The translations under genes and the position numbers were made by a program. Shown here piece by piece: positions 1 to 45,074 of a stretch of 45,074 nucleotides of DNA. The notes beneath the pieces are model-generated. The model saw only the letters and a program-made list of their open reading frames with translations. It had not been told where the DNA came from and did no database searches. How positions within the stretch are numbered: the first letter of the stretch is position 1; each line of letters opens with the position of its first letter. Source of the DNA: a virus (Duplodnaviria > Heunggongvirae > Uroviricota > Caudoviricetes); IMG/VR virus record IMGVR_UViG_2908567220_000008, positions 1-45,074 of that record; one strand, given 5' to 3'.

Positions 1-1260
1 TCATATTCCTATCGCCATGCCATGGGGCATGGATGGGGCAAAGTCCGATAATTTCTGGTTCAACATAGCAATCTGATCGCTGCTGCTGTCGGCCATCCAG
101 GCGCCGTAAACATTGAAAACCATCTGGGCGCTGGCGTGTCCCATCTGGCTGGCAATGAAACTCGGGTTGGCCCCGGCAGACAGCGACCAGCAGGCGTAAG
201 TGTGTCTCGACTGATACGCCTTGCGGTGCCTTAAACCTGACCGTTTAAGCGCCGCATCCCATGAGTCACCAACTGAATCGGCTTTGTACAGGTAACCTAC
301 GCTGCCACTGTTTTTAACCAACTGAGGATTGAACACAAATGTACAGTCGTGAATGACCGTTCGGCCATACTCCCGCAGTTGTACCTCAACCTGATACTGC
401 CTGCCTAACCTGGTCATTTCCGCCTGGTTCCTCAAAGCGTCAATGGCTGGCTTGATCAGGTGAACGACCCTGTCGGTACCGGCTTCGGTTTTTGGTAGAG
501 TGAAATCACCGAGTTTCGTATAATTCCGGCGTATGGTCATCGTTCCAGTTTTCAGATCTATGTCTTCCCATGCGAGGGATACCAGCTCGCCGTGACGTAA
601 TCCTGTGTATACCGCAATTGACCACAGGTTTTTCGTTTGCTGATGCTTGCAGGCATCTATGAAGCGAACGAATTCATCACGTGTGAGCGGATCTGGTTCT
701 ATCCTGGCCCTCTTTAGCGGCTTGATGCCGTTAAACGGGTTTTCACTCACATAGCCATTATCAACAGCAAACTGAAACATACCCGCGATCGTGGTCATGT
801 AGTAGTTTACCGTCACCACACTCAACCCTTTATCCCCCGCCAGCATATCCTTCCTGATATAGAGAAGCTCTTCTCTTGTCACAGACGAAACCAGCTTATT
901 CGCGCCAACCCTCGGCAGCATGCTTCTCACTACCGATTCGTACCTGTTTATGGCATTAGCGCAGATCTCCATCCGTTTAAGCTCAAGCCATTTTTCAGAC
1001 AGATCTTTTACGGTGATATCTTTCGTCCCGATGCCGAAAGTTTTCAGATTTGGCGAGTTGGGGAATTGGGCCGCATAGTCAAAGGTCCCCATGCGGATAG
1101 CGAAACAAACTGACGTTCTCAGCTCCCCGGCCACCTTCCTGTTTTTAGCGGTGTCAGGGACACCGAGGTTTTCCCTGACACGCTTACCTTTAAAAATGAA
1201 CCATATGCGGAGTGACTTTCCGTGGTTCTCAACGCCCGTTGGGTATGATTCTTTACTCAT
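1..1260 (-). CDS. int: Tyrosine-type phage integrase (complete; stop codon at 1-3)
   Basis: 419 aa ORF with ATG at 1260; C-terminal region has the R..H..R..Y catalytic layout of tyrosine recombinases (HTYACWSL, final Y in VYGAW). Sits at the prophage edge next to an excisionase-like gene. Confidence 0.9.
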   Translation of the reverse strand: MSKESYPTGVENHGKSLRIWFIFKGKRVRENLGVPDTAKNRKVAGELRTSVCFAIRMGTFDYAAQFPNSPNLKTFGIGTKDITVKDLSEKWLELKRMEICANAINRYESVVRSMLPRVGANKLVSSVTREELLYIRKDMLAGDKGLSVVTVNYYMTTIAGMFQFAVDNGYVSENPFNGIKPLKRARIEPDPLTRDEFVRFIDACKHQQTKNLWSIAVYTGLRHGELVSLAWEDIDLKTGTMTIRRNYTKLGDFTLPKTEAGTDRVVHLIKPAIDALRNQAEMTRLGRQYQVEVQLREYGRTVIHDCTFVFNPQLVKNSGSVGYLYKADSVGDSWDAALKRSGLRHRKAYQSRHTYACWSLSAGANPSFIASQMGHASAQMVFNVYGAWMADSSSDQIAMLNQKLSDFAPSMPHGMAIGI

Positions 1261-1302
1261 TTATCCCTCCCGACGTCCAGGAGCGTTGCAAGTTTACCTG
1301 TT

Positions 1303-1548
1303 TCATACCGCCCGATCACCCAATGGTTGCTTTTGAGCCTGAATCCATGCGTCTACCGCTTTGCGGTTGTACATGCATTCGCTGGTTGGCTTAGGCTCTC
1401 CTTCAGGGGAAACGTGCTTATACTCCCGGCCAAGCAGCCAAGATGATTTACGAGCCCGTGTAATAGTGCCGCGCTTCATACCAGTGACTGCCATCAGCAA
1501 GTCCTCTGAAACCCATTCGTTTGGCTCGATCTGGATAATTGTCTGCAT
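1303..1548 (-). CDS. xis: Excisionase-like DNA-binding protein
   Basis: 81 aa, directly upstream of int on the same strand; sequence resembles the DUF1233-type putative excisionase family (recalled, not searched). Confidence 0.65.
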   Translation of the reverse strand: MQTIIQIEPNEWVSEDLLMAVTGMKRGTITRARKSSWLLGREYKHVSPEGEPKPTSECMYNRKAVDAWIQAQKQPLGDRAV

Positions 1549-1551
1549 TTA

Positions 1552-1767
1552 TCACCTCCGATGCTTACCGCGTAATTCCTCTTCTTCTTGGCAATCAGCG
1601 CAGCGCTGGCATCCTGCCACCAGTTCCCGGCGCCGTTCGGGTATCTCTTCCCCGCAGTCGCGGCAGTGAGTAGCTGAAACCGCCGCATGATTGATGCGCA
1701 TGTTCTGGATGGTCATTTCCAGCCGGCGCTCTGCCAGCTCGTTGGCCTGATCAATGATTTCTGGCAT
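1552..1767 (-). CDS. TraR/DksA-family C4 zinc-finger protein
   Basis: 71 aa with CRDCGEEIP...CQRCADC four-cysteine finger typical of phage TraR/DksA-like proteins. Confidence 0.75.
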   Translation of the reverse strand: MPEIIDQANELAERRLEMTIQNMRINHAAVSATHCRDCGEEIPERRRELVAGCQRCADCQEEEELRGKHRR

Positions 1768-1768
1768 G

Positions 1769-1987
1769 TCAGCGCTCCTTTATATATCCGTTCAAAATAC
1801 CTATCTCCACATAGAGATGGCTTGGCGTTAACCCAAGCTGCTTTATCAGCGGCATGCATCCGTTGAGGATCGGTCGTGATATCTCGTCACAACTCAAAGC
1901 GGGGGATGAACGACGCTTTGCCTTAACCTCATCGTTAGCCCTGCGCGCGATGCTTCTGAGCGCATTTTTCTTTTCTTCTGGCGTCAT
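1769..1987 (-). CDS. Hypothetical protein
   Basis: 72 aa ORF tightly packed in the operon; its ATG overlaps the stop of the upstream gene (ATGA). Confidence 0.5.
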   Translation of the reverse strand: MTPEEKKNALRSIARRANDEVKAKRRSSPALSCDEISRPILNGCMPLIKQLGLTPSHLYVEIGILNGYIKER

Positions 1988-2829
1988 ACGCCCCCCATAT
2001 AAGCGCGAATGAAAGCCGCAGCTGCCTTGGCGTTTATAGCGTTACCGTACCCTTTCAGGCGGCCGACGCGGTTGCTGCTTGCCACTCTTGCCACCCCGGG
2101 CTCGACTCGTCCCATGCGTGCGGCAGCCCCATCAACCAGCGGGAATGTGCCGGGTTCAACTGGACGCCATTTTCCATCTCGACAAAAGAGCCAGTCCGCA
2201 TCTCGCCAAAAACCGTTAACCTCAAGGGCCCGATAATCCCCGCGAAGTCCTGCAGGCGCTGTTGAGTCTTGCTCCCGCCCTGGCGCCCGGACGTTCCCGC
2301 GCCGGTCACTGATGACGCTGTAGGCGTTGGCCACCCAGTAGGCCCGCTCTCTGATGTGCGGCGCACCGATGCCCGCTGACGTAAACGGCACAAGCCCGAA
2401 GGCGTATCCCAGTCCTTCCAGGTCTGCTTGTACAAGGTCGAACCAAGCATTTGCGTTACCGCTTGCAACCTGTTCGCCAAAGACATGCTGAGGTCTGCGC
2501 TCGCTGATGAGATGGAAGAAGTGGGGCCAAAGGTGCCGCTCGTCAGCAAACCCATCTCCTTTGCCTGCCGCGCTGAAAGGCTGGCACGGGCAGGAGCCAG
2601 TCCAGACCGGGCGATCGTCAGGCCATCCGGCGAGGCGGAGGGAATGGGACCAGACGCCGATACCGGCGAAAAAGTGGCACTGGGTAAATCCTCTGAGGTC
2701 GTCAGGTGTGACATCTTCAATACTCCGTTCGTCAACTTCGCCAGGGGCGATATGCCCGGCGGCTATGAGGTTACGCAGCCACTGCGCCGCGAATGGGTCA
2801 ATCTCGTTGTAGTAAGCCGCCGCGCTCAT
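1984..2829 (-). CDS. DNA (cytosine-5)-methyltransferase, orphan
   Basis: FAGIG (motif I) and PCQPFSAAGK (catalytic PCQ motif IV). Start taken at the ATG at 2829, which overlaps the stop of the upstream methyltransferase; the ORF track extends to 2862. No restriction endonuclease partner seen. Confidence 0.85.
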   Translation of the reverse strand: MSAAAYYNEIDPFAAQWLRNLIAAGHIAPGEVDERSIEDVTPDDLRGFTQCHFFAGIGVWSHSLRLAGWPDDRPVWTGSCPCQPFSAAGKGDGFADERHLWPHFFHLISERRPQHVFGEQVASGNANAWFDLVQADLEGLGYAFGLVPFTSAGIGAPHIRERAYWVANAYSVISDRRGNVRAPGREQDSTAPAGLRGDYRALEVNGFWRDADWLFCRDGKWRPVEPGTFPLVDGAAARMGRVEPGVARVASSNRVGRLKGYGNAINAKAAAAFIRAYMGGV

Positions 2830-3482
2830 GCTGCCTCCGTCTTCACAACATCGATGGCGCATCCAGGTATCAGCTCAACTGAAGCGGTGGCGCACTGGTT
2901 ACCCCAGTGACTCCAGCCTGGCGCTGCGCTGCGGCTGAATAACTCAATCCGCGGCACGTCGCCGTAGAGCAGTTCCAGGCGGTGCCGAACTTCCCACGGT
3001 TTCTCGCTGTGCGCGCCGAGCGGGCTGTAGACCACCTGCTTAATTCCAGCGTGCTTGCGTTCCAGCCCGGCGCCGCGGGTGGCGATCAGCACGTCTTCGG
3101 TATTGGCGCGGGTATGGTTGCCACCGTTCATGCGCGTCTCGGCATTCAGCTGGTCGAGGAAGTCGTAAAAGTTGGTCACATTTCCCTCTGCCAGAGCCTT
3201 GGTAATGCGCAGCTCGGCTAGCTGATTCAACTTCACCCAGGTGAAACCCTTCATCGTGCGAACCGTAAAGCCCCAGGCTTCAGCCAGCTCGATCGCCTCC
3301 TGGTTGTGGGTGCCGGTGTACCACATCGCCAGCACAGCGTTATCCGCGGCGAGCTCCCACACCGGGAGCCGCTTCATATCGAGCAAGCTCATGGTGGGAT
3401 AGTGATCGACGGCGGCACCGTTGCTGATCGTGTTCCCGTAAGACCAGGCCGGGTCAGCATAGATAAGTGAGTAGCGGTTCAT
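2826..3482 (-). CDS. MT-A70-family N6-adenine DNA methyltransferase, orphan
   Basis: 218 aa with N-terminal IYADPAWSY (DPPW-type catalytic motif). RBS agagg upstream of the ATG at 3482. Confidence 0.8.
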   Translation of the reverse strand: MNRYSLIYADPAWSYGNTISNGAAVDHYPTMSLLDMKRLPVWELAADNAVLAMWYTGTHNQEAIELAEAWGFTVRTMKGFTWVKLNQLAELRITKALAEGNVTNFYDFLDQLNAETRMNGGNHTRANTEDVLIATRGAGLERKHAGIKQVVYSPLGAHSEKPWEVRHRLELLYGDVPRIELFSRSAAPGWSHWGNQCATASVELIPGCAIDVVKTEAA

Positions 3483-3637
3483 TGCGCACCTCTTTTCGTG
3501 TCCAGCTCTTCAGCCAGCCGCTGAGCCTTTAACGGGTTTCTTACCACTTCACCAGATGGCATTAGCCAGCCACGATGGAGGACGGAGTACATGCACTTCA
3601 CTTTTCCTACGGTTATGGCGTCGCGGTAATGTTTCAT
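3479..3637 (-). CDS. Small hypothetical protein (52 aa), not in the ORF track
   Basis: Hand-translated [52 protein letters not shown]. Its ATG overlaps the exonuclease stop and its TGA overlaps the methyltransferase ATG. Confidence 0.4.
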
Positions 3638-4314
3638 TTCCACTGCTCCCCGAAGGTGAAACCGATCTCCGACAGCGATTCGTCCATCTTCTCGATGAAC
3701 TCCGGCACCATTTCGTTGAAGTCGGACATGTATTTGTCGTCGCGCTCAACAACCACGTGATGAATGCCTTCTCGCTTCATGCGAGGGTCATAATTCGCGA
3801 AATACCAGGCGTCCTTCCTGGTTACCCACATGCTGAATTGCACCTGGGCCATGTAGGCGGATTTGATAGCCTCGAAGCCGCCAAGCCGGAACTTCATGAA
3901 GTCGCGAGAGGTGAAAGGGCATTTCAGCTCAAGGCCGCGGCCATCACTGCACAGGCCGTCTGGTGAGCAGGCGGTGCGCATACTTTCGTCACGGAAAAGG
4001 ATCGGTGACTCCGTTACCTTCACGTCGGTGGTGAACTCAAACAGGGTTCGAGCGTCGGCCTCATACTGTTTTCCCCAGGCCAGCGCCTTGGCGTTAACTT
4101 CCGGCGCCGCGCCGGTGCATACCTCTGCGAGCAGCGTGTGGAAATAAGACATTTTCATGTCAGTCCACTTGGTGCCTGATCTCGGCTTCGAAATGACGTT
4201 ATGGACTTCCGAGGCGGTGATCACGCCCAGGCGTAAGCGGTGCCAGGATTCATCTCCCTGTTCAACGCGGGTAACGTCAATGCCAGTTCGTTCGAGGATA
4301 ATTTCTGGTGTCAT
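3634..4314 (-). CDS. YqaJ-like (lambda Exo-type) recombination exonuclease
   Basis: 226 aa; paired with and overlapping a RecT gene; sequence resembles YqaJ viral recombinase-family exonucleases (recalled). Confidence 0.8.
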
Positions 4315-5156
4315 GCTGCCACCTGCGCTTTTTTCTGGAGGAAGCTAAAGCCTTTCTGCGCTTCTTCTTCGGTGAGTTGTGATGCCTGGAAAATGTCACG
4401 CTTGAAGATGTTGCTGCACAGAGGCAGGAAGTCCTGCTCCCAGTCCTTATTCAGGGACGTCAGGAGGTCGGTAATTGCCTGCAACGTTTCCTCACTGGCC
4501 ACCAGGGGGAGCGCCTCTGTCGTGGTTCGCGGCGTTACGTCACGCGCATCAACTTCCAGTGTTTTACCTTCCATCTCTTCGGCAGTGGGCTGCTGGCCAA
4601 TTTCAGGCCACGCCTTACGCAGAGCCTGAGCCTCGGCACACTTCGCCAGCTGGCCATAGGGGCGCTTTTTCCACATTGCGTTTGGCGCGGTAGTGTCGCG
4701 GCCGGCGGTTGCGTAGTTCTCAACCCAGTATTCTTTCGCGCTGAATTCGACGATCTCCCCGCTGGGCATGCGCTTGCTGACCGTGTACTTGCACCATTGA
4801 GGCACGGTCACTTCAATACCGGTAAGCGTCAGAGTGACGTCCGGGCCGAACTCTGGTTCTTTTGCGCCAGCGTAAGAACCGGAGCGATCGGCCTGAATCC
4901 GATAAAGCCCGATGCCAGGCATAACCACATCGCGCCACTCGCTTTTTCCCGACTTCGAGTCCTTAACGCTCATTGGCACCAGATGAACGGGCTTAAGAAG
5001 CGGATCAAGGTTTCTGGCCCGGCAGTAGTCCAGTGCCATCATCACCGACTCATCCTTGGCGCCAGGGTAAATACTGTTTTTGAGGGCGCTCCAGGTAGCG
5101 CCGTCAATACCTCTCTCAGCAAGAGAGCCGGCTGTAATCACAAGTTCGTTAGCCAT
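4311..5156 (-). CDS. recT: RecT-family single-strand annealing recombinase
   Basis: 281 aa with RecT/Bet-like sequence, immediately upstream of the exonuclease. Confidence 0.85.
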
Positions 5157-5171
5157 TGTTATTCCCCAAAG

Positions 5172-5462
5172 TTAAAACGGGCAGCCGGTGCGGTGGTCCC
5201 AGTCATATTCCGCCTGGGCGTAAGCTACTGCCGAGATGAGATCGTTATATGCCTCGCCAGCTGCATCGCTGCGGAGGCCTTCGTATGGGCTTTTGTCCAT
5301 CGGCACAGAGAAGCGGAACAGGCCTGACGGCTCTTTCGGCAGGGCGTCGATAATTTCCTGCGCCCGATCGTCAATCCACTTTTGCTTCTCTTCGGTTAGC
5401 GACTGTTCAGCCCATTTCCTTTCTTCGATAGCGTCGTATGCGCGGTATGCGTTCATAAGCAC
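5172..5462 (-). CDS. Hypothetical protein
   Basis: 96 aa ORF inside the early-left operon. Confidence 0.5.
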   Translation of the reverse strand: MLMNAYRAYDAIEERKWAEQSLTEEKQKWIDDRAQEIIDALPKEPSGLFRFSVPMDKSPYEGLRSDAAGEAYNDLISAVAYAQAEYDWDHRTGCPF

Positions 5463-5463
5463 C

Positions 5464-6435
5464 TCAGTAACTGATACCGGTATGGGGAATGCGGCCGTCT
5501 TTAACCGCTGTAAGCACCTCGATAGCCTGATCCCGAGTAAGGCTGGTATTGGCCAGAAGAGCTTTGACGATTTCAGTGCCTACAGCCTTGCGGTGCTTAA
5601 CGTCGGCTTCGCGGCGAGCCTGCTCATCGGCTTTACGTTTCTCCTCAGCCAGGCGGGCCTGTTCGCGTTGCTCTGCCTCGCGGCGGATGCGATCGGCTTC
5701 TTCCTGAGCTTTGCGGCGCTCCGCTTCGATAGCGGCCTGCTTGTCAGCCTCAGCTTTCTTCTCGGCTGCAATGCGATCTCGCTCTGCCTGCTCAGCTTGT
5801 GCTTTCAACACAGCTTCGCGATGCGCCGCTTCTTCACGTTCACGCTGTGCGCGCTGCTCAACTTCTCGGGCTGCTGCGGCGGCTGCCATTCGCTTAATTT
5901 CTTCTTCATGGGCAATGCGCTGGCGCTCAGCCTCAGCTGCTTTATCTGCCTGCTCTCGGTCGAAAGCGTCATTCATCAGCATGGCCATTTCGTGGTCAGA
6001 CTCAATCCGAGCTGCCAGCTGCCGATCGAACTCTTCATTCATGGCCAGTGCTTCGACGTGAAGGGCGTTCATGGCTTCTTCGGCCTTAATGCGTTCCTGC
6101 TCCGCCTCCCATTCGGTCAACGGGCGACGCACTTCATCTTTCAGTGCATCGAGACGCTCACGGACAACGCGGCGGCTTTCATCAATCTGCTTTGGCAGCG
6201 CCTTCAGCTCAGCGACCAGGGCTTTACCTGCGTTGTCGATGTAGGTTTTAGAGCGCGCGACCTTGTGAGCCATGGATGCGATAGCATCGCGGCCTTTTTT
6301 GGTGGTCACGTCCGGCACCAGACTGCGAGCCTCTTTTTCGATCGCTTCGATAAGCGGATCGAGTTGGTCGTTATTGGTGAAAACCGCCATCGCGTTCTTT
6401 TTCTCGATGACGACTAAATCCATTATTTCGCTCAT
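5464..6435 (-). CDS. Hypothetical coiled-coil protein, Ala/Glu/Arg-rich
   Basis: 323 aa; central about 150 residues are low-complexity charged repeats (AEAERQRIAHEEEIKRMAAAAAARE...). Confidence 0.6.
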   Translation of the reverse strand: MSEIMDLVVIEKKNAMAVFTNNDQLDPLIEAIEKEARSLVPDVTTKKGRDAIASMAHKVARSKTYIDNAGKALVAELKALPKQIDESRRVVRERLDALKDEVRRPLTEWEAEQERIKAEEAMNALHVEALAMNEEFDRQLAARIESDHEMAMLMNDAFDREQADKAAEAERQRIAHEEEIKRMAAAAAAREVEQRAQREREEAAHREAVLKAQAEQAERDRIAAEKKAEADKQAAIEAERRKAQEEADRIRREAEQREQARLAEEKRKADEQARREADVKHRKAVGTEIVKALLANTSLTRDQAIEVLTAVKDGRIPHTGISY

Positions 6436-6522
6436 GGTTTCCCCTGAAATTTGGTTGTAAGAATCCCGGCACCGTATTGGCTGCCTGATAGCTCAGTTAA
6501 ATTCGTGCGCTGATATGCGCGG

Positions 6523-6717
6523 TTAATGCGTCCCGGCTGGAACCAGATTCGGCAGCAGGTCGCGTGCCTCAAATGCTTTGCGAATGTGGCGCAGGTTGCC
6601 CTGTGGCTCGAACCAGAAGGTTTCTTTCAGGTAGTCACGTGAAACCTTCCAGGTGGCGCCAGTTTTAGCGTTACGCATCATCACGGCGCGTCCGCTGTTA
6701 GGAATTGAGTTAGCCAT
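6523..6717 (-). CDS. Hypothetical protein
   Basis: ORF-track frame 6523..6753; start taken at the ATG at 6717 (MANSIPNSG...). Confidence 0.45.
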   Translation of the reverse strand: MANSIPNSGRAVMMRNAKTGATWKVSRDYLKETFWFEPQGNLRHIRKAFEARDLLPNLVPAGTH

Positions 6718-6820
6718 TGAACACCCCCGTAACGTGCAGAATTTTGATAACAACAGCCGACCAGATAACGCCGCAGATCAGCAGGCAGTAAATCAGTGAA
6801 CGAATGCCTTGTTTGCTCAT
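6710..6820 (-). CDS. Small hydrophobic peptide (36 aa), putative membrane protein
   Basis: Hand-translated MSKQGIRSLIYCLLICGVIWSAVVIKILHVTGVFNG; one predicted TM helix. Its ATG overlaps the stop of the upstream small ORF. Confidence 0.4.
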   Translation of the reverse strand: MSKQGIRSLIYCLLICGVIWSAVVIKILHVTGVFNG

Positions 6821-6924
6821 TTGCCACCCCAGCACGGATAGCTAACTGCGAGAACAGCAACCAAAAACGGAACGACCTTTAACCAAAAATTACGCCATGC
6901 AGGCTTGTCTTCTTCGCGGATCAT
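6817..6924 (-). CDS. Small hydrophobic peptide (35 aa), putative membrane protein; first gene of the leftward operon
   Basis: Hand-translated MIREEDKPAWRNFWLKVVPFLVAVLAVSYPCWGGK; strong SD (aaggtgaagag) ahead of the ATG. Confidence 0.4.
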   Translation of the reverse strand: MIREEDKPAWRNFWLKVVPFLVAVLAVSYPCWGGK

Positions 6925-7006
6925 CTCTTCACCTTTGCCTTATCGCGGCTAACGGGACGTTTTGACTTCACCCCGGCGTTGCCGGTGTTGTTTGGATGAG
7001 ATGATA

Positions 7007-7082
7007 ATAGCAATGAGTATTAACCATAGCAATACGTATTGTTATTATTTGATAGCTATTGCTATTAAATCATTGATAGCTA
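7007..7082. promoter_or_regulatory. Operator-like repeat cluster (putative OL-type operator and promoter region)
   Basis: ATAGCAAT at 7007 and 7026; near-palindrome ATAGCAATACGTATTGTTAT at 7026-7045; ATAGCTATTGCTATTA at 7052-7067; TTGATAGCTA at 7073-7082. The same ATTGCTATTA core recurs between cI and cro. Confidence 0.4.
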
Positions 7083-7144
7083 AATGAATTTATTTTTTCC
7101 TATTGTGCTGTTATGCTCAAAAAAACGCCAAAAAGGGTAGCGCC

Positions 7145-7348
7145 ATGTCGAATGAGGATGAGTTTTTCGCAGAGATGCACCCGCAGATTGCGCAGGTCAT
7201 CGGGATAGCGGTTATGCAGCTGCTGGTTGAGAGGCGCGAGCCATCAAGAGAGGCGCTGATAGAGATGATTCAGGTGTTGTGGCAGGGTGACCAGGTAGAT
7301 CTGGCAGTAGAGCTGGCACTGGATGTGCTGATGCTGCGGGAAGAGTAG
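7145..7348 (+). CDS. Hypothetical small protein (67 aa)
   Basis: ATG at 7145 (MSNEDEFFAEMHPQ...), in the same frame as the longer track ORF 7103..7348. Plus-strand gene convergent with the kinase module. Confidence 0.5.
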   Translation: MSNEDEFFAEMHPQIAQVIGIAVMQLLVERREPSREALIEMIQVLWQGDQVDLAVELALDVLMLREE

Positions 7349-7354
7349 GGCAGT

Positions 7355-7377
7355 AAAAACCCGGCGCGGTGGCCGGG
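7355..7377 (-). terminator. Intrinsic terminator for the kinase/DUF3037 transcription unit
   Basis: GC hairpin cccggc-gcggtg-gccggg (7360-7377) followed on the minus strand by a U-run (plus-strand aaaaa, 7355-7359), 17 nt past the stop at 7394. Confidence 0.55.
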
Positions 7378-7393
7378 TGCTGGCAACAGTTTG

Positions 7394-8212
7394 TTAGTTA
7401 AAATTAAGGCTTTTCCCGGCAGCGACTAACATATGATCGTAGTATTTAGACATATCTTCGCTACTTAGCAAGTTGAAGACATTGTCAGCATAACCTCCAA
7501 CCAAGTTAAGTTGCTGAGAGTGCGCTTTTTCCTGAGGTGTATCAGCAGCATAAACCACAAAAGTCTTCACGCAGTTATTCCACTTGGTCTTAGCTGCGTT
7601 TATTGTCACAGCTTTAAACGCTGACTCACCCATTTTTTGGCGATTATTGGAAATCCGTAGATCTAAGGTTTCAGTTAAATGATAAATTCCATTTTTTAGT
7701 AAAAGTTCAGCATAAAGACCTTCAGATTCAGAAAGCGGATACCCCTGAACCACTTTATGCTCGCTAATTTCCTTGAGATTCTTACCCATAACTCCTTCTT
7801 TTTCAAACCTATCCTTAAGCTCGGTAATAATTCTTTTTTGAGAAACTTCAGTTCTTTTCTTCGCTCGCTCAGGTGTTATGAATAATTTATTTAATTCATT
7901 GATTTTTAATTCATATTCACGTTCATTGGCAGCATGAAATGTACCTACGCTTGACAAGGCAAAGCTACCTTGGAAAAAGAGAGAAGCCTGTTCGATGCTT
8001 AAGCCAGAAGTTAAAATAGTCTCCAGTTGCTTCTGGCTATTTTCTAATGCTTCAAGCCCAAAATCATTTGTAATAGCTTTTAGTTTAGTAGGGGTTTCTA
8101 TGACGCGCACATCTGGGCCAGATGGCTTCATGACGACAAGGCCAACGTTGATTGTCTCGGCGCGGACAGGGTTCGGTGTTATTCTGACAATACTGTATTT
8201 ATATGTATTCAT
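7394..8212 (-). CDS. DUF3037-like protein (272 aa), partner of the HipA-like kinase
   Basis: N-terminus YSIVRITPNPVRAETINVGLVVM resembles the DUF3037 family (from memory, needs HMM confirmation). ATG overlaps the kinase stop (ATGA). Visibly AT-rich. Confidence 0.6.
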   Translation of the reverse strand: MNTYKYSIVRITPNPVRAETINVGLVVMKPSGPDVRVIETPTKLKAITNDFGLEALENSQKQLETILTSGLSIEQASLFFQGSFALSSVGTFHAANEREYELKINELNKLFITPERAKKRTEVSQKRIITELKDRFEKEGVMGKNLKEISEHKVVQGYPLSESEGLYAELLLKNGIYHLTETLDLRISNNRQKMGESAFKAVTINAAKTKWNNCVKTFVVYAADTPQEKAHSQQLNLVGGYADNVFNLLSSEDMSKYYDHMLVAAGKSLNFN

Positions 8213-9033
8213 TTCAGCACCTCCCCTCTAACAGTGTCGATTCGTTTCATTCTGCCGTCGCTTGACCACCAGGTTAGCAGAGCATCCCTCTGCAAAGGAT
8301 TGATCCATGCTTCCGGCATGTCTTCAAAAATCCGTTCTATCGTGCTAGAGCTAATTCTGGATAGCTTATCCAATACAGCTTCCGCAGGCGCTTTACACGA
8401 AACATCATTATATGTCAACTGCTTGATCGCTTGCCAGCAGTTTGTGGTGTTGTAGCCCATTGGTATTAGGGCTGCGTCGGTTTTGTTCGGCCAACCCATA
8501 ACCATAGCTGCAAGGCTGAAATCGAAGGCTTGGATAGTCAGGTTTCCATATCGGTTCTTAGTGTACAGATAGTTACCAATATGCCTATCAATATTAAATA
8601 CGAACTGATCGAAGGCGTAAACTGACCATACTTGCTTCCGTAGAATAGAAGGTCCGGACATCAATTCAGCGGCAAAGTTAATTTCTTCTTGTGGCTTACT
8701 CATGGCAGCCAGGTCATATTTTGATCCAAAAAAGTGCTCTCCTGTATCCGGGTCAATCAAAACCCTACAGGCCGGGGTAGGAAGCCCACTAAATTCAGCA
8801 AGTTTAGTACATAGCCATTCTGATGCTGGAATTTGCTTTGGGTGGGGAATCCCTGTCAAAGCGGATGCATCACCATCAGAAACCCCTTTTATTGCATACT
8901 CTAAACCGTCGGAGGCCATAACTGTATGCCTTAGGTGAGCTGTGCCCATTGCTGGCTTATAATCCACAATCTCAAGACTAAACAAGGGTTCTTGAATAGT
9001 AATGTTCTTTTCAGGTTGTGAGTCTTCTTCCAT
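8209..9033 (-). CDS. HipA-like / CtkA-like atypical kinase-fold protein (274 aa)
   Basis: FNIDRHIGNYLY matches the N-x-D-x-H-x-x-N catalytic-loop pattern of HipA-family kinases (E. coli HipA has D-x-H-x-K-N). AT-rich coding sequence. Confidence 0.6.
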   Translation of the reverse strand: MEEDSQPEKNITIQEPLFSLEIVDYKPAMGTAHLRHTVMASDGLEYAIKGVSDGDASALTGIPHPKQIPASEWLCTKLAEFSGLPTPACRVLIDPDTGEHFFGSKYDLAAMSKPQEEINFAAELMSGPSILRKQVWSVYAFDQFVFNIDRHIGNYLYTKNRYGNLTIQAFDFSLAAMVMGWPNKTDAALIPMGYNTTNCWQAIKQLTYNDVSCKAPAEAVLDKLSRISSSTIERIFEDMPEAWINPLQRDALLTWWSSDGRMKRIDTVRGEVLK

Positions 9034-9143
9034 TTTTATTCCACTAATTGATTAGTGATAGATTCCACCGGGTACTTCATTGCTGCTCTGAACTTAAGCT
9101 TTATTGCCCTTCTGGGCGGCGAGGAACCGCGAAGCGCTCTTAT

Positions 9144-9169
9144 CCATGCTTCCTGTACGTCTTCGGCAT
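9144..9169. repeat. Direct repeat copy 1: duplicated 3' end of the cI gene
   Basis: ccatgcttcctgtacgtcttcggcat matches 9347-9372 at 25 of 26 positions; on the minus strand it reads MPKTYRKHG-stop, the same as the CI C-terminus. Confidence 0.7.
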
Positions 9170-9200
9170 TACCAAAAACACATCGAACTACCGGTCTGGC

Positions 9201-9320
9201 TCACTCAAAGTCATCCCGCTCATCCTTCCGCTTGAAGAAAACTTTATCCAGCCTGAGCACTATCCCAACCAGTCCGATAATCAGCAAAGTAATGAGTATT
9301 GGGATAATCAGATCAGACAT
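9201..9320 (-). CDS. Small membrane peptide (39 aa) immediately downstream of cI
   Basis: Hand-translated MSDLIIPILITLLIIGLVGIVLRLDKVFFKRKDERDDFE; SD gaggaag ahead of the ATG; flanked by the 26-bp direct repeats. Confidence 0.45.
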   Translation of the reverse strand: MSDLIIPILITLLIIGLVGIVLRLDKVFFKRKDERDDFE

Positions 9321-9342
9321 GCTTCCTCTGCGTGCTAAGGCT

Positions 9343-10041
9343 TTACCCATGCTTCCTGTACGTCTGCGGCATGCTGCCGATCACCTTGCCGAACACGAAA
9401 ACACGATTCATTTCGTCTTTCTCGATCGGGTCCCAGGCTGCATAGCTCTTGTTATCTGAGATAACCAGCAGCTTGTCCTTCATCTTCTGCAGGCGCTTGA
9501 CGTGAGCAGTGTCGTCGTACAGGAAGGCGTATATCCCGTCGCCGTCGAAGCTCTTAACGCTGATGTCGACGAACAGCAGATCACCCGGCTCAATCGTGCC
9601 GGACATGCTGTCACCCCGGACGTTGATGATCCGGATGTTCTCAGCCTTACGCCCATCGAACATGTGCCGGGCTTCAGCTGGCTCATACTCAACAGAACGG
9701 AGAATCTCGACGAACTCCTGGTTCACGATGCCCGGCCCGGCACTAACCATAAGGTCCAGCACATCAATCCTGAATGCATCAGTATCCTGGCTTTTAACCT
9801 GGGCAGCGCGAGGGAGCTGGCCGTCATCGCGCATCGGTCCATTTCCGGTTGATAACCATTCAGACCTGACGCCCAAAGCATTAGCTATCTCGACAATTTT
9901 TGTTGAACCCCTGGCGTTTCCACTCACCAGGCGCCAAATGGTTGGCTGAGCAATACCTGAGGCCTTCGCAAGCGCCCCTTGTGACATTCCAGCCGAAGCC
10001 ATGGCCTCGTTTAAACGATCTGCAAGAGTTTCTTTTTTCAT
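9343..10041 (-). CDS. cI: CI-type phage repressor (HTH_XRE plus S24 LexA-like autopeptidase)
   Basis: N-terminal HTH (MSQGALAKASGIAQPTIWRLVSG) and C-terminal S24 signature (VRGDSMSGTIEPGDLLFVD ... VKRL). Start taken at the ATG at 10041; the track ORF begins at a TTG at 10104. Confidence 0.85.
   Translation of the reverse strand: MKKETLADRLNEAMASAGMSQGALAKASGIAQPTIWRLVSGNARGSTKIVEIANALGVRSEWLSTGNGPMRDDGQLPRAAQVKSQDTDAFRIDVLDLMVSAGPGIVNQEFVEILRSVEYEPAEARHMFDGRKAENIRIINVRGDSMSGTIEPGDLLFVDISVKSFDGDGIYAFLYDDTAHVKRLQKMKDKLLVISDNKSYAAWDPIEKDEMNRVFVFGKVIGSMPQTYRKHG
9347..9372. repeat. Direct repeat copy 2 (authentic 3' end of cI)
   Basis: ccatgcttcctgtacgtctgcggcat, encoding the last residues of CI (MPQTYRKHG). 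Confidence 0.7.
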
Positions 10042-10152
10042 AATCTCAAATTTATACGCTTGCGTATTACTGGTCAAAACACGTTTTGCTATTGCTAAAA
10101 CCAATACGCATTGCTATTATCATTTTGCACCAATACTTATAGGAATTGGAAC
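10042..10152. promoter_or_regulatory. Divergent cI/cro operator-promoter region (OR-like)
   Basis: Intergenic region between divergent cI and cro containing GCTATTGCTA (10088-10097) and ATTGCTATTA (10110-10119) next to CAATACG. Confidence 0.5.
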
Positions 10153-10380
10153 ATGACGAACAAAACCATCCAGAAGGCAATTGATATCGCTGGCAGTCAG
10201 AAAAAATTGGCCGATCTGTGTGGCGTAGCGCAGCCGACAGTTTGGCGCTGGCTGCATGGCGGCGGAATTGACGCTCGCTATGTAATGAAAATCGTGTCTG
10301 CGACCAACGGCAAGATTAAGGCGGCAGAGATCAGGCCTGACCTTGCTCAGTTGCTGAGCGCGCATTCACCGGCCGCCTAA
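10153..10380 (+). CDS. cro: Cro-like HTH regulator
   Basis: 75 aa from the ATG at 10153; HTH QKKLADLCGVAQPTVWRWLHG; divergent from cI. Confidence 0.75.
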   Translation: MTNKTIQKAIDIAGSQKKLADLCGVAQPTVWRWLHGGGIDARYVMKIVSATNGKIKAAEIRPDLAQLLSAHSPAA

Positions 10381-10420
10381 CCAGCGGCCATTCCAAACAA
10401 CACCAGAGGAAGTATCACAA

Positions 10421-10642
10421 ATGGAGAGTTCAACGACACGCAACAAAGTGGAGGCTCGCAGGATAGAAAGCTGGTTACACAGCCAGATAGCTGAACTGGG
10501 AACCACGAATATCGCCAAAGTGGCCGGAGTGAATAAGTCGACGGTGAGTCGCTGGCGGGAAAGTCTGCTGCCGAACATGTCGCTGCTGCTGGCCATCCTG
10601 ATTTCTAACAGGCCGGGAGAGAAAGGTGATTTTGAAGCATGA
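10421..10642 (+). CDS. cII: CII-like transcriptional activator
   Basis: 73 aa; alignable by eye to lambda CII (RIESWLHSQIAELGTTNIAKVAGVNKSTVSRWRESLLPNMSLLLAIL versus lambda ALRIESALLNKIAMLGTEKTAEAVGVDKSQISRWKRDWIPKFSMLLAVL). Confidence 0.8.
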   Translation: MESSTTRNKVEARRIESWLHSQIAELGTTNIAKVAGVNKSTVSRWRESLLPNMSLLLAILISNRPGEKGDFEA

Positions 10643-10727
10643 GTGGGAACAGAAAGGCGAAAGCCGCAGTGCAGCAACACTAACGGCTTTCTACGCGAAT
10701 TAACTGGATCAATTCACAGGAGTAATT

Positions 10728-11582
10728 ATGGCAAATACTGCCGAGGTAATCAATTTCCCTGTGCCTGTCGTGGCACTACAGGAGCTGCGCGTGGCAGATC
10801 TCGACGATGGGTTTACGCGCATCGCCAATGAGCTCCTTGAAGCTGTCATGCGTGCGGGTCTGTCGCAGCATCAGCTTTTGGTGTTCATGGCTGTCATGCG
10901 CAAAACATACGGCTTCAACAAGAAATCTGACTGGGTCAGTAACGAGCAGCTCTCGGAGCTGACCGGCATTCTCCCGCATAAGTGCTCAGCTGCAAAAAGC
11001 GTCCTGGTTAAGCGGGGGATATTAACTCAAACCGGTCGTGTTATCGGGATTAATAAAACGGTCAGCGAATGGTCATCTTTACCCGTAAAAGGTAAAGAAA
11101 AAAAACCTTACCTGAAAAAGGTAACATTACCCGAATCAGGTAAGAAAAGTTTACCCGAATCAGGTAACGCCTATTACCCGAATCAGGTAAACACAAAAGA
11201 CAAACATACAAAAGACAATAAAGACAATATTAATAACCCCCCTAAATCCCCCCGGGCGGTTTCGTTCGATGCGTTAGCTGTTCAGTTGCCTGACTGGCTT
11301 TCTGCAGAAATCTGGTCGTCATGGGTGGCATATCGTCGCGACCTGAAAAAGCCGATCAAGTCTCAGCAGACGGTCACCCAGGCTATCAACCTGCTGGACC
11401 GCTGCAGACTGAACGGTTACGCGCCCGAAGAAATTATCAACCGCAGCATCGCCAATGGCTGGCAAGGCCTGTTTGAGCCAAATGGTGCCAAGCCTCAACC
11501 AAGTCAACAGGTGCGAGTTGCCGAAAATTTCGCAGGGAAGGATTACGGGCAGACTGAAATCCCATCATGGGCGAGGGACTGA
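10728..11582 (+). CDS. Replication initiator (lambda O-like) with embedded origin
   Basis: 284 aa; N-terminal DNA-binding region; iterons lie inside the coding sequence; followed by a DnaC-like loader. Confidence 0.8.
   Translation: MANTAEVINFPVPVVALQELRVADLDDGFTRIANELLEAVMRAGLSQHQLLVFMAVMRKTYGFNKKSDWVSNEQLSELTGILPHKCSAAKSVLVKRGILTQTGRVIGINKTVSEWSSLPVKGKEKKPYLKKVTLPESGKKSLPESGNAYYPNQVNTKDKHTKDNKDNINNPPKSPRAVSFDALAVQLPDWLSAEIWSSWVAYRRDLKKPIKSQQTVTQAINLLDRCRLNGYAPEEIINRSIANGWQGLFEPNGAKPQPSQQVRVAENFAGKDYGQTEIPSWARD
11088..11240. repeat. Origin iterons plus adjacent A-rich tract (ori-lambda-like)
   Basis: Three exact TTACCCGAATCAGGTAA copies (11127-11143, 11151-11167, 11174-11190) and two degenerate copies upstream, spaced about 20-24 bp, followed by an A-rich tract. 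Confidence 0.65.
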
Positions 11583-11584
11583 TC

Positions 11585-12436
11585 ATGGAACTGGAAGAAA
11601 AAATCACTGCCATTGAGCGGATGCTTGATCAGCTGAGTAAGCCACCGGAAGACATCCCGAATTGCGAGGTGGTTATCGAGCGCGTCTGTTGTGAAAAGCA
11701 TGGCGAGTATGAGCAGCGCAAGCGGATCCTGACCAGCAGCATCATCAATCTGCCATCACCGCCGACACGCTGCCCGGGCTGCCTGGAAGACGAACTGAAT
11801 TTTCTGAAGGATGAAAAGGTTCGCTGGGATAAGCGAGTTCGCCAGCAAACTGCAGAAAGGCTGCTTCGCCAGCTGGATATACCAGAGCGATTCTCCACGT
11901 GCACTCTGAACAGCTACAAGCCTGTTGGGAAGGATTCTGAGCGAGCATTACGGGTCTGCCAGGCCTACGCATCGAAATGGACTGATCGCCTCCAGCAGGG
12001 AGGTGGGTTGGTTATGTGTGGCAAGCCTGGTACCGGTAAAAACCACCTTGCGCTGGCCATTGCCCGCCATGTGATTGAGCACCACCAAAGCTCAGTCATT
12101 TTCACGACGGCGCTCAAGATTGCCCGGGAGTTTAAATCGACCTGGTCAAAAACAGCCACGCGCACTGAGGATGAGGTGATCAGCTACTTCACGAAGCCAG
12201 ACCTTCTGATTGTCGATGAGGTTGGTGTGCAGTTTGGCAGCGAAGCCGAGAAGATGATCATGTTTGAAATCATCAACACCCGCTACGAGCGCCTGAAGCC
12301 GACGATCCTGATCAGCAACCTGCCGAAGGATGAGCTGACGCAGTTTATCGGCGAGCGCGTCATCGACCGCATGAACGACGGCGGAGGCTGCACGATTTCG
12401 TTTACCTGGGACAGCTATCGGGAGAACAGGTCATGA
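11585..12436 (+). CDS. DnaC-like helicase loader (IstB-type AAA+ ATPase)
   Basis: Walker A GKPGTGKNHLALAIA and Walker B LLIVDEVG. Start taken at the ATG at 11585, just after the O stop; the frame opens at 11567. Confidence 0.85.
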   Translation: MELEEKITAIERMLDQLSKPPEDIPNCEVVIERVCCEKHGEYEQRKRILTSSIINLPSPPTRCPGCLEDELNFLKDEKVRWDKRVRQQTAERLLRQLDIPERFSTCTLNSYKPVGKDSERALRVCQAYASKWTDRLQQGGGLVMCGKPGTGKNHLALAIARHVIEHHQSSVIFTTALKIAREFKSTWSKTATRTEDEVISYFTKPDLLIVDEVGVQFGSEAEKMIMFEIINTRYERLKPTILISNLPKDELTQFIGERVIDRMNDGGGCTISFTWDSYRENRS

Positions 12437-12726
12437 CAGGCAAAGACGCAATTCTGAACTACCTGAAAACGCATAAAACCTGTAGCTCTCCAGATGTCGC
12501 CGCGGCTTCCGGGATGACGCATACCTGCATCAACCAGGCTGCAAATATCCTGGCAAAGCAAGGGGTGCTGGTAGCTGAAGCTCGGGTGTGGCGGACGGTT
12601 TACTACCGGCTGGCTACTGAAGAAGAAATTTCAGGCAGGAAGAGCACCAATCAGATTTTCAACGAGTGTCGGCAAAGCCCGGCGATGAAACGGGTACTGG
12701 CTGTTTACGGGAGAACATCAGCATGA
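12433..12726 (+). CDS. Hypothetical protein
   Basis: 97 aa ORF; ATG overlaps the upstream stop. Confidence 0.5.
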   Translation: MTGKDAILNYLKTHKTCSSPDVAAASGMTHTCINQAANILAKQGVLVAEARVWRTVYYRLATEEEISGRKSTNQIFNECRQSPAMKRVLAVYGRTSA

Positions 12727-13163
12727 CTATCACACTACAGGCAGTAAACGAGCTCATCGCCACCCTGGAGAGCGCAGGCGAGCTGTCGATCAGAGAGCAG
12801 AAGTTCCTGAAGCTGGCGAAAGCGTACCAGCAGCTGGCTGCGGAGAATGTGGAGGCAAAAAAAATAATCAGCGAATGCCGGGAGTATTTCATCGCTGGGG
12901 TGATGAACCGTATCAGACCAACGAATGAAGGATACCTGCATATGATTTGCGACACGTTTGCAGACGAAACCCCAGCAACCGATCGCATCGTAGCCGGGAT
13001 TAAGGCTGATGGGGTGGATGAGTTCGTATCCAACGCCGTGCATAAGATTTTTGATGAAAGCGGAGCAGTGTCAGCTTTGGCTTACCTTTCGCTCGCTAAT
13101 TCATACGTGAAGCAACTGCGCGAGGGGGCGACAAATGACCAAGTCAACCATAACCAGAGATGA
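12723..13163 (+). CDS. Hypothetical protein
   Basis: Start at ATG 12723 (MTITLQAVNEL...), within track ORF 12666..13163. Confidence 0.5.
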   Translation: MTITLQAVNELIATLESAGELSIREQKFLKLAKAYQQLAAENVEAKKIISECREYFIAGVMNRIRPTNEGYLHMICDTFADETPATDRIVAGIKADGVDEFVSNAVHKIFDESGAVSALAYLSLANSYVKQLREGATNDQVNHNQR

Positions 13164-13704
13164 GCTTAACGAAGTGATTGCCACATACGGAAAGCACCAC
13201 ATTGCTCATCGAATGGCTAATGTATTGTTGGCCGCAATGGACAGCGAGCCAGATTGCAAGGAAAGAAAACTTTTCTGTTCAACCGATACGACCAGAATGA
13301 GAAAGACAATCTCTGTCTCTGCTGGGACCGAGGATGCGCCGCTATATCGCCACGCGCAGCAGCCGGTAAATAGCGAGCCAGTAGGATACCTTTTCCATAA
13401 CGAATACGGTGTGGTTTTATACTCAATTTCCGATGATGCTACCGAGGGATTCTCGCTAATTGGGCCAATATACTCCGTACCGCAGCCAGCGCCGGTAGTG
13501 CCTGGTAAATGGATTCCGGTAAGCGAGCAGATGCCGGAAGACCGCACGCAGGTAATTCTATGGGATGCTGAAATTGGAGAAGTAACAAGCGGTCACTACA
13601 GCCATAAAACACATACTTTTTATCATTGCGGCGATGCCATCGAAAACGAGATAACCCACTGGATGCCGACGCCAGCAGCTCCGCAGGAGATGAAAGGTGA
13701 ATAA
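13135..13704 (+). CDS. DUF551-like phage protein
   Basis: 189 aa; C-terminal WIPVSEQMPED...HW resembles DUF551 (recalled). Confidence 0.55.
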   Translation: MTKSTITRDELNEVIATYGKHHIAHRMANVLLAAMDSEPDCKERKLFCSTDTTRMRKTISVSAGTEDAPLYRHAQQPVNSEPVGYLFHNEYGVVLYSISDDATEGFSLIGPIYSVPQPAPVVPGKWIPVSEQMPEDRTQVILWDAEIGEVTSGHYSHKTHTFYHCGDAIENEITHWMPTPAAPQEMKGE

Positions 13705-13936
13705 AGCCGAACTATTGCAGAAGATATCAGCGCTCGCTACTGAATGCCACACGCTGGCCTGTGATCTTGATATTGGTGATGAGCGAACCGAAATGTTCGA
13801 AATCTACGGCGTGCTGCACAATCTCGGTCGCCGCGGGTACGCCTGCCAGGTAGGGCGGCGCATGAATCCACTGCTCGCATCCTGCGATGACGACGAGGAT
13901 GAGGAAGATGACGATTGGGATGAGGATGACGACTGA
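13697..13936 (+). CDS. Hypothetical protein with acidic C-terminal tail
   Basis: GTG start at 13697 preceded by ggaga; ends in DDDEDEEDDDWDEDDD. Confidence 0.4.
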   Translation: MNKAELLQKISALATECHTLACDLDIGDERTEMFEIYGVLHNLGRRGYACQVGRRMNPLLASCDDDEDEEDDDWDEDDD

Positions 13937-13992
13937 TGCCTAAATCCCCTGCAGAACGCAAAGCCGCGCAGCTAATCTGTTAGTGATATATA

Positions 13993-14019
13993 ATCCCCTC
14001 CACAGCAGAGGGGATTTTT
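13993..14019 (+). terminator. Putative intrinsic terminator in the nin-like region
   Basis: Hairpin atcccct-ccacagcag-aggggat followed by ttttt, ending right at the next ATG. Confidence 0.4.
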
Positions 14020-14202
14020 ATGACAAACAAAAAAATGACACCTGCCGAAAAGCTCAAAGCATCGCGGAAGCGGTATAAAAAAATCTGGCTTCAAATGGAT
14101 ATCGCTAACGCCAAGCGATTTGGCGAGAAAGAAGTGCTTTCCGTTGACACCTACAGATCGCCCTATGAAACGCGCAAGAAAAGAGGGAGGACAGCAGATT
14201 GA
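14020..14202 (+). CDS. Hypothetical basic protein (60 aa)
   Basis: ORF with ATG at 14020. Confidence 0.4.
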
Positions 14203-14462
14203 CAACATCATCCTGGAACATAGCAGCCAAATCGAAAGACGAGCAGGACAAAGTCAACGTTGACCTCGCCGCGTCCGGCGTCGCTTACAAAGAACGCCTG
14301 AACATGCCGGTTGTCGCCGAAGTGGTGGCCAGACAACAGCCTGAACACCTGCGGGACTACTTCATGGAGCGCGTCCGCTACTACCGCGAGCAGAGCATCC
14401 AGCTTCCCCGCGCATCCGATCCGCGCTATCTGGAAATGGCTGAGCAGAACGCCAAGAAATAG
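14199..14462 (+). CDS. Hypothetical protein
   Basis: TTG start at 14199 preceded by gggagg; 87 aa. Confidence 0.4.
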
Positions 14463-14568
14463 CGATTTTCTCGTATATGCTCATTTTGCTTTTATCCCCG
14501 CGACGGGCGATAATTACTTAGTCAGTCTGGACAACTGACAACTTTACCCCGGCGCCAAGTGGGGACAC

Positions 14569-15165
14569 ATGGCGCAAACACTGCAATTTGAGAAGAGTTA
14601 TCAAAACGTACTGATTCCCGCAGAGCCGGGAACCAGCGAATACCTGCAACTTATCCCCGTAGGGCAGCTGCTTTGCGGTGAGTTCCGCAAGCCCCGGAAT
14701 TACGCATTCCACAAAAAGTTCTTCAAGCTTCTGACTCTCGGGTATCACTACTGGACCCCTTCCGGTGGTCTCATTGAGCCCGCGGAGCGTACCCTCATAT
14801 CCGGGTTTATCGACTTTCTCTCATCCGACCTCGATCAGCGCGCTGCACTCCAGAACGCCGCGGAGATGTATCTCTCCTCGGTCGGTATCTCCCGTTCCCG
14901 CGATATGGCGCTGCTGAAACACTTCGAATCCTTCCGCGAGTGGGCAACCATTCAGGCTGGCTTTTATGACGAATACCAGATGCCTGACGGCAGCCGTCGT
15001 CGTGTCGCAAAGTCGATATCCTTCGCCAGCATGGACGACAGCCAGTTTAACGGCGTCTACAAATCAGTGCTGAATGTGCTCTGGAACTACATTCTGCGTC
15101 GCAAATTCCACTCGCCGGCTGAGGCTGAAAACGCCGCCAGTCAGCTGCTGAGCTTTGCGGGGTGA
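14569..15165 (+). CDS. Phage protein, DUF1367-like (nin region)
   Basis: 198 aa; resembles the DUF1367 family of lambdoid nin regions (recalled, uncertain). Confidence 0.5.
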   Translation: MAQTLQFEKSYQNVLIPAEPGTSEYLQLIPVGQLLCGEFRKPRNYAFHKKFFKLLTLGYHYWTPSGGLIEPAERTLISGFIDFLSSDLDQRAALQNAAEMYLSSVGISRSRDMALLKHFESFREWATIQAGFYDEYQMPDGSRRRVAKSISFASMDDSQFNGVYKSVLNVLWNYILRRKFHSPAEAENAASQLLSFAG

Positions 15166-15371
15166 TGGCGATGAAATACTCATGGTTCCAGCATCCCGAC
15201 TGCACAACCGAGCAGGCCGAACAGTTAGTGTCCAGATATCAGGCGCGAGGCATTGTCACAGAGAAAAGCCTTAACGCGGATTATCTGAGTTGGACGGTCA
15301 GCGCCCGGCTGCCGGTTTGTGTTCGCCCGGAGCATACTCCGCGATCACTTCGTCAACGTATATGGGGGTGA
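15162..15371 (+). CDS. Hypothetical protein
   Basis: 69 aa ORF; start overlaps the upstream stop. Confidence 0.4.
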   Translation: MMAMKYSWFQHPDCTTEQAEQLVSRYQARGIVTEKSLNADYLSWTVSARLPVCVRPEHTPRSLRQRIWG

Positions 15372-15373
15372 GC

Positions 15374-15664
15374 ATGGCCAATCTTCGTAAAGCAGCTCGC
15401 GGTCGTGAATGCCAGGTTCGCATCCCGGGCGTCTGCAACGGCAACCCTGAAACCACGGTATTGGCCCATATCCGCATTGCTGGATTGTGCGGGACGGGGA
15501 TTAAGCCGCCTGATCTGCTCGCCGCTATCGCCTGTTCATCCTGTCACGATGAAATAGACCGCCGCACGCGCCTGGTAGATGCGGAGTATGCGAAGGAGTG
15601 CGCGCTGGAGGGAATGGCCAGAACGCAGGTTATCTGGATGAAAGAGGGGTTGATAAAAGCATGA
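15374..15664 (+). CDS. DUF1364 / YbcO-like putative nuclease
   Basis: [23 protein letters not shown]... with conserved Cys/His; start at ATG 15374 inside track ORF 15290..15664; sits just upstream of rusA as in DLP12-type prophages. Confidence 0.65.
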
Positions 15665-16023
15665 ACCAATATCGCATTTCATTACCCTGGCCGCCAAGCA
15701 ACAACCGCTACTACCGGCACAACCGGGGACGCACACACATCAGCGCGGAAGGGCAGGCATACCGCGACAGCGTCGCCAGAATCATCAAAGACTCGATGCT
15801 TGATATCGGCCTGGCCACGCCATTGAAAATCCGTATTGAGTGTCACATGCCGGATCGCCGGCGCCGTGACCTGGACAATCTGCAAAAGGCAGCATTCGAC
15901 GCCCTGACGAAATCGGGTTTCTGGCTCGATGACCAGCAGGTTGACTACTACAGCGTGAAGAGAATGCCTGTCGTCAAAGGTGGGCGGCTTGAGCTAACCA
16001 TTACCGAAATGGAGTCCGCATGA
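15661..16023 (+). CDS. rusA: RusA-family Holliday junction resolvase
   Basis: 120 aa from ATG 15661; RusA-like sequence with conserved acidic residues (DLDN). Confidence 0.85.
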
Positions 16024-16160
16024 GCCGTGACGTTATCGAACGCATCCGCGACCGCTGGCAAAAGCTTCGCCTCCTGCGTAGCCGCGGCACCGTGCTGGTC
16101 GACTACAAAATATTACGCAATTTCGTCCGTATCTATAAGCGCCTGGGAGAAGCAGCATGA
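16020..16160 (+). CDS. Small protein (46 aa), YlcG-like by position
   Basis: Hand-translated [46 protein letters not shown]; overlaps the rusA stop and the Q start. Confidence 0.45.
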
Positions 16161-16846
16161 CAGCTCAATACTTGGAATTTGTTCGCCAGCAGCTGATAGT
16201 GGCCACCGCCGATCTGAGTGGTGCGACGAAAGGGCAACTGGTAGCTTTTGCAGAGAACGCGCAATTTACCGCTACGGCGCGCAGCCGTGGCCGGAAGAAG
16301 GTGTATAGCGAGGTGAAGCAAAAAATGGTTAACCCGGATGGACCGCCGATGAGCGGCAGCCAGTGCCGCGCTAAGGGTTCCTCAATCGCTCTCGTTCTGC
16401 CCGTTGAATACTCGACAGCCAGCTGGCGCCGCGCCCTCCTGTCGCTGGAAGACCACCAGAAATCCTGGTTGCTGTGGAACTACAGCGACAATATCCGCTT
16501 TGAGTATCAGGTAGCGATAACACAGTGGGCATGGGAAGAATTCCGTGATCAACTCGGCGCTAAGAAAGTGGCCGGCAAGACGATGGAGCGGCTGAAGAAA
16601 CTGATATGGCTGGCGGCACAGGACGTGAAAGCAGAGCTGGCGGGTAAGTATGTATATCAGCACCAGGACCTTGCAGCCCTGTGTGGCGTTAAGCCTGATA
16701 ACTGGTGCCATAACTACGCTGATTACTGGCGGGCTATGTGCGCCATTTTTAAGCGGCTTGATAGCGACTCTCTTCTCTGTGCTGTGAGAACACGATCACA
16801 ACAAAAAGCGACTTTTTCGCAGCAGGGTCTTGCAAAAGTCAATTAA
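16157..16846 (+). CDS. Late-gene antiterminator Q-like protein
   Basis: 229 aa, last gene before the lysis region and followed by a short terminated leader; resembles lambdoid Q-family antiterminators (recalled). Confidence 0.65.
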   Translation: MTAQYLEFVRQQLIVATADLSGATKGQLVAFAENAQFTATARSRGRKKVYSEVKQKMVNPDGPPMSGSQCRAKGSSIALVLPVEYSTASWRRALLSLEDHQKSWLLWNYSDNIRFEYQVAITQWAWEEFRDQLGAKKVAGKTMERLKKLIWLAAQDVKAELAGKYVYQHQDLAALCGVKPDNWCHNYADYWRAMCAIFKRLDSDSLLCAVRTRSQQKATFSQQGLAKVN

Positions 16847-16935
16847 ATACGTCATATTTGAGTCTACTTTGATATGCTGCCTTAACTTTAAGTGGCGGCA
16901 TGAAGATGATAGTCATATACCAGTTTGTAAAATTA

Positions 16936-16962
16936 GCCTCGGCAATCCGCCGGGGCTTTTTT
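16936..16962 (+). terminator. Intrinsic terminator (tR'-like) downstream of Q
   Basis: Stem gcctcggc / gccggggc (one mismatch), loop aatcc, then tttttt. Confidence 0.5.
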
Positions 16963-17407
16963 ATGCCTGCGATCCGGTCAGGGCTCTTGGGTAGAGACGT
17001 GCTGCACGACACGTCAAAGCCCTTCCGCGCAGAGCCCTGAACCAGATTGAAGTTACTCAGCAATAAGAAAACTGCATGTCATCATTTGCTTATATCTTAT
17101 TGACCAGAAAATTAACATGTTGTTAATCTATTCGTGTGGTGAATTCCCCTATGCGGAGGGGCGACCAGTCACTTACAGTGATCTGTAAATGCAGCGCGGG
17201 CCATGTCGACTGGGACATGCTCACTGGGAGGCACCCGGCACCATAATGCAATGCTACATAAGCTATTTGATAGTGGGGTTGCCGTTTCGGCTTCTCCAGC
17301 TATGTTTAAAAGGTAGTAACGGAAAACGAGCGCTCTCCTGGTAAATCGGAAGCTCGGACTATTAGGTGCGCCTCGAACCGTTGAAGAATCAGTATTTCCT
17401 ACCTTCT

Positions 17408-17434
17408 GCCCGCCCCTCTGAGCGGGCTTTTTTT
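17408..17434 (+). terminator. Intrinsic terminator upstream of the tRNA pair
   Basis: Stem gcccgc / gcgggc with an 8-nt loop, followed by ttttttt. Confidence 0.5.
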
Positions 17435-17499
17435 CGCCTAATTCAGGCAAAACCATAAAGCATTAAGGGCTGCGCTATTTCGCGGCCTTTTTCATTTCA

Positions 17500-17574
17500 G
17501 GGTCAGAAGCACAGCGGTTGTGCGTTCGGCTGTTAACCGAATGGTCGAAGGTTCGAATCCTTCCTGTCCCGCCA
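17500..17574 (+). tRNA. tRNA-like gene, anticodon GTT (Asn) by manual folding
   Basis: 75 nt with encoded CCA; T arm gaagg-ttcgaat-ccttc; anticodon loop ctGTTaa; acceptor stem has one T-T mismatch, so it may be atypical or a pseudo-tRNA. Confidence 0.5.
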
Positions 17575-17579
17575 AATTA

Positions 17580-17656
17580 GCGCCATTAGCTCAACCGGAG
17601 AGAGCAATAGCCTTCTAAGCTATCGGTTTCAGGTTCGAGTCCTGAATGGTGCACCA
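17580..17656 (+). tRNA. tRNA-Arg (anticodon TCT)
   Basis: 77 nt cloverleaf folded by hand: acceptor gcgccat/atggtgc, D stem gctc/gagc, anticodon stem atagc/gctat with loop ctTCTaa, T arm tcagg-ttcgagt-cctga, encoded CCA. Confidence 0.75.
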
Positions 17657-17790
17657 GATAATGGCCTGACCTGATAACGGGTTCATACCCCAACTTATCA
17701 GGGGCGTTGCTGCAACAGCGTCACAGGCCGCCAGACCCAGCTAGGGTATTTTCGGTCATCACCGACATTGCTATTACCCTCATGCTTATT

Positions 17791-17814
17791 GCCTGCCTAA
17801 CCGCAGGCTTTTTT
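17791..17814 (+). terminator. Intrinsic terminator after the tRNA pair
   Basis: Stem gcctgc / gcaggc, loop ctaacc, then tttttt. Confidence 0.5.
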
Positions 17815-17925
17815 ATTTTCAGGGTCGCGGGAATCACCCTCGACGCTTTGTTGGTAAATCAGCCCGACGGCCCTGAACCTTTTACTGACTACAGATAGCA
17901 CCCCGAACATTATCGGAGGTGAGAG

Positions 17926-18240
17926 ATGCAACGTATGAACCCAACCGATGGTCACAATCTGCCTTACTGGTGGTCAGCCTTGCTTGGTATCTTTTCCGTC
18001 CTGAGTCTGCAGGATTATGTCTTCATCATTGGCGCCCTGATCTCTGCCTTCTTCACAATCAAGACGTATTACGCAAAGCGCAAGGAAGAGCGAGAGCGAC
18101 TGGATGAAGAGAAAAAACGCACGCAGCTGTTGGCCAGTTATCTGGCTGATGTCTCCGCAAAGCCTGGAGGTGACCGCCCGGCTTCAGCCGAAGTGGTAAC
18201 CGAGGCCTTGAAGCGGATCGCAAGTGATACACAGGGGTGA
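17926..18240 (+). CDS. Holin, two-TM class
   Basis: 104 aa with two hydrophobic helices ([29 protein letters not shown]) and a charged C-tail; strong RBS ggaggtgagag; first gene of the lysis cassette. Confidence 0.7.
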
Positions 18241-18746
18241 GCATGACGCCATCAATGAGGAATAAACTGATTGGCGTGATCGCCGGCGGCGGTGGCGCCA
18301 TAGCCATTGCCTCTGCGCTTATCACTGGCCCAACTGGTAACGATGGTCTTGAAGGTGTGCGCTATGACCCCTATCAGGATGTGGTAGGCGTCTGGACTGT
18401 CTGCTATGGCCATACTGGCAAAGACATCATGCTCGGCAAGAAGTACACCGAGGCTGAATGCCGTGCGCTGCTCAGCAAAGACCTGAACACCGTTGCTCGC
18501 CAGATTAATCCTTACATCCAGAAGCCGATCCCCGAGACAATGCGCGGGGCTCTGTACTCGTTCGCGTATAACGTTGGCGCTGGCAACTTCCAGACCTCCA
18601 CGCTGCTGCGAAAAATCAACCAGGGCGACCAGAAAGGCGCATGTGACCAGTTGCGCCGCTGGACCTACGCCAAGGGCAAACAGTGGAAAGGCCTGGTAAC
18701 TCGCCGCGAGATTGAGCGCGAAGTTTGTCTCTGGAGTCAAAAATGA
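18237..18746 (+). CDS. SAR endolysin (T4-lysozyme-like glycoside hydrolase)
   Basis: N-terminal Gly/Ala-rich signal-anchor-release helix ([21 protein letters not shown]) and catalytic E-x8-D-x5-T motif ([17 protein letters not shown]). Confidence 0.85.
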
Positions 18747-19132
18747 GCCGGTTAACCGCCATTATCAGCGCCATTGCGATCTGCCTGGTTGTTTGCCTTG
18801 GTTGGCTGGCAATGCATTACCGCAACGCTGCTGCTGAGCAGAAAACCAGAGCCGATAGCGCTGAGCAGCAGGTAAACGCAGCACAGGCGATCACCTCCAA
18901 CGTTCTGACCACCATGACCATCTTCAACACCATCGCCGAGGCCAATCAGCATGCAAAAGAGCAGATCGCACTGGACGCATCGGGAGCCTCGGCTGATATC
19001 CGGGTTGCTGTTGCGAATGATGATTGCACTAATCGCCCTGTCCCTGCTGGCGCAGTTAAGCGGCTGCAACAATTCGCGAACGGTCTACGTCAAAGTGCCG
19101 GTAGTCCCGTTACCGGCCAGCCTGACGGCTGA
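18743..19132 (+). CDS. i-spanin (Rz-like)
   Basis: N-terminal TM ([20 protein letters not shown]) then a periplasmic helical domain; ATG overlaps the endolysin stop. Confidence 0.7.
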
Positions 19133-19274
19133 CACCCCGCAACCGGAAATCCCTGACAACCTGACGTGGGGCCAGAGCCTAGATTTAAACGTCAGTCTCC
19201 TATCAGCGCTTGGGCAGTGCAACCGGGATAAGGCAGATATTAGGCAAGCTGTAAAGAAACAAGCGGGCCAATAA
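19017..19274 (+). CDS. o-spanin (Rz1-like lipoprotein), overlapping the i-spanin in another frame
   Basis: Start [17 protein letters not shown] with lipobox LSGC and a Pro-rich mature part; begins inside the Rz-like gene and extends past it. Confidence 0.65.
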   Translation: MMIALIALSLLAQLSGCNNSRTVYVKVPVVPLPASLTADTPQPEIPDNLTWGQSLDLNVSLLSALGQCNRDKADIRQAVKKQAGQ

Positions 19275-19301
19275 GCCCGCACTTATGGAGGATTCAAAAT
19301 G

Positions 19302-19901
19302 TTACAGAACCCACCACCTGATCGAATCTGTGGGTATGGTTGCAGCCTCGACATTCTGGATCATACCCAACTCGGTGGCCCTTCCCGGATCAATGATGGT
19401 TGCAGAAGTGATCAAATTAGCCCAGTCAATTTGCTCATCTGGGGCTACAGCGAGAGCCTCGATATTCATCACCTGCACAAATCTTTGCAAGTCGTCATCC
19501 AGACATGCCGCCCATTCCCTAAGCCTGAGGTGATCTGCTTGTGGGGCGGCAAATCCCCAATGTAAAGGATGTAATAAAAATCGCGAGAGAGGATTAGCAA
19601 ACCGCTCAGATCCAGCCATGAAAATAACATTTGCTATAGATTCCACGTTACTAAGGTTATGTGTCTTCACCTTTACAGGAAGAGACTTAAGAAAGTTGTA
19701 TGCGGTAAAACCTGCAACGGTATCTCCACCTTTACTAGAGATGTAAATCCTGATCTCAGAGGCTGGTTGGTTAGGGCTTGATATCGCTTTGAGGCAAACA
19801 TCCATAAGGCTGGATACAGAAGCAACTGTTACATCTGTCATGAAGTGTACGGTATGGATCATTTCAGTTTCCCAGAGATATGCCGCAATTGGCATTTTCA
19901 T
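19302..19901 (-). CDS. Stand-alone Clp-fold serine protease (ClpP-like, SDH-type) moron
   Basis: Alignable by eye to ClpP: IRIYISSKGGDT (ClpP LYINSPGG), FMAGSERF (ClpP AASMGA, Ser), LLHPLHWG (ClpP IHQPLG, His), Asp in DHLRLRE. Start uncertain (ATGs at 19910/19901/19895; the track TTG is at 20018). AT-rich; opposite strand to neighbours. Confidence 0.7.
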   Translation of the reverse strand: MKMPIAAYLWETEMIHTVHFMTDVTVASVSSLMDVCLKAISSPNQPASEIRIYISSKGGDTVAGFTAYNFLKSLPVKVKTHNLSNVESIANVIFMAGSERFANPLSRFLLHPLHWGFAAPQADHLRLREWAACLDDDLQRFVQVMNIEALAVAPDEQIDWANLITSATIIDPGRATELGMIQNVEAATIPTDSIRWWVL

Positions 19902-20011
19902 AATGCACATAAAGTGAAAGGTTTTCTGCGTAAACCCGGATGAAATAATTTCATGAAGTAAGGCATTACAGAGCCACTTCCAGAGGTGGCTCGATAATGT
20001 TGGAGGAAACC

Positions 20012-20650
20012 ATGTCAACGCTTAAGGATTTATCCCGGCAGCTAAAGCAGCTGCAGAAGCAAATCCCTTTCGCCACGGCGCAAGCCATGACATCGGTAGT
20101 AAGGGATATCGCCGCAGCGCAAAAGGTGGCACTGGGGCGAAAACTGGAATCGCCGACGCCGTTCACCGTCAACTCAGTGGGCTCTGCTGGCGCCAGAAAG
20201 AACAACCTCCGCGCAAAAGTCTTTGTGCGCGATGTCGCCGCTGAATATCTCGAACCCTTTGAATTTGGTGGTGAACATAAACTGAACAGCCAGGCGCTGC
20301 TCAATCCAAAGAACATCAAACTGAACAAATACGGCAACATGCCGCGAAATAAGCTGTCGCAGTTGAAAGCGAAGCCGAATGTGTTCGTAGGTGAGGTCAA
20401 TGGTGTTGATGCTGTCTGGCAGAGGCGTAAACCGAAGAAGGCGAAAAAGAAACGAGCCCGGCGCTCAGCGAATGGTACGCGCAGACCAAAGCGGAAACAG
20501 CGTGCTCCTAAGCTGCTGGTGAGGTTTGGTGATGCTCTACCTGTTACGCCTACGCTTGACTACATGAACCGCTCACGGTCAATGGCAGCCGGCTTAATGC
20601 CCGGCGCGCTGAGTAGGGCGATTGAGGAAGCGATTCGAACAGCAAAATGA
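20012..20650 (+). CDS. Hypothetical basic protein (213 aa)
   Basis: Start at ATG 20012 (MSTLKDL...); contains a Lys/Arg-rich stretch KPKKAKKKRARRSANGTRRPKRKQR; lies just upstream of the cos-like repeats. Confidence 0.5.
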   Translation: MSTLKDLSRQLKQLQKQIPFATAQAMTSVVRDIAAAQKVALGRKLESPTPFTVNSVGSAGARKNNLRAKVFVRDVAAEYLEPFEFGGEHKLNSQALLNPKNIKLNKYGNMPRNKLSQLKAKPNVFVGEVNGVDAVWQRRKPKKAKKKRARRSANGTRRPKRKQRAPKLLVRFGDALPVTPTLDYMNRSRSMAAGLMPGALSRAIEEAIRTAK

Positions 20651-20751
20651 CCTGAATACCTACCCCATAGGGTTTGGGTCCTTCCTGAGACTTTTGTAAG
20701 GCACGGGCATTGCGCGCCGCAGTGTTTTCCTAGCTACAAACTTTTATTTTG

Positions 20752-20898
20752 TGTCCCATGTCCCACCCCAAGGGATCGCCAGCCACGCCAGAGCCAGCAC
20801 GGATTATTCCATTTATTCCAGTGGGACATTCGTGTGGGACATTGAAAAAATGTCCCAGGTAAATGTCCCACCCCAAAAATGTCCCAGGTGATGTCCCA
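20752..20898. promoter_or_regulatory. TGTCCCA repeat array, putative terminase small-subunit binding sites (cosB-like)
   Basis: Eight copies of TGTCCCA or its complement TGGGACA within 147 bp (direct at 20752, 20759, 20851, 20864, 20880, 20892; inverted at 20822, 20835); the last overlaps the terS ATG. Confidence 0.5.
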
Positions 20899-21461
20899 TG
20901 ACCACGATGAACCAGAGTCAGTACGCGCAACATTCAGGCGTCGATCGCAAGACTATTGGCCGATGGATCAAGGCTGGTCGGTTTATCGTCATGGATGGCG
21001 ACCTGATTGATGTTGAGGCGAGCGATGCCGCGCTGAAGAAAAACCGTGATGGAAAAGATCCGCGGGCATCAAACGCGAAGAAGAAAAAAGCCCCAGCACC
21101 CCGGAATGATGGCGACGATGAAATTGATGAAACCGTTCGCCAGATAATGTTTACAGAAGGTGCAGTCCTTTCCAGGGAAGAGGCCGCGCGGATCCGTGAA
21201 AATTACATGGCCCTGCAGGCAAAGCTCCAGTATGAAAAAGACAGCGGCCAGACAATTGAATTGGCCATCGCCGAGGAGGTTCTGTTTAACGCCTTTCGCC
21301 AGCAGCGTGATGCCTGGCTGAACTGGCCTTCACGCGTGGCACCGCTGATAGCCGCCGATCTGAATGTGCCGGCGGACAGGATGACAGAGGTGCTGATTGA
21401 ACATGTCCACAAACATATCTCAGTCCTCGGAGAACCAGAGTTTAACCCAGCGGAAGATTGA
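20898..21461 (+). CDS. Terminase small subunit (lambda Nu1-like)
   Basis: 187 aa; N-terminal winged-HTH (NQSQYAQHSGVDRKTIGRWIKAG); directly upstream of and overlapping the large terminase. Confidence 0.8.
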   Translation: MTTMNQSQYAQHSGVDRKTIGRWIKAGRFIVMDGDLIDVEASDAALKKNRDGKDPRASNAKKKKAPAPRNDGDDEIDETVRQIMFTEGAVLSREEAARIRENYMALQAKLQYEKDSGQTIELAIAEEVLFNAFRQQRDAWLNWPSRVAPLIAADLNVPADRMTEVLIEHVHKHISVLGEPEFNPAED

Positions 21462-23529
21462 GCGTCTTCAACTGAGTGTCCGGAAAGGGTGGACACCGCC
21501 GCCGCGGATCAGCGTCCCGCAATGGGCCGATGACTACCGGAAGCTGGCGAAAGAAGCTGGCAGTACCTCCGGGAACTGGGAAACATCAACGGTTGAAATT
21601 GCCCGCGGTCCTATGCTGGCCGCGACGGAATCGGGCGTCCACATTATCACCGTGATGTGCTGTACCCAGTTAATGAAAACCGCGCTGCTGGAAAACCTGT
21701 TTGGTTATTTTGCGCACCTCGACCCATGTCCGATTTTGCTCCTGCAGCCGAAGGAAGAGGCCGCTGAGCAGTTTTCCAAAGAACGCATCAGCCCGCTGGT
21801 TAGGGTAACGCCAGTTCTGCGTAACATCATAGGTGACTCAAAGCAGAAGAGTTCAAAAGAAACCATTCTGTATAAAGCTTTCACCGGCGGATTTCTGGCG
21901 CTGGCCGGCGCCGGTAGTCCAGATAACCTTGCGCGCCGTCCGATCCGTGTTCTGCTGGCAGATGAGGTGGATAAATATCCGATTACCCGTGAGGGCGATC
22001 CCATCGCTCTGGCGGAAGAGCGAACCGCCACATTTGGCCTTAACTGGCTGTCCGTGCGGGCTTGTTCGCCGACGGTCGAAGATGAAAGCCGGATTGCTGA
22101 CAGTTACGAAGATTCAGATCAGCGGCGGGCCTCTGTAGTTTGCCCCCATTGCGGGCACCGACAGTTCCTTGATTTCTTCAAACATGTTCAATGGCCAAAA
22201 GAAGGTGATAAGCACCTGACCAAAGCGGCCATGATCCATTGTGAATGTTGTGGTGCTGGCTGGTCAGAGGGTGAGCGTCTGCGGGCATTACAGACAATCC
22301 GCTGGCATCAGACCAAACCGTTTGAATGTTGTGGTTCCCGCCATTCACCATTAATGGAATACGACCAGAAATGGCATGAAGGAGACGAGGGCAGTGTTGA
22401 TGCCGTCTGGCGCTGGTCAGAGTCGGAACGGCATGCCGTATACCGGGCGATTTGCCCGGACTGCGGGGCCGAGGCGCTGGATAATCACCACGCCGGGTAC
22501 CAGGCGTCAAAACTCTTCAGTCCCTGGCAAAAAGACAAGCCATCGGACATTGCAAAGAAATACCTCGATGCGAAAGGGGATCCGGATAAGGAACAGGCCT
22601 GGTGGAACACCCAGATGGGGTTGCCGCACCGGCCTAACCACGGGAAACAGCTCCCGGTTGATGTCCTGCTGGCGCGCCGTGAAGTCTTCCCGGCCGTCGT
22701 TCCTGATGGCGTGGCATTGTTAACTGCGGGCGTCGATACCCAGGATGACCGATTCGAAATCACGATCACTGGCTGGGGGCGGGACGAGGAATCGTGGTCA
22801 GTTGCGCATGACGTCATTTATGGCGATCTGGAGACTGAGGAACCCTGGAAGCGCCTCGATGCGTACCTGAAACAGATATGGCGACGCGGCGACGGGCGAG
22901 GGCTGAATATTCTGGCTGCATGTATGGACTCCGGCGGTCACCACACGCAAAAGGTTTATGAGTTCTGCAAAGATCGCCTTGGGCGCCGCGTCTGGGCTAT
23001 CAAGGGCGAATCTGCGCAGGGTGGGAAACGCAACCCCGTCTGGCCAACCAAGCGACCGACATCGAAAAGTAAAGCCAGCTTCAGGCCAATTATACTTGGC
23101 GTGAACTCTGCGAAAGATGTTGTCCGTGGTCGTCTGCATCTTGAACCGCCAGCTTTAGGTACTGCCGGTGCGGGCTATATGCACTTCCCGGATGATCGTG
23201 ACCTCGGATATTTCAACCAGCTGCTGGCCGAGCGACTGGTTTATAAAGTGGTGGCCGGTCAGCGATTCAGTGTCTGGGAGCCTATCCCCGGACGGGCGAA
23301 CGAAGCACTCGACTGCCTCGTTTACAGCTATGCCGCGTTGTGTGGGCTGAAACATATGGGATTAAAACTCAATGTTCGGGCCGCTAACCTTCAGGCCGAT
23401 CCCGATAAGTTCCTGCCGGCGCCAGCCGAGCCAGAAGAAAAAATCAATTACGAATTACCGGGTGCCATCGTGGATGAGGCTATGGCTCCTGTTAAGCGTA
23501 AGAACATTTCTAAACTCCTGCCGCAATAA
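21403..23529 (+). CDS. Terminase large subunit (lambda gpA family)
   Basis: About 708 aa; lambda gpA-like throughout by eye, including the Cys cluster CPHCGHRQF and C-terminal EALDCLVYSYAAL (lambda EALDCFVYALAAL). First ATG at 21403; the track TTG is at 21397. Confidence 0.9.
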   Translation: MSTNISQSSENQSLTQRKIERLQLSVRKGWTPPPRISVPQWADDYRKLAKEAGSTSGNWETSTVEIARGPMLAATESGVHIITVMCCTQLMKTALLENLFGYFAHLDPCPILLLQPKEEAAEQFSKERISPLVRVTPVLRNIIGDSKQKSSKETILYKAFTGGFLALAGAGSPDNLARRPIRVLLADEVDKYPITREGDPIALAEERTATFGLNWLSVRACSPTVEDESRIADSYEDSDQRRASVVCPHCGHRQFLDFFKHVQWPKEGDKHLTKAAMIHCECCGAGWSEGERLRALQTIRWHQTKPFECCGSRHSPLMEYDQKWHEGDEGSVDAVWRWSESERHAVYRAICPDCGAEALDNHHAGYQASKLFSPWQKDKPSDIAKKYLDAKGDPDKEQAWWNTQMGLPHRPNHGKQLPVDVLLARREVFPAVVPDGVALLTAGVDTQDDRFEITITGWGRDEESWSVAHDVIYGDLETEEPWKRLDAYLKQIWRRGDGRGLNILAACMDSGGHHTQKVYEFCKDRLGRRVWAIKGESAQGGKRNPVWPTKRPTSKSKASFRPIILGVNSAKDVVRGRLHLEPPALGTAGAGYMHFPDDRDLGYFNQLLAERLVYKVVAGQRFSVWEPIPGRANEALDCLVYSYAALCGLKHMGLKLNVRAANLQADPDKFLPAPAEPEEKINYELPGAIVDEAMAPVKRKNISKLLPQ

Positions 23530-23537
23530 GGAAAACC

Positions 23538-23801
23538 ATGTTTAACCGAAACACGAGCTTACTTGCTGGTGGGATGACTGATGAGCAGCTCAGAGACGCT
23601 CTGCAGAAAGCGCAGCAGGCTTATATCGACCTGACTACCGGCAGCCGTGGCGTCTCATTCTCCTATACGCAGGGTGATGGGACGCGCTCTGTCTCCTATC
23701 AGCAAAGCTCTCTCGCCGACCTGCTGGCGCTGATTCAGTTGCTGCAGGCGCAACTGGGAATTGTCGCCCGGCCACGGAAGCCAGTGAGGTTCAGATTCTG
23801 A
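23538..23801 (+). CDS. Head-tail joining protein (gpW-like)
   Basis: 87 aa between terminase and portal; gpW-like sequence and position. Confidence 0.7.
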   Translation: MFNRNTSLLAGGMTDEQLRDALQKAQQAYIDLTTGSRGVSFSYTQGDGTRSVSYQQSSLADLLALIQLLQAQLGIVARPRKPVRFRF

Positions 23802-25435
23802 TGAATAAAGTGCAAATCCTTGGTCCTGACGGGAGACCTTATCAGGCACCAAAACCCAGCATGTTGACGGGCGGTAGCCGGGTGCCATATGACGCCGCGG
23901 ATTCCTTCAGCGATCAACTGGCGAACTGGCAGCCCGCACTATGGTCACCGGATAACGAAATTAATATCTACCGTGACCGTATAGTTTCCCGTGCGCGGGA
24001 TCTGGTCCGAAATGATGGATGGGCCAATGGTGCCATAACTCGCCTGCTTGATAATGCGGTCGGCGCCAATTTCCGTCCGATCATGAAGCCTGACTATCGT
24101 GTATTACGGATGATGACAGGTAATAAAAGTTTTGACGCAGTATGGGCGGAAGAGTACGGAAAAGCACTCGCTTCCCACTGGAGAACCTGGGCATACGACA
24201 CAGGCCGTTATTGTGACGTTGAGCGCAAGCTAACCGTTCCACAAATGTTGCGTCTGGCCTTTCGCCACAAGCTGATTGATGGCGATGCCCTGATGGTGCT
24301 TCAGTATCGCACCGATCGCCTTGGACCAGGTAAGGGGCGTTATGCCACGACGGTGCAGGTTGTTGATCCCGACAGACTCAGTAACCCGCAGCAGAATTTT
24401 GATATGCCGAATATCCGCGGCGGCGTTGAAATTGATGCTGACGGCGCACCTGTGGCTTATCACATACGTGAAGCACATATCGGTGACTGGTGGAGTGGCG
24501 CCAAAACAATGACATGGCGACGAATCCCGCGCGAAACCGCATGGGGGCGCCCGCACGTTGTGCACGACTTTGACCATGAGCGTGGAGCTCAGCATCGGGG
24601 GAATGGCATTCTGACTCCAGTAGTGCAACGTCTGAAGATGCTGGTGAAGTACGACCAGAGCGAGCTGGAAGCAGCAATTCTGAATGCTATCTTCGCCGCG
24701 TATATTGAGTCTCCATACGATCCCGAAATGATCCAGTCCGCGCTGGGGGAAAACTTCGAAGAGGGATTGGGAGCATACCAGGATGGTCGTGCAGAGTTTC
24801 ATAATGATCGCCGTTTGACGCTGCAGAATGGCGCCCGTATGCCGATCCTTTATCCAGGGGAGAGAATAACAACGGTCAACGCTGCCCGCCCTTACAGCAA
24901 CTTTGAGGTTTTCGAGTCTGCAGTATTGCGTAATTTCTCATCCGGTACGGGGTTATCTCCTCAGCAGGTTACACAGGACTGGTCTGATGTGAATTACAGC
25001 TCTGCGCGATCTTCCTTGCTGGAAGCATGGAAAACGCTCACCCGCCGACGTGATGATTTTTCCATGGGTACCGCTCAGCCGCTTCTGACGGCCTTTGTGG
25101 AGGAAGTTCACGATAACGAGGATTTACCTCTACCTAATGATGCCCCTGATTTTGTTGATGCCCGGGCTGCGTATTCCCGTGCGCGCTGGATGGGGCCGGG
25201 GCGAGGATGGGTTGATCCGGTGGCAGAGAAAAAAGGCGCCATTCTCGGCCTCGATGCCGGCCTTTCCACTCTCGAAATTGAAGTGGGTGAAAACGTGGGT
25301 GAGGACTGGGAAGAGATACTTGATCAGCGCCAGCGGGAAATTGAGTCCTGCCTGAAGCGCGGACTTCCATTACCTAGCTGGGCGCAGGCGGACCAGTTCG
25401 CCAGCCAGACAATTACCGATCCGGAGGAAAAGTGA
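23801..25435 (+). CDS. Portal protein (lambda gpB family)
   Basis: 544 aa following gpW-like gene; lambda-type portal by size, order and sequence. Confidence 0.85.
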   Translation: MNKVQILGPDGRPYQAPKPSMLTGGSRVPYDAADSFSDQLANWQPALWSPDNEINIYRDRIVSRARDLVRNDGWANGAITRLLDNAVGANFRPIMKPDYRVLRMMTGNKSFDAVWAEEYGKALASHWRTWAYDTGRYCDVERKLTVPQMLRLAFRHKLIDGDALMVLQYRTDRLGPGKGRYATTVQVVDPDRLSNPQQNFDMPNIRGGVEIDADGAPVAYHIREAHIGDWWSGAKTMTWRRIPRETAWGRPHVVHDFDHERGAQHRGNGILTPVVQRLKMLVKYDQSELEAAILNAIFAAYIESPYDPEMIQSALGENFEEGLGAYQDGRAEFHNDRRLTLQNGARMPILYPGERITTVNAARPYSNFEVFESAVLRNFSSGTGLSPQQVTQDWSDVNYSSARSSLLEAWKTLTRRRDDFSMGTAQPLLTAFVEEVHDNEDLPLPNDAPDFVDARAAYSRARWMGPGRGWVDPVAEKKGAILGLDAGLSTLEIEVGENVGEDWEEILDQRQREIESCLKRGLPLPSWAQADQFASQTITDPEEK

Positions 25436-26298
25436 ATCTACCTCATCTGGCCCAGCGCCTTTTTAATACACCGCTGGCGCTGCACCCAAGTAAAGCTGAA
25501 GTCATCATGGCATCCGTTATGGACCGGTTTGGCATCAGTAAAATCGAATCCTCTCTTGCCATGGATGATGACTGGTATGGATACGACGATAACCGGGGGC
25601 GGGAATCCCGTAGCGACCCGGGTTATGACAATGTGTTGGGCGTCGCTGTCATCCCGATATGTGGGACCCTGGTGCAGAAGCTGGGTAGCCTGCGCCCATA
25701 CAGTGGCATGACAGGCTATGACGGCATTCGTCAGGCCTTCCTGACTGCGATGGAAGACCCCGATATTACAGGGATCTGCCTGGATATTGATTCGCCAGGA
25801 GGCGAGGTCGCCGGATGTTTCGATCTGGTCGATGTCATTTATGGCGCCCGCGGGAAAAAGCCCATCCATGCCATTCTGACGGAAAGCGCCTATTCCGCCG
25901 CCTATGCGATTGCCAGTGCGGCGGACCGGATTTCTGTTCCCCGAACCGGTGGTGTGGGTTCAGTTGGTGTGATCACTATGCACCTTGACTGGACCCAGCG
26001 GATAAAAGATGACGGCCTCAAAGTCACCATCATCACCTACGGTTCCCGTAAGGCTGAGGGGTCACCGCTGAGAGAGCTGTCAGATGAAGCGCTGGCGGCT
26101 ATTCAGCAGGACATCAACACCATGGGCGAATTGTTTGTGAATACCGTCGCCAGAAATCGGGGGATTAGCGCAAAGGTTATCAAAAGTACTCAGGCTGCCT
26201 GTTTTATGGCTGCTGATGGTGTGGAACTTGGACTGGCTGATGAGGTGTGTCCTCCTGATGCTGCGTTCAGAAACTTACTTGAAAAAACAGGAGCCTGA
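25432..26298 (+). CDS. Prohead protease (S49 / lambda gpC family)
   Basis: 288 aa S49 (SppA-like) peptidase; GTG start at 25432 preceded by ggagg and overlapping the portal stop. Confidence 0.85.
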   Translation: MNLPHLAQRLFNTPLALHPSKAEVIMASVMDRFGISKIESSLAMDDDWYGYDDNRGRESRSDPGYDNVLGVAVIPICGTLVQKLGSLRPYSGMTGYDGIRQAFLTAMEDPDITGICLDIDSPGGEVAGCFDLVDVIYGARGKKPIHAILTESAYSAAYAIASAADRISVPRTGGVGSVGVITMHLDWTQRIKDDGLKVTIITYGSRKAEGSPLRELSDEALAAIQQDINTMGELFVNTVARNRGISAKVIKSTQAACFMAADGVELGLADEVCPPDAAFRNLLEKTGA

Positions 26299-26299
26299 A

Positions 26300-26890
26300 A
26301 TGGCGAAGAAAAAGACTTTTAGTTTTGCTCATCTTATTGGCCGTGGCGCGACTGCTTCCGAAGAGGAAGAGGACAAAAAGGCCAAAAAAGCGAAAGGCCG
26401 TCGCGCGGAAGAGGATGAGCGCGAAGATGATGCCGGGGACGATGAACGCGAAGATGACGCGGAAAACGACGATCGTGATGATGACGCTGAAGATGACGGT
26501 GACGACCCGGATGCGGCTGAAGACGATGACGATTCCGAAGATGACGGCGACGATGACCGCAAAGAAAGCAAAGCGGTGAAAAATGCCCGCGCCGCCGAGC
26601 GTAAACGTTGCGCCCGTATCTTCGGCAGTAAGCACGCTGCGGCGAATCCGTCACTGGCCGCTTCACTCGCATTCAATACCGGGATGAGCTCTGCCGCCGC
26701 TATCGATGTTCTGGCATCCACGGCGCCAGCCTTGCAACCAAAGGCAACGCGCGGGCGCTCTCTCGATCAGCGCATGCAGGAAAGCCATGATGTCCGTCTG
26801 AATCCGGATGGCGGCAAGAAAGAGAACGGTAAATCGGCACTGGTAAACCAGATGACCGGCCTCTACAACTCCATTAAAGGAGAGAAATAA
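26300..26890 (+). CDS. Putative head scaffolding protein with acidic repeats
   Basis: ATG at 26300 (MAKKKTFSF...); central run of ED/DD repeats; positioned between protease and decoration protein (lambda Nu3 slot). Confidence 0.55.
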   Translation: MAKKKTFSFAHLIGRGATASEEEEDKKAKKAKGRRAEEDEREDDAGDDEREDDAENDDRDDDAEDDGDDPDAAEDDDDSEDDGDDDRKESKAVKNARAAERKRCARIFGSKHAAANPSLAASLAFNTGMSSAAAIDVLASTAPALQPKATRGRSLDQRMQESHDVRLNPDGGKKENGKSALVNQMTGLYNSIKGEK

Positions 26891-27297
26891 TGGATCAATT
26901 TGGTCAGAATGCCTTTGCACCTGGCATGAAGAGTTCAGTGTTTGTGCCGGATCAGTTAATTGCCGGTACGCTGCAACTGGTCACTGACACCGGCACGATC
27001 ACCGGCGGTGTGTATAAGCGTGGCACTGTGCTTGGCATGATCACCGCCAGTGGCAAATATACAGCCAGTGTGAAAACCGCAACGGATGGTAGCGAGACGC
27101 CAGCGGCCATTCTGGTTGATGATGTTGACGCTTCCACCCATGGCGATCAGTCCGGCGGCCTGTACCTGATGGGCGAGTTCAACCAGAATCATATTATTTT
27201 TGACGATTCCTGGACTGCGCCGGAACTGAAAACAGCACTACGTCCGCTGGCCATCTTCCTGAAAGACAGCGCCCAGGCACCTTTAACCACCTCCTGA
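26890..27297 (+). CDS. Head decoration protein (lambda gpD-like)
   Basis: 135 aa immediately upstream of the major capsid gene; gpD-like sequence. Confidence 0.7.
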   Translation: MDQFGQNAFAPGMKSSVFVPDQLIAGTLQLVTDTGTITGGVYKRGTVLGMITASGKYTASVKTATDGSETPAAILVDDVDASTHGDQSGGLYLMGEFNQNHIIFDDSWTAPELKTALRPLAIFLKDSAQAPLTTS

Positions 27298-27395
27298 TTT
27301 ATCCCTCATTTATCCTGGCGAATGCTTTAACCGGCAGGCGCTGACCTATTTAAAATTTATGCCAGCGTCTAGCTGGCATTATCAAGAGACTGAAT

Positions 27396-28445
27396 ATGGA
27401 AAATATTTATGATACCAGTGTGCTGGTGCAGGTCGTTCCTAACCTGAAAACCAGTCAGAACTGGCTGCTTGATCGCTTCTTCCCGAACGTCGTGACTTAT
27501 GAGACCGAAGAAGTAGCGATTGACGTGGATGTCGGCCTACGTCGTATGGCGCCATTCGTCTCCCCGCTGGTGGAAGGTAAGCTGGTCGAGTCCCGTAAAT
27601 ACCAGACCAATACGTTCAAACCGGCGTACATCAAAGACAAGCGGGCGCCGGACCTGCGTAAACCTATTCGCCGCCAGATTGGTGAGCGTATTGGCGGTGA
27701 ATATACCGCCGCAGAACGCGAAATGTTGAACCTGCAGTTTGAGATGACTGATCAGATTGACATGATCAACCGTCGGCTGGAATGGATGGCGGCCAGCGCG
27801 CTGGTGTCCGGTACCGTCACGGTTGCCGGGGAAGGCTATGAAACCAAAGTGGTGGATTTCGGGCGCTCTCCGGATTTGACTATCACTCTGAGTGGTTCAG
27901 ATAAGTGGCCGTTGACGGTTGCCGCGGGTGCCACTAATACCCAGCCCTCTGATGATATTGAAATCTGGCAGACGCTTTTCCTGAAAGAATCCGGTTCCGT
28001 CGCGACAGATCTGGTGTTCACAAGCAAGTCATGGCGTGCTTTCCGACTGGACACCACCATCAAAGATAACGCCATCACGTTCCCGGCGCTGAGCCCGTTT
28101 GGTAACCAGATTAATGCTGGTCCACAGGCGATGAAGGGCGCTATTTATAAAGGTCGCTGGGGTAACTTTGACCTCTGGTTATATAACGACTGGTTTATTG
28201 ACCCACTTGATAATGTCGAGAAGCCGATGATCCCCGACGGCGCCGTTATTATGTCTGGCGCTGATCTGATGGGTACCCGCGCTTTTGGCGTTATCCTGGA
28301 CCCGGCATTTAACTACGGTCCCCTGGCCTATGCGCCAAAATCCTGGGTGAAAGAAGATCCGGCCCAGCGTCTTATCCTGATGCAATCCTCCCCGCTGGTT
28401 ATTCCGAGCCGGGTAAACGCATCCCTCTGCGCGACGGTGGTCTGA
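27396..28445 (+). CDS. Major capsid protein (lambda gpE family)
   Basis: 349 aa; gpE-like sequence (MAPFVSPLVEGKLVESR ... FKPAYIKDKRAP) and position. Confidence 0.85.
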   Translation: MENIYDTSVLVQVVPNLKTSQNWLLDRFFPNVVTYETEEVAIDVDVGLRRMAPFVSPLVEGKLVESRKYQTNTFKPAYIKDKRAPDLRKPIRRQIGERIGGEYTAAEREMLNLQFEMTDQIDMINRRLEWMAASALVSGTVTVAGEGYETKVVDFGRSPDLTITLSGSDKWPLTVAAGATNTQPSDDIEIWQTLFLKESGSVATDLVFTSKSWRAFRLDTTIKDNAITFPALSPFGNQINAGPQAMKGAIYKGRWGNFDLWLYNDWFIDPLDNVEKPMIPDGAVIMSGADLMGTRAFGVILDPAFNYGPLAYAPKSWVKEDPAQRLILMQSSPLVIPSRVNASLCATVV

Positions 28446-28446
28446 T

Positions 28447-28824
28447 ATGGCAAAAATCTCTAAAACCGAGCAGGTCGATGATCTGAATGCTGAAGGCGCC
28501 ACCGAAGACGCCCTGAATATCGACGACCTGAATGCCGGCGGCAGCGTTCAGATGACGCATCAGTATGACGAAAAAGACGGCGATTCATCTGATGATCAGG
28601 ATGACGATGAAGAAGATTTTCAGGAAGTAGCGGAACCTGAGTTTGTGGTCCTGAAAGGGAACTGCATTCGCCATGACGGTGAGGTTTACCGGGAAAACTC
28701 CCTAATTCCGGTCTCCGGTAAGGATGCCGAGCGTCTGCTGGCCGCAGGTGTAATTGCCGATGTCCATGCTCTGCGACAGCGCGCGTTATCTGCTGCGCGT
28801 GGTGTGAAAATAACAACGGAGTGA
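28447..28824 (+). CDS. Hypothetical head-associated protein (lambda FI slot)
   Basis: 125 aa with acidic stretch; function assigned by position only. Confidence 0.4.
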   Translation: MAKISKTEQVDDLNAEGATEDALNIDDLNAGGSVQMTHQYDEKDGDSSDDQDDDEEDFQEVAEPEFVVLKGNCIRHDGEVYRENSLIPVSGKDAERLLAAGVIADVHALRQRALSAARGVKITTE

Positions 28825-28828
28825 GCAT

Positions 28829-29188
28829 ATGGGCGTGGACTGGGATTTACATCTTCTGAGTCCGCTCCATGGCGTGTTTGGCGATGAGCATGAGTACCGT
28901 CCCCGCAACGGTACTCCTTTTACGATTAACGGTATTTTTGACCGTGGCTATGCGCAGGTTGCAGAAAATCTTGATGGTGATTCAGAAATTAACACCTCCA
29001 GCCCAATGCTTGGGGTGCGCGATGCTGAATTTCGTCAGTTGGGTAAACCGCAACCTGCCGTATCTGACCGTGTGTTTATCAAAACGGTCGGAGGTCAGAT
29101 CATCAATCAGTTATTTGTTGTGTCCAACGTCGAACCGGACAGCCATGGCGGCTCACGTCTTGTTCTCAATGTGGCGAAAACCCGATGA
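28829..29188 (+). CDS. Head-tail joining protein (lambda gpFII-like)
   Basis: 119 aa; C-terminal half alignable by eye to lambda FII (SPMLGVRDAEFRQLGK...SNVEPDSHGGSRLVL versus SPSLFVRTDEVRQLRR...DRVSPDDGGSCHLWL). Confidence 0.6.
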   Translation: MGVDWDLHLLSPLHGVFGDEHEYRPRNGTPFTINGIFDRGYAQVAENLDGDSEINTSSPMLGVRDAEFRQLGKPQPAVSDRVFIKTVGGQIINQLFVVSNVEPDSHGGSRLVLNVAKTR

Positions 29189-29730
29189 ATGCTTCCGCAA
29201 TACGACACATGGTCGTGGCAGCGCTGAAAGATAAAACGGCTGCCGCCGATCGTGTGTATTCCCCGCGTGACTGGGCAACTTCGCCGGACCTGTACCCAGC
29301 GTTGCTTGTTCAGACGCCATTTGATCACAAAAAGGCGCAGGGGAGAAATGTCCCGGCCTTTACCTCTTTGACCACCGTTCGCATTACTGGCCGGGTTCAG
29401 GAGTACGACAGTGAAACCACTGATGATGGCGCCATGCGCGCGGAGGTTGCGCTGGAAGAGCTCCGGGAACAGGTAGAAAGGGCGGTGATTAACAGCTACG
29501 AGTTAACCCGGAACATCCAGAAATATGCGGAGGTCCGCTCGACGATTGATGTTGATGCGGATGGTGAAGCGCATATGGGCCAGCTGCTTATCGAAATTGA
29601 TATTGAGCACTATCAGGGACCGGAAGACTTTTATCCGGTCGATACGGTGCCGCTGGCGGGGATCGACATCACCATCGACATGCCGGACGGTACGCCGCAG
29701 CCGGGCGTAAAAATAGACCTTCAGGAGTAA
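29185..29730 (+). CDS. Putative neck / tail-completion protein
   Basis: 181 aa between head-tail joining and sheath genes; function by position only. Confidence 0.4.
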   Translation: MNASAIRHMVVAALKDKTAAADRVYSPRDWATSPDLYPALLVQTPFDHKKAQGRNVPAFTSLTTVRITGRVQEYDSETTDDGAMRAEVALEELREQVERAVINSYELTRNIQKYAEVRSTIDVDADGEAHMGQLLIEIDIEHYQGPEDFYPVDTVPLAGIDITIDMPDGTPQPGVKIDLQE

Positions 29731-29732
29731 TC

Positions 29733-29918
29733 ATGTTTGTAAAACCGAAGGACGGGCTCAGCGTTCGCTGCCCTGTCAGGGGGGAGCCTTTGCCCAAAGA
29801 TGGCGCGGAGGTACCTGATAATACGTTCTGGCGTCGCCGCCTGAAGGATGGCGACGTCAGTCTGGTACCGGAAAAGGGCGTTAAAAACGCCGTAAAAAAA
29901 GAGGGCGTAATTAAATGA
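29733..29918 (+). CDS. Small phage protein (DUF2635-like)
   Basis: 61 aa immediately upstream of the sheath gene, as in Mu-like tail clusters (recalled). Confidence 0.45.
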   Translation: MFVKPKDGLSVRCPVRGEPLPKDGAEVPDNTFWRRRLKDGDVSLVPEKGVKNAVKKEGVIK

Positions 29919-31426
29919 CCGTTCCATTTTCGCGAGTTCCCGGCAATTTACGTGTGCCGCTTTTTTATGTGGAGTTTGATAACTCCATGGCCAACACGGC
30001 GACGGCTACACAACGAACGCTGTTGATTGGTCAGATGCTGGCATCAGGCTCTGCACAGGAAAAAATCCCGGTAAAAGTCTCCTCTCCCAATGCGGTGGGT
30101 GAGCTCACCGGAAAAGGATCAATGCTGCATGGCATGATGACGGCGTATCAAAAAAACGATACTGCTGCGGAGGTCTGGATCCTTCCGCTGGCTGATGATG
30201 CGGATTCGATGGCAGTGGCAACTGGCAGTATCAAGGTTGCCACACAGGCGGCAGAAACCGGCGTTATCTCTCTTTATATTGCTGGCGTTCGCGTACAACT
30301 GACCGTACTGGCGACTGACACTCCGGCTCAGATTGCCACTGCGCTGGTCGCGGCGATTACCCGCAAAACGGAACTGCCGGTGACAGCTGCTGTAAAAGCC
30401 GATGCAACGGATACCGTGACACTGACGGCCAAAAATGCCGGGTTGCTGGGCAATGGTATTGATATCAGGCTGAATTATCTCGGTGTTCAGGGTGGTGAGG
30501 TGACGCCCGCGGGCCTGACACTCACCATCACGGGCATGACCGGCGGCGCCGGCGCGCCGGATTTTGTTGATGCCCTTGGCAACCTGCAGGATAAGACCTT
30601 TGATTTTGTCATCAACCCTTATGATGACACCGCATCACTGGATGCCATCAGAGAATTTCTGAACGATGCAACCGGCCGCTGGGCATGGGATAAACAGCTT
30701 TATGGCCACGCATTCACCACTACCAACGGCACTTACGCCGAGCTTGGCACCAAAGGGGAAACCCGTAATAACCAGCATGAGTCACTGCTTGGTGTGTATC
30801 GCTCACCGTCACCGCGTTATATCTGGGCGGCGGCACTGACAGGGGCCGCCGCACCCAGCCTGCGTAATGACCCCGCACGTCCGCTACAAAGTCTGCCTGT
30901 TTATGGCGTGCTGGCACCGGACCTGGCGGATCGCTTTGAGCTGACAGAGCGCAACAACCTGCTGTACAGCGGCATCTCCACTTACACCGTGGGTGATGAC
31001 GGGACGGTGATGATTGAAAACCTGATTACCACCTACCAGAAAAACAGCTATGGCGACGAAGACGACAGTTACCTTCAGGTGGAAACGCTCTTCAGCCTGA
31101 TGTTTGTCACGCGATATCTCCGCACTGCAGTGACCAGTAAATTTGGTCGCATGAAGCTGGCCGCGGATGGCACGCGTTTTGCGCCGGGGGCAGCGATAGT
31201 GACGCCAAACATCATCAGAGCCGATCAGATCGCGGAATACCAGACGCTGGTCTTTAACGGCTACGCGCAGGACGCTGAGGCCTTCGCCAGAAACATTATC
31301 GTGGAGCAGAACAAAACAAATCCGAACCGTGTCGATGTGTTGTGGCCGGGAACGCTTATGAACCAGTTGCGCATCTTCGCGCTGCTTAACCAGTTCCGCC
31401 TGCAGGCTGAATCAACAGGAGCATAA
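29915..31426 (+). CDS. Tail sheath protein (contractile tail, Mu gpL-like)
   Basis: 503 aa followed by tube, chaperone and tape-measure genes. Confidence 0.85.
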   Translation: MTVPFSRVPGNLRVPLFYVEFDNSMANTATATQRTLLIGQMLASGSAQEKIPVKVSSPNAVGELTGKGSMLHGMMTAYQKNDTAAEVWILPLADDADSMAVATGSIKVATQAAETGVISLYIAGVRVQLTVLATDTPAQIATALVAAITRKTELPVTAAVKADATDTVTLTAKNAGLLGNGIDIRLNYLGVQGGEVTPAGLTLTITGMTGGAGAPDFVDALGNLQDKTFDFVINPYDDTASLDAIREFLNDATGRWAWDKQLYGHAFTTTNGTYAELGTKGETRNNQHESLLGVYRSPSPRYIWAAALTGAAAPSLRNDPARPLQSLPVYGVLAPDLADRFELTERNNLLYSGISTYTVGDDGTVMIENLITTYQKNSYGDEDDSYLQVETLFSLMFVTRYLRTAVTSKFGRMKLAADGTRFAPGAAIVTPNIIRADQIAEYQTLVFNGYAQDAEAFARNIIVEQNKTNPNRVDVLWPGTLMNQLRIFALLNQFRLQAESTGA

Positions 31427-31429
31427 AAC

Positions 31430-31801
31430 ATGGCTGGAGATACCACTAATCGCCTGGCAGGTACCGCTTATGTCACCGTAAACGGGGTGACCGTTATGGT
31501 GGAGGGCTCATTCAAGTATCAGACCTCCACTGTTAACCGTACCACACTGACAGGCATGGACGGTGTGCATGGCTACAAAGAAAAGCCGGTTGCCCCGTAT
31601 ATTTCTGCCCGTCTTCGCGACAGCGGCGGTACCAACGTACTGGGTTTTAACAAACAGACGAACGTCAACGTGATCGCCGAACTGGCGAACGGAAAGACTA
31701 TTACCGGTCGCGCGCTATGGACGGTGAACGTTCAGGAAGTGGAAAGCGAAGATGCAGTGTTTGATGTTCGCTGGGAAGGCCGGGACGTAACGGAGAACTA
31801 A
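31430..31801 (+). CDS. Tail tube protein
   Basis: 123 aa directly after the sheath gene. Confidence 0.8.
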   Translation: MAGDTTNRLAGTAYVTVNGVTVMVEGSFKYQTSTVNRTTLTGMDGVHGYKEKPVAPYISARLRDSGGTNVLGFNKQTNVNVIAELANGKTITGRALWTVNVQEVESEDAVFDVRWEGRDVTEN

Positions 31802-31802
31802 G

Positions 31803-32081
31803 ATGGCAGAACTTGAACGCACCAAAGTCATTCCCCTCATCAAGCCTCTGGTCGATGAGGCGCAAAAAACACGCTATGAGCAACTGGAGCTGAAGGCGCC
31901 GACGCTCAGCCAGGCAGAGCAGTTCTACGAAAAGCAGGCATCGTCCACTTCACTGGCGGCGATGCGCCTGCTGATCTCGCTGGTCACGGATACGCGGGAA
32001 AGTGTGCTTCAGCCGATGGATTTTATCGACTTCCGAAAATGCGAGGAGTTTTTGCTCGGTTTTTTGACCTGGAAGCCCTGA
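31803..32081 (+). CDS. Tail assembly chaperone (short form)
   Basis: 92 aa between tube and tape-measure genes; a -1 frame extension follows. Confidence 0.65.
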   Translation: MAELERTKVIPLIKPLVDEAQKTRYEQLELKAPTLSQAEQFYEKQASSTSLAAMRLLISLVTDTRESVLQPMDFIDFRKCEEFLLGFLTWKP

Positions 32082-32230
32082 CCGCCTGGCAGGAAACGGC
32101 CGCTGACGTCACATTTTATTTCCGCTGGACAGAAGACAGGGCATGGGGCATGACCTATGCCCGTCTGAAGTGGTGGGTATCGCAGGCCTCCCGTATCAAT
32201 AAACTCAGGAATCCCGAACCCGATGAGTAA
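32060..32230 (+). other. Programmed -1 frameshift site and extension of the tail assembly chaperone
   Basis: Slippery heptamer T_TTT_TTG at 32060-32066, nine codons before the zero-frame stop; the -1 frame is open to 32230 (FFDLEALTAWQ...NPEPDE), overlapping the tape-measure start. Confidence 0.55.
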
Positions 32231-34076
32231 TTCTTTCGACTTTGAGCTGGTGGCCAGCGACCAGGCGACGGAAGCCATTGAGCGTATCAATGAGGCTATC
32301 CGTGATCTGGAACCAAAGCTGGATAAAACCAAAGAGGGACTCCAGTTAGGAGGGCAGGAGACCCTCGATGGACTGAACGGCTTTATTTCCCGCTTCGAAA
32401 ATCTGTCCAAAAATGCCCGTGATAATGTTCAGTACATCGGGGACATGGTACCACCGCTGAAGATGGTCGGTGAGCTCTCCGGTAAGCTGGCATCACTGGG
32501 GGTTGTTGGAGCGGCGGGATATGGGCTGAAACAGATTGCCTACGGTTTCCATGAGGCCTCAAGGGAAGCCTATAACCTCGATGTCGCCGCGAAAAATGCG
32601 GGTATGCGAGTGGACGATTTTTCCCGCCTGTCCGGTGCCATGCGGATACTGGGTGCTGATGGCGACAGTGCAAATTCCTCCATCGAGGGGATGGCTAAAA
32701 GCCTGAAGGAGGCCGCCAGTGGTGCCAACAGCCAGGTGCTCGGCGCATTGTCACAGATTGGCGTTCAGATCCAGAAAAACAACGATGGATCCGTTGATAC
32801 GCTGAGAACGCTGGAGTCGATAGCACGCGTTTTCCCGAGTCTGCGACCGGACCAGCAGAAATCAGTTTCCGATGCCCTCGGGTTGACGCCGGAAATGCTG
32901 GCGCTGATGCGTGAAGGCGTACGGATGAAAGCATTGCTGGCTAAATCTGATGAACTTGGCCTGACGGTTGATCCGGAACTTAACCGGCAATTGTCCGAGG
33001 TTAACGGCTCCATGAATGAGCTGGGCGCTGCATGGGATGGGCTGAAAAACCGTTCGAAAAACTCTCTGTTTAAGGGATTGCTTTCCGATGGTTCGGTGAA
33101 AGACGGCCTTGAAGGAGTGACCGACTTGTTCACGAATGGCGATTTCACCGGGCTGTCGCATGCGCTGGGGTTTATCAGTAGCAAGGATGCCGGGAAGCTA
33201 CGCCGCATTCAGGGTGATAAGGCGCTGTATAACACCCTTTCCCGGCGCGAGCGCGGAGCGGTGGATGCCGGCTTTATGACTGATGCCGTCCGTAAACGCT
33301 ACGACGCGCAATATGGCGCCGGGGACAGAGCTGAACAACTCCGAAATGATTTGTCTGTCATCCTGCCAGCAGGTGCAGCAGCTCCACGCAGAGAAGTGAA
33401 TTACAGCCAGCCATCTAACCAGGCACTGGGCCTGAGAAATAATAACCCCGGCAATCTCCGGATAGCGCCTAATGCGACCGGGGTGAATCGTGGTTTCGTC
33501 ACTTATGACAACAGCAGCGACGGGCTGGCGGCAATGGCCCGGCAACTGATGTTATATGGCGATCGTGGGAATAACACGCTGAACAGCATGATCCACACTT
33601 ATGCGCCACGCTCGGAAAATGATACGCAGTCCTATATCAATTCAGTATCGGCCGCGACAGGTATTCAACCCCAGCAGCGGGTGGATCTGCATAACCCGGA
33701 GGTGCTGAAGTCAGTCATGGCGGCCATGATTCAGCATGAGAATGGGGCGCAGCCATATTCTGAAGATGAGATACGGGCGGCAATTCAGACGGCTATCAGT
33801 GATCCGCGCTGGTCTGGTCTTCGTGACAGCCGAGTGCTCAGCCAGCAGAGAGAGAACATCCTCGTACCGCAACCGGACAAGTTTGACAGTTCCTCAATCC
33901 TGACAGCTTCCGGTAATGGGAGAGACACTGTCAGTGAAAACCTGACCCGGTCCATCAAAGAGGCGATGGCCGATCAGAAAATGAAGCTGGAAATCACCCT
34001 GGTCAATGATAAGGGGGAGAAGAAAACCTATAACGTCGAGGATAACGGCAGAATAACAACCGCCATGAATTACTAA
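32223..34076 (+). CDS. Tail tape measure protein
   Basis: 617 aa, helical-looking N-terminal two-thirds, located after the chaperone pair. Confidence 0.85.
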   Translation: MSNSFDFELVASDQATEAIERINEAIRDLEPKLDKTKEGLQLGGQETLDGLNGFISRFENLSKNARDNVQYIGDMVPPLKMVGELSGKLASLGVVGAAGYGLKQIAYGFHEASREAYNLDVAAKNAGMRVDDFSRLSGAMRILGADGDSANSSIEGMAKSLKEAASGANSQVLGALSQIGVQIQKNNDGSVDTLRTLESIARVFPSLRPDQQKSVSDALGLTPEMLALMREGVRMKALLAKSDELGLTVDPELNRQLSEVNGSMNELGAAWDGLKNRSKNSLFKGLLSDGSVKDGLEGVTDLFTNGDFTGLSHALGFISSKDAGKLRRIQGDKALYNTLSRRERGAVDAGFMTDAVRKRYDAQYGAGDRAEQLRNDLSVILPAGAAAPRREVNYSQPSNQALGLRNNNPGNLRIAPNATGVNRGFVTYDNSSDGLAAMARQLMLYGDRGNNTLNSMIHTYAPRSENDTQSYINSVSAATGIQPQQRVDLHNPEVLKSVMAAMIQHENGAQPYSEDEIRAAIQTAISDPRWSGLRDSRVLSQQRENILVPQPDKFDSSSILTASGNGRDTVSENLTRSIKEAMADQKMKLEITLVNDKGEKKTYNVEDNGRITTAMNY

Positions 34077-34085
34077 CCCTATTAA

Positions 34086-34107
34086 ACCGCCACCCTGGCG
34101 GTTTTTT
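34086..34107 (+). terminator. Putative intrinsic terminator after the tape measure gene
   Basis: Hairpin accgcc-accct-ggcggt followed by ttttt. Confidence 0.4.
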
Positions 34108-34122
34108 AATTCAGGAGGCCTG

Positions 34123-35523
34123 ATGGCAATTATCCAGGATGCAATAACTTCTCTGATGGGGGGCGGTGGTAGTGAGGACTGGTTGAGCCAGCTACGTCCC
34201 GGCTCGTTCCGGGGCGTGCCTTTTGCTGTGGTGAATGAGGAAGGCAGTCATGGCCGGCGGCAGGCGGTTCCTGAATATCCATACCGTGATACCGCCTGGA
34301 TTGAGGATATGGGGCGCGGGACACGGCGATTTATTATCCGTGGCTTTATCGTCCAGAACAGTCTGGTATACGGCGGTGGCGACGTTATTTCTCAGCGCCA
34401 GTCATTGATCAATGCGTGTGAAGCTAAGGGGAGTGGTACGCTCATTCACCCCACGCTGGGGGAGATGACCGTTTCCATACCTGAGAATGGTTTAAGGCTT
34501 TCCGGTTCCGCCGACAACGGCCGTTCGTTTGAATTTACCCTTATGGTCATTGAGTCGGGGTTAAAGGTCTTTGCCGTTACCGACAGTGCCGCCGCGGGGG
34601 ATACCGTTGGCACCAACTATCTGAAGCTGGTTAGTACGACGGTTGCCAGTACCCTCGCGAGAATTAAAAGCGAGATCCGCGGTGTGTCGCAGGGGATTCA
34701 GACCATCAGGGGAACCGTGACGTTCTGGACCAATATGGTGGATAACACCATCAGTGAGGTAACAAACGTCAGTAACGTGCTGGATTCTACTTTCGGGAAT
34801 AATCGTTACGGGCGGTACAGCAAGGGGACCGTAGGCGGGAGCTCTTCGGGTATTAACGGCAATCGTGATGCCGATGACTCAGAAGACCATCAGGCATTGT
34901 CTGAACAGGTTACCGCCCGGGCGGTGATGGATCGCCAGGCTGTGCTCGATACAACGGCTGCACTGAATGAATCTGTATCGGTCGAGGAATTTGTTCAGGG
35001 CGTTGCCGATGTGATTAATCGCATTCTGTCCAGCGCCGGTAGCGTGAGTGACAAAATTGCCGCATTTGAAAAACTGGCGGCTTCAACCAGTACCGGATAC
35101 CAGCGTTCCGAAAGCAGCCAGCAACTGGCTGGCACCATGAACACGCTGATCGTAGTGCTATGTACCGGAGCCATGACGGATGCTGCTGCAGATTACAACC
35201 CAACCAGTCGTAATGAGGCCGAAGAAATCACTCAACGCGTGGCCGGGCAACTGGATACCGCGTTACTACTGGCGGGCGACCGTGGCGATGATGATCTTTA
35301 TACGGCATTGATGGACGTGAGAACCGCTTTTCTGAATACCATGGCTCAGACTTCATCCGGACTGAGTGAGTTGATGCAAATCAATACTGCGGTGCCGGTT
35401 CCTGCCCTGGTACTGGCCAACCGCCTGTATCAGGATGCCTCGCGGGCAAATGAACTGATACAGGAGGCCAGCGTACCGCATCCGGCATTTATGCCGACGA
35501 CGATGAAGGTGTTGAGACAATGA
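34123..35523 (+). CDS. DNA circularization protein (Mu gpN-like)
   Basis: 466 aa; N-terminus typical of the Mu N family (recalled); position after tape measure. Confidence 0.75.
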   Translation: MAIIQDAITSLMGGGGSEDWLSQLRPGSFRGVPFAVVNEEGSHGRRQAVPEYPYRDTAWIEDMGRGTRRFIIRGFIVQNSLVYGGGDVISQRQSLINACEAKGSGTLIHPTLGEMTVSIPENGLRLSGSADNGRSFEFTLMVIESGLKVFAVTDSAAAGDTVGTNYLKLVSTTVASTLARIKSEIRGVSQGIQTIRGTVTFWTNMVDNTISEVTNVSNVLDSTFGNNRYGRYSKGTVGGSSSGINGNRDADDSEDHQALSEQVTARAVMDRQAVLDTTAALNESVSVEEFVQGVADVINRILSSAGSVSDKIAAFEKLAASTSTGYQRSESSQQLAGTMNTLIVVLCTGAMTDAAADYNPTSRNEAEEITQRVAGQLDTALLLAGDRGDDDLYTALMDVRTAFLNTMAQTSSGLSELMQINTAVPVPALVLANRLYQDASRANELIQEASVPHPAFMPTTMKVLRQ

Positions 35524-44855: not shown

Positions 44856-45074
44856 ATGCTTCGACAGTCAGACATCACTGCGGCTTTCCGCGAGTCGGTT
44901 TTGCGCAGTTCCAAGGGGTTCCAGTACCTTCACACCAGAGACTTCGTTACCGCGCTGCGCCGGCGCGGCATCCATTTTTCCGAGGTGGAGGCGTATGACC
45001 TCGGGTTTACCAGTACGGCTTATTCCGGCGGCGATGGCGCGGATGGCATCCTGATCCTGGAAGAATTCGCGTGA
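44856..45074 (+). CDS. Small protein (72 aa) under apparent LexA control; C-terminus shares a motif with the Gly-rich fibre
   Basis: RBS ggggga then ATG; ends SGGDGADGILILEEFA, paralleling GKGANGLVYLEEFS at the end of 39465-40250. Stop codon is the last three bases of the window. Confidence 0.5.
   Translation: MLRQSDITAAFRESVLRSSKGFQYLHTRDFVTALRRRGIHFSEVEAYDLGFTSTAYSGGDGADGILILEEFA

Follow-up and report, generated by a model that had tools for sequence, protein, structure and literature searches.

A conserved gene nested in the +1 frame of a prophage C5-cytosine methyltransferase gene, a candidate partner chain of a two-chain methylase

We analyzed a caudovirus sequence of 45,074 nucleotides (positions 1 to 45,074 of IMG/VR record IMGVR_UViG_2908567220_000008, hereafter the window) and found that its C5-cytosine methyltransferase gene encodes two proteins in overlapping frames of the same strand. 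The outer gene is designated alpha (frame A) and the nested +1-frame gene beta (frame B). Computational comparison of related loci shows selection on both frames, a conserved internal start, modular variability of the inner gene and, in the window allele, a deletion. The presence of a conserved gene nested inside a C5 gene suggests that the enzyme probably has two subunits. Two adjacent orphan methylases, which is how a sequence-only reading had described this locus, would be an ordinary finding.

Organization of the locus

The main features of the locus are as follows.

2826-3482, minus strand: MT-A70 gene, 218 aa
1984-2829, minus strand: C5-cytosine methyltransferase gene, alpha, frame A, 281 aa
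2826-2829, minus strand: ATGA overlap of the MT-A70 stop (TGA, 2828-2826) and the C5 start (ATG, 2829-2827)
2834-2838, minus strand: Shine-Dalgarno sequence GGAGG for alpha, read from the sequence, 4 nt 5' of the ATG at 2829 and within the 3' end of the MT-A70 gene

The mechanical ORF of the C5 gene spans 1984-2862. We placed the real start at the ATG at 2829-2827 because it is preceded by GGAGG (2838-2834), because the homologues all begin MSAAAYYNE, and because an identical 281-aa protein is present in NCBI ("DNA cytosine methyltransferase [E. coli]"). Both genes lie in a lambdoid early-left operon, in which the MT-A70 gene precedes the C5 gene and the neighbors are DUF1317, YqaJ exonuclease, RecT, TraR/DksA and phrog_303. 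The two methyltransferase-family genes called from the sequence were borne out by matches to PF05063 and PF00145, and the overlapping start and stop, together with the Shine-Dalgarno sequence, is compatible with translational coupling. Other operon neighbors are also joined by 4-nt overlaps (1984-1987, 3479-3482 and 4311-4314). We also agree that target specificity cannot be read from these sequences. The lack of an endonuclease partner was likewise confirmed within the material searched: no restriction endonuclease was detected by a Pfam scan of ten large ORFs, of which eight belong to the non-structural region and two lie close to the right end, or by PADLOC among seven window proteins. The annotation of the closest prophage that has one, which matches the window only over about 7 kb of the early-left region and a few short stretches, lists none either. 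Thus, the cognate endonuclease that accompanies the methylase in a Type II restriction-modification system was found neither among the operon neighbors, nor in the ten large ORFs, nor in the related prophage.

The back-to-back pair is not a functional unit. We rejected the idea of a conserved C5 and MT-A70 pair because, of 80 related loci, only 3 have the two genes side by side. The C5 and MT-A70 genes are best explained as two independent early-left modules of a lambdoid prophage. An anti-restriction role is plausible.

A nested gene under selection in the +1 frame

The C5 call was correct as to the gene and incorrect as to its being single and plain, as a nested +1-frame gene is conserved and selected in every relative examined.

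2055-2714, minus strand: beta, 219 aa, nested within alpha in the +1 frame, beginning MSHLTTSEDLP and ending ATASAA
2723-2726, minus strand: internal Shine-Dalgarno sequence GGAG for beta, 8 nt 5' of the ATG at 2714, formed by alpha codons R35 (CGG) and S36 (AGT)

Beta starts 115 nt into alpha, and its entire ORF lies inside 1984-2829; peptides specific to it include LQAVTQMLGSTLYK and WLMGLPHAWDESSPGWQEWQAATASAA. Relatives with an open beta frame were found in about 80 loci, from enterobacteria to Burkholderiales, Desulfovibrio and Phycisphaerae, with alpha identities of 47-96%. All of these loci have 177-425 open codons in the +1 frame inside alpha, compared with 32-184 codons (mean about 61) for the +2 frame. 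When codons of the window gene were shuffled synonymously, the mean open length was 140 codons against 285 observed, and the observed length was reached in 45 of 2,000 shuffles (p about 0.02). Openness in one gene alone is therefore weak evidence, and the argument rests on comparative tests.

The first such test was codon-position diversity in 63 loci. Diversity at alpha position 3 was 0.50-0.63 before residue 76 and again after the beta stop (0.55-0.67 at the motif-X-like segment, as expected for single coding), and fell to 0.28-0.43 over residues 76-170. It was lowest (0.13) over LNPAHSRWLMGLP, the most constrained stretch. We also compared beta identity with that obtained when alpha codons were redrawn. 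Observed identity was 0.58-0.61 versus 0.30-0.36 for redrawn codons, and it was above expectation in 45 of 46, 53 of 53 and 31 of 31 pairs; no excess of beta-frame identity was seen 5' of the beta start or 3' of the beta stop. In the reciprocal test, alpha identity was 0.68-0.81 versus 0.24-0.33 expected.

The internal start is maintained by unusual codon choice in alpha. The beta ATG depends on the codon for Asp39 of alpha, which is GAT in 57 of 62 loci compared with 38% elsewhere, in statistics that ignore shared ancestry. Similarly, R35 is encoded by AGG or CGG in 46 of 63 non-redundant loci (AGG in 33, versus 8% of Arg codons elsewhere) and S36 by AGY in 48 of 55. These rare AGG arginine and AGY serine codons create the (A)GGAG located 8 nt 5' of the beta ATG. 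The position of the start varies within the family: it is at alpha codon 30 in K1ind1, and in N15 it cannot precede alpha codon 65, the first ATG there being codon 93. On the strength of the conserved Shine-Dalgarno sequence and ATG and of its own purifying selection, beta is predicted computationally to be an independently translated, functional chain.

Beta matched phrog_31772 (E 1.6e-20) and phrog_1008 (E 3.1e-20), and 5,249 beta homologues and 10,365 cluster representatives were counted. No significant match was found in Pfam, in PADLOC or in a profile search against sequences of solved structures in PDB, and an AlphaFold2 model of beta from a 57-sequence alignment was unusable (mean pLDDT 54.5). 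The literature searched contained no expression or activity data for the dual-coded family; the only earlier trace of the nested gene found there was an annotation label ("Mte8"), with no functional work. We also considered single-frame relatives that would carry beta-like sequence in the catalytic frame. None was found: in 8 of 8 phage records checked (N15, K1ind1, fTaEco01, RcPacific, pEp_SNUABM_08, Dunaliella virus SI2, epsilon15-like and Burkholderia phages), beta was in +1 relative to the annotated frame.

The catalytic chain

The following motifs were located in alpha.

2656-2670, minus strand: F54-A-G-I-G58, motif-I-like AdoMet loop, part of an insertion of 30 aa that separates motifs III and IV
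2581-2589, minus strand: P81-C82-Q83, motif IV with catalytic Cys82, aligned to the PCQ of M.HhaI and invariant in relatives
2035-2046, minus strand: G262-N-A-I265, motif-X-like by reading of the sequence, 3' of the beta stop

Alpha passed the PF00145 family threshold (E 2.4e-13, 50.7 bits versus a cut-off of 22) and matched phrog_363 (E 9e-92); its score was below the NCBIfam TIGR00675 superfamily cut-off (37.5 versus 100.65). The alpha family profile matched residues 71-175 of M.HhaI (E 1e-16), and hhalign against canonical C5 methylases aligned alpha 5-171 with canonical 27-167 (Prob 98%). The order of motifs in alpha is II-III-I-IV-VI-VIII ... X. Canonical enzymes have an N-terminal motif I followed by II and III, whereas alpha begins at motif II and FAGIG occupies a permuted position; this segment is placed on M.HhaI residues 4-32 by a weak alignment and appears as an insertion in hhalign. 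Among 33 diverse relatives, F54, A55 and G56 do not vary. E119-Q-V (motif VI) and H158-I-R-E-R (motif VIII) align to M.HhaI as variant spellings of E-N-V and Q-x-R-x-R. At the C-terminus, G262 is invariant and N263 and A264 are nearly so.

The resemblance of alpha to canonical C5 methylases covers motifs II-VIII only. Neither motif IX nor a conserved target-recognition region was found in alpha, no alignment passes residue ~171, and only an unconserved linker lies between motifs VIII and X. Motif IX and the variable region are needed for DNA recognition in all characterized C5 methylases (PMC3404938). Because these parts are missing from its sequence, alpha alone is probably not a self-sufficient enzyme. 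An AlphaFold2 model of alpha from a shallow 24-sequence alignment was unusable (pLDDT 32).

A probable two-chain C5 methylase and alternative readings

Three parts can be distinguished in beta: a core that is conserved and overlies alpha motifs IV-VIII, then W-P-T-P modules in a variable array, and finally an end of motif-IX-like sequence.

2112-2159, minus strand: beta L186-W201, LNPAHSRWLMGLPHAW, motif-IX-like, the sole beta stretch that hhalign aligns to canonical C5 methylases

Beta residues 182-203 aligned to motif IX of M.HhaI (E 0.44) and of a six-sequence canonical profile (E 0.12), neither of which is significant. The C-terminal segment, LNPAHSRWLMGLPxxW, occupies the colinear position just 5' of alpha motif X. 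Taken together with the analogy to M.EcoHK31I, these features make it probable that the C5 locus encodes a two-chain C5 methylase with target recognition in beta. In this scheme, the MT-A70 gene would be translated first, its stop overlapping the C5 start as ATGA, and the C5 module would give rise to two proteins, alpha and beta, from the same DNA. Alpha would be the catalytic large domain, with the FAGIG AdoMet loop, Cys82 in PCQ, EQV, HIRER and the C-terminal GNAI. Beta, starting at its own GGAG-N8-ATG, would supply the small (DNA-recognition) domain in trans, and the two would assemble as a heterodimeric C5 methylase, as in M.EcoHK31I. Phage and host DNA would then be methylated without a cognate endonuclease, most likely blunting host restriction after infection or induction. 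We infer the subunit role of beta, the setting of specificity by its modules and the anti-restriction role from these sequence features and analogies.

M.EcoHK31I (Lee, Kam and Shaw 1995), a two-polypeptide C5 methyltransferase of E. coli HK31, was compared as it is described in PMC2836561 and PMC3404938. According to these accounts, the gene for its larger chain contains the whole coding sequence of the smaller chain in another frame, as alpha contains beta in all ~80 loci. The large chain there has motifs I-VIII and X, similarly to alpha, and the small chain has motif IX, to which the motif-IX-like segment of beta (alignment not significant) may correspond. In addition, some 40 residues at the N-terminus of the small chain are described as dispensable, and this part is weakly constrained in beta. 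On the other hand, M.EcoHK31I is described as a member of a restriction-modification system (YGGCCR) and the window gene is a prophage orphan; the target-recognition domain is reported in alpha there, whereas the variable, selected region is in beta here; the M.EcoHK31I beta is given as 176 aa, compared with 219-570 aa in the present family; and the alpha motif order is permuted in the present family. M.AquI of Agmenellum quadruplicatum is also a naturally split alpha/beta C5 methylase whose chains must associate, but the split is end to end (I-VIII, then IX-X), with no nesting in overlapping frames over hundreds of codons (PMC3404938). Gene 58 of phage N15, the "cytosine methylase" of Salmonella phage epsilon15, ORF28/ORF29 of K1ind1 and the "Mte8-like protein" of Kagunavirus belong to the same dual-coded family, as their +1 frames contain the beta core, W-P-T-P modules and LNPxHSRWLMG. 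Their module content differs from that of the window, and no functional study of these members was found in the literature searched.

Among other readings of the C5 locus, the best surviving one is that beta is a genuine overprinted protein outside the methylase, with an accessory DNA-binding or anti-defense function and no more in common with alpha than its DNA and the timing of expression, and that alpha acts by itself or together with a host factor. Unrelated accessory functions are common among overprinted viral genes, no methyltransferase domain is significantly similar to beta, and nothing in canonical C5 methylases corresponds to the N-terminal half of beta. We nevertheless consider this reading unlikely: alpha is without motif IX or a conserved variable region, both of which are needed in characterized C5 methylases (PMC3404938), the end of beta aligns to motif IX only and is colinear with it just 5' of alpha motif X, and alpha and beta are inherited together in all loci examined. 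Moreover, the accounts cited for M.EcoHK31I give a single known example of an ORF nested in a C5 methylase gene, and that ORF encodes an enzyme subunit.

Programmed frameshifting could in principle yield one canonical chain, with motifs I-VIII read in frame A, a +1 shift into frame B for the target-recognition region and motif IX, and a -1 shift back to frame A for motif X. The order of motifs in the DNA (I-VIII in A, modules and IX in B, X in A) is indeed colinear with a single-chain C5 methylase. However, both frames are selected over the same DNA, with beta 38-128 lying on alpha motifs IV-VIII and alpha 203-232 on the beta C-terminus, which a single shifted chain would not need. Besides, beta has its own conserved Shine-Dalgarno sequence and ATG, two shifts would be required, one of them a +1 shift without a stop or hungry codon, and inspection of the window found no homopolymeric slippery run at the transition, so that this route is very improbable. 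Finally, the reading of two ordinary single-chain orphan methyltransferases, with the long +1 ORF as a by-product of G+C-rich codon usage that gene callers picked up, can hardly be maintained: the shuffles that reach the observed length and a reference annotation that calls frame A only speak for it, and it is already contradicted by the openness of the +1 frame across all ~80 diverged loci, codon diversity, a start kept by rare codons, beta conservation about twice that imposed by alpha solely between the beta start and stop, and the substitution pattern of frame B alone in the one widespread module type tested.

Modules of beta and the deletion in the window allele

Two further features concern the variable region of beta.

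2217-2336, minus strand: single W-P-T-P module of the window beta, residues 127-166, chimeric, the front of module 1 of the full-length allele being joined to the rear of its module 4
2273-2285: junction of a 324-bp (108-codon) deletion, in-frame in both frames, at imperfect direct repeats CAGG(G/A)CGGGA

The deletion was seen when the window was aligned with E. coli 914033, whose allele has four modules, and with a Klebsiella phage; BLAST segments overlap at 2273-2285, and the window allele lacks 324 bp relative to its 99.9% identical relative. The chimeric module was called by comparison with P0001 and L001, and the module census gave architecture "B" for the window and "B-Q-A-C" for the long allele. 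Under the two-chain reading, a deletion between short repeats that took four modules to one chimeric module should change, narrow or abolish target recognition by the window allele, which may be inactive.

The variable region could be assigned to one of the two frames. In the widespread module type tested, diversity at beta positions 1/2/3 was 0.35/0.23/0.55, so that frame B alone is constrained, and no constraint was seen on the alpha-frame translation of the same module type. Therefore, the variable region belongs to beta. Consistently, all W-x-T-P motifs in the ~80 loci are in frame B and none in frame A. A census of 317 beta proteins yielded 1,098 modules, which represent about 177 types and are arranged in 197 architectures, and types recur in different combinations. 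A strict count gives at most 8 modules per protein; visual inspection of P0267 gives about 13. The long homologues of beta (426-572 aa) contain no Pfam domain, and the three that were inspected simply have more modules. The family with W-P-T-P modules comprises over 10,000 protein clusters and has no Pfam family.

Bacillus phages SPR, phi3T and rho11s have orphan multispecific C5 methylases with tandem target-recognizing units in the variable region, which are thought to protect against several host restriction systems. These enzymes are single polypeptides with the target-recognition domains in the main frame, in contrast to the modules in a separate chain here. The SPR/phi3T type is characterized by tandem units that each confer one specificity; tandem, shuffled modules are also present in the window family and might play a similar role. 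It is conceivable, although we would not favor it at present, that the W-P-T-P modules are exchangeable target-recognition cassettes, and that the family is a two-chain multispecific C5 methylase, its specificity rewritten by in-frame module recombination (as illustrated by the 324-bp deletion) and overprinted on a permuted (II-III-I-IV) catalytic subunit.

The MT-A70 gene

The MT-A70 product passed the PF05063 family threshold (E 4.9e-22, 79.1 bits versus a cut-off of 23.9) and matched phrog_359 (E 4e-99). Its description as a DNA N6-adenine methylase is uncertain, as the protein has DPAW in place of DPPW and its closest studied homologue prefers 16S rRNA. The catalytic tetrapeptide, D-P-A-W at residues 10-13, departs from the pattern [DNSH]PP[YFW]. 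DPAW is common to the window and two close relatives, and DPPW is found in four more distant homologues. The nearest studied homologue is the Stx2-phage M.EcoPA8orf6770P/M.EcoGV, with 45% identity over 98% of the length. When bound to PNB-2, M.EcoPA8orf6770P prefers 16S rRNA, and it raises spontaneous induction, while overproduced M.EcoGV methylates GATC in DNA (PMC10810198). Both this gene and that of the window are MT-A70 genes in the early region of a lambdoid prophage. They differ in the tetrapeptide (DPPW there) and in the upstream gene, which in the Stx2 phage encodes the winged-helix PNB-2 that directs the enzyme to 16S rRNA (PMC10810198) and in the window encodes DUF1317.

These comparisons raise the tentative possibility that the MT-A70 product is an RNA (16S rRNA) methyltransferase modulating prophage induction, or an inactive variant, rather than a DNA anti-restriction methylase. 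The similarity to the Stx2-phage protein, the rRNA preference and the effect on induction of M.EcoPA8orf6770P with PNB-2 (PMC10810198), and the replacement of catalytic DPPW by DPAW in the window lineage all point in this direction. Against it, the close homologue M.EcoGV methylates DNA at GATC when overproduced, the upstream 54-aa DUF1317 protein does not match the published description of the winged-helix PNB-2 (PMC10810198), and the best PADLOC model is a Type II DNA methylase (MTase_II PDLC03262, E 3e-51).

Implications for annotation

If alpha and beta form an enzyme, thousands of phage and prophage annotations of "DNA cytosine methyltransferase", including N15 gene 58, epsilon15 and many Klebsiella and E. 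coli prophages, describe only half an enzyme. The overlap of about 220-330 codons with both frames selected would then rank with the most extensive and best-supported examples of long dual coding on one strand in bacterial viruses, and M.EcoHK31I would change from a single biochemical curiosity to an example of a widespread natural design. Furthermore, a separate modular recognition subunit would help explain the ways in which phages vary their methylation specificity to counter host restriction, and would be of use in split-methyltransferase engineering. Standard annotation misses beta, which is either unannotated or listed as a hypothetical protein without a domain. PGAP labels the intact full-length allele a split pseudogene. 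Phages K1ind1 and fTaEco01 already have both nested ORFs in their GenBank entries.

The two methyltransferase genes

Two minus-strand genes with methyltransferase homology lie next to each other in the window, and a further ORF (beta) is nested in the +1 frame of the C5-cytosine methyltransferase gene (alpha):

2826..3482, minus strand: MT-A70 family ORF, 218 aa (PF05063, E 4.9e-22; phrog_359, E 4e-99)
1984..2829, minus strand: C5-cytosine methyltransferase homologue (alpha), 281 aa (PF00145, E 2.4e-13; phrog_363, E 9e-92, full length)
2723..2726, minus strand: SD sequence GGAG of beta
2712..2714, minus strand: ATG of beta
2055..2714, minus strand: beta, 219 aa

The true start of the C5 gene was placed at ATG 2829..2827, with GGAGG 4 nt upstream (2838..2834), because all relatives have the same N-terminus and an identical 281-aa protein is present in NCBI. 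It overlaps the MT-A70 stop (2828..2826) as ATGA, and four junctions of the operon (integrase, excisionase, TraR/DksA, phrog_303, C5, MT-A70, DUF1317, YqaJ exonuclease, RecT), including this one, have 4-nt overlaps of one kind. The Pfam and PHROG matches and the ATGA overlap confirmed the sequence-only reading of two adjacent genes with overlapping start and stop. Its claim that they have no endonuclease partner also agreed with our searches: no restriction endonuclease was detected among ten large ORFs, of which eight lie in the non-structural region of the window and two near its right end, in a PADLOC scan of seven proteins, or in the annotation of an annotated relative. As first stated, two adjacent orphan methylases are an ordinary finding. 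For the C5 gene the methyltransferase homology held, but its description as one gene did not, because a selected +1-frame ORF is nested inside it.

The MT-A70 gene adjoined the C5 locus in just 3 of 80 relatives and is thus an independent module. Its product, a putative DNA or RNA methyltransferase, is 45% identical to an Stx2-phage MT-A70, for which GATC DNA was methylated upon overproduction and which, with its partner PNB-2, prefers 16S rRNA and increases prophage induction (PMC10810198); the upstream neighbour in the window is DUF1317. Residues 10–13 (3443..3454, minus strand), at the position of the catalytic tetrapeptide, are D-P-A-W rather than the family D-P-P-W. Klebsiella phage ST101-KPC2phi6.1 and the prophage of E. 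coli 914033 likewise have DPAW, and DPPW was found in the homologues of loci L020, L056, L039 and L084. The L084 homologue (3004..3663, E. coli GB089) is interrupted by a stop codon and carries a pseudogene annotation, and no C5 gene adjoins it.

Dual coding in the C5 gene

The +1 frame of alpha is protein-like (TWKDWDTPSG, RASVRRTS, recurring GWPTPT and LNPAHSRWLMGLPHAWD) and matched two PHROG families labelled “DNA methyltransferase” (E 1.6e-20 and 3.1e-20). Beta homologues numbered 5,249 in a collection of 5.8 billion proteins, and at 50% clustering there were 10,365 representatives; none of the homologues listed had a Pfam domain. We compared 80 loci containing alpha (47% to 96% identity), taken from one-genome-per-species contigs of Enterobacteriaceae, Burkholderiales, Desulfovibrio, Rhodobacteraceae, Phycisphaeraceae and other hosts. 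In every locus the +1 frame was open for 177–425 codons inside alpha, compared with 32–184 (mean about 61) for the +2 frame, and all W-x-T-P motifs were in the +1 frame, with none in the alpha frame. Synonymous codon shuffles left 140 codons of the +1 frame open on average, fewer than the 285 observed; for the +2 frame there was no excess over such shuffles.

Among 63 non-redundant loci, diversity at codon position 3 of alpha was 0.50–0.63 for residues 1–75, 0.28–0.43 for residues 76–170 and 0.13 for residues 219–231, where position 1 was the most variable, and returned to 0.55–0.67 past the beta stop. When alpha codons were redrawn with the alpha proteins fixed, predicted beta identity was 0.30–0.36, compared with 0.58–0.61 observed, and the observed value was higher in 129 of 130 pairs; this excess was absent upstream of the beta start (0.31 vs 0.30) and past its stop (0.20 vs 0.27). 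The reciprocal test gave alpha identity of 0.68–0.81 against 0.24–0.33 imposed by beta, so alpha is selected too. That beta is a by-product ORF was ruled out by these comparative tests.

The start of beta is also conserved. It is overlaid by the alpha stretch V-D-E-R-S-I-E-D-V, in which 57 of the 62 loci encode the last Asp by GAT, a codon that accounts for 38% of Asp residues elsewhere and for 29 of 63 at the neighbouring Asp; GAT followed by G yields ATG in the beta frame. Arg was AGG in 33 of 63 loci (8% elsewhere) and CGG in 13, and Ser was AGY in 48 of 55, a choice of codons that yields (A)GGAG 8 nt upstream of the ATG. P-values for these biases, uncorrected for phylogeny, ranged from 1e-10 to 1e-19. 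Beta residues 1 to ~37 are under weak constraint, and the start shifts between phages (alpha codon 30 in K1ind1, codon 65 at the earliest in N15).

Modules and the window allele

Three parts make up beta: the conserved core LSARQAKE.GLLTSGTYGP ... GSTLYKLTWK..TPSGR...LRAS..RTS, W-P-T-P modules in a variable array, and the end GGQLNPAHSRWLMGLPxEWD. In 317 beta proteins there were 1,098 modules of about 177 types in 197 architectures, with types reused in varied combinations (e.g., F-A-C, F-A-D, O-A-C and B-Q-A-C, each letter a type). Within one widespread type (24 instances), diversity at beta positions 1/2/3 was 0.35/0.23/0.55, the pattern of beta alone, making alpha a passively translated linker there.

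The closest relatives are Klebsiella prophages (94–95% identity), and an E. coli prophage beside yecN/cmoA is 97.8–99.9% identical across the left 7 kb. The C5 gene of the window is 324 bp shorter than that of the prophage in E. coli 914033, which is 99.9% identical. The deletion is in-frame, is flanked by imperfect repeats CAGG(G/A)CGGGA (junction 2273–2285) and shortens the open +1 frame from 334 to 226 codons by all-frame translation; the long allele has modules B-Q-A-C, and the window allele has B joined to the tail of C. PGAP calls the long allele (4001..5170 of its locus, NZ_CP158353.1) two pseudogene fragments; neither frame is interrupted (alpha 389 aa, beta 327 aa). The window is mosaic relative to this prophage: the left 7 kb and a few short stretches match at 91–99%, and the remainder of 7000..45074 is different.

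A proposed two-chain enzyme

The alpha family profile matched M.HhaI residues 71–175 (motifs IV–VIII, E 1e-16), and hhalign against a six-sequence canonical C5 profile aligned alpha 5–171 with canonical 27–167 (Prob 98%); together these alignments indicate that alpha begins at motif II. A motif-I-like F-A-G-I-G, aligned weakly to M.HhaI 4–32, is located within an insertion of 30 residues that separates motif III from motif IV, and residues 1–80 (2590..2829, minus strand) thus appear to have the permuted order II-III-I-IV. No part of alpha aligned to the TRD or motif IX with either method. Its C-terminus is conserved (NGFWRDADWLxCRDGKWRPVEPGTFPL...RLKGYGNAI), the terminal GNAI being motif-X-like as judged by eye. 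Only the end of beta was aligned by hhalign with canonical C5 methylases, and it fell precisely on motif IX, at non-significant E-values (0.44 and 0.12).

Alpha is the large domain, its segment at the place of the small domain is an unconstrained linker, and beta holds the constrained sequence at that place. A precedent is M.EcoHK31I, whose beta chain lies wholly inside alpha in another frame, has motif IX and is needed for activity (PMC2836561). On these two grounds we propose that alpha and beta form a heterodimer, to which beta may contribute DNA recognition in trans, possibly with multiple specificities and an anti-restriction role. The early-left transcript would serve for both chains: translation of alpha would be coupled to that of MT-A70 by the overlapping ATGA, and beta would start at its own internal SD and ATG. 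It is unlikely, in our estimate, that beta is instead an accessory protein unrelated to methylase function, a reading favored by the lack of significant homology of beta to known domains and by structure predictions that were unusable for both chains. A single chain made by frameshifting between the frames would leave both the selection on two frames over the same DNA and the internal beta start unexplained.

By its published description M.EcoHK31I has a similar architecture, so the proposed heterodimer is of a known kind. It differs in that the gene here is an orphan carried by phages, beta holds the variable modular region, the motif order of alpha appears permuted and the family is very large. 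The nested gene, as an M.EcoHK31I-like design with these differences, makes the C5 locus moderately interesting. The ORF pair was not previously unseen, since some GenBank phage records already annotate it (K1ind1 ORF28/29; fTaEco01 “Mte8-like protein”); no functional or evolutionary description of the nested ORF was found in the literature searched.

Other observations

One beta homologue (P0253, 491 aa) has a C-terminal extension past the motif-IX-like segment, in which Cys and His residues form an HNH-like pattern (CGTCG...CEFCG...HHVNED...CDSCH). A 135-aa “cytosine methylase” CDS of Dunaliella viridis virus SI2 (1326..1730), whose record was submitted as that of an algal virus and is classified among tailed phages, contains the motif-IX-like segment in its +1 frame and is an apparent truncated remnant of the dual-coded family. 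Elsewhere in the window, a gene pair (7394..9033, minus strand), flanked by the early-left operon on one side and by the cI-like repressor (9343..10104) on the other, encodes a 272-aa protein with DUF3037 (PF11236, E 5e-8; PADLOC candidate PDC-M66B, E 6e-7) and a 274-aa HipA-like kinase (PF20613, E 1.2e-6). The pair resembles a moron and may be a toxin or abortive-infection defence module. An acyltransferase-3 gene (40229..41320, minus strand) may have a role in O-antigen modification.

Follow-up and report, generated by a model that had tools for sequence, protein, structure and literature searches.

Genomic context and coding status

The window, which is the whole 45,074-nt stretch of DNA that was analyzed, is a complete lambdoid prophage, the structural genes of which are taken as assigned from size and position alone. 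Its early region contains (i) a cI-type repressor gene (positions 9343-10104), (ii) a DUF3037 and HipA-like pair on the minus strand (9033-7394), (iii) a strong minus-strand terminator (7378-7359), and (iv) a promoter-like site on the same strand (7032-7004). The leftward genes follow in the order phrog_3722, Agt-family gene, gamL, recT, YqaJ exonuclease, DUF1317, MT-A70 methylase, and ORF 1-1260, the last of which appears to occupy the position of the integrase in the prophage of E. coli ST361. The Agt-family gene (5464-6435, minus strand) is an ATG-to-TGA ORF of 323 codons and the second gene of the early-left (pL-type) operon, where it heads the recombination module and is co-transcribed with gamL and the recombination genes.

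The small early gene of phrog_3722 (6523-6753, minus strand; 76 aa) lies upstream of the Agt-family gene. Downstream is gamL (5172-5456, minus strand; phrog_1050), which encodes a 94-aa protein assigned as a phi80-type inhibitor of host nucleases (RecBCD/SbcCD) on the basis of its match to the NCBIfam equivalog NF033500 phi80_GamL (141.5 bits; cutoff, 40). It is followed on the same strand by the genes for a RecT-family single-strand annealing protein (4311-5156; Pfam RecT, E=2.2e-27; phrog_2449) and a YqaJ/lambda-Exo-type exonuclease (3634-4314; Pfam YqaJ, E=1e-30; phrog_149). The first-pass annotation had placed the Agt-family gene in an early operon next to a RecT/exonuclease pair; the early-operon placement holds, as does the position upstream of both genes, but GamL intervenes, such that the gene is not their immediate neighbor.

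A ribosome-binding site precedes the Agt-family gene (6436-6450, minus strand) and reads GGGGA, a 4-nt spacer, and ATG. At the other end, the TGA stop codon (5466-5464) overlaps the GAGGTG Shine-Dalgarno sequence of gamL (the overlap feature spans 5457-5466, minus strand), with a 7-nt gap from the stop to the gamL ATG (5456). This overlap of stop codon and ribosome-binding site suggests translational coupling of gamL to the Agt-family gene.

Judged by sequence, the gene is an ordinary member of the named phi80 Agt/Mog family (PHROG 1376). It matches the PHROG 1376 profile with an E-value of 6.6e-101 over the full length of both partners (protein residues 1-323 against profile positions 1-362 of 362). 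Against relatives that are 85-97% identical, the overall dN/dS is 0.16-0.24, with differences falling mainly at third codon positions of the minus-strand frame, and the gene is under purifying selection. The ratio varies by part, with 0.02-0.08 for residues 1-105, 0.21-0.27 for residues 161-280, and 0.03-0.12 for residues 281-323. Taken together, the dN/dS values and the PHROG and protein homology establish that the ORF at 5464-6435 is coding. A translated early gene had been proposed at first pass, with profile searches as the check on it; the full-length PHROG 1376 match confirms the coding assignment, which is further borne out by the 5,273 clusters of homologues and the dN/dS of the gene.

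Domain architecture and fold searches

The protein divides into (i) a helical, conserved N domain (residues 1-105) that ends in the motif RxPLxxWE, (ii) an amphipathic helical segment (residues 106-160), (iii) a charged helix of apparent ER/K type (residues 161-280), and (iv) a C domain of 43 aa (residues 281-323) that ends in I-S-Y. In an alignment of 98 diverse representatives of the family, the three-part layout is kept in 79, which have both anchors, P105 and H281. The linker between the ends spans 142-278 aa across the family (median 185) and 175 aa in the prophage protein. The family C domain is 42-43 aa long, with a conserved histidine at its start and I-x-Y at its C terminus. Near-invariant residues of the N domain include L7, F19, D42, T45, G48, R49, S54, A56, K63, and G70; K71, K78, D85, R88, L95, R103, P105, L106, and E110 are likewise near-invariant. 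On a helical wheel of the long N-domain helix, 10 of the 11 conserved residues that were checked, lysines and arginines included, fall within a single 120-degree arc. The N- and C-terminal regions that flank the charged helical core, which had been called ordinary at first pass, are both conserved across the family, and the proteins of phi80, Sf6, D3, Vibrio, and Acinetobacter align with the same three-part architecture.

Pfam, NCBIfam, and PADLOC were searched with the full protein, with 98 homologues, and with the N and C domains taken separately, and no consistent match emerged. A lone sub-threshold match of one C domain to HHH_5 (E=0.019) has no evidential value. The predicted model matches no solved fold, and no DNA-binding motif was found.

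Named relatives of the Agt-family protein

The closest functional label comes from phage phi80, in which PHI80_40 is recorded in GenBank (JX871397) as “agt, anti-toxin for Gam; Mog (modifier of Gam)”. In that record, gamL comes directly after it and bears the remark “toxic without Mog”; recT and exo come next. The order Agt-gamL-recT-exo in the pL operon is common to phi80 and the prophage, and the two GamL proteins are 47% identical. The phi80 and prophage Agt proteins are of nearly equal length (322 and 323 aa, respectively), belong to the same PHROG 1376, and share the layout of N domain, charged helix, and C domain. Their identity is 52% over residues 1-176 and about 48% overall, and it drops to about 24% in the C-terminal 43 aa, where the prophage protein carries a different C-domain allele. 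Antidote activity is reported solely for the phi80 protein. The abstract of Rotman et al. 2012 (J Bacteriol 194:6802) reportedly credits the toxic gamL gene with [quoted passage not shown]. A literature search on Agt/Mog, GamL, and TolA with RecT, in which Rotman et al. 2012 was not consulted, yielded nothing on function.

The Sf6 gene 33 protein and D3 Orf53 have the same architecture and align with the prophage protein from end to end. Both are encoded by early genes upstream of Erf, directly adjacent to it in D3. Unlike in the prophage, no GamL follows the gene in either phage. Sf6 has Abc2 as a RecBCD modifier, with cIII and kil located between gene 33 and erf, while D3 has no recognizable anti-RecBCD gene within the region viewed.

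Linkage to GamL

The phi80 record invites the reading that Agt is a dedicated antidote, that is, a specific binder of GamL that neutralizes or retargets it by direct contact, and that this is the purpose of the whole family. Besides the phi80 remarks on an anti-toxin for Gam and on toxicity without Mog, the overlap of the Agt stop codon with the gamL ribosome-binding site in the prophage favors such a pairing, as does close linkage elsewhere. In a forward census of 85 Agt loci (80 from IMG/VR, four phage records, and the prophage itself), a GamL-like ORF begins 2-11 nt after Agt in 47 of the 84 related loci as well as in the prophage. The other Agt genes (about 45%) stand against it, as they lack GamL and precede Arf, phrog_7311, phrog_856, phrog_1723, a cIII-like ORF, or the annealase directly. 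The same allele can serve both with and without GamL: Agt genes 95-100% identical to that of the prophage precede GamL and RecT (the prophage itself), GamL and Bet (loci L007 and L008), or Arf (loci L009 and L010).

The reverse census also speaks against a dedicated antidote. It comprises 75 IMG/VR loci that encode a GamL at least 95% identical to that of the prophage and that include enough upstream sequence; Agt is found upstream in only 23. In 30 GamL loci the cassette is missing, with a phrog_3722 homologue directly before gamL and no Agt between the two, at a distance of 89 nt in 28 loci and 81 nt in two. An obligate pair of the toxin-antitoxin kind therefore fails, since the toxin gene gamL occurs without Agt.

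The host ranges of the two proteins also diverge. Among GenBank phages, GamL occurs in 129 records, all of them enterobacterial and 62 of them Stx2a phages; Agt occurs in 187 records, with Pseudomonas (58) and Vibrio (49) at the top. No Stx2a phage is found among the organisms of the Agt matches listed, and the Pseudomonas, Vibrio, and Acinetobacter hosts of Agt are absent from the GamL matches. Phage TL-2011c exemplifies GamL carriage without Agt, with the order kil-hyp-gamL-recT-exo-ssb. Its gp21, a small ORF before gamL, was considered as an Agt remnant and proved unrelated on comparison.

The Agt family is not a dedicated partner of GamL, and a direct-contact antidote as its purpose is unlikely. 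GamL is very often found without Agt, and a role in tempering GamL therefore cannot be essential. “Anti-toxin for Gam”, the only functional label available for the family, cannot describe what it does in general.

Nature of the charged core

The first-pass annotation had described a low-complexity Ala/Glu/Arg/Lys core of about 150 residues, made of heptad-like repeats, as a coiled coil that could mediate oligomerization. The composition is as described: across residues 160-280 (121 aa), A/E/R/K/Q make up at least 83% of each 30-aa window. Proline and glycine are absent throughout residues 106-285 (180 aa), and the figure of 150 is a fair midpoint between the 121-aa low-complexity stretch and this 180-aa helix. 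The core at residues 160-280 is 53% charged with a net charge of -2, contains 27% alanine, and includes only 11 large hydrophobic residues in 121 (L/I/V/M/F/W/Y, 9%).

The heptad-like character does not survive inspection. Hydrophobic periodicity at 3.5 residues is absent from the core (z=-1.0), residues 161-280 have no significant period in the range 3.0-4.2 (P=0.53), and Tandem Repeats Finder detects no DNA repeat unit in the gene. Hydrophobic occupancy of the a/d positions in the best register of the core is 12-25%, where a buried seam wants about 2 in 7. Ion pairs, on the other hand, are in marked excess, with 54 opposite-charge i/i+3 and i/i+4 pairs in the core against 32.8±4.5 in shuffled sequences (z=4.7), and charge alternates in blocks with a period of 7-8. 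The same features recur in 79 diverse homologues, the cores of which have medians of 13% hydrophobic and 50% charged residues: the ion-pair excess exceeds z=2 in 91%, while heptad periodicity does so in 3%, or in 1% by a hydropathy-scale measure.

Owing to its few hydrophobic residues, its lack of a 3.5-residue period, and its excess of i/i+3 and i/i+4 ion pairs, the core looks like an ER/K single alpha-helix rather than a heptad coiled coil. A sequence-profile search of the PDB returned only low-complexity matches to charged helices, including those of Zuotin, DDRGK1, and the lever arms of myosin VI and myosin X. With these ER/K single alpha-helix (SAH) domains, the core shares its composition, low hydrophobicity, i/i+4 salt bridges, and charge blocks. 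It differs from them in being unusually rich in alanine (27%), and a third of the homologues differ in having a weak 11/3 apolar stripe. The likeness is purely physical and implies no shared descent.

The core could instead be an oligomerizing coiled coil, or an intramolecular antiparallel hairpin that joins the N and C domains into one head. AlphaFold2 (mean pLDDT 86) draws two long helices (residues 46-186 and 198-296) with a break of low confidence between them at residues 187-197, which coincides with a run of six alanines, and confidence climbs symmetrically away from the break, as would suit a hairpin. The best Foldseek matches, which are weak, are antiparallel helical bundles, and residues 100-160 reach 50-62% hydrophobic occupancy in the best a/d register. 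Alanines and hydrophobic residues averaged over homologues also give a 3.67-residue stripe of hendecad type, although the z-scores of such averages are inflated by shared ancestry; taken singly, 38% of homologues have a weak apolar stripe (z>2) at 3.65 residues, and the prophage protein does not. Against either arrangement, the prophage protein has no significant period between 3.0 and 4.2 in the core, in either AlphaFold2 arm, or in residues 106-285 (P of about 0.5-0.7 for the arms and for 106-285), large hydrophobic residues are scarce in the core, which lacks a hydrophobic seam, and heptad periodicity is nearly absent among homologues. The predicted turn at the alanine run, moreover, contains no proline or glycine and is not conserved in the family alignment. 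A coiled coil or hairpin is accordingly quite improbable, and the suggestion of oligomerization through heptads finds no footing in these data.

Association with recombination modules

The Agt family is very large and yet has no Pfam or NCBIfam model. When the first 161 residues are used as the query against 1.84 billion proteins, the family comprises 5,273 clusters, counted as representatives at 50% identity, at E<=1e-3; under the stricter threshold of E<=1e-10, 3,926 clusters remain. In 71 of the 85 Agt loci of the forward census, the next 3.5 kb downstream encode an annealase (RecT, Bet, or Erf), and most of the other loci combine GamL and an exonuclease with a phrog_21613 protein of 170 aa.

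The association extends to phages of diverse hosts. The Agt homologue of D3 adjoins Erf in the order Orf53-Erf-YqaJ, and Acinetobacter phage TCUAN1 and Alcaligenes phage Piluca have the order Agt-Bet(-Exo). In Shewanella phage 1/41, the arrangement is Agt-ExoVIII-Bet, and in Serratia phage Eta it is Agt-x-ExoVIII-x-Bet, with one ORF between Agt and the exonuclease. Vibrio phage 1.132.O has the order Erf-x-Agt. The gene thus heads annealase-exonuclease modules whatever the annealase (RecT, Bet, or Erf), and its presence is optional in early regions that are otherwise similar; that Agt is an accessory cassette of these modules is a proposition for which we regard the chances as even.

The DUF1351 proteins (PF07083) are presumably similar and positionally equivalent to the Agt family. 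Homology between the two was nevertheless not supported, with an hhalign probability of 0.5% and an E-value of 0.12 against a shallow DUF1351 alignment of five sequences, a result that a deeper profile might yet alter, and PF07083 matches none of 98 Agt members. The long ER/K core of Agt is lacking in DUF1351, and the likeness is positional only. In phages of Firmicutes, the place directly upstream of the annealase gene, of whatever family, is taken by genes for DUF1351, gp157, DUF2483, and Mu-Gam-like proteins, and PMC8093625 concludes that their “common localization ... implies their analogous function”. The DUF1351, Sipho_Gp157, DUF2483, and Mu-Gam-like proteins thus occupy the same slot as Agt, before Erf, Sak4, RecT, or Red-beta, and are of similar size; gp48 of Oenococcus phage phi9805 (308 aa), which precedes Sak4-SSB, is an example.

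Proposed role in recombination

These observations can be accommodated by a two-ended tether or ruler with a single-helix spacer, which would be accessory to the recombination module and, in the prophage, would temper the harm done by GamL. We consider this reading an even prospect. The architecture implies that the Pro/Gly-free helix (about 175 residues) could act as a semi-rigid spacer between the end domains, up to about 18-26 nm long when fully extended. Each end would bind a component common to all settings, such as DNA and recombination intermediates or a host nuclease or SSB. A common component is preferred over a specific phage partner because near-identical copies of Agt precede GamL and RecT, GamL and Bet, or Arf (with or without Erf). 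The interaction with host factors suggested at first pass is likewise a possibility, indirectly favored by the use of such copies ahead of phage recombination proteins that are unrelated. By orthology with phi80 Agt, without which GamL is recorded as toxic, the prophage protein most likely tempers the damage that GamL inflicts on the cell as it blocks RecBCD/SbcCD; either contact with GamL or an action on the host target of GamL could account for this. A weakness of the tether reading is that the searches yielded neither a binding partner nor a DNA-binding motif nor a known fold for the protein, and the AlphaFold2 break at residues 187-197 could mean a fold-back hairpin in place of an extended spacer.

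Agt could alternatively be a counter-defense factor, an optional early gene that blunts a host system sensing phage recombination proteins or the inhibition of RecBCD, in which case the lowered toxicity of GamL would be just one of its effects. The presence/absence polymorphism of Agt among otherwise near-identical early regions is compatible with such a function, as are its location amid the early-left host-takeover genes (kil, cIII, ral, and gam) and its independence of a particular partner, which suggests a host target. No PADLOC match was obtained, though PADLOC models cover proteins of defense systems and not of anti-defense, and no sign of a sensed defense system emerged. The tight linkage to annealase-exonuclease genes, which is also seen in non-lambdoid phages, points instead to recombination itself and makes counter-defense a distant candidate.

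The accessory tether may be extended to the family as a whole. Somewhat speculatively, Agt could serve annealase-exonuclease recombination in phages of Proteobacteria as a general mediator that depends on no particular partner: a two-headed tether, with its single helix as the ruler, between the recombination site and some host or DNA component, and the functional counterpart of the DUF1351/gp157/Mu-Gam slot. Were this the case, the family would represent a missing accessory factor that could affect the efficiency and host range of recombineering, with the phi80 “antidote to Gam” effect as a by-product. If Agt is a true recombination accessory factor, it would be of interest for recombineering toolkits and would provide a rare case of an ER/K single-helix spacer in a bacterial virus.

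Distribution and database annotation

Members of the family are widely mislabeled as TolA, envelope-biogenesis protein, or tail fiber. TolA is the usual label, and the long Ala/Glu/Lys-rich helix of TolA domain II is indeed held in common. The protein is nonetheless predicted to be a cytoplasmic early phage protein: its maximal 19-aa hydropathy is 0.78 and its longest run free of D/E/K/R/H/Q/N is 7 aa, such that no membrane segment is present. A TolA-like envelope protein was rejected, as the Agt-family protein has no transmembrane anchor, no TolA C-terminal domain III, and no Pfam domain. A further ORF of 393 aa occupies the opposite strand (5236-6417, plus) and is a shadow of Ala/Glu/Arg codon usage. 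That this long antisense ORF is the true gene, that it is an auxiliary metabolic gene, or that the names given to GenBank homologues (TolA, cell envelope biogenesis protein, tail-fiber protein, outer membrane lipoprotein) are correct, is almost certainly wrong, as the third-position substitutions fit the minus-strand frame, the homology is to the minus-strand product, the resemblance behind the names is limited to the low-complexity helix, and the gene lies in the early-left and not the structural region.

By itself the gene is ordinary: it has a named relative in phi80, and among 5,426 complete E. coli genomes, 58 carry near-copies of the region (95-100% nucleotide identity). It is the family-level picture that is worth keeping, that of a very large, Pfam-less family tied to RecT/Bet/Erf and exonuclease genes. 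The E. coli copies are annotated as “coiled-coil domain-containing protein” or “hypothetical protein”. In E. coli ST361, the copy lies in a prophage adjoining yecE and bears the former of these as its PGAP name. One protein homologue search returned mainly near-identical, often truncated entries from Klebsiella and E. coli.

Domain Exchange and Database Annotation in the Agt Family

In the Agt family, N-domain and C-domain alleles are reshuffled independently of each other, as seen when the window protein (5464-6435, minus strand) is compared with its counterparts in the related loci L023, L043, L044, and L046. The L023 protein is 42% identical to the window protein in the N domain and 98% in the C domain, while the L044 protein is 89% identical in the former and 24% in the latter. 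The genes compared occupy approximately positions 6001-6969 of their loci, except those of L044 and L046, which are found at other positions. The low-complexity core that separates the two domains may serve as an intragenic recombination joint.

Family members carry the following GenBank/NCBI labels: (i) TolA, (ii) cell envelope biogenesis protein, (iii) putative tail-fibre protein, (iv) major outer membrane lipoprotein, and (v) IgA-specific serine endopeptidase, all of which seem to originate from the low-complexity helix. A phage "TolA", a possible member of the Agt family, has been handled as an auxiliary metabolic gene in one paper (PMC10520572). Many database entries among the homologue matches (P0001-P0120) are partial or truncated, with lengths of 110-280 aa, and PHROGs includes one family for the N-terminal part alone (phrog_17211) and another for the C-terminal part alone (phrog_21365); together, these features suggest that an assembly or gene call is frequently interrupted within the low-complexity core.

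An antisense ORF of 393 aa (5236-6417, plus strand) covers the Agt gene in full, together with the greater part of gamL. This ORF is rejected as a true gene, as both the substitution pattern and homology favor the minus strand; it is a shadow ORF that stems from the bias of the minus-strand genes toward GCN/GAR/CGN codons.

Neighboring Genes of the Recombination Module

GamL (5172-5456, minus strand) was compared with its counterparts in loci L093-L173. The Agt gene is absent from 52 of the 75 loci with a GamL at least 95% identical to that of the window. GamL of this identity is thus more common without Agt than with it, which sits oddly beside the "toxic without Mog" note in the phi80 record. 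Among GenBank phages, GamL is confined to enterobacterial phages (129 records), 62 of which are Stx2a-converting.

In nine related loci (L012, L015, L020, L035, L043, L052, L061, L072, and L079), a phrog_21613 protein of 167-170 aa fills the slot between gamL and the YqaJ-type exonuclease gene, 295-534 nt 3′ of the Agt stop codon. The recombination modules of these nine loci contain no recognizable annealase, and the phrog_21613 protein is a candidate for an unrecognized single-strand annealing protein.

DUF3037/HipA-like Gene Pair

Two minus-strand genes that share 4 nt, one for a DUF3037 protein (7394-8212) and the other for a HipA-like kinase (8209-9033), separate the cI repressor gene of the window from its early-left promoter region. 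The pair is followed by a strong intrinsic terminator (7378-7359, minus strand) and occupies the slot equivalent to that of lambda rexAB. In PADLOC, the two proteins weakly match the PDC-M66B/A candidate system (E = 6e-7 and 0.0019), which points to a putative prophage defence moron.

Follow-up and report, generated by a model that had tools for sequence, protein, structure and literature searches.

The pL operon of the phage analyzed here opens with two overlapping micro-ORFs, ORF1 and ORF2, that very probably are translated into real membrane peptides. The analysis covers the whole 45,074-nucleotide stretch of the IMG/VR virus record IMGVR_UViG_2908567220_000008, which we call the window. 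Together with the leader in front of them and the third gene coupled to them, ORF1 and ORF2 form a conserved cassette standing where classical lambdoid phages have the N...cIII-kil stretch. It is probable that the two peptides are not incidental and target a membrane machine of the host. We tentatively favor a CIII-like reading, with a role as partners in a division module close behind.

The first-pass annotation had described two coupled micro-ORFs of 35 and 36 amino acids joined by an ATGA overlap, each with one hydrophobic helix, and both the sequence and the ORF list bear this out (Table 1). The ATGA at 6820-6817 is common to the end of ORF1 and the start of ORF2, while ORF2 overlaps ORF3, a third coupled gene absent from that annotation, by 8 nt (ATGGCTAA). 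Peak Kyte-Doolittle (KD) scores in a 19-residue window are 1.79 for ORF1 and 2.42 for ORF2, with one helix each. The Shine-Dalgarno (SD) sequence of ORF1 is AAGGTGA (6935-6929), which pairs with the 3' end of the 16S rRNA at −7.4 kcal/mol; the corresponding values for ORF2 and ORF3 are −6.9 and −9.9 kcal/mol. Ranked among all 1613 ATGs in the window, these sites fall in the best 5% (ORF1), 7% (ORF2), and 1.3% (ORF3), so that "strong Shine-Dalgarno," as ORF1 had been described, is fair wording that ORF3 deserves most. As a chance background, 12 of the 186 ATG-ORFs of 30 to 60 amino acids in the window score at least 1.7 in hydropathy, and among those 12, ORF1 and ORF2 have the best SD pairing (the next is −5.9 kcal/mol). 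PGAP left ORF1 uncalled and called ORF2 as a 41-amino-acid protein with a GTG start at 6835, whereas the start kept in relatives is the ATG at 6820.

Table 1. Coordinates of the early-left cassette, its promoter region, and related features in the window
Feature	Coordinates	Strand	Description
323-aa coiled-coil protein	5464..6435	minus	phi80 Agt/Mog homolog ("anti-toxin for Gam"); phrog_1376, PGAP
ORF3	6523..6717 (6717..6523)	minus	64-aa basic protein; phrog_3722, no assigned function; occupies the Kil slot
ORF2	6710..6820 (6820..6710)	minus	ATG start, 36 aa, stop TAA, translation MSKQGIRSLIYCLLICGVIWSAVVIKILHVTGVFNG; predicted single-pass membrane micro-protein
ORF1	6817..6924 (6924..6817)	minus	ATG start, 35 aa, stop TGA, translation MIREEDKPAWRNFWLKVVPFLVAVLAVSYPCWGGK; predicted single-pass membrane micro-protein
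pL transcript 5' leader	6925..6997	minus	~72 nt, conserved, ends in the ORF1 SD
13-mer TCCAAACAACACC, leftward copy	6984..6996	minus	In pL leader; conserved in relatives
oL operator region	7001..7067	none	ATAGCAAT-type half-sites, e.g., palindrome 7026-7045; repeats common to the cI-cro intergenic region
pL promoter	7004..7032 (7032..7004)	minus	TTGCTA, 17 nt, TG-extended TATTAT; promoter scan
pR promoter	10092..10120	plus	Mirror partner of pL
13-mer TCCAAACAACACC, rightward copy	10392..10404	plus	Between the cro stop and the cII start

ORF1 and ORF2 constitute an uncharacterized family that is already annotated in part as "hypothetical" or "membrane protein." Neither gave a family above threshold in Pfam, PHROGs, NCBIfam, or PADLOC; large-database searches with padded or extended queries returned only close relatives carrying those two names; and a literature search found no paper on the peptides. 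Conservation was assessed in 160 related viral loci, 80 of the Kil type and 80 of the ORF3 type. The order leader-ORF1-ORF2-third gene is nearly invariant in this set despite at least eight unrelated immunity types upstream, and the exact layout is kept in 69 of the 80 Kil-type loci and 67 of the 80 ORF3-type sequences. ORF1 is present in 79 of 80 Kil-type loci and in all but about one of the ORF3-type sequences (67 with ORF1 coupled directly to ORF2, plus a class with an inserted gene). ORF2 is present in 79 of 80 ORF3-type sequences and all 80 Kil-type loci (79 by pattern and one variant, L155), and it is 36 amino acids long in 82 of 82 distinct DNA versions. The residue patterns are MIRE...W10..F13..S28..C31-W-G for ORF1 and MS[KR]xGIRSL...W20...H29..GVFNG for ORF2; W20 of ORF2 and W10, F13, S28, and C31 of ORF1 show little or no variation, and several invariant residues vary in their synonymous codons. 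The first-pass annotation had proposed that a lack of frame conservation among related phages would count against the pair. The frames are clearly conserved across the 160 loci, so that refutation fails and a chance origin of the two ORFs is ruled out.

The type of change tolerated in the two peptides was also informative. Every protein variant (more than 80) reaches a peak 19-residue KD score of at least 1.7 for ORF1 or at least 2.0 for ORF2, while the remaining five frames stay below 1.45, which confines the hydrophobicity to the ORF1 and ORF2 frames. The pN/pS ratio was 0.46 to 0.50 for ORF1 and 0.28 for ORF3. For ORF2 the pooled ratio was 0.8 to 0.9, i.e., near 1, and was uninformative, so frame-specific hydropathy and a test of replacement type were used instead. 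Polar, charged, or stop replacements made up 4 of 55 observed in the ORF2 core versus 34% expected (P = 2.7e−6) and 2 of 28 in the ORF1 core versus 33% expected (P = 0.0014). Conservation showed no significant helix-face periodicity (P = 0.70 for ORF2; marginal, P = 0.07, for ORF1). Together, the layout, fixed lengths, frame-specific hydrophobicity, and avoidance of polar replacements indicate that both ORFs encode genuine proteins.

These results bear directly on the view that the peptides are incidental and that the two ORFs act as a translated leader, delivering ribosomes to the third gene and shielding an N-less pL operon from Rho-dependent polarity. This view accommodates a phage without N in which translation starts about 70 nt into the transcript and the cistrons overlap with no gaps, as well as the near-neutral pN/pS of ORF2, and Rho might load at the G-free, C/A-rich 13-mer of the leader. 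It also fits the conserved C termini of ORF1 (CWGG) and ORF2 (TGVFNG), which are encoded by the same nucleotides as the SD and start codon of the following gene; because of this overlap, part of the C-terminal conservation may be at the RNA level. However, such a role alone needs neither hydrophobicity kept in all variants and in these frames only, nor avoidance of polar replacements far beyond what mutation alone predicts, nor fixed lengths, nor nearly invariant tryptophan, phenylalanine, serine, and cysteine positions, several with synonymous variation. We consider it improbable that the peptides are incidental.

The 34-nt block that holds pL (7001-7034) is 82% complementary to the pR block (10090-10123), of which it is an inverted copy, and the ORF1 start lies ~70 nt downstream of pL. 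The claim that the pair stands at the head of the leftward early operon thus holds in this phage, where pL/oL mirror pR and ORF1 is the first cistron. It does not extend to all relatives, since other genes are inserted upstream of ORF1 in some of them, or between ORF1 and ORF2. The leader is near-identical behind at least eight unrelated promoter/operator (immunity) types, with the similarity beginning at the predicted transcript start. As a structured RNA it gave no Rfam match, a fold z-score of 0, and no covariation. An HK022-type put antiterminator RNA was considered and rejected: by eye the leader is unlike HK022 putL and putR, and what the left and right sites have in common is limited to 13 nt. 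The 12-mer core of this shared 13-mer has exactly two copies in the window, each oriented with transcription, and the rightward 13-mer is kept in 8 relatives that span several cro 3' ends (immunity regions). The 13-mer shows no match to the boxA consensus. No boxB-type hairpin is common to the two copies, and the hairpins adjoining them differ in sequence and side, with no covariation.

Stand-alone membrane toxins, or exclusion or anti-defense factors, are a further reading of the pair, close to the host-killing or exclusion role suggested in the first-pass annotation; during lytic growth the peptides would depolarize or permeabilize the inner membrane or keep the DNA of competing phages from entering. 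Hok/TisB-type toxins and YdfD of Qin are small membrane peptides, and ORF1 and ORF2 resemble such toxins in size and in their single hydrophobic helix. The two genes would be the first expressed after derepression, cores that vary yet stay hydrophobic fit a lipid-acting peptide or a low-specificity anchor, and the neighboring region takes accessory-gene insertions. Near-universal retention in 160 loci amid that turnover looks more like a core function, though, and a phage that killed its host at the outset of infection would pay a high price. No PADLOC defense model was matched. Since pL carries the operators of pR, ORF1 and ORF2 should be repressed in lysogens. This speaks against superinfection exclusion of the classical kind and makes any exclusion by a lysogen unlikely. 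On balance a stand-alone toxin or exclusion role seems unlikely. Type I toxins of the Hok/TisB/Ldr kind were rejected specifically: there is no plus-strand promoter-like site in 6700-6930, no antisense promoter is predicted inside the ORFs, and no Rfam antitoxin or toxin RNA family matched across 6400-10900. ORF1 and ORF2 are internal operon cistrons with ordinary SD sites. A holin was likewise rejected, because the holin, lysozyme, and lysis genes lie at ~19470-20750 and ORF1 and ORF2 lie in the early-left operon.

The identity of the third gene differs among relatives. In about three-quarters of them it is a phi80-type Kil, annotated as an FtsZ inhibitor, to which ORF3 is unrelated; GZ7, Mulock, and 255 viral loci have this gene instead of ORF3 at the junction with ORF2. 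The Kil of relatives belongs to phrog_294 (E = 5e−34) and is 37% identical to phi80 Kil. An hhalign comparison of the ORF3 family with GZ7 Kil returned a probability of 0.3%, and no Kil homolog was found in any of the six frames of the window. The label "cell division inhibitor" in GZ7 and Mulock belongs to a different gene, the phi80-type Kil, and was not transferred to ORF3. An exhaustive profile search with ORF3 recovered only a narrow family, plus weak multi-stretch matches to long proteins, and its AlphaFold model (pLDDT 58.5) is too low in confidence for a meaningful fold search. After ORF3 the operon continues with the 323-aa Agt/Mog homolog, whose tblastn matches are phi80 agt and Sf6 gene 33, and then with gamL-bet-exo.

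Whichever third gene is present, ORF2 overlaps it by 8 nt in 160 of 160 loci. This invariant coupling, with a gene that is often an annotated FtsZ inhibitor, raises the possibility that ORF1 and ORF2 are partners in a division module that would anchor, target, or potentiate the coupled Kil or ORF3 at the inner membrane or divisome or would block a late divisome protein. SidA of Caulobacter and gp56 of SPO1 are small transmembrane division inhibitors that act on the divisome, and in Qin a division inhibitor adjoins a small membrane toxin (dicB-ydfD). An in-frame ORF1-ORF2 fusion allele found in at least 24 contigs suggests that the two peptides are able to function as a single unit, and ORF1 class d occurs with ORF2 class C in 10 of 11 cases. 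Other allele classes, however, mostly reassort freely, and gene insertion between ORF1 and ORF2 is tolerated. As a Rosetta-stone argument the fusion is weak and was set aside: it is a single lineage-level event in a G8 tract, and it would invert the expected ORF2 topology. Moreover, the same pair stands unchanged beside two unrelated third genes, which makes a specific physical partnership an unparsimonious view, and lambda cIII and kil overlap with no functional link. A division-module role is accordingly possible but somewhat doubtful.

The first-pass annotation had also stated that no N-like antiterminator is evident elsewhere in the early-left operon, and three lines of evidence agree. A six-frame phmmer search of the window with lambda N and HK022 Nun gave only noise (best E = 0.98), arginine-rich motifs occur only in noncoding frames and in no real gene of the window, and none of Pfam, PHROGs, NCBIfam, and PGAP names an N in it. 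The pair had been placed where lambda places N. That is correct for position, first after pL, but as a comparison the cIII-kil cassette fits better. cIII overlaps kil in lambda, HK022, and Sf6, and also in annotated records among the tblastn matches listed. Because the gene coupled to ORF2 in most relatives is a phi80-type Kil, ORF2 sits in the place of cIII in those phages: it overlaps the Kil slot in the pL operon of a phage that encodes CII.

CIII proteins inhibit FtsH, are themselves degraded by it, and stabilize CII, and lambda CII carries a C-terminal FtsH degradation tag. The window encodes a lambda-type CII of 73 amino acids, 48% identical to lambda CII. Because the match to lambda CII spans only residues 1 to 60, the tag is not evidently present. 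No CIII homolog was detected: searches with lambda and HK022 CIII (blastp and phmmer) against ORF1 to ORF3 and the six-frame ORFs gave noise (E ≥ 0.04), and neither ORF1 nor ORF2 matched the Pfam CIII family. The CII found here is carried by 21 Klebsiella phages, 0 of 26 HK022-type CIII records come from a Klebsiella phage, and Klebsiella is absent from the organism names listed for 360 lambda-type CIII records. CIII is membrane associated and FtsH is membrane bound, and it has been proposed that CIII-like functions with a different primary sequence may exist (PMC1838920). The defining feature of CIII is a conserved charged amphipathic alpha-helix (lambda residues 14 to 37) that is able to oligomerize (PMC1838920); the windows of ORF1 and ORF2 are instead uniformly hydrophobic, which is transmembrane in character. 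The cIII-kil precedent is itself a case of overlap with no shared function, so position is weak evidence for a CIII-like reading, and the missing CIII similarity, the hydrophobic helices, the presence of two peptides, and the short CII are further points against it.

In this phage ORF1 and ORF2 are the promoter-proximal cistrons of the CI-repressed pL transcript. Upon infection or induction, ribosomes would load at the ORF1 SD, ~70 nt from the transcript start, and termination-reinitiation could carry them across the ATGA junction to ORF2 and across the 8-nt junction to the third gene. Because ribosomes can pass through both junctions, the three products would be made together and early. On the reading that we favor, the two peptides would insert in the inner membrane, probably with the N terminus inside, and act on a host membrane machine, for which the FtsH-HflKC protease is the preferred target. 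They may thus serve as a transmembrane, nonhomologous equivalent of CIII, adjusting early host physiology and the choice between lysis and lysogeny. This membrane-level CIII-like role on FtsH is a tentative proposal. Its wider form, a transmembrane replacement for CIII on FtsH-HflKC in an N-less lineage in which the G-free TCCAAACAACACC at nutL/nutR-equivalent positions marks an undescribed N-independent control of elongation, is unlikely.

The ORF1-ORF2 pair was found in ~350 viral contigs and in 63 of 5426 complete E. coli genomes. The carriers are Klebsiella, Raoultella, and E. coli prophages, and clinical Klebsiella pneumoniae accounts for many of them. Within this large group, few features of the early-left operon are as constant as the pair, and annotation routinely misses small phage membrane proteins of this kind, as when PGAP omitted ORF1 and set a different start for ORF2. 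CII, Q, and a Kil slot are all present in these phages, in which neither N nor CIII can be recognized. The roles of their first two early proteins bear on how a widespread lambdoid lineage decides between lysis and lysogeny, and takes over its host, without two textbook regulators of lambda, and could bring to light a new peptide acting on a membrane machine of the host, for example FtsH or the divisome. Should the two prove to be no more than membrane anchors or weakly toxic peptides, the result would be an ordinary one.

Among known systems, lambda N shares with ORF1 only its position as the first gene after pL. N is basic and disordered, whereas ORF1 and ORF2 are hydrophobic, are not homologous to it, and contain no arginine-rich motif. 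At the positions of lambda nutL and nutR, this phage has a short repeat in the pL leader and after cro. HK022 put sites are two-stem-loop RNAs of ~70 nt that take a similar form behind both pL and pR, which the leader here does not. The early-left operon of phi80 (pL-nutL-N-tL1-orf44-kil-orf41-agt-gamL-rec-exo) is collinear with the window over agt, gamL, bet, and exo, and relatives carry a Kil of the phi80 type. In contrast, the window is without N, nutL, and tL1 and has ORF1-ORF2-ORF3 in place of orf44-kil-orf41, and orf44 is not hydrophobic, unlike ORF1 and ORF2. Kil proteins, both lambda Kil and phi80 Kil (phrog_294), are small host-takeover products of the early pL operon whose slot is occupied by ORF3 in the window. 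They are soluble, whereas ORF1 and ORF2 are very probably membrane peptides, and ORF1 to ORF3 are homologous to neither Kil type.

Other small membrane proteins resemble the pair in form. MgtR, MgtS, and MgtU are small transmembrane regulators that act on FtsH substrates, and with the division inhibitors and toxins named above they share with ORF1 and ORF2 a length of ~30 to 70 amino acids, a single transmembrane helix, and a target that is a membrane machine or the bilayer. They differ in genomic setting, ORF1 and ORF2 being the first genes of a lambdoid pL operon with no antisense RNA context. Like ORF1 and ORF2, the CIII proteins of lambda, HK022, and P22 (44 to 54 amino acids) are small early products of the pL operon in phages with CII, and like ORF2, the cIII gene is the promoter-proximal neighbor of the kil slot and overlaps it. 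They are unlike the pair in having a charged amphipathic helix rather than a fully hydrophobic transmembrane one, in being one peptide rather than two, and in sharing no sequence similarity with either.

The window corresponds to a lambdoid prophage of E. coli ES2 (100% match) adjoining yecE, and the majority of its relatives are temperate Klebsiella phages. The minus strand carries three small genes in tandem (see the table): ORF1 and ORF2, the two micro-ORFs of the first-pass annotation, and a third coupled gene, ORF3. ORF1 and ORF2 overlap at ATGA, and ORF2 and ORF3 overlap at ATGGCTAA. Shine-Dalgarno (SD) pairing energies of −7.4, −6.9, and −9.9 kcal/mol for ORF1, ORF2, and ORF3 fall among the best 5%, 7%, and 1.3%, respectively, of all ATGs in the window. 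Each micro-ORF peptide has a single hydrophobic stretch (best 19-residue Kyte-Doolittle [KD] score, 1.79 for ORF1 and 2.42 for ORF2), and lysine and arginine are clustered toward the N-terminal side of both, which suggests an N-in orientation. PGAP calls ORF2 as a 41-aa protein from an upstream GTG and leaves ORF1 uncalled; both are annotated in phages GZ7 and Mulock.

Features of the early region and its surroundings in the window
Feature	Position	Strand	Remark
Agt/Mog homolog	5464-6435	-	323 aa
ORF3	6717..6523	-	64 aa
ORF2	6820..6710	-	36 aa
ORF1	6924..6817	-	35 aa
Leader hairpin	6973-6985	+	CCGGCGTTGCCGG then TGTTGTTTGG
13-mer TCCAAACAACACC, left copy	6984-6996	-	G-free; about 5 nt after pL start
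pL	7032..7004	-	TTGCTA-17-TG-TATTAT; within 34-nt block mirroring pR block
DUF3037 protein and HipA-like kinase	7394-8212 and 8209-9033	-	overlapping pair between cI and pL
30-nt direct repeat	9140-9169 and 9343-9372		93% identical
Small ORF downstream of cI	9201-9350	-	likely start 9320; 39 aa from ATG
cI	9343-10041		
pR	10092..10120	+	block 82% complementary to 34-nt pL block
13-mer TCCAAACAACACC, right copy	10392-10404	+	G-free; between cro and cII, 12 nt past cro stop
Intrinsic-terminator candidates, ninG-ylcG-Q region	16935-16957, 17408-17427, 17465-17490	+	rightward operon

A promoter-like site upstream of ORF1, together with the ATAGCAAT-type repeats common to this region and that of pR, identifies pL/oL. 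ORF1 begins about 70 nt past the predicted transcript start, so in the window it does lie first in the leftward early operon, as noted in the first-pass annotation. Between cI and pL lie the HipA-like/DUF3037 gene pair and, on the plus strand, one small gene; lambda has its rex genes in a comparable location. The gene pair weakly matches the PADLOC candidate defence system PDC-M66 (B, E = 6e−7; A, E = 0.002).

Conservation was assessed in two samples, one anchored on ORF3 (80 viral loci and one Raoultella locus) and one anchored on Kil, the alternative third gene (80 more loci). Among the ORF3-type sequences, ORF2 was found in 79 of 80; no Kil-type locus lacks it (79 of the 80 matched the pattern, and L155 has a one-residue variant), and its length is 36 aa in 82/82 distinct DNA versions. 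ORF1, whose length is 35, 36, or 38 aa, was found in 79 of 80 Kil-type loci. ATGA couples ORF1 directly to ORF2 in 67 of the 80 ORF3-type sequences; the loci examined from the remaining class have the leader (the conserved 5′ end of the pL transcript), then ORF1, an extra gene, and ORF2. Every protein variant has a hydrophobic window (≥1.7 for ORF1 and ≥2.0 for ORF2; ≤1.45 in the other five frames). Synonymous codon variation occurs at invariant residues of ORF1 (R3, A9, F13, V17, L21, and S28) and ORF2 (R7, L9, and F34) and at the predominant residues A22, I27, and H29 of ORF2.

Pooled pN/pS was 0.46 to 0.50 for ORF1, 0.28 for ORF3, and 0.8 to 0.9 for ORF2, for which the informative test is the type of replacement in the helix core rather than the pooled ratio. 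Compared with random single-base changes, polar, charged, proline, or stop outcomes were depleted in the cores of both ORF2 (4 of 55 distinct replacements versus 34% expected, p = 2.7e−6) and ORF1 (2 of 28 versus 33%, p = 0.0014). Conserved lengths, frame-specific hydropathy, synonymous variation, and this replacement bias indicate that ORF1 and ORF2 are both protein-coding; with frames, lengths, and hydrophobicity kept across related loci, the micro-ORFs are genuine genes, as first proposed. Selection appears to act mainly on a hydrophobic helix of fixed length and a small number of anchoring positions (W20 in ORF2; W10, F13, S28, and C31 in ORF1), and no significant helical periodicity of conservation was found in either peptide. 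The conserved C termini (ORF1 ...CWGG and ORF2 ...TGVFNG) coincide in the DNA with the SD and start codon of the following gene, and their conservation may in part be at the RNA level. A purely cis-acting role for the pair, as a translated leader, is nevertheless contradicted by the selection on peptide sequence, and we consider it improbable.

Allele classes of ORF1 and ORF2 mostly reassort freely. An in-frame ORF1-ORF2 fusion of 71 aa with two hydrophobic segments (P0116) is real: it is recorded in 36 index blocks, and 24 contigs and loci from two NCBI assemblies (L170, GCA_046468375.1; L171, GCA_902508715.1) were inspected. It arose by one extra G in a G8 run located at the ATGA junction, apparently in a single lineage; this homopolymer could make the junction prone to slippage. 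The family is uncharacterised, databases already hold part of it as "hypothetical" or "membrane protein," and it fits best among the small early membrane proteins already known from phages.

Upstream of ORF1, the promoter/operator region differs among the relatives, with at least eight unrelated sets, each of which gives way to one common leader precisely where the transcript is predicted to start; in several, pL is of the HK022 type and its likeness to HK022 ends at the −10 element. Pentapeptide-repeat proteins, a 209-aa protein, or several small ORFs are inserted between leader and ORF1 in some relatives, and a gene ending ...ADAMLKAREEV lies between ORF1 and ORF2 in others, with the 4-nt overlaps retained despite the inserted genes. 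These insertions indicate that the pair is a constant element of an insertion-tolerant region and that its place at the front of the operon, although usual, is not universal. The pentapeptide-repeat protein is the first pL gene in loci L057-L063 and L025. It ranges from 218 to 498 aa overall and changes by 20-residue steps among otherwise near-identical phages (378, 398, 438, and 498 aa), suggestive of fast gain and loss of repeats.

With lambda N and HK022 Nun as queries, six-frame searches across the whole window returned only noise, and arginine-rich windows occur in noncoding frames only, so at the sequence level the earlier statement that no N-like gene is present stands. No Rfam family matches the leader, neither stability excess nor covariation was found in it, and it bears no likeness to HK022 put RNA. 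The 13-mer TCCAAACAACACC has exactly two copies in 45 kb, each in the direction of transcription. Both are kept in relatives with unrelated immunity regions, and they flank this exchangeable region at the positions of lambda nutL and nutR. They do not match what we take to be the boxA consensus and have no hairpin in common; TCCAAACAACACC might bind a factor, act in the manner of a rut site, or do no more than mark a recombination boundary. No intrinsic terminator was predicted on the coding strand of the left operon, and the nin region before Q contains strong candidates. The stem of the first of these measures 9 bp, 7 of them GC pairs, and is accompanied by a T-run; several lie inside annotated coding sequence. 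The plus-strand leader hairpin also scores as terminator-like, for transcription antisense to ORF1-3 and heading to pL.

The label "cell division inhibitor" from GZ7 and Mulock was rejected for ORF3, as it belongs to another gene, of 68 aa, which those phages have at this 8-nt junction. That gene matches phrog_294 ("Kil protein for bacterial septation inhibition," E = 5e−34) and is 37% identical to phi80 Kil. ORF3 belongs to a narrow family, phrog_3722; profile comparison with Kil gave no similarity (hhalign probability, 0.3%), and the structure model of ORF3, of low confidence, is beta-rich. In the viral collection, phi80-type Kil is found in 255 stretches and ORF3 in 93. The Kil slot is here occupied by the nonhomologous ORF3. 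ORF1 and ORF2 might act with the Kil-slot protein on cell division, a possibility nearly as likely as the CIII-like role that we favour below.

Beyond the gene structure, coupling signals, operon position, conservation, and hydrophobic selection observed here, the two peptides would be made first after derepression and would insert into the inner membrane. A stand-alone toxin or exclusion factor is unlikely, given that pL should be repressed in lysogens and that the two genes behave as a core set. Because its position is lysogen-expressed, the small unannotated ORF directly behind cI is more promising than ORF1 or ORF2 as a membrane protein of the exclusion type. Its product, MSDLIIPILITLLIIGLVGIVLRLDKVFFKRKDERDDFE, is strongly hydrophobic (best KD window, 3.14), and AGAGGAAG, a likely SD site as read from sequence, precedes its ATG. 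The ORF is flanked by the 30-nt repeat copies, a duplication of the cI 3′ end that looks like the scar of a gene insertion.

Queries with CIII and Kil of lambda and HK022 and with GZ7 Kil likewise produced only noise in six frames across the whole window. The CII of the window is lambda-type (48% identity over residues 1 to 60), and this CII is carried by 21 Klebsiella phage records. In comparison, the 26 HK022-type CIII records include no Klebsiella phage, and for lambda-type CIII (360 records) Klebsiella is absent among the ten organism names listed, nine rarer names falling outside that list. CIII, an amphipathic helix associated with the membrane, is a competitive inhibitor of membrane-bound FtsH, and functional analogues with other sequences may exist (Kobiler et al., PMC1838920). 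Because of the gene position and the missing CIII, we tentatively favour ORF1 and ORF2 as a transmembrane CIII analogue acting on FtsH-HflKC. Against this, they are transmembrane, not amphipathic, there are two peptides, the CII of the window is 24 aa shorter than that of lambda, and overlap with kil alone is no proof of function. A demonstrated CIII-like role or an N-independent elongation element would raise the importance of the finding.

The window and phi80 are collinear farther downstream (agt/mog homolog, gamL, bet, and exo), whereas the nutL, N, and tL1 block of phi80 is missing from the window. The agt/mog homolog, "hypothetical" in PGAP, encodes a charged coiled-coil protein related to phi80 Agt/Mog ("anti-toxin for Gam") and to Sf6 gene 33 and lies directly upstream of gamL, as in phi80. 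The small gene overlapping the kil start in lambda, HK022, and Sf6 is cIII, and the CIII tblastn matches listed in annotated records also lie over an annotated kil. ORF2 stands to the Kil slot exactly as cIII does to kil in those three phages, and the ORF1/ORF2 family occupies the place of cIII within a cassette of cIII/kil-like layout, in a lambdoid lineage that lacks N.

Follow-up and report, generated by a model that had tools for sequence, protein, structure and literature searches.

Do the two clusters of a short repeated motif that lie on either side of a phage repressor gene and its neighbouring cargo act as the paired control regions of an immunity switch? The question is raised by the window analysed here (the whole 45,074-nt stretch of DNA), for which an earlier note had proposed a lambda-like OL/OR arrangement, bound by the same CI and flanking a cI-kinase block, with a further copy of the motif near the late terminator. 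Our analysis makes it very probable that this is a lambdoid Klebsiella prophage whose OL and OR control regions lie at 7004-7090 and 10049-10120. The lambdoid immunity switch found here is an ordinary arrangement, of a kind that is already known.

The repressor gene cI (9343..10041, minus strand) encodes a protein of 232 residues (Pfam Peptidase_S24 at 7.6e-18, HTH_3 and Phage_CI_repr; PHROG 4), with an N-terminal HTH whose recognition helix reads QPTIWRL and an S24 peptidase domain with the Ala101-Gly102, Ser145 and Lys182 motifs. The cro gene (10153..10380, plus strand; 75 residues; Pfam YdaS_toxin and P22_Cro) is transcribed divergently from cI, both starting from the OR cluster, and its recognition helix (QPTVWRW) is near-identical to that of CI, with 44% identity over 48 residues between the two HTH regions. 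CII and a Q-like protein are also encoded (Pfam/PHROG). The rexAB position of lambda is taken by a cargo block (7394..9320, minus strand; Pfam; PHROGs 3162 and 5137, and weak matches to PADLOC PDC-M66A/B), which is probably co-transcribed with cI and comprises, all on the minus strand, a 39-residue ORF (9201-9320), a HipA-like kinase (8209-9033; Pfam) and a DUF3037 protein (7394-8212; Pfam). The kinase and the DUF3037 protein are a candidate defence pair in this "rex position" slot, and an intrinsic terminator (7359..7378, minus strand; a 7-bp stem with six GC pairs, followed by TTTTT) is predicted to close the leftward cI-cargo operon just ahead of OL.

The motif itself is clearly concentrated in these two regions. 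The 8-mer ATTGCTAT and its complement ATAGCAAT occur seven times in the window (1.48 expected), with four copies inside the control regions (7007, 7026, 7058 and 10110); the other three (65, 17767 and 42853) are no excess over chance, given the 1.48 expected for the whole window. The core and its complement are thus present at both control regions at every position that had been reported, and the shuffled-sequence statistics proposed as a check also favour the motif: the 10-mer ATTGCTATTA has four copies on both strands of the window against 0.09 expected, a number reached in none of 100 shuffles. Three of these (7058, 10110 and 17767, plus strand) were already known and had been described as more than expected by chance, while the fourth (7005-7014, minus strand) is new. 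When the OR1 16-mer AATACGCATTGCTATT was used as a probe (up to three mismatches), five matches were obtained (0.38 expected), all of them falling in 7006-7046 or 10078-10118, and an unbiased comparison of 7-mers across all 45 kb ranked the 90-bp segment starting at 7001 first as a partner of OR (22 shared 7-mers; 8 for the runner-up). The segment 7026-7045 (ATAGCAATACGTATTGTTAT) is, as had been noticed, a 20-bp near-palindrome, with nine of ten pairs matched. Neither is the motif a common host genomic word, since in 260 kb of related enterobacterial loci about nine copies of the 8-mer were found outside the operator clusters, with about eight expected for a random 8-mer. The 8-mer corresponds to one arm, the better conserved of the two, of the 16-bp pseudo-palindromic operator AATACG-CATT-GCTATT, whose symmetry is weak, with two of six positions unlike between the arms AATACG and AATAGC.

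Several related, partly symmetric operators of this kind, conserved across genera, are found in the 111-bp cI-cro intergenic region. OR1 (10103..10118; AATACG-CATT-GCTATT) overlaps the spacer and the -10 of the predicted pR, OR2 (10078..10093; AACACG-TTTT-GCTATT) abuts the -35 of the predicted pRM and overlaps the pR -35 by 2 bp, and OR3 (10053..10068; TATACG-CTTG-CGTATT) overlaps the spacer and the -10 of pRM. The three sites are in exact 25-bp phase, and their match to OR1 is 16/16, 13/16 and 11/16 positions, respectively. Each of the genome loci taken as homoimmune (CI N-domain at least 80% identical; n=17) has OR1 at a distance of 62-77 bp upstream of cI; OR2 has a single variable position among the relatives, located in the central 4 bp, and OR3 is identical in 14 of the 16 relatives' sequences examined.

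The second cluster sits on the far side of cI, at the predicted promoter of the leftward early operon, with an OL-OR distance of 3.05 kb. OL1 (7006..7021; AATACTCATTGCTATT on the minus strand), which overlaps the spacer and the -10 of the predicted pL, differs from OR1 by one mismatch and is kept in every homoimmune locus, where most of the variation falls in the central 4 bp. OL2 (AATACGTATTGTTATT) can be read in two registers, 7031..7046 or 7025-7040, which together make up the 20-bp near-palindrome; in the former, both outer arms are retained by every relative, the overlap with the pL -35 is 2 bp and the O1-O2 spacing is 25 bp, as at OR. OL3 (7051..7066; GATAGC-TATT-GCTATT) shows the lowest conservation at OL, its arms (AATAGC/GCTATT) recurring in relatives around a variable centre. 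A fourth site is possible at 7075..7090 (GATAGC-TAAA-TGAATT), within an immunity-specific block (7073-7096) that every homoimmune locus retains and for which the heteroimmune locus L004 has another sequence; as an operator, this fourth site is putative.

The promoters predicted at these sites fit the same layout. Both pL (7004..7032, minus strand; -35 at 7032-7027, -10 hexamer at 7009-7004) and pR (10092..10120, plus strand) have the identical architecture of TTGCTA, a 17-bp spacer and an extended -10 (TGcTATTAT, with the hexamer TATTAT), in mirror-image geometry, and pRM (10049..10077, minus strand), which points away from OR towards cI, combines TTGACC (10077-10072), a 17-bp spacer and TAAATT (10054-10049). 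These hexamers are consensus matches, which overlap the operators in the lambda pattern and are not enriched over shuffles; as the scan of the region found seven where 5.6 were expected, it is by itself weak evidence. Transcription of the leftward early operon, which comprises kil, gam and bet among other genes (their homologues carry the annotations Gam, Bet and Kil), would start at the predicted pL, and that of cro, cII and the replication genes at pR. Since the expected pRM start is close to the cI ATG (10041), the pRM transcript may be leaderless, as in lambda.

The OL/OR reading is also supported by a comparison of loci that differ in one or the other domain of CI. The 17 homoimmune loci (from Raoultella, Citrobacter, Enterobacter, Kluyvera, Yokenella, Scandinavium and others) all carry, in addition to the upstream motif, a cluster 0.16-2.5 kb downstream of cI. 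Two of the motif-bearing loci (L028 and L029) have a C-domain that is only 46% identical, and no motif was present in four loci (L027, L030, L032 and L034) with a related C-domain and a different or absent N-domain. The motif tracks the CI N-domain and not the C-domain (21 genome loci and eight phage loci), and the QPTIWRL helix is invariant in the 12 motif-bearing loci with aligned N-domains and different in L027. In three heteroimmune phages (L005, L006 and L007) homology is lost at 6999-7011 and regained at 10372. The phage L004 keeps the CI C-terminal domain and both OL flanks, has a different HTH, and has exactly the block 7003-7090 replaced, by a sequence that is the best 7-mer partner of its own OR. 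The phylogenetic footprint also follows the operators, with invariant arms and variation in the central 4 bp and in the inter-operator spacers. This co-variation could in part come from linkage within a mosaic module, but the variable cargo between cI and OL argues against this.

These data also bear on other readings of the two clusters. The repeat might be nothing but a duplicated sigma-70 promoter (TTGCTA-17-TGcTATTAT), free of any repressor recognition: pL and pR align nearly base for base over about 43 bp, and the 10-mers at 7005 (minus strand) and 10110 (plus strand) each include the TG of a predicted promoter and the greater part of its -10 hexamer, so that the exact recurrence of the 10-mer is partly due to the extended -10 of these paralogous promoters. 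We consider this very improbable, because the motif is also found outside that promoter element (OR2, OR3, OL2 and OL3), the conservation reaches the AATAC arm within the spacer, which sigma-70 does not read, and the whole block is swapped with every change of the CI HTH and kept when only the C-domain changes, while promoter hexamers need not follow the repressor type. Equally hard to favour is the idea that 7004-7090 mainly controls the rightward small gene at 7145-7348, or a bidirectional promoter pair, instead of being a classical OL for the leftward operon. A rightward promoter-like site (TTAACC-17-TGtTATTAT, 7020-7048) does overlap the palindrome, many relatives have a conserved TGnTATGCTCAAAAAAAC element, a Shine-Dalgarno sequence and the ATG of a small rightward ORF after OL, and the BTP1 counterpart is moderately expressed in lysogens; however, the OL1/OL2/pL geometry is the exact mirror of OR1/OR2/pR, to the left of the same cluster BTP1 has nutL boxA and N, and the TGnTATGCT element is also present in the heteroimmune loci L004 and L030 and therefore belongs to the flank and not to the immunity-specific block. 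A further reading, of low probability, is that OL is a four-site bidirectional control region and not a simple copy of the OL of lambda, in which OL3 and the putative OL4 (7051-7090), when occupied by CI, govern the conserved rightward promoter/leader (TGnTATGCTCAAAAAAAC, 7109-7127) in addition to pL. If so, a small protein, FumD/YdhZ-like or of phrog_3946, would be made from the rightward promoter on a transcript convergent on the cI-defence operon, a second CI-tuned output that is absent from lambda, possibly with transcriptional interference with cI and the cargo.

As for the copy at 17767, its reading as a third functional CI site, coupling immunity to late/lysis gene expression, is very hard to sustain. 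It is an exact match to the 10-mer, of which one or more extra copies would arise by chance in 45 kb with a probability of only about 0.09, and is located between the tRNA genes and the holin gene, 15 bp upstream of the terminator (17791-17808) that precedes the latter. Nevertheless, its 16-mer (CACCGACATTGCTATT) matches the operator at only 11 of 16 positions, with the GCTATT arm and without a partner AATAC arm, the 8-mer beyond OL/OR occurs at the chance rate, the late-promoter candidate (16906-16933) is 850 bp upstream, and four phages whose repressors and operators are unrelated carry this sequence without a single base change. We thus rejected it as a CI operator; it belongs to a different, immunity-independent sequence. 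Of the earlier proposal, then, what stands is the pair of clusters flanking the cI-kinase block, now supported by divergent cI and cro at OR, by the kinase and the DUF3037 gene between cI and the second cluster, and by a motif that co-varies with the HTH at both positions; what changes is that the 8-mer is one arm, the 10-mer is partly promoter and the third copy drops out.

With OL and OR as the preferred reading, a working mechanism can be proposed. CI dimers and Cro, for whose direct binding the support here is the recognition helix that they share, would bind 16-bp operators made of the arms AATA(C/G)N and N(G/C)TATT with four variable base pairs between them, AATACGCATTGCTATT being the best operator. 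OR1 covers the predicted pR -10 and spacer, and OR2 has the predicted pR -35 on one side and the predicted pRM -35 on the other; from these positions, CI would shut off cro, cII and replication and is placed to stimulate its own promoter. OR3 would cover the pRM -10, and its occupancy would give negative autoregulation. On the pL of the kil-gam-bet operon, OL1 and OL2 would act as the mirror image of the OR1/OR2/pR geometry, with OL3 and perhaps the fourth site behind them. The pRM transcript would span cI, the 39-residue ORF and the HipA-like kinase/DUF3037 pair, ending at the terminator (7378-7359). As OL and OR are 3.05 kb apart, a lambda-style CI loop would be possible, and we infer that binding may be cooperative. 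CI is predicted to be SOS-cleavable, and RecA-stimulated autocleavage would release both promoters.

The layout is that of lambda, in which OL1-3, rexBA-cI, OR1-3 and cro follow each other. Both have divergent cI and cro, three OR operators placed likewise with respect to pR and pRM, a second operator triplet at pL (2-3 kb off), a terminator-ended cargo between cI and OL that is (here probably) co-transcribed with cI, a repressor with HTH and S24 domains and a (here probable) leaderless pRM transcript. The differences lie in the operators, which in lambda are 17 bp long (TATCACCGCCAGTGGTA), unrelated to the 16-bp AATACGCATTGCTATT and spaced by 24/23 bp instead of 25/25 bp, in the cargo (a HipA-like kinase and DUF3037 protein here, RexAB in lambda), in the extra rightward small ORF that adjoins OL here, and in N, no homologue of which is evident left of OL in this window, unlike in lambda. 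The closest solved structure by sequence, at low similarity (E about 1e-4), is the N-terminal domain of the phage 434 repressor (PDB 1per, 2or1 and 1r69); 434 also has a repressor and a Cro with similar recognition helices, while its 14-bp operators (ACAAGAAAGTTTGT) are unrelated to those found here.

The operator family is shared with the Salmonella P22-like phages ST104, BTP1, ST160 and SE1 and with E. coli Lambda_4C10, 4A7, Perceval and PhiR30_1. In this group the CI N-domain is 84-87% identical, with the identical QPTIWRL helix, the same Cro recognition helix, the same OR/OL layout and a cargo downstream of cI; BTP1 OR1 is AATACTAATTGCTATT, BTP1 OR2 is identical to the OR2 of the window, and the operators at the BTP1 OL also belong to this family. 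The group departs from the window in its virion and replication modules, in OL3 and in the sequence of the spacers. Both BTP1 and ST104 carry N and nutL (the BTP1 OL lies upstream of nutL boxA and N), and in BTP1 the cargo downstream of cI is BstA, whose gene is transcribed from the cI promoter; in BTP1 lysogens, RNA-seq shows high levels of cI and the downstream cargo (TPM about 100-290) and low levels of cro and N (about 4-37) (PMC7067206). This group corresponds to the "ST104" repressor specificity of Casjens, and an identity of at least 92% in the DNA-binding domain has served as a rule of thumb for predicting the same specificity (PMC2629481); the N-domain of the window, 84% identical to those of ST104 and BTP1, is below this value, and the recognition helix and operator sequences are the same. 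HK022, whose CI and Cro are named in the ST104 record as similar to its own, has a lambdoid switch in which CI acts with OL/OR and binds cooperatively (Carlson & Little 1993), and for which OL-OR looping was demonstrated (PMC8053113). Its CI is, however, only 40% identical, about 700 bp separate its OL from its OR, and its immunity region contains no site of the motif. In the literature we found no published operator mapping, and no data on binding, footprints or transcription starts, for this phage or for any other with the immunity type described here.

Our understanding of lambdoid switches is unchanged by this result, whose value is mostly for annotation: it supplies six named sites, three promoters and the operator definition AATAsN-N4-NsTATT for a widespread uncharacterised immunity type, which Klebsiella prophages have in common with Salmonella BTP1/ST104 and several lambdoid phages of E. 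coli. It also delimits the "rex position" cargo slot and makes possible reporters and inducible switches orthogonal to lambda, and the definition allows the prediction of homoimmunity and cross-repression among the prophages of clinical Klebsiella and Salmonella.

A Klebsiella prophage of the lambdoid type makes up the window; of the 28 phage records with a match to its region 6800-10450, 26 are Klebsiella phages. The leftward early genes (- strand) lie to the left of a repeat cluster at 7004-7090, hereafter OL, which is followed by a 67-aa small ORF of phrog_3946 (function unknown; 7145-7348, +), a terminator (7378-7359, -), a DUF3037 gene (7394-8212, -), a HipA-like kinase gene (8209-9033, -; Pfam HipA_2, 1.2e-6), a 39-aa ORF (9201-9320, -) and cI, encoding HTH and S24 peptidase domains (9343-10041, -). 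A second cluster, OR (10049-10120), separates cI from the oppositely oriented cro (10153-10380, +), with cII beyond it (10421-10642, +). The terms "cI-cro intergenic region" and "cI-kinase block" used in the earlier note are therefore correct, the kinase being placed between cI and OL. The rexAB position, 3' of cI (7394-9033, -), holds the kinase and the DUF3037 protein, which in PADLOC weakly match the candidate system PDC-M66A/B; in relatives of the same immunity this position has a BstA or ParA-like gene, and a heteroimmune phage (L004) has RexAB. A repeat of about 30 bp (…CCATGCTTCCTGTACGTCT…) is found just 3' of cI (9344-9372) and 3' of the 39-aa ORF (9137-9169), and several relatives gave secondary BLAST matches to it.

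The repetition of the motif at these two clusters is confirmed. The 10-mer ATTGCTATTA, for which copies at 7058, 10110 and 17767 (+ strand) had been claimed in excess of chance, is indeed enriched, with a further copy on the - strand (7005-7014), making four in the window against 0.09 expected. For the 8-mer core there are seven occurrences where 1.48 would be expected, and the two control regions account for four of them; OR1, the strongest OR site (AATACGCATTGCTATT, 10103-10118), used as a probe with up to three mismatches, gives five matches against 0.38 expected, all of them within 7006-7046 or 10078-10118. In a comparison of 7-mers that makes no use of the motif, the 90-bp window from 7001 shares 22 7-mers with OR, the runner-up in the 45 kb sharing eight. 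The possibility that the 8-mer is a common host genomic word came out negative: across 260 kb of related enterobacterial loci, about nine copies lie outside the operator clusters, as many as would be expected at random.

The 8-mer comprises one arm and some of the centre of a pseudo-palindrome of 16 bp, whose arms, AATA(C/G)N on one side and N(G/C)TATT on the other, flank 4 bp. OR contains three such sites in exact 25-bp phase, namely OR3 (10053-10068, TATACG-CTTG-CGTATT), OR2 (10078-10093, AACACG-TTTT-GCTATT) and OR1 (AATACG-CATT-GCTATT), and OL contains OL1 (7006-7021), OL2 (7031-7046; an alternative register, 7025-7040, overlaps it) and OL3 (7051-7066). The near-palindrome reported at 7026-7045 is present, and corresponds to the sum of both OL2 registers. 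Taking the 8-mer or this 20-bp palindrome as the operator was rejected, given that the 20-bp model (ATAGCAAT-N4-ATTGCTAT) suits OL2 and fits the left arms of OR1, OR2 and OL1 poorly; the 16-mer model suits all six sites, the variable positions being the central 4 bp. At 24 bp from OL3, the operator-like GATAGC-TAAA-TGAATT (7075-7090) could be a fourth OL site; it belongs to a block (7073-7096, TTGATAGCTAAATGAATTTATTTT) which all homoimmune loci keep, whatever their genus, and which is replaced in the heteroimmune L004. A sequence at 9285-9300 with four mismatches to OR1 was discarded as an operator: heteroimmune phages keep it too, and as part of the 39-aa ORF it reflects coding conservation. 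In the cro leader, a 20-bp near-palindrome (CCAATACTTATAGGAATTGG, 10130-10149) overlaps the Shine-Dalgarno sequence, is conserved across genera and is operator-like, with AATAC in one arm and GAATT in the other; it may be an additional CI/Cro site or simply a conserved leader.

In a consensus scan, pR falls at 10092-10120 (+), pL at 7032-7004 (-) and pRM at 10077-10049 (-); pR and pL read TTGCTA-17-TATTAT with a TG extension, and pRM reads TTGACC-17-TAAATT. All three stay predictions, because the scan is not enriched over shuffled sequences. In each predicted lytic promoter (pL and pR) O1 overlies the -10 and O2 reaches the -35, while the -35 of the predicted pRM is abutted by OR2 and its -10 is covered by OR3, the same operator/promoter layout as in lambda. 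The exact recurrence of the 10-mer is thereby explained: it joins an operator arm to an extended -10. As pRM would be expected to start at about the cI ATG, its message may be leaderless. Some 10-25 nt into the predicted pL transcript there is a GC-rich hairpin (CCGGC GTT GCCGG, 6973-6985), which is terminator-like on the + strand; it is conserved in close Klebsiella relatives only, for which reason it was rejected as a nutL/boxB analogue. No N homologue was seen left of OL in the window.

The interpretation of the two clusters as OL and OR, which the earlier note had proposed as a lambda-like arrangement, is strongly supported by comparative genomics, with the OL type following the type of the CI HTH domain across loci. 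Both clusters are kept in the homoimmune phages RAH1, ST11-VIM1phi8.2 and 6 LV-2017, and in three heteroimmune phages (L005, L006 and L007) homology is lost at 6999-7011 and regained at 10372, the end of cro. A fourth heteroimmune phage, ST101-KPC2phi6.1 (L004), represents a domain swap made by nature: it retains the C-terminal domain of CI and both OL flanks, has a different HTH, and carries unrelated repeats in place of exactly 7003-7090. By shared 7-mers, the best partner for its own OR is this set of repeats. A genome scan (one genome per species) gave 21 loci with CI relatives. In all 17 loci with a DNA-binding N-domain at least 80% identical, the motif lies upstream of cI, at 62-77 bp, and recurs as a cluster on the far side of the gene, at 0.16-2.5 kb; these 17 include two (L028 and L029) whose C-domain is only 46% identical. 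The motif is absent from L027, L030, L032 and L034, where a related C-domain goes with a different N-domain or none. Among the motif-bearing loci, the 12 with aligned N-domains all have the recognition helix QPTIWRL, which differs in L027; the recognition helix of Cro (QPTVWRW) is nearly the same as CI's, likewise in the Salmonella phage BTP1 and in Lambda_4C10, not in L004. Cross-genus alignments show invariant operator arms, with variable central 4 bp and inter-operator spacers. Linkage alone is a poor explanation for this agreement: the cargo between the upstream motif and the downstream cluster varies among the 17 loci, and despite such repeated shuffling between cI and OL the OL type always fits the HTH type.

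The third copy of the 10-mer, at 17767, should be dropped from the operator system. Its reported location near a late terminator stands, as it sits between a small hairpin and a terminator (17791-17808) upstream of the holin gene, preceded by tRNA-Asn and tRNA-Arg (17500-17656); its membership in the operator system does not. The 16-mer there (CACCGACATTGCTATT) matches 11 of 16 operator positions and has no AATAC arm, and four phages whose repressors are unrelated have exactly the same sequence there. A late-promoter candidate (ATGATA-16-TAAAAT, 16906-16933) occurs elsewhere, directly after a Q-like gene (16157-16846); it is immediately followed by a terminator (16935-16957), the one before the holin gene being a second strong one. 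On these grounds both a CI site and the late promoter pR' were rejected, and the copy is best read as a chance match within a conserved late-region spacer.

Beside OL, in the stretch 7109-7348 (+), a conserved element (TGnTATGCTCAAAAAAAC) resembles an extended -10 with a leader, and about 20 nt on a Shine-Dalgarno sequence and ATG start the rightward ORF 7145-7348, converging on the cI-cargo operon. The element adjoins OL in homoimmune and heteroimmune loci alike, and the small helical ORFs after it differ among loci, that of BTP1 being FumD/YdhZ-like (STMMW_03522; TPM about 17-53 in BTP1 lysogens). Homology of ORF 7145-7348 to this BTP1 ORF was rejected (pairwise similarity undetectable, no NCBIfam match), the small ORFs at this position having a loose resemblance by eye only.

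In the DNA-binding domain of CI, identity is 84-87% with the Salmonella P22-like phages ST104, BTP1, ST160 and SE1 and with the E. coli phages Lambda_4C10, 4A7, Perceval and PhiR30_1, all of which have the same OR and OL sites as the window. Among solved structures, the N-domain of the 434 repressor is the closest to this domain. Leftward of its OL cluster, BTP1 has a boxA-like CGCTCTTTAAC and then the N gene. In BTP1 lysogen transcriptomes cI and the downstream cargo bstA are high and cro and N low, bstA being transcribed from the cI promoter (PMC7067206). ST104 is listed by Casjens and colleagues as a repressor specificity of its own (PMC2629481). HK022, suggested as the same immunity by the note of the ST104 record, was rejected, its CI being only 40% identical and its immunity region having no motif site. 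A literature search for operator sequences and operator mapping in ST104/BTP1 found no operator description, the 12-mer matches being unrelated. The kind of system is well known, a lambdoid immunity switch, and the operators of this immunity type appear to be unmapped in the literature. Looping between OL and OR, demonstrated for lambda, HK022 and phiKO2, is regarded as general (PMC8053113), and looping over 3.05 kb is plausible in this prophage. The only mildly unusual features are those of OL, namely the possible fourth site and the flanking rightward promoter-like element with its convergent small ORF.

Follow-up and report, generated by a model that had tools for sequence, protein, structure and literature searches.

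Two-gene cassettes that combine a HipA-like kinase with a DUF3037 protein have recently been validated as defence systems. The E. coli system DS-6 was described by DeWeirdt, Mahoney & Laub (Science 2026, PMC13092281) and renamed HipAD, for which that paper cites Brenes & Laub (Cell Host Microbe 2025). It consists of DS-6A (WP_000389051.1) and DS-6B (WP_000210934.1), which are predicted by AlphaFold3 to form a complex. The D139A mutation of DS-6A abolishes defence, and the authors describe the C-terminal domain of DS-6B as weakly DUF1829-like (PMC13092281). A HipA-like/DUF3037 cassette located beside Retron-Sda1 also acts as a stand-alone defence, wherein deletion of the kinase gene causes loss of defence and deletion of the DUF3037 gene is toxic (PMC12548924). 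The same composition is represented in PADLOC by the candidate PDC-M66, whose component A is a HipA-like kinase and whose component B is a DUF3037 protein. Payne et al. 2024 makes no mention of PDC-M66, HipA, or DUF3037.

Here we describe a pair of this type in a stretch of 45,074 nucleotides (the window) from the Caudoviricetes record IMGVR_UViG_2908567220_000008, a lambda-like prophage. Judged by sequence comparison, the pair is a divergent clade of the HipA_2-kinase/DUF3037 class that includes DS-6/HipAD and PDC-M66, and thus a distant relative of a system validated in 2025-2026. The initial annotation had proposed a candidate undescribed defence or abortive-infection module. A defence role is plausible because tested homologous cassettes protect, but the pair is not undescribed in type. 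Its HipA-like kinase plus DUF3037 architecture is that of PDC-M66 and has been validated both as DS-6/HipAD (PMC13092281) and beside Retron-Sda1 (PMC12548924), which places the locus largely within an already characterised system. The reading that we favour, with a probability of about 0.65, is a prophage-borne, toxin-antitoxin-like module of two genes that acts against phages by abortive infection and belongs to this divergent clade.

The immunity-region slot and its borders

The cassette lies within the immunity region, with OL-type operators on one side and the cI gene on the other (Table 1). Operator-like repeats yield seven matches where 0.65 are expected, a count reached in none of 100 shuffles, and an OR cluster matching the OL-type cluster is present at 10077-10117. 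The cI gene matches the Pfam families Peptidase_S24 (9e-18), HTH_3, and Phage_CI_repr, and in E. coli ES2 it is annotated in RefSeq as WP_032443189.1. In the sister Klebsiella phage ST101-KPC2phi6.1, the same flanking genes enclose rexA and rexB. Across sister phages, the cargo of this slot is rexAB or a ParA-like gene, and here it is the kinase/partner pair.

Table 1. Features of the cassette and of the surrounding immunity region, in window coordinates.
Feature	Position	Strand	Size	Remark
OL-type operator cluster, ATAGCAATRCGTATTG repeats	7007..7045	.		Left limit of the immunity region
phrog_3946 gene	7145..7348	+	67 aa	Conserved; borders the cargo slot on its left in all related phages
Intrinsic-terminator-like hairpin and T run	7350..7378 (hairpin and T run 7378-7359)	-		Stem ACCCGGCCACCGCGCCGGGT, then TTTTACTGCC; putative end of the cI-cassette transcription unit
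Partner gene	7394..8212	-	272 aa	DUF3037-domain protein; predicted antitoxin/regulator
ATGA stop/start overlap, kinase/partner	8209..8212	-		Read directly from the sequence
Kinase gene	8209..9033	-	274 aa	HipA_2-family Ser/Thr-type kinase; predicted toxin/effector
Duplicate (93%) of the cI 3' end (9343-9372)	9140..9169	.	30 nt	From the repeat search
Single-pass membrane ORF	9201..9350	-	49 aa	cI stop overlapped by 8 nt
cI-type repressor (HTH and S24 peptidase)	9343..10041	-		Upstream gene; probable transcript source

On its right, the exchangeable cargo is bounded by the duplicated 3' end of cI, which is probably a recombination seam. Between this repeat and cI lies a small membrane ORF, the only small ORF nearby, which was considered as a hidden antitoxin and rejected. 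Phage ST11-VIM1phi8.2, whose cargo is the ParA-like gene, has the same 150-nt ORF after cI, and the ORF therefore goes with the cI allele and not with the cassette. No terminator or promoter is predicted in the 310-nt gap between cI and the kinase gene, which suggests that cI and the cassette are co-transcribed. An Rfam search of positions 6500-10500 returned no RNA family.

At the gene junction, the minus strand reads ...ctgaaATGAatac, with the kinase stop codon TGA at 8211-8209 and the partner start codon ATG at 8212-8210. A Shine-Dalgarno-like run, GAGGGGAGG, is located close upstream of the partner ATG, and the overlap itself implies that translation of the two genes is coupled. Homologues of each gene are found down to E values of about 1e-180, and both genes are therefore real. 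The 4-bp overlap is also present in homologues from Klebsiella, Enterobacter, and Yersinia, and the homologues of kinase and partner are always adjacent and diverge together, with contigs of equal length and parallel identities for the two. The partner has a GC content of 0.387 and the kinase one of 0.451. The module as a whole, at 0.42, falls in the 4th percentile among windows of the same size, compared with 0.521 for the whole window, and its base composition is thus foreign. A supported reading of the pair is that of horizontally acquired cargo. The description given in the initial annotation, of two overlapping minus-strand genes that form an AT-rich module with its own terminator in the rexAB slot beside cI, agrees with these results.

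Few E. coli genomes (2 of 5,426) have the clade to which the pair belongs, and a tblastn search with the partner against 50,697 phage records gave no match. Homologous cassettes are located in the cI-adjacent slot of Yersinia prophages, in a repressor-adjacent slot of Rac-like Enterobacter prophages, in a P4-like island in Klebsiella, and in a TA-rich cassette array (ParE/Phd) in Vibrio cholerae. This placement of homologues indicates that the pair moves as a cassette among mobile-element hotspots.

The kinase and its partner protein

The kinase exceeds the cut-off of the Pfam family HipA_2 (PF20613; 28.4 bits, cut-off 27), matches phrog_3162 (2e-38), and falls below the cut-off of HipA_C (20 bits, cut-off 30.5). 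NCBIfam returned nothing for either protein. Residues 146-157 of the kinase, FNIDRHIGNYLY, carry the catalytic loop, and the key residues are K49, N147-I-D149-R150-H151-x-x-N154, and D171-F. Among 20 homologues, K49, N147, D149, R150, N154, and D171 are conserved in 100%. The AlphaFold model (pLDDT 82, pTM 0.82) resembles CtkA, HipT, and HipA, which are its top matches by Foldseek. Sequence and model together identify the upstream protein as a HipA-type kinase whose catalytic loop and metal-binding Asp are intact. The HipA/CtkA loop motif that had been recognised by eye is thus invariant in the family as N-x-D-R-H-x-x-N, and the kinase assignment is borne out by both the HipA_2 score and the predicted fold.

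The partner is composed of a DUF3037 domain (residues about 1-112), a disordered linker (113-127), and an alpha/beta C-terminal domain (128-265). It matches Pfam DUF3037 (PF11236) with 33.6 bits against a cut-off of 22.6, although the match spans only residues 6-70 and is limited to positions 1-67 of the 118-position model. The DUF3037-like start and the additional C-terminal half were therefore called correctly, but the suggestion that the protein is unusually long does not hold, as about 270 aa is normal for the family. Nearly all of the 193 cluster representatives that match the partner at E<=1e-30 are 260-300 aa, a range that includes DS-6B (275 aa). A 541-aa kinase-partner 'fusion' (P0269) was left out as Rosetta-stone evidence because its middle section is garbled and resembles a frameshift artefact.

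Modelling predicts that the C-domain has a restriction-endonuclease-like alpha/beta core fold. The near-invariant residues [D/E]169, K/R173, N174, and D184 are located on beta2 and beta3, the strands that bear the active site in PD-(D/E)XK nucleases. The canonical D...(D/E)xK motif is absent from this domain, none of the 23 partner family members matches a nuclease family in Pfam, and Foldseek yields nothing at E<=0.001. A profile search of PDB sequences with the partner also gave no match.

Comparison with described kinase systems

DS-6 resembles the window pair in its organisation. Each is an operon of two genes in which the kinase gene leads and overlaps the partner gene by 4 bp (DS-6 kinase 2415-3164, partner 1591-2418), and the DS-6 proteins are 249 and 275 aa in length compared to 274 and 272 aa here. 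The DS-6 kinase is of the HipA family, with its catalytic D139 corresponding to D149 of the window kinase, and the DS-6 partner has an N-terminal DUF3037 domain and a similar overall length and two-domain layout. Neither pair includes a HipB-like HTH protein. Both are prophage-borne, with a 99% homologue of DS-6B located upstream of kilR-gam-recT.

At the level of sequence, the two pairs are far apart. The window kinase and DS-6A are 23% identical by BLASTP (E 0.003), where NIDR of the former falls opposite NADR of the latter, and the partner N-domains are about 21% identical. The kinase family profile aligns with DS-6A by hhalign over 167 columns with a probability of 92% (E 5.8e-7). The partner profile aligns with the DS-6B family with probabilities of 95.8% (E 8e-9) and 97% (E 1e-10) over residues 2-140. 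DS-6B covers the full DUF3037 model with 85 bits, unlike the window partner. Profile comparison of the C-domains alone reveals no similarity (probability below 3%). In one alignment the homology of the partners seemed to run on into the C-domain as far as residue 198, but this was rejected because the C-domains compared alone gave a probability below 1%. These comparisons indicate that the partners are homologous through the DUF3037 domain and linker only (96-97%). Given that the C-domains show no detectable similarity, regulation of the window pair could differ from that of DS-6.

The relationship to PDC-M66 is similarly distant. The two-protein composition is shared, and M66 models are matched by 22 of 23 window-type partners and by 14 of 20 kinases. 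However, the window pair scores only 15.4 bits (E 0.0019) for component A and 27.2 bits over 72 of 281 positions (1-72) for component B, whereas DS-6 scores 53 and 57 bits over near full length. The window kinase also fits the PDC-M03A models about equally well. Confident full-length matches of the window pair to both PDC-M66 models were not found, and PADLOC would probably not call this locus. The RefSeq proteins of the window are not in the DefensePredictor tables.

The Retron-Sda1 cassette is likewise a stand-alone pair of a HipA-like kinase and a DUF3037 protein, and is the source of the functional model adopted below. Compared by description, it differs in having a small HTH gene ahead of the pair, in its location within a retron locus, and in a partner C-terminus that is similar to a retron type III DNA-binding protein.

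HipBA and HipBST share the kinase fold and catalytic-loop pattern with the window kinase, as well as the principle, proposed here for the window pair, that a kinase able to arrest growth is neutralised by a protein encoded with it. A canonical hipBA locus was nevertheless rejected, as had been suggested earlier from the gene order and the lack of a small HTH antitoxin gene. No HipB-type HTH antitoxin ORF is present upstream of the kinase, where only cI and the membrane ORF of the cI module are found. In addition, the kinase-first order is the reverse of the antitoxin-first order of HipBA, the HipA_C cut-off is missed, and the 274-aa kinase is short compared to full-length HipA (about 440 aa) and is without the HipA N-terminal domains.

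Lambda RexAB offers a likeness of position, as these exclusion genes are located between cI and OL/PL and are expressed in the lysogen. The two proteins of the pair have no Rex family match in Pfam, PADLOC, NCBIfam, or PHROG searches. Stk of phage 933W is reportedly a prophage tyrosine kinase that is encoded beside cI and excludes HK97. It would serve as a precedent for kinase-based abortive infection from a cI-adjacent slot, although Stk is of the eukaryotic-like type and lacks a DUF3037 partner.

Proposed function and alternatives

For the window pair we infer expression from PRM, binding between kinase and partner, toxicity, a trigger, a target, and a defence phenotype, which might be connected as follows. 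In the lysogen, the pair would be transcribed with cI from PRM, as rexAB is in lambda, with transcription stopping at the terminator-like hairpin. The ATGA overlap would couple translation such that kinase and partner are produced together, and the partner would keep the kinase inactive via its conserved DUF3037 domain. Upon infection by another phage, a trigger, possibly sensed via the clade-specific nuclease-fold C-terminal domain of the partner, would free or activate the kinase. The kinase might then phosphorylate an essential target, probably in the translation apparatus by analogy with the action of HipA on GltX and of HipT on TrpS. Growth would stop and the infection would be aborted. 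Kinase-dependent protection and neutralisation by the partner are known from DS-6 and the Sda1 cassette only, and would extend to the window pair by analogy. D149 is counted in favour of the defence reading, since it aligns with D139 of DS-6A, whose mutation to alanine abolishes defence. The same reading draws on the kinase family and fold, the layout and profile similarity shared with DS-6, the pairing and mobility of the homologues, the rexAB slot, and the low GC content. The low identity to the validated systems and the weak, partial PADLOC matches speak against it.

The layout of the pair, resembling a toxin-antitoxin locus with translational coupling, could also be that of an addiction module that stabilises the prophage or its immunity region by post-segregational killing, with no meaningful anti-phage activity. 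The toxicity that follows deletion of the DUF3037 partner in the homologous Retron-Sda1 cassette (PMC12548924) fits this alternative, as do the position of the Vibrio cholerae homologue amid ParE/Phd cassettes and the description of HipBA-type modules as stabilising genomic islands (PMC8978831). Nevertheless, we consider it unlikely, as both tested homologous cassettes gave kinase-dependent phage defence and a sister phage carries rexAB in the same slot. The two roles, addiction and defence, may nonetheless coexist in one module. A lysogenic-conversion (moron) function, in which the kinase alters host physiology through HipA-like arrest to give persistence or tolerance, or tunes prophage induction, is very unlikely. 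HipA-family kinases are described as causing persistence or tolerance, and a cI-adjacent position is typical of genes expressed in the lysogen. However, homologues are validated as defence systems, and the cassette also resides in non-prophage hotspots (the P4-like island and the cassette array), which argues for a role that is independent of the lysogeny circuit of any one phage.

The fold predicted for the partner C-domain raises the alternative that the roles are exchanged, with the PD-(D/E)XK-like domain serving as the effector, or as a DNA sensor that cuts, and the kinase serving as sensor or switch. The same domain lacks the canonical motif, nuclease Pfam matches, and Foldseek support noted above. 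Moreover, the Sda1 cassette is toxic without its partner and defence-null without its kinase, which fits the kinase as the toxin, and a kinase-controlled nuclease is accordingly rated as quite unlikely. A broader conjecture is that the partner of this clade is more than a passive antitoxin, with a C-domain that senses or cuts DNA. DUF3037 partners would then be modular adaptors, each having a constant head that binds the kinase and a tail, sensor or effector, that can be exchanged and determines what is recognised. We regard this conjecture as unlikely. If true, it would make the system a kinase-nuclease two-component defence and not a plain HipBA-like toxin-antitoxin pair.

The findings would not surprise specialists, since it is known that defence systems cluster in prophage immunity regions and systems of this type have been published. 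They place a recently validated HipA_2 kinase plus DUF3037 defence class at the point where a lambdoid immunity region classically carries rexAB. With its defined seams, and with rexAB, a ParA-like gene, or the kinase/partner pair as cargo in sister phages, this slot is a promising site for finding other cargo. The class is also much broader than present detection models capture, given that the partner is matched by 700 cluster representatives and that PADLOC matches are marginal. The divergent clade thereby offers a natural comparison set for separating the part of the partner that may bind the kinase (the conserved N-domain) from the part that may determine trigger specificity (the variable C-domain).

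An exchangeable slot beside the repressor gene

The window is a lambdoid prophage that lies beside yecE in E. coli ES2, whose genome matches a 2.1-kb query around the module (7300-9400) at 100%. Operator-like repeats (ATAGCAATRCGTATTG) are clustered at 7007-7045 and 10077-10117, with seven matches versus 0.65 expected, and these clusters flanking the immunity region presumably represent OL and OR. Between them lie cI, a membrane ORF, the kinase and partner genes, a terminator, and a plus-strand gene that is convergent to the cassette and forms the left slot border in all related phages. An additional repeat match with three mismatches occurs at 9286-9301, within the membrane ORF.

Features of the immunity region and of the right part of the window
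Feature	Position	Strand	Description
67-aa acidic protein gene	7145-7348	plus	phrog_3946; conserved
Terminator-like hairpin and T run	7378-7359	minus	at the end of the module
Partner gene	7394-8212	minus	272-aa ORF, downstream in pair
Kinase gene	8209-9033	minus	274-aa ORF, upstream in pair
Single-pass membrane ORF, 49 aa	9201-9350	minus	MGKALARRGSMSDLIIPILITLLIIGLVGIVLRLDKVFFKRKDERDDFE; 8-nt overlap with cI stop codon
cI	9343-10041	minus	S24 peptidase and HTH domains
Gly_rich_2 protein	39465-40250		second low-GC island
Acyl_transf_3 acyltransferase	40229-41320	minus	second low-GC island
450-aa protein	41616-42968		second low-GC island; no family assigned
IS3-family transposase	43022-44193		HTH_21, rve and rve_2

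Both module ORFs of the initial annotation were recovered exactly, as was their stop/start overlap: the minus-strand junction reads ctgaaATGAatac, so that the TGA of the kinase gene and the ATG of the partner gene share 8212-8209. A GAGGGGAGG run is located close to the partner start on its 5′ side, within the end of the kinase gene. Because large sets of full-length homologues exist for each protein, we regard both as real genes. The module is indeed AT-rich, with a GC content of 0.42 (kinase 0.451, partner 0.387) compared to 0.521 for the window, which places it at the 4th percentile among same-size windows, and the proposed terminator is present at its end. A second low-GC island (<0.42) at 39800-42100 is likely to be a moron, either serotype-converting or tail-fibre-associated. 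The IS3-family transposase is inserted close to the right end of the window.

Direct comparison with sister phages confirms that the module occupies the rexAB slot and indicates that this slot is an exchange hotspot, since ST101-KPC2phi6.1, a closely related phage of Klebsiella, has rexA and rexB between the same flanking genes (locus L002, 3078-4361), and Klebsiella phage ST11-VIM1phi8.2 has a 358-aa ParA-like gene there (locus L020, 1631-2707). The ParA-like protein has no PADLOC match and is a candidate defence cargo. Four hypothetical genes lie beneath the match to the slot in vB_Kpn_RAH1. The same 150-nt membrane ORF is found downstream of the same cI allele in ST11-VIM1phi8.2 (L020, 2853-3002) despite the different cargo, which places this ORF outside the cassette; its translation is probably coupled to that of cI. 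At 9140-9169, approximately 200 bp past the real cI stop, 30 nt duplicate the cI 3′ end (9343-9372) as a direct repeat (93%) that looks like a recombination scar at the right-hand boundary of the exchangeable slot. In lambda, transcription of cI reads through into rexAB. Neither a terminator-like nor a promoter-like site was detected within the 310 nt separating cI from the kinase gene, and therefore similar read-through into the kinase and partner genes is plausible.

A divergent relative of known kinase-DUF3037 systems

The assignment of the upstream protein as HipA-like holds in both profile and fold comparisons. It scores 28.4 bits against Pfam HipA_2, narrowly above the cut-off of 27, and 20 bits against HipA_C, under the cut-off of 30.5. 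Its AlphaFold model (20 homologues as input; pLDDT 82, pTM 0.82) best matches the solved structures of CtkA, Legionella HipT, and HipA. All homologues share K49, N147, D149, R150, N154, and D171, and 95% share H151; FNIDRHIGNYLY spans residues 146-157. The protein is a minimal, active-looking kinase of the HipA/CtkA type. PADLOC PDC-M03A models match window-type kinases roughly as strongly as PDC-M66A does (16 of 20 members; best E-value 2e-6), which suggests that HipA-like candidate defence kinases form a broader group with differing partners.

A full-text literature search established that the combination with DUF3037, initially put forward as possibly undescribed, is known from the PADLOC candidate PDC-M66, from a pair adjoining Retron-Sda1, and from DS-6, which was validated by DeWeirdt, Mahoney, and Laub. 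DS-6A is a HipA-related kinase and DS-6B carries DUF3037 with a weak DUF1829 call; the authors credit Brenes and Laub with an independent find, named 'HipAD', from work on the defence systems of E. coli prophages (PMC13092281). The DS-6 genes (kinase 2415-3164, 249 aa; partner 1591-2418, 275 aa; both minus) are likewise arranged kinase first with a 4-bp overlap (PMC13092281).

The kinase shares 23% identity with DS-6A, and its family profile matches DS-6A with a probability of 92% (E 5.8e-7). Pairwise similarity between the partner and DS-6B is confined to approximately 25 N-terminal residues, whereas family profiles align residues 2-140 (95.8%, E 8e-9; 97% with deeper alignments). When the C-domains alone are compared, the probability is below 3% with shallow and deep profiles alike, so by sequence the partner C-domain appears either different from that of DS-6B or diverged beyond recognition. 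PADLOC PDC-M66 models score 53 and 57 bits against DS-6, nearly full length, but only 15 and 27 bits against the window kinase and partner, the latter match covering a quarter of the model. Such weak scoring is common to most of the window-type family. Profile similarity, weak PADLOC scores, and unmatched C-domains argue that the pair is homologous to the validated class yet belongs to a distinct, poorly detected clade. It is thus a new, divergent relative of a known system type.

A partner profile search yielded 700 cluster representatives, nearly all full length (193 at E≤1e-30), and PHROGs families exist for both proteins. Among the named close homologues, most belong to Enterobacterales and some to Vibrio or Plesiomonas. 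The pair, adjacent and with the 4-bp overlap kept, is located directly 3′ of an S24 cI in Yersinia prophages, directly 3′ of the repressor in Rac-like Enterobacter prophages, and near an Abi_2 gene in a Klebsiella P4-like integrative element. In a TA-rich Vibrio cholerae cassette array the two genes abut without overlap. One Yersinia locus (GCA_052217105.1; L017, 4116-6822) carries an IS (DDE_Tnp_1) insertion that separates the partner from a truncated, 212-aa kinase; this disruption could reflect natural inactivation of a toxin gene. A 99% DS-6B homologue resides in a lambdoid prophage upstream of kilR-gam-recT. Among 5,426 complete E. coli genomes, the window clade is present in two: ES2, with the exact copy, and OW1E2 (NZ_CP067245.1, 992144-993352), whose 69%-identical pair adjoins a 95%-identical cI 3′ end and represents another allele of this cassette at the same position next to cI. 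The partner had no tblastn match among deposited phage genomes (50,697 records).

Possible mode of action

The partner C-terminal half, initially called unexplained, is predicted to adopt a nuclease fold of uncertain activity; the length of the whole partner is no anomaly, as approximately 270 aa is typical of the family. Across 159 family members, [D/E]169, K/R173, N174, and D184 on strands beta2 and beta3 are 94-99% conserved, and the canonical (D/E)-x-K motif is absent from this domain. An effector nuclease switched by the kinase is an unlikely reading. The pair adjoining Retron-Sda1 defends alone, kinase deletion abolishes this defence, and deletion of the DUF3037 gene is toxic (PMC12548924). 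In DS-6, defence is lost in the catalytic mutant D139A, and the authors predict a DS-6A-DS-6B complex with possible DNA binding (PMC13092281); the window residue D149 is equivalent to D139, because NIDR aligns with NADR. A role in addiction only, which the toxicity phenotype would fit, is improbable, though slightly less so than the nuclease reading, and a moron acting on host physiology is the most doubtful of the three.

The initial interpretation is partly supported: the pair stands as a candidate for defence at the rexAB position, but not as an undescribed system. By analogy with the knockout phenotypes of homologous cassettes, the kinase is the more likely toxin. The best-supported reading is an abortive-infection module of kinase toxin and partner antitoxin, in which lysogens would express the pair, the partner would hold the kinase through its conserved DUF3037 head, and the variable C-domain of the partner may serve as the sensor.

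Follow-up and report, generated by a model that had tools for sequence, protein, structure and literature searches.

Non-coding relics of a repressor gene end border a predicted 39-residue membrane peptide gene and exchangeable cargo in lambdoid prophages of Klebsiella and Escherichia coli

The end of a cI-type repressor gene is present twice in the window, a 45,074-nt stretch of DNA that makes up the IMG/VR virus record IMGVR_UViG_2908567220_000008. The second copy is a non-coding relic that lies beyond a small gene for a predicted membrane peptide and forms the upstream border of variable cargo. The relic is probably a recombination scar that serves as a short-homology crossover site for the exchange of cargo and of the peptide unit. 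This reading, which we hold with good confidence, is drawn from comparisons of related loci, and the features on which it depends are listed in Table 1.

The layout of the locus is best explained as the immunity operon of a Klebsiella-type lambdoid prophage. An integrase marks the left end of the prophage and is followed in the left-to-right gene order by two DNA methylases. The integrase, RecT, and YqaJ genes lie upstream of the repressor region, and O/P-type replication genes are found beyond cro and cII. Domain searches with the repressor returned Pfam Peptidase_S24 (7.6e-18) together with HTH_3 and Phage_CI_repr, and the PHROG match is to a transcriptional repressor (2e-67). The proposed operon would run from its promoter through cI, the 39-residue membrane peptide gene, the cI-end relic, and the HipA-like kinase and DUF3037 cargo to the terminator.

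Table 1. Features of the repressor operon and neighboring genes in the window
Feature	Position	Strand	Remarks
Integrase	1-1260		left end of the prophage
YqaJ-type exonuclease	3634-4314	minus	Pfam YqaJ, 1e-30
RecT annealing protein	4311-5156	minus	Pfam RecT, 2.2e-27
Intrinsic terminator of the cI operon	7359-7378	minus	stem ACCCGGC/GCCGGGT plus T-run
DUF3037 protein, cargo gene 2, 272 aa	7394-8212	minus	4-nt overlap with the kinase stop
HipA-like kinase, cargo gene 1, 274 aa	8209-9033	minus	Pfam HipA_2 (PF20613)
Leader of the kinase cargo	9034-9139	minus	travels with the kinase
Copy 1, non-coding cI 3'-end relic (MPKTYRKHG-stop)	9140-9169	minus	upstream border of the variable cargo
31-nt spacer, peptide stop to relic	9170-9200	minus	near-uniform in cassette-bearing loci
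Predicted single-pass membrane peptide gene, 39 aa (MSDLIIPILITLLIIGLVGIVLRLDKVFFKRKDERDDFE)	9201-9320	minus	between the repeat copies
22-nt spacer with Shine-Dalgarno AGAGGA (9324-9329)	9321-9342	minus	upstream of the peptide ATG
Copy 2, genuine last nine cI codons and stop (MPQTYRKHG-stop)	9343-9372	minus	by sequence comparison
cI-type prophage repressor, 232 aa, C-terminus MPQTYRKHG	9343-10041	minus	ORF and domains
cro	10154-10380	plus	divergent from cI; cII downstream

The repeat was compared base by base. A single mismatch separates the 26-mer at 9347-9372 from its second copy at 9144-9169, no further copy with three or fewer mismatches occurs in the 45-kb window, and no match to it arose in 100 dinucleotide-preserving shuffles. 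Inclusion of the Gly and stop codons extends the repeat to 30 nt, over which 9140-9169 and 9343-9372 are identical at 28 positions. Copy 1 is preceded by an in-frame TAG six codons upstream (FDVFLV-MPKTYRKHG) and is therefore non-coding. Homology to Klebsiella phages with other cargo ends at 9141. The relic holds AGGAAGCATG, which combines a Shine-Dalgarno-like sequence with an ATG. A 17-residue ORF starting at this ATG was considered and rejected; its length and frame vary by cargo (the corresponding ORFs have 17, 11, 3, and 36 residues), and one variant of the kinase leader is frameshifted.

The peptide gene was compared among 78 peptide-bearing loci. The ORF has 39 codons in all of them and is represented by 30 DNA alleles that encode 14 protein variants. 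A pN/pS of 0.13 was calculated from the 30 alleles, and third positions account for 26 of the 42 variable sites. The sequence CAGAGGAAGC-ATG is unchanged in all 78 loci, even where the DNA further upstream differs. On these comparisons, the ORF is a genuine conserved gene under purifying selection. A preliminary description of the window had reported the cI 3' end as duplicated in a 26-bp repeat with 25 matching positions, and had placed a 39-residue, single-transmembrane gene with a good ribosome-binding site between the copies; both observations are confirmed by the longer repeat, the shuffles, the low pN/pS, and the invariant Shine-Dalgarno sequence.

In the encoded peptide, three N-terminal residues precede a hydrophobic helix (residues 4-22, mean Kyte-Doolittle value 3.14), and a tail of 17 residues follows it. 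All six Lys/Arg residues are C-terminal of the helix, and the tail combines these six with six Asp/Glu residues. This build suggests a single-pass inner-membrane protein with the charged tail in the cytoplasm. The exact peptide sequence is present in 8140 index blocks of public assemblies and is missing from the RefSeq annotation in at least one E. coli genome. Its relatives are 'hypothetical protein' entries of Klebsiella pneumoniae, K. aerogenes, and Escherichia. No family for the peptide was found in Pfam, PHROG, NCBIfam, or PADLOC, very large protein searches for remote homologues returned only its own narrow family, and a search of the literature for the peptide sequence found no match.

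Two longer readings of the peptide frame were considered. A 49-codon version of the ORF is sometimes annotated. This reading spans 9201-9350, with its start among the final codons of cI, and was rejected; its ATG is replaced by ACG or ATA in many relatives with the cI His codon kept, and because the 49-residue start is lost in this way, 39 residues is the conserved form. Read-through of the peptide TGA would enter a 55-codon open frame that reaches the kinase start. An open frame of this length is about 7% likely by chance, by estimate. Most differences between leader variants would change the amino acid in this frame, which is thus probably non-coding.

The borders of the variable region were located by conservation. 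Conservation with other phages returns exactly at 7378, the first base of the terminator on the minus strand, and the same terminator is found 37-2006 nt past the relic or the peptide in 80 loci. The distance from peptide stop to terminator is only 37 nt in six loci, which have a cI-peptide-terminator arrangement without cargo. The variable slot spans the DNA from the repressor end to this conserved terminator. A consensus scan found no promoter-like or terminator-like sites between the cI stop and the kinase, and no promoter-like sites on either strand of 9034-9372, a scan that weak promoters could escape. We infer from the uninterrupted interval that the peptide and the cargo are probably transcribed together with cI. 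No Rfam family matched in 6800-10400, and the predicted RNA fold of 9025-9375 is no better than that of shuffled sequences (z = +0.39).

Lysogens most likely produce the peptide along with cI. Our best guess at its role, held with low confidence, is that of a lysogen-expressed protective factor, related to superinfection exclusion or defense, and not that of a toxin. Fst/Ldr-type toxins have a short N-terminus, one hydrophobic helix, and a charged tail. The peptide resembles them in build, and its place is the rexAB position, before RexAB, BstA-like, and kinase cargos. It could on these grounds be the type I-toxin-like or holin-like killing arm of an abortive-infection module, possibly acting with the downstream cargo in the manner of RexB. 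We regard this role as unlikely. The small hydrophobic single helix of type I toxin-antitoxin systems is present, but an antisense RNA with its own promoter was not found by the consensus scan or in Rfam. Given its invariant strong ribosome-binding site and the lack of a separate promoter or antisense-RNA signature, the peptide would probably be made constantly in lysogens. A dedicated partner role is disfavored by the loci in which the peptide has no cargo and by its association with 24 unrelated cargos.

Related phages were used to determine how the repressor end, the peptide gene, and the relic are combined. Thirteen GenBank phages of Klebsiella and Escherichia have the cI 3' region in common, and their breakpoints differ. 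Unrelated DNA follows cI directly in phage 6 LV-2017. Phage 2 LV-2017 and ST11-VIM1phi8.2 have cI and the peptide without copy 1, and in ST11-VIM1phi8.2 a ParA-like gene is next after the peptide. Phage 2b LV-2017 and ST101-KPC2phi6.1 have cI, the peptide, and copy 1; their homology stops exactly at the copy 1 stop codon, and RexA/RexB is next after copy 1 in ST101-KPC2phi6.1.

A larger set of 147 loci with the 30-mer was assembled from three sources: IMG/VR, assemblies that encode the kinase or the peptide, and the window itself. These loci are in Klebsiella and E. coli prophages, and the sample is biased, since a match to the repeat, peptide, or kinase was the basis of retrieval. The cI end is joined straight onto cargo in 64 loci (class A). 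It is followed by the peptide without a relic in 25 loci (class B) and by the peptide and the relic in 44 loci (class C). Nine loci have a diverged peptide allele with a relic (class C2), and in three a different small insert precedes a cI-end relic of a third kind (class D). The spacing between copies 1 and 2 is 203 nt in all 44 class C loci, in which both copies are close matches. The constant spacing and the shared 31-nt spacer indicate that the junction between peptide DNA and cI 3' end arose once.

The peptide unit is also found with both of its repeats behind unrelated repressors, where copy 2 is itself non-coding. This arrangement occurs in L014/L015, in L146, and in six E. coli genomes listed (H22-H27), which match the window at 9141-9384 only. 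The peptide thus behaves as an independently mobile gene.

Cargo types were defined as clusters of the DNA after the last stop codon, which gave 49 clusters. The relic is followed by 24 of these, including RexAB, BstA-like, ParA-like, DUF6932, and PIN-like cargo, and 22 clusters stand directly after the stop codon of a full-length cI. Nine types are shared between the relic and a peptide-less repressor end, with identical sequence from the stop codon on in the two settings. For eight of these, the peptide-less repressor end is that of a full-length cI; for the ninth (L098), it is a non-coding relic that follows a heterologous repressor.

The last six bases of the repeat, which are the Gly codon and the stop, exist in six versions and were used to map the crossover. 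For eight of the nine shared cargo types, the relic and the peptide-less form agree in these six bases (permutation p = 0.0006), and copy 2 before the peptide ends in GGGTAA in 43 of 46 cassette loci. The Gly and stop codons travel with the cargo while copy 2 stays GGGTAA, and this places the crossover within the repeat and upstream of the Gly codon. The statistics point to crossovers that fall within the 26-30 nt of the repeat. The Q/K codon is a mosaic among relics (AAG in 33, CAG in 20, and AGG in 2), and AAG is found at this codon in one genuine cI (L082). Two loci with near-identical cargo differ in the presence (L052) and absence (L077) of the peptide unit, which indicates that some gain or loss is recent.

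These junctions bear on the history that the preliminary description had proposed. Its view of the duplicated cI end as a footprint of recombination is upheld by the nine cargo types that also occur at a peptide-less junction, and the simpler peptide-less junction whose presence in relatives it suggested checking exists, base-precise from the stop codon, in these same nine types. It had also proposed that the peptide was brought in by recombination at the end of the repressor gene. The location stands, and the direction does not follow, because loss of a 203-nt unit between the repeats gives the same arrangements as its insertion. The older arrangement may be cI-peptide-terminator, with copy 1 absent.

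A second family of repressor-end fossils was found at the same borders. A degenerate copy of a lambda-type repressor 3' end (CAGTGGCCTGAAGAGACGTTTGGTTGA, QWPEETFG-stop) recurs just after stop codons, and QWPEETFG-stop is the ending of the true repressor of L153. The fossil lies 2-7 nt past the stop of cI, the relic, or the peptide in 26 loci, and these stops account for 26 of its 34 matches in 2.9 Mb of collected sequence. The position of these fossils at cargo borders indicates that cargo carries pieces of earlier repressor ends. Repressor-end fossils can be stacked.

A mechanism for the scar and its use can be proposed from these arrangements. One illegitimate joining of the DNA after the peptide gene to the last nine codons of a cargo-bearing cI would have created the relic. 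The relic and the true cI end would then constitute direct repeats of 26-30 nt that offer a short-homology crossover site. Recombination of the relic with the cI end of another phage, coupled with a second crossover in the long conserved DNA beyond the terminator, would swap the cargo. If the two repeats of a single genome recombined with each other, the 203-nt peptide unit would be deleted, and the reverse exchange would place the unit before any cargo. The likely catalysts would be phage RecT/YqaJ or host RecA. The minimal homology for Red- and RecA-dependent recombination is ~30 bp (PMC2327257). Features of recombination at module boundaries are present here: the 30-mer lies at the borders of alternative modules, and the window encodes RecT and YqaJ.

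The same data allow a more ambitious interpretation, to which we give a small chance. The repressor 3' end and its fossils might be a selected docking sequence in an integron-like platform run by RecT/YqaJ, with the peptide as a new lysogen-expressed exclusion or defense factor. If this were true, heteroimmune Klebsiella and E. coli prophages would stack and swap membrane peptides and defense systems behind any repressor, and a peptide of thousands of genomes would be a new exclusion or defense factor.

Diversity values were compared along the peptide unit. Diversity is 0.028 for the 31-nt spacer and 0.032 for the first 24 nt of the relic, compared with 0.113 for third positions of the ORF. 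A young single origin of the spacer and relic, with the ORF later exchanged with other alleles, would explain the low values. They could instead reflect function, and the relic and spacer together might be a selected element, for example a site for RNA processing or stability or a signal for translation, whose use in recombination is incidental. A translation signal would let the downstream cargo be expressed as if it were directly behind cI. The spacer and relic are conserved about as well as replacement sites of the peptide ORF and are four times less diverse than its third positions, the relic contains the Shine-Dalgarno-like sequence and ATG, and the same 18-30 nt persist in non-coding form after unrelated repressors. 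Against such an element, the forms with cargo directly behind cI and those with the peptide and no relic carry the same kinds of cargo, and a general function of the spacer is disfavored because classes A and B do without it, though a local one may exist. The ORFs from the relic ATG vary by cargo in both frame and length, the relic is tolerant of change at its Q/K/R and Y/H codons, and neither the Rfam search nor the fold analysis gave a signal. We consider a selected element quite improbable on this balance.

Transposition of the peptide gene as a small mobile element into the cI end with duplication of its target would account for a short insert flanked by direct repeats, but it is hardly credible and was rejected: at 26-30 nt, the duplication greatly exceeds the usual length of target-site duplications, there are no terminal inverted repeats around the insert and no transposase (the sole ORF is the 39-residue peptide), the last bases of the right-hand repeat follow the cargo and not the left-hand copy, 25 loci have the peptide without a second repeat, and the unit is confined to the repressor 3' end. 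A recombination scar reused as a crossover site remains the preferred explanation of the relic.

The distribution of the kinase cargo was compared with that of the peptide. The kinase scores 28.4 bits against PF20613 HipA_2, marginal to the cut-off of 27, matches phrog_3162 (2e-38), and has a weak PADLOC PDC-M66A match. The DUF3037 protein matches Pfam DUF3037 (PF11236; 5e-8) and phrog_5137 (2.7e-46) and has a weak PADLOC PDC-M66B match (6e-7). The leader that precedes the kinase exists in three diverged variants (window, L008, and L147 types). Fourteen loci, the window among them, have this cargo downstream of the peptide unit (L006-L015, L113, L145, and L146). Elsewhere the cargo occurs without the peptide. 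A different repressor of 227 residues precedes it in L147/L149/L152, where the relic is present only in degenerate form (...TACAGGAAGCATGGGTAA). In L148 a kinase of 90% identity stands immediately after a DNA-diverged allele of the window repressor, and in L153 and L154 kinases of 53% and 47% identity follow lambda-type repressors. IMG/VR has no match to an exact junction that joins this cI allele to the kinase leader without the peptide, and a search of species-representative genomes for kinase relatives returned only one distant locus (Rosenbergiella).

The preliminary description had considered it probable that the kinase module arrived with the peptide. The distributions do not support this: the unit precedes 24 cargo clusters, the peptide has no cargo in six loci, and a joint arrival is unlikely because the kinase pair occurs without the peptide elsewhere. 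The kinase/DUF3037 pair is probably an independent cargo that was not brought by the peptide. It becomes one interchangeable cargo among many.

DS-6 (renamed HipAD), which pairs a HipA-family kinase with a DUF3037 protein, defends E. coli against phage in a kinase-dependent manner (PMC13092281). The window pair has the same organization as DS-6/HipAD and the PADLOC candidate system PDC-M66, with overlapping genes for a HipA-family kinase and then a DUF3037 protein. DS-6B carries DUF1829, whereas the DUF3037 partner in the window has no DUF1829 match at E <= 5; the pair is likened to DS-6 by its domains only, and its PDC-M66A/B matches are weak.

Small membrane proteins that exclude superinfecting phages include HK97 gp15, P22 SieA, and T4 Imm. 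Like these, the window peptide is, by prediction, a small inner-membrane protein encoded by a prophage at a position expressed in lysogeny. It differs from them in being much shorter at 39 residues and in having no similarity to known families. A very common and often unannotated membrane peptide, probably made in K. pneumoniae lysogens, is flagged by this analysis.

Recombination at short conserved sequences that join interchangeable modules is a feature of lambdoid phages, and the repeat described here has such a position. The idea of these 'linker' boundaries is reportedly traceable to Susskind and Botstein and to comparisons of HK620 and HK97. The boundary differs here in that it is the coding 3' end of a repressor copied as a non-coding relic, and in that relics are stacked. 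The locus also resembles systems of Red/RecT recombination on short or diverged homology, with a phage annealing recombinase and a repeat near the ~30 bp minimum (PMC2327257).

The region between cI and N is a hotspot of mosaic diversity and defense whose genes are presumably expressed from the repressor promoter (PMC8585504). The window has the features of this hotspot. The slot belongs to a lambdoid immunity region and is immediately preceded on its own strand by a repressor with HTH and S24 domains, and its content is variable (49 cargo clusters with the same repressor end) between conserved flanks. As at the rexAB position of lambda, and as with bstA downstream of cI, variable cargo stands directly behind the repressor on the same strand, and relatives at the hotspot carry RexAB and BstA-like genes. 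The comparison offers a base-precise view of the exchange of defense cargo in the best-known prophage hotspot, and the fossil repressor ends record past swaps, so that the history of cargo exchange can be read from sequence. In contrast to the hotspot as described, the upstream border is base-precise and consists of the last 26-30 nt of the repressor gene or its fossils, a tiny peptide cassette is interposed, and the downstream border is one conserved terminator. Mosaicism of the cI-N hotspot and recombination at module borders are already known, and the locus described here is a well-resolved further example.

Six related prophages (L003, L038, L042, L114, L117 and L133) have an empty slot, the slot being the interval from the repressor end to the conserved terminator. 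The distance from the stop codon of the 39-aa membrane peptide gene to that terminator is only 37 nt in these prophages, and therefore the operon consists of cI, the peptide gene and the terminator. The peptide-spacer-relic cassette, in which the relic is a non-coding repeat of the cI 3' end, was also located in E. coli Ec1117. An unrelated 219-aa LexA-family repressor precedes the cassette at this locus, both repeats are present, and the 39-aa gene has no RefSeq annotation. Among 5426 complete genomes of E. coli, 192 matched part of the region, and in one of these, NZ_CM184352.1, the match spanned 321 of the 321 queried bases (window positions 9100-9420) at 99.7%.

Further tiny single-helix peptide genes, encoding 23, 30 and 32 aa, are stacked behind the repressor in the same slot. 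They occur in L019, L121, L017, L032 and L035/L052/L077/L123/L124, and one example is MKIGIVFPVVVFIVAVAFMAWFVFGGYVTPGE. The 32-aa peptide has no family in PHROG. A third kind of cI-end relic follows one of these tiny genes. A degenerate lambda-type repressor 3' end (QWPEETFG-stop) is present as a fossil in 26 of the 147 loci, for example L025, L029, L033, L045, L097 and L136, and lies 2-7 nt past the stop of cI, the relic or the peptide. The true, non-fossil form of this repressor end was found in L153, and the fossil is absent from the window's own kinase leader.

The leader, which extends from the relic to the start of the HipA-like kinase gene, exists as three strongly diverged variants, typified by the window, L008 and L147, and the sequences that flank it are near-identical. 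The reading frame past the peptide TGA runs for 55 codons without a stop and reaches the kinase start; this open frame is probably non-coding.

Coordinates of features in the window and in related prophage loci
Feature	Location	Strand	Remarks
Cassette locus	L155 (E. coli Ec1117, NZ_CP126602.1), 2501-2744		
Tiny slot peptide gene	L019, 1336-1434		
Non-fossil QWPEETFG-stop repressor end	L153, about 2320-2346		
Kinase leader	window, 9034-9139	-	relic to kinase start
81-aa ORF	window, 7103-7348	+	convergent, directly past operon terminator
Second terminator-like hairpin	window, 7124-7144	-	
323-aa protein gene	window, 5464-6435	-	coiled-coil-like; very high content of E, A, R and K
Adjacent pair of DNA methyltransferase genes	window, 1984-3482	-	C-5 cytosine type and MT-A70 type

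Neither the 81-aa ORF nor the 323-aa protein has a Pfam family. Related phages keep the former as a 58- to 67-aa gene. The methyltransferase pair has the integrase on one side and recombination genes on the other. The gene for the 323-aa protein adjoins a Gam-like gene and is kept in many related prophages, and one phage record annotates its product as 'membrane protein involved in colicin uptake'.

Follow-up and report, generated by a model that had tools for sequence, protein, structure and literature searches.

A predicted ori-lambda-type replication origin inside the O-like initiator gene of a lambdoid prophage

A lambdoid prophage of Klebsiella type very probably replicates vegetatively (theta mode) from the segment between position 11079 and about 11236, which is homologous to ori-lambda. 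This segment lies in the window, i.e., the whole stretch of 45,074 nt analysed here (IMG/VR virus record IMGVR_UViG_2908567220_000008, Caudoviricetes), within an O-like initiator gene, and comprises five dyad-symmetric iterons of the form TTACC-N7-GGTAA that run into an A-rich tract. The homology to ori-lambda is deduced from the iteron spacing, from the ACACAAAAGACA box that follows the last iteron, from the position of the annotated rep_origin of P22 and from the identity of the O N-termini. The element is a previously unannotated member of the well-known family of lambdoid origins, representing an O-plus-DnaC subtype with TTACC-N7-GGTAA iterons.

The iteron array, the A-rich tract and the initiator gene

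The features of the origin region are as follows (positions of the window).

9343-10104, divergent: cI-type repressor gene with S24 peptidase domain
10092-10120, plus strand: candidate pR-like promoter upstream of the cro-like gene (9-of-12 consensus match only)
10111-10380: Cro/YdaS-like HTH gene, upstream of cII
10421-10642: cII, upstream of O
10703-10735: 33-nt box ACTGGATCAATTCACAGGAGTAATTATGGCAAA
10725-10753, minus strand: candidate pO-like (oop) promoter, overlapping the O start codon
10728-11582, plus strand: O-like initiator gene, 284 aa (Phage_rep_O and O-like PHROGs)
about 10728-11078: N-terminal Phage_rep_O DNA-binding domain of O
11079-11095, plus strand: iteron 1, degenerate TTACCCGTAAAAGGTAA, three mismatches in the central 7 nt
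11108-11124, plus strand: iteron 2, degenerate TTACCTGAAAAAGGTAA, three mismatches, starting 29 nt after iteron 1
11127-11143, plus strand: iteron 3, perfect TTACCCGAATCAGGTAA, encoding LPESGK
11151-11167, plus strand: iteron 4, perfect TTACCCGAATCAGGTAA, encoding LPESGN
11174-11190, plus strand: iteron 5, perfect TTACCCGAATCAGGTAA, encoding YPNQVN and abutting the A-rich tract
11191-11236, plus strand: A-rich tract, presumed DNA-unwinding element, opening with the ACACAAAAGACA box (11191-11202)
about 11235-11582: C-terminal domain of O (phrog_18589)
11237-11259, plus strand: C-run box CCCCCCTAAATCCCCCCGGGCGG, right boundary of the A-rich tract
11567-12436, plus strand: DnaC/IstB-like AAA+ helicase loader gene, overlapping the end of O

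The sequence itself, a repeat finder and a pattern search agree on five 17-nt direct repeats with internal dyad symmetry within 11079-11190. Three of these are perfect and two carry changes at three central positions, with the TTACC and GGTAA arms intact in all five. No further match to TTACCCGAATCAGGTAA with up to three mismatches was found anywhere in the 45-kb window, and 100 dinucleotide shuffles of the window gave a chance expectation of 0.08 matches with a maximum of one per shuffle. The start-to-start spacing is 29/19/24/23 nt, A-runs are present within the spacers (AGAAAAAAAACC and GAAAAGT), and the array occupies nt 351-463 of the 855-nt O-like gene, directly after the region encoding the Phage_rep_O domain. 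The original prediction of three perfect and two degenerate palindromic repeats inside an initiator coding sequence is thereby borne out, with the perfect copies at 11127, 11151 and 11174, the degenerate ones at 11079 and 11108, and all five contained in the open reading frame 10728-11582 that matches Phage_rep_O. The extent proposed there, 11088-11240, denotes the same element; its left end cuts iteron 1 and is to be moved to 11079, the right end lying at about 11236. At the position of iteron 1 the E. coli phages of the 4A7 type have a perfect copy, while iterons 1 and 2 are equally degenerate in Klebsiella phages that are 98-99% identical to the window module, and in the lineage of the window these two units may bind the initiator weakly.

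The A-rich stretch that had also been predicted to follow the repeats directly adjoins iteron 5. Between 11191 and 11235 it contains 29 A in 45 nt, and no 45-mer of the window is more A-rich when both strands are counted. By nearest-neighbour stability the tract includes the least stable 40-bp duplex of the O gene and falls within the lowest 1% of the window, and a repeat finder reported three ACAAAAGACAA-like units at 11191-11227. Boxes related to the adjoining C-run box are found in the origins of mEpX1, HK97, P22, PSTNGR2lys and RCIP0114, and the C-run box is tentatively assigned to the origin. The ACACAAAAGACA box or a variant differing in one or two bases follows the last iteron in the window, 4A7, lambda, HK97, P22, mEpX1, PSTNGR2lys, RCIP0114 and Gifsy-2, and is thus shared across lambdoid origins despite their differing iterons. 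In all binned comparisons the interval 11178-11222 shows the highest conservation within the O gene, with 91% identity to P22 and 4A7 and 71% to lambda and mEpX1. It is conceivable, if rather doubtful, that the box and the A-rich tract form a sequence-specific element, e.g., one that O or the loader contacts as a single strand, and additionally serve as a shared homology patch for swaps of replication modules.

The assignment of the initiator gene is based on a match to Phage_rep_O (PF04492) at residues 21-115, which covers profile positions 1-95 of 95 (E 4.2e-36; 123.8 bits against a Pfam gathering threshold of 28.7), and on matches to O-like PHROGs with E-values of 1e-72 to 1e-90. The linker between the two domains of O is encoded by the origin. 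For the C-terminal domain no Pfam family was found, even at E = 1, and it is covered by PHROG families only; it would recruit the replication partner. Single-sequence AlphaFold2 modelling gave pLDDT values below 50 for residues 1-175 and of about 70-77 for a small C-terminal helical domain, a PDB sequence search returned no solved structure matching O, and the presumed DNA-binding fold is assigned through family membership only. The following gene matches IstB_IS21 (E 6e-19) and phrog_50 (E 1e-85), in agreement with the DnaC-like gene that had been claimed beside the O-like gene, and downstream of it a Ren-like gene is located. The gene order cI, cro-like, cII and O is that of lambda. With an integrase gene at its start and a Q antiterminator gene, the window is identified as a lambdoid prophage, and the reading frames of O, the DnaC-like protein, cI, the cro-like protein, cII and Q are all intact.

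[quoted passage not shown] By analogy, initiation in the prophage would begin with rightward early transcription yielding the O-like initiator. The candidate pR-like promoter, a consensus match from a scan that returned three sites with 1.7 expected, would drive cro, cII, O and dnaC and carry transcription across the origin, on which initiation would presumably depend. Dimers formed by the N-terminal domain of O would then bind the dyad iterons, chiefly the three perfect ones beside the A-rich tract, to form an O-some, a step proposed from the biochemistry of lambda and from the strict pairing between iterons and N-terminal domains described below. The O-some would destabilise the A-rich tract, for which the low stability is computed and the unwinding is postulated, and the C-terminal domain of O would recruit the phage DnaC-like loader, which in turn would deliver host DnaB; this recruitment is suggested by the joint inheritance of the C-terminal domain and the downstream gene. 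At the start of O, the 33-nt box matches a conserved box of the lambdoid oop promoter and oop 5'-end quoted in PMC3349717, and together with the minus-strand promoter-like site this suggests that an oop-like antisense RNA against cII is probably present.

Selection on the DNA and rival explanations

Iterons 1, 3 and 4 share one reading frame (TTA CCC GAA TCA GGT, L-P-E-S-G) and iterons 2 and 5 are one base out of that register (Y-P-N-Q-V), and identical 17-mers are thereby translated into unrelated peptides, LPESGK and YPNQVN. Five units with the exact 29/19/24/23 spacing are found in 91 of 124 loci, and most of the others keep the 19/24/23 core. Within the 91 five-unit loci hardly any variation affects the TTACC and GGTAA arms, the changes falling in the central 7 nt and the spacers; the rare arm changes seen in the family are one-sided and not compensatory. 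Arrays of nine iterons, formed by tandem duplication of a 48-nt (29+19) unit, are present in Kluyvera sichuanensis and at locus L049, and one of the 124 loci has nine units. A scan of species-representative genomes revealed the iterons together with the A-box in Kluyvera, two species of Xenorhabdus, Arsenophonus, Providencia and Sodalis. When the 83 nt comprising the last four iterons were compared with the window, the iteron block was 85-93% identical in Kluyvera, both Xenorhabdus species and Providencia, against 61-79% for the N-terminal coding sequence, and in the more diverged Arsenophonus locus the values were 70% and 54%. Candidatus Sodalis endolongispinus keeps eight iterons and the A-box next to a broken N-terminal frame of O. 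The translation of identical 17-mers in two frames and the higher conservation of the block relative to the N-terminal coding sequence argue that selection acts on the DNA.

These data bear directly on the reading that the repeats encode a peptide linker (LPESGK-like) between the domains of O and have no cis-acting role as DNA. The repeats do sit in the inter-domain linker, with LPESG encoded by two of them, but a peptide linker is expected to drift faster than a structured domain and the block, at the nucleotide level, has changed more slowly than the adjacent coding sequence of the structured domain. Moreover, peptide repeats have no need of dyad symmetry, would not be expected to appear as LPESGK in one frame and YPNQVN in another, and do not account for a non-triplet spacing that is nevertheless exact in most loci. 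In Stx phages, replication in cis is lost when synonymous recoding destroys the dyads of the iterons, and O provided in trans does not restore it (PMC7466680). The linker reading is accordingly regarded as extremely improbable. That the palindromes act mainly as RNA, either as hairpins in the O mRNA affecting translation or stability or as minus-strand terminators, could be argued from the predicted folding of the 171-nt segment (-43.4 kcal/mol versus -18.8 for shuffles, z = -8.0) and from iterons 3 and 4 scoring as minus-strand terminator-like hairpins with a T-run. Both scores, however, arise automatically for palindromes next to an A-run, and the z-score does not discriminate between the readings. 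The one-sided arm changes do not point to base pairing, the segment has no Rfam match, biochemical work has established the homologous iterons of lambda as binding sites of O (PMC7466680), and an RNA function would leave both the conserved A-rich tract and the pairing with one DNA-binding family unexplained. A main role as RNA is therefore considered very improbable, while the strong predicted structure leaves room for an additional role at the RNA level.

As a third possibility, the prophage could be defective and its origin decayed and without function. In favour of this are the degenerate iterons 1 and 2 and the interval 12500-37400, most of which has no counterpart in sequenced phages (13% is covered at the best place); relics do exist, as exemplified by the Sodalis locus with its retained iterons and broken O frame. 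Yet the frames of all six regulatory and replication genes named above are open in the window, the three iterons nearest to the A-rich tract are perfect, and work cited in PMC7466680 reports that lambda needs no more than two such iterons in vitro. GZ7 and other deposited phage genomes also carry the module with 98-99% identity, and the degenerate state of iterons 1 and 2 is common to those phages. Decay is on these grounds judged unlikely, and an origin homologous to ori-lambda is the preferred reading.

Module pairing and relation to named origins

All 115 usable O N-termini encoded beside a TTACC-N7-GGTAA iteron form one cluster, 70-100% identical to the window, and seven further lambdoid O proteins, which differ in the N-terminus, are associated with different iterons, among them the following.

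lambda: TCCCTC...GAGGGA
HK97 and RCIP0114: TTAGC...GCTAA
mEpX1: TGTCTC...GAGACA
P22 and PSTNGR2lys: TTTACC-N5-GGTAAA

The differences between the N-termini of these O proteins are concentrated in alignment residues 80-97, which would correspond to the recognition helix, and the type of iteron appears, as a correlation, to be matched to the type of initiator N-terminal domain. The C-termini show another pattern, as at least six C-terminal classes of O occur beside the TTACC-N7-GGTAA iteron. The lambda-type C-terminus is followed by P in 66 of 66 cases and the window-type C-terminus by a DnaC-like gene in 23 of 26. At single loci, two other classes precede a DnaB-like gene product of about 456-458 aa and one other class precedes a 627-aa protein of unknown family. 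From these associations, the C-terminal domain and its downstream partner appear to swap as a module that is separate from the N-terminal domain and the iterons. Along the gene, binned identity to 4A7 stays at 71-91% as far as 11222 and drops sharply thereafter, and identity to mEpX1, which has the same C-terminal class, rises from 11178 onward, which places the mosaic joint between the origin-specificity and the loader-recruitment module at the A-rich tract. Work on lambda hybrids established that origin specificity is a property of the N-terminal half of O and partner specificity one of its C-terminal half, and the two-module pattern seen here matches this classical picture.

One of the nearest known origins is ori-lambda, with four iterons of 18-19 bp (ITN1-4) and an AT-rich tract inside gene O. 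The annotated lambda iterons start at 39034, 39054, 39078 and 39101, i.e., with a spacing of 20/24/23, compared with 19/24/23 for the last four of the window. The iterons are likewise dyad-symmetric, the coding-strand A-rich tract likewise lies to the right of the last iteron, and the first 12 nt after it, ACACAAAAGACA, are identical in both. The two O proteins share 40% identity over residues 1-165, and a protein comparison gave no similarity to lambda O for the 115 C-terminal residues of the window O. The origins further differ in the iterons, TTACC-N7-GGTAA in five copies versus TCCCTC-N6-GAGGGA in four, in the C-run box that follows the A-rich tract in the window, and in the downstream partner, a DnaC/IstB-like AAA+ loader in the window and P in lambda. 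The window does not belong to the lambda O-P module type, having neither a lambda-type C-terminus of O nor a P-family gene next to it, and its origin would work like ori-lambda as an O-DnaC subtype. The proposed ori-lambda architecture is upheld by the spacing, the ACACAAAAGACA box, the position within the gene that matches P22 and the N-terminal identity; to call the initiator divergent is fair relative to lambda with its 40% identity, although the module itself is very common.

The E. coli phages 4A7, Perceval and 1W have the same iteron family, the same five-unit 29/19/24/23 layout and the same A-box as the window. Their O N-terminal domain is 82-85% identical to that of the window, and in these phages the origin module is joined to an O C-terminus of the lambda type, followed by P. 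In P22, a rep_origin annotated as 'similar to phage lambda' (BK000583, 32840-32984) covers nt 352-496 of gene 18, compared with nt 351-509 of the O-like gene for the window origin; nt 1553-1697 of the P22 locus sequence were compared with window positions 11079-11190. The P22 O-type N-terminal domain is 59% identical to the window (58-59% for PSTNGR2lys and P22), and the P22-type iterons have the same arms (TTTACC/GGTAAA) in four units, with N5 rather than N7 and thus a spacer that is about 2 bp shorter. The A-rich tract of P22 is nearly identical to that of the window (91% in the 11178-11222 bin), whereas its C-terminal domain differs and its partner is a DnaB-like helicase (gene 12). The specificity between the iteron classes of the window and P22 may be set by dimer geometry and half-site spacing and not by base recognition.

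The C-terminal family of the window O followed by a DnaC-like loader is found in mEpX1, N7, Gifsy-1/2 and Rac (ydaU-ydaV), with C-terminal identities to the window of 62% for mEpX1, 43% for Gifsy and 45% for Rac YdaU. With mEpX1 the window also has the C-run box and the right end of the A-rich tract in common, but mEpX1 differs in its N-terminal domain and its iterons (TGTCTC-N7-GAGACA), and Gifsy-2 also differs in both, with at least seven copies of a lambda-like iteron ATCCCCGAAAACGGGGA. Phage 82, whose origin has five repeats and whose P is compatible with lambda, may likewise possess an origin of the TTACC-N7-GGTAA type. Within the papers covered, a literature search on the phage 82 and phi80 origins returned only discussions of lambda, Stx phages, P22 and phage L.

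Distribution and prophage context

The replication region is 98-99% identical in the Klebsiella phages 6 LV-2017, GZ7 (recorded as from hospital sewage), RCIP0034 and RCIP0098. Their records label the gene 'replication protein O' or 'hypothetical protein', and no origin feature is present at this element in the nearest phage records inspected. In a scan of IMG/VR the exact 17-mer was present in at least 119 virus contigs. Among complete E. coli genomes, 2,409 of 5,426 (about 44%) gave a hit to the 171-nt origin segment at E <1e-20. Most of these E. coli matches are 80-90% identical and, among the matches listed, they lie under genes annotated 'replication protein'. The TTACC-N7-GGTAA origin is therefore among the commonest lambdoid origin types and not rare.

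The module was also encountered in records deposited as plasmids. A 4.6-kb Klebsiella 'plasmid' carrying it is a linear fragment from cI to ren. The Klebsiella pneumoniae records CP089956.1 and NZ_CP127232.1 are circular 'plasmids' of about 28 kb that contain chromosomal sapCDF, fabI and rnb as well as half a prophage, which extends from int to lysis with the same origin and immunity and is bounded at its end by a copy of IS26; neither record lists a replication gene of plasmid type. Both could be either IS26-mediated circles or assembly artefacts. The idea that they represent lambda-dv-like circles with a broken repressor was rejected, as their cI reading frame is unbroken, with 98% identity to the cI of the window.

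The analysis provides a precise origin of 160 bp for a prophage family that is common in Klebsiella, E. coli and other Enterobacterales and that is left unmarked in the phage records inspected. The TTACC-N7-GGTAA class of origin specificity would help to predict incompatibility or exclusion between co-resident prophages, and further uses would be lambda-dv-type vectors for Klebsiella and the interpretation of marker-frequency data after induction. The understanding of how lambdoid origins work is unchanged by the origin of the window.

Further observations were made elsewhere in the prophage. The late structural region (about 18000-37400) has little nucleotide similarity to any record of the phage collection, and for 12500-37400 the 13% covered at the best place lies entirely in the nin/Q/lysis part, from which it follows that sequenced phages represent the virion module poorly. 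An STnc100-family sRNA (17107-17301, 70.6 bits) and two tRNA genes (17500-17571 and 17580-17653) lie downstream of the gene for the Q antiterminator. Between the early-left genes and cI, two adjacent minus-strand open reading frames encode a HipA-like kinase (8209-9033; PF20613, E 1e-6) and a DUF3037 protein (7394-8212; PF11236, E 5e-8; PADLOC candidate PDC-M66B, E 6e-7), and an AT-rich island extends over about 7060-7920. The HipA-like/DUF3037 pair has the look of a moron carried by the prophage or of a candidate defence pair.
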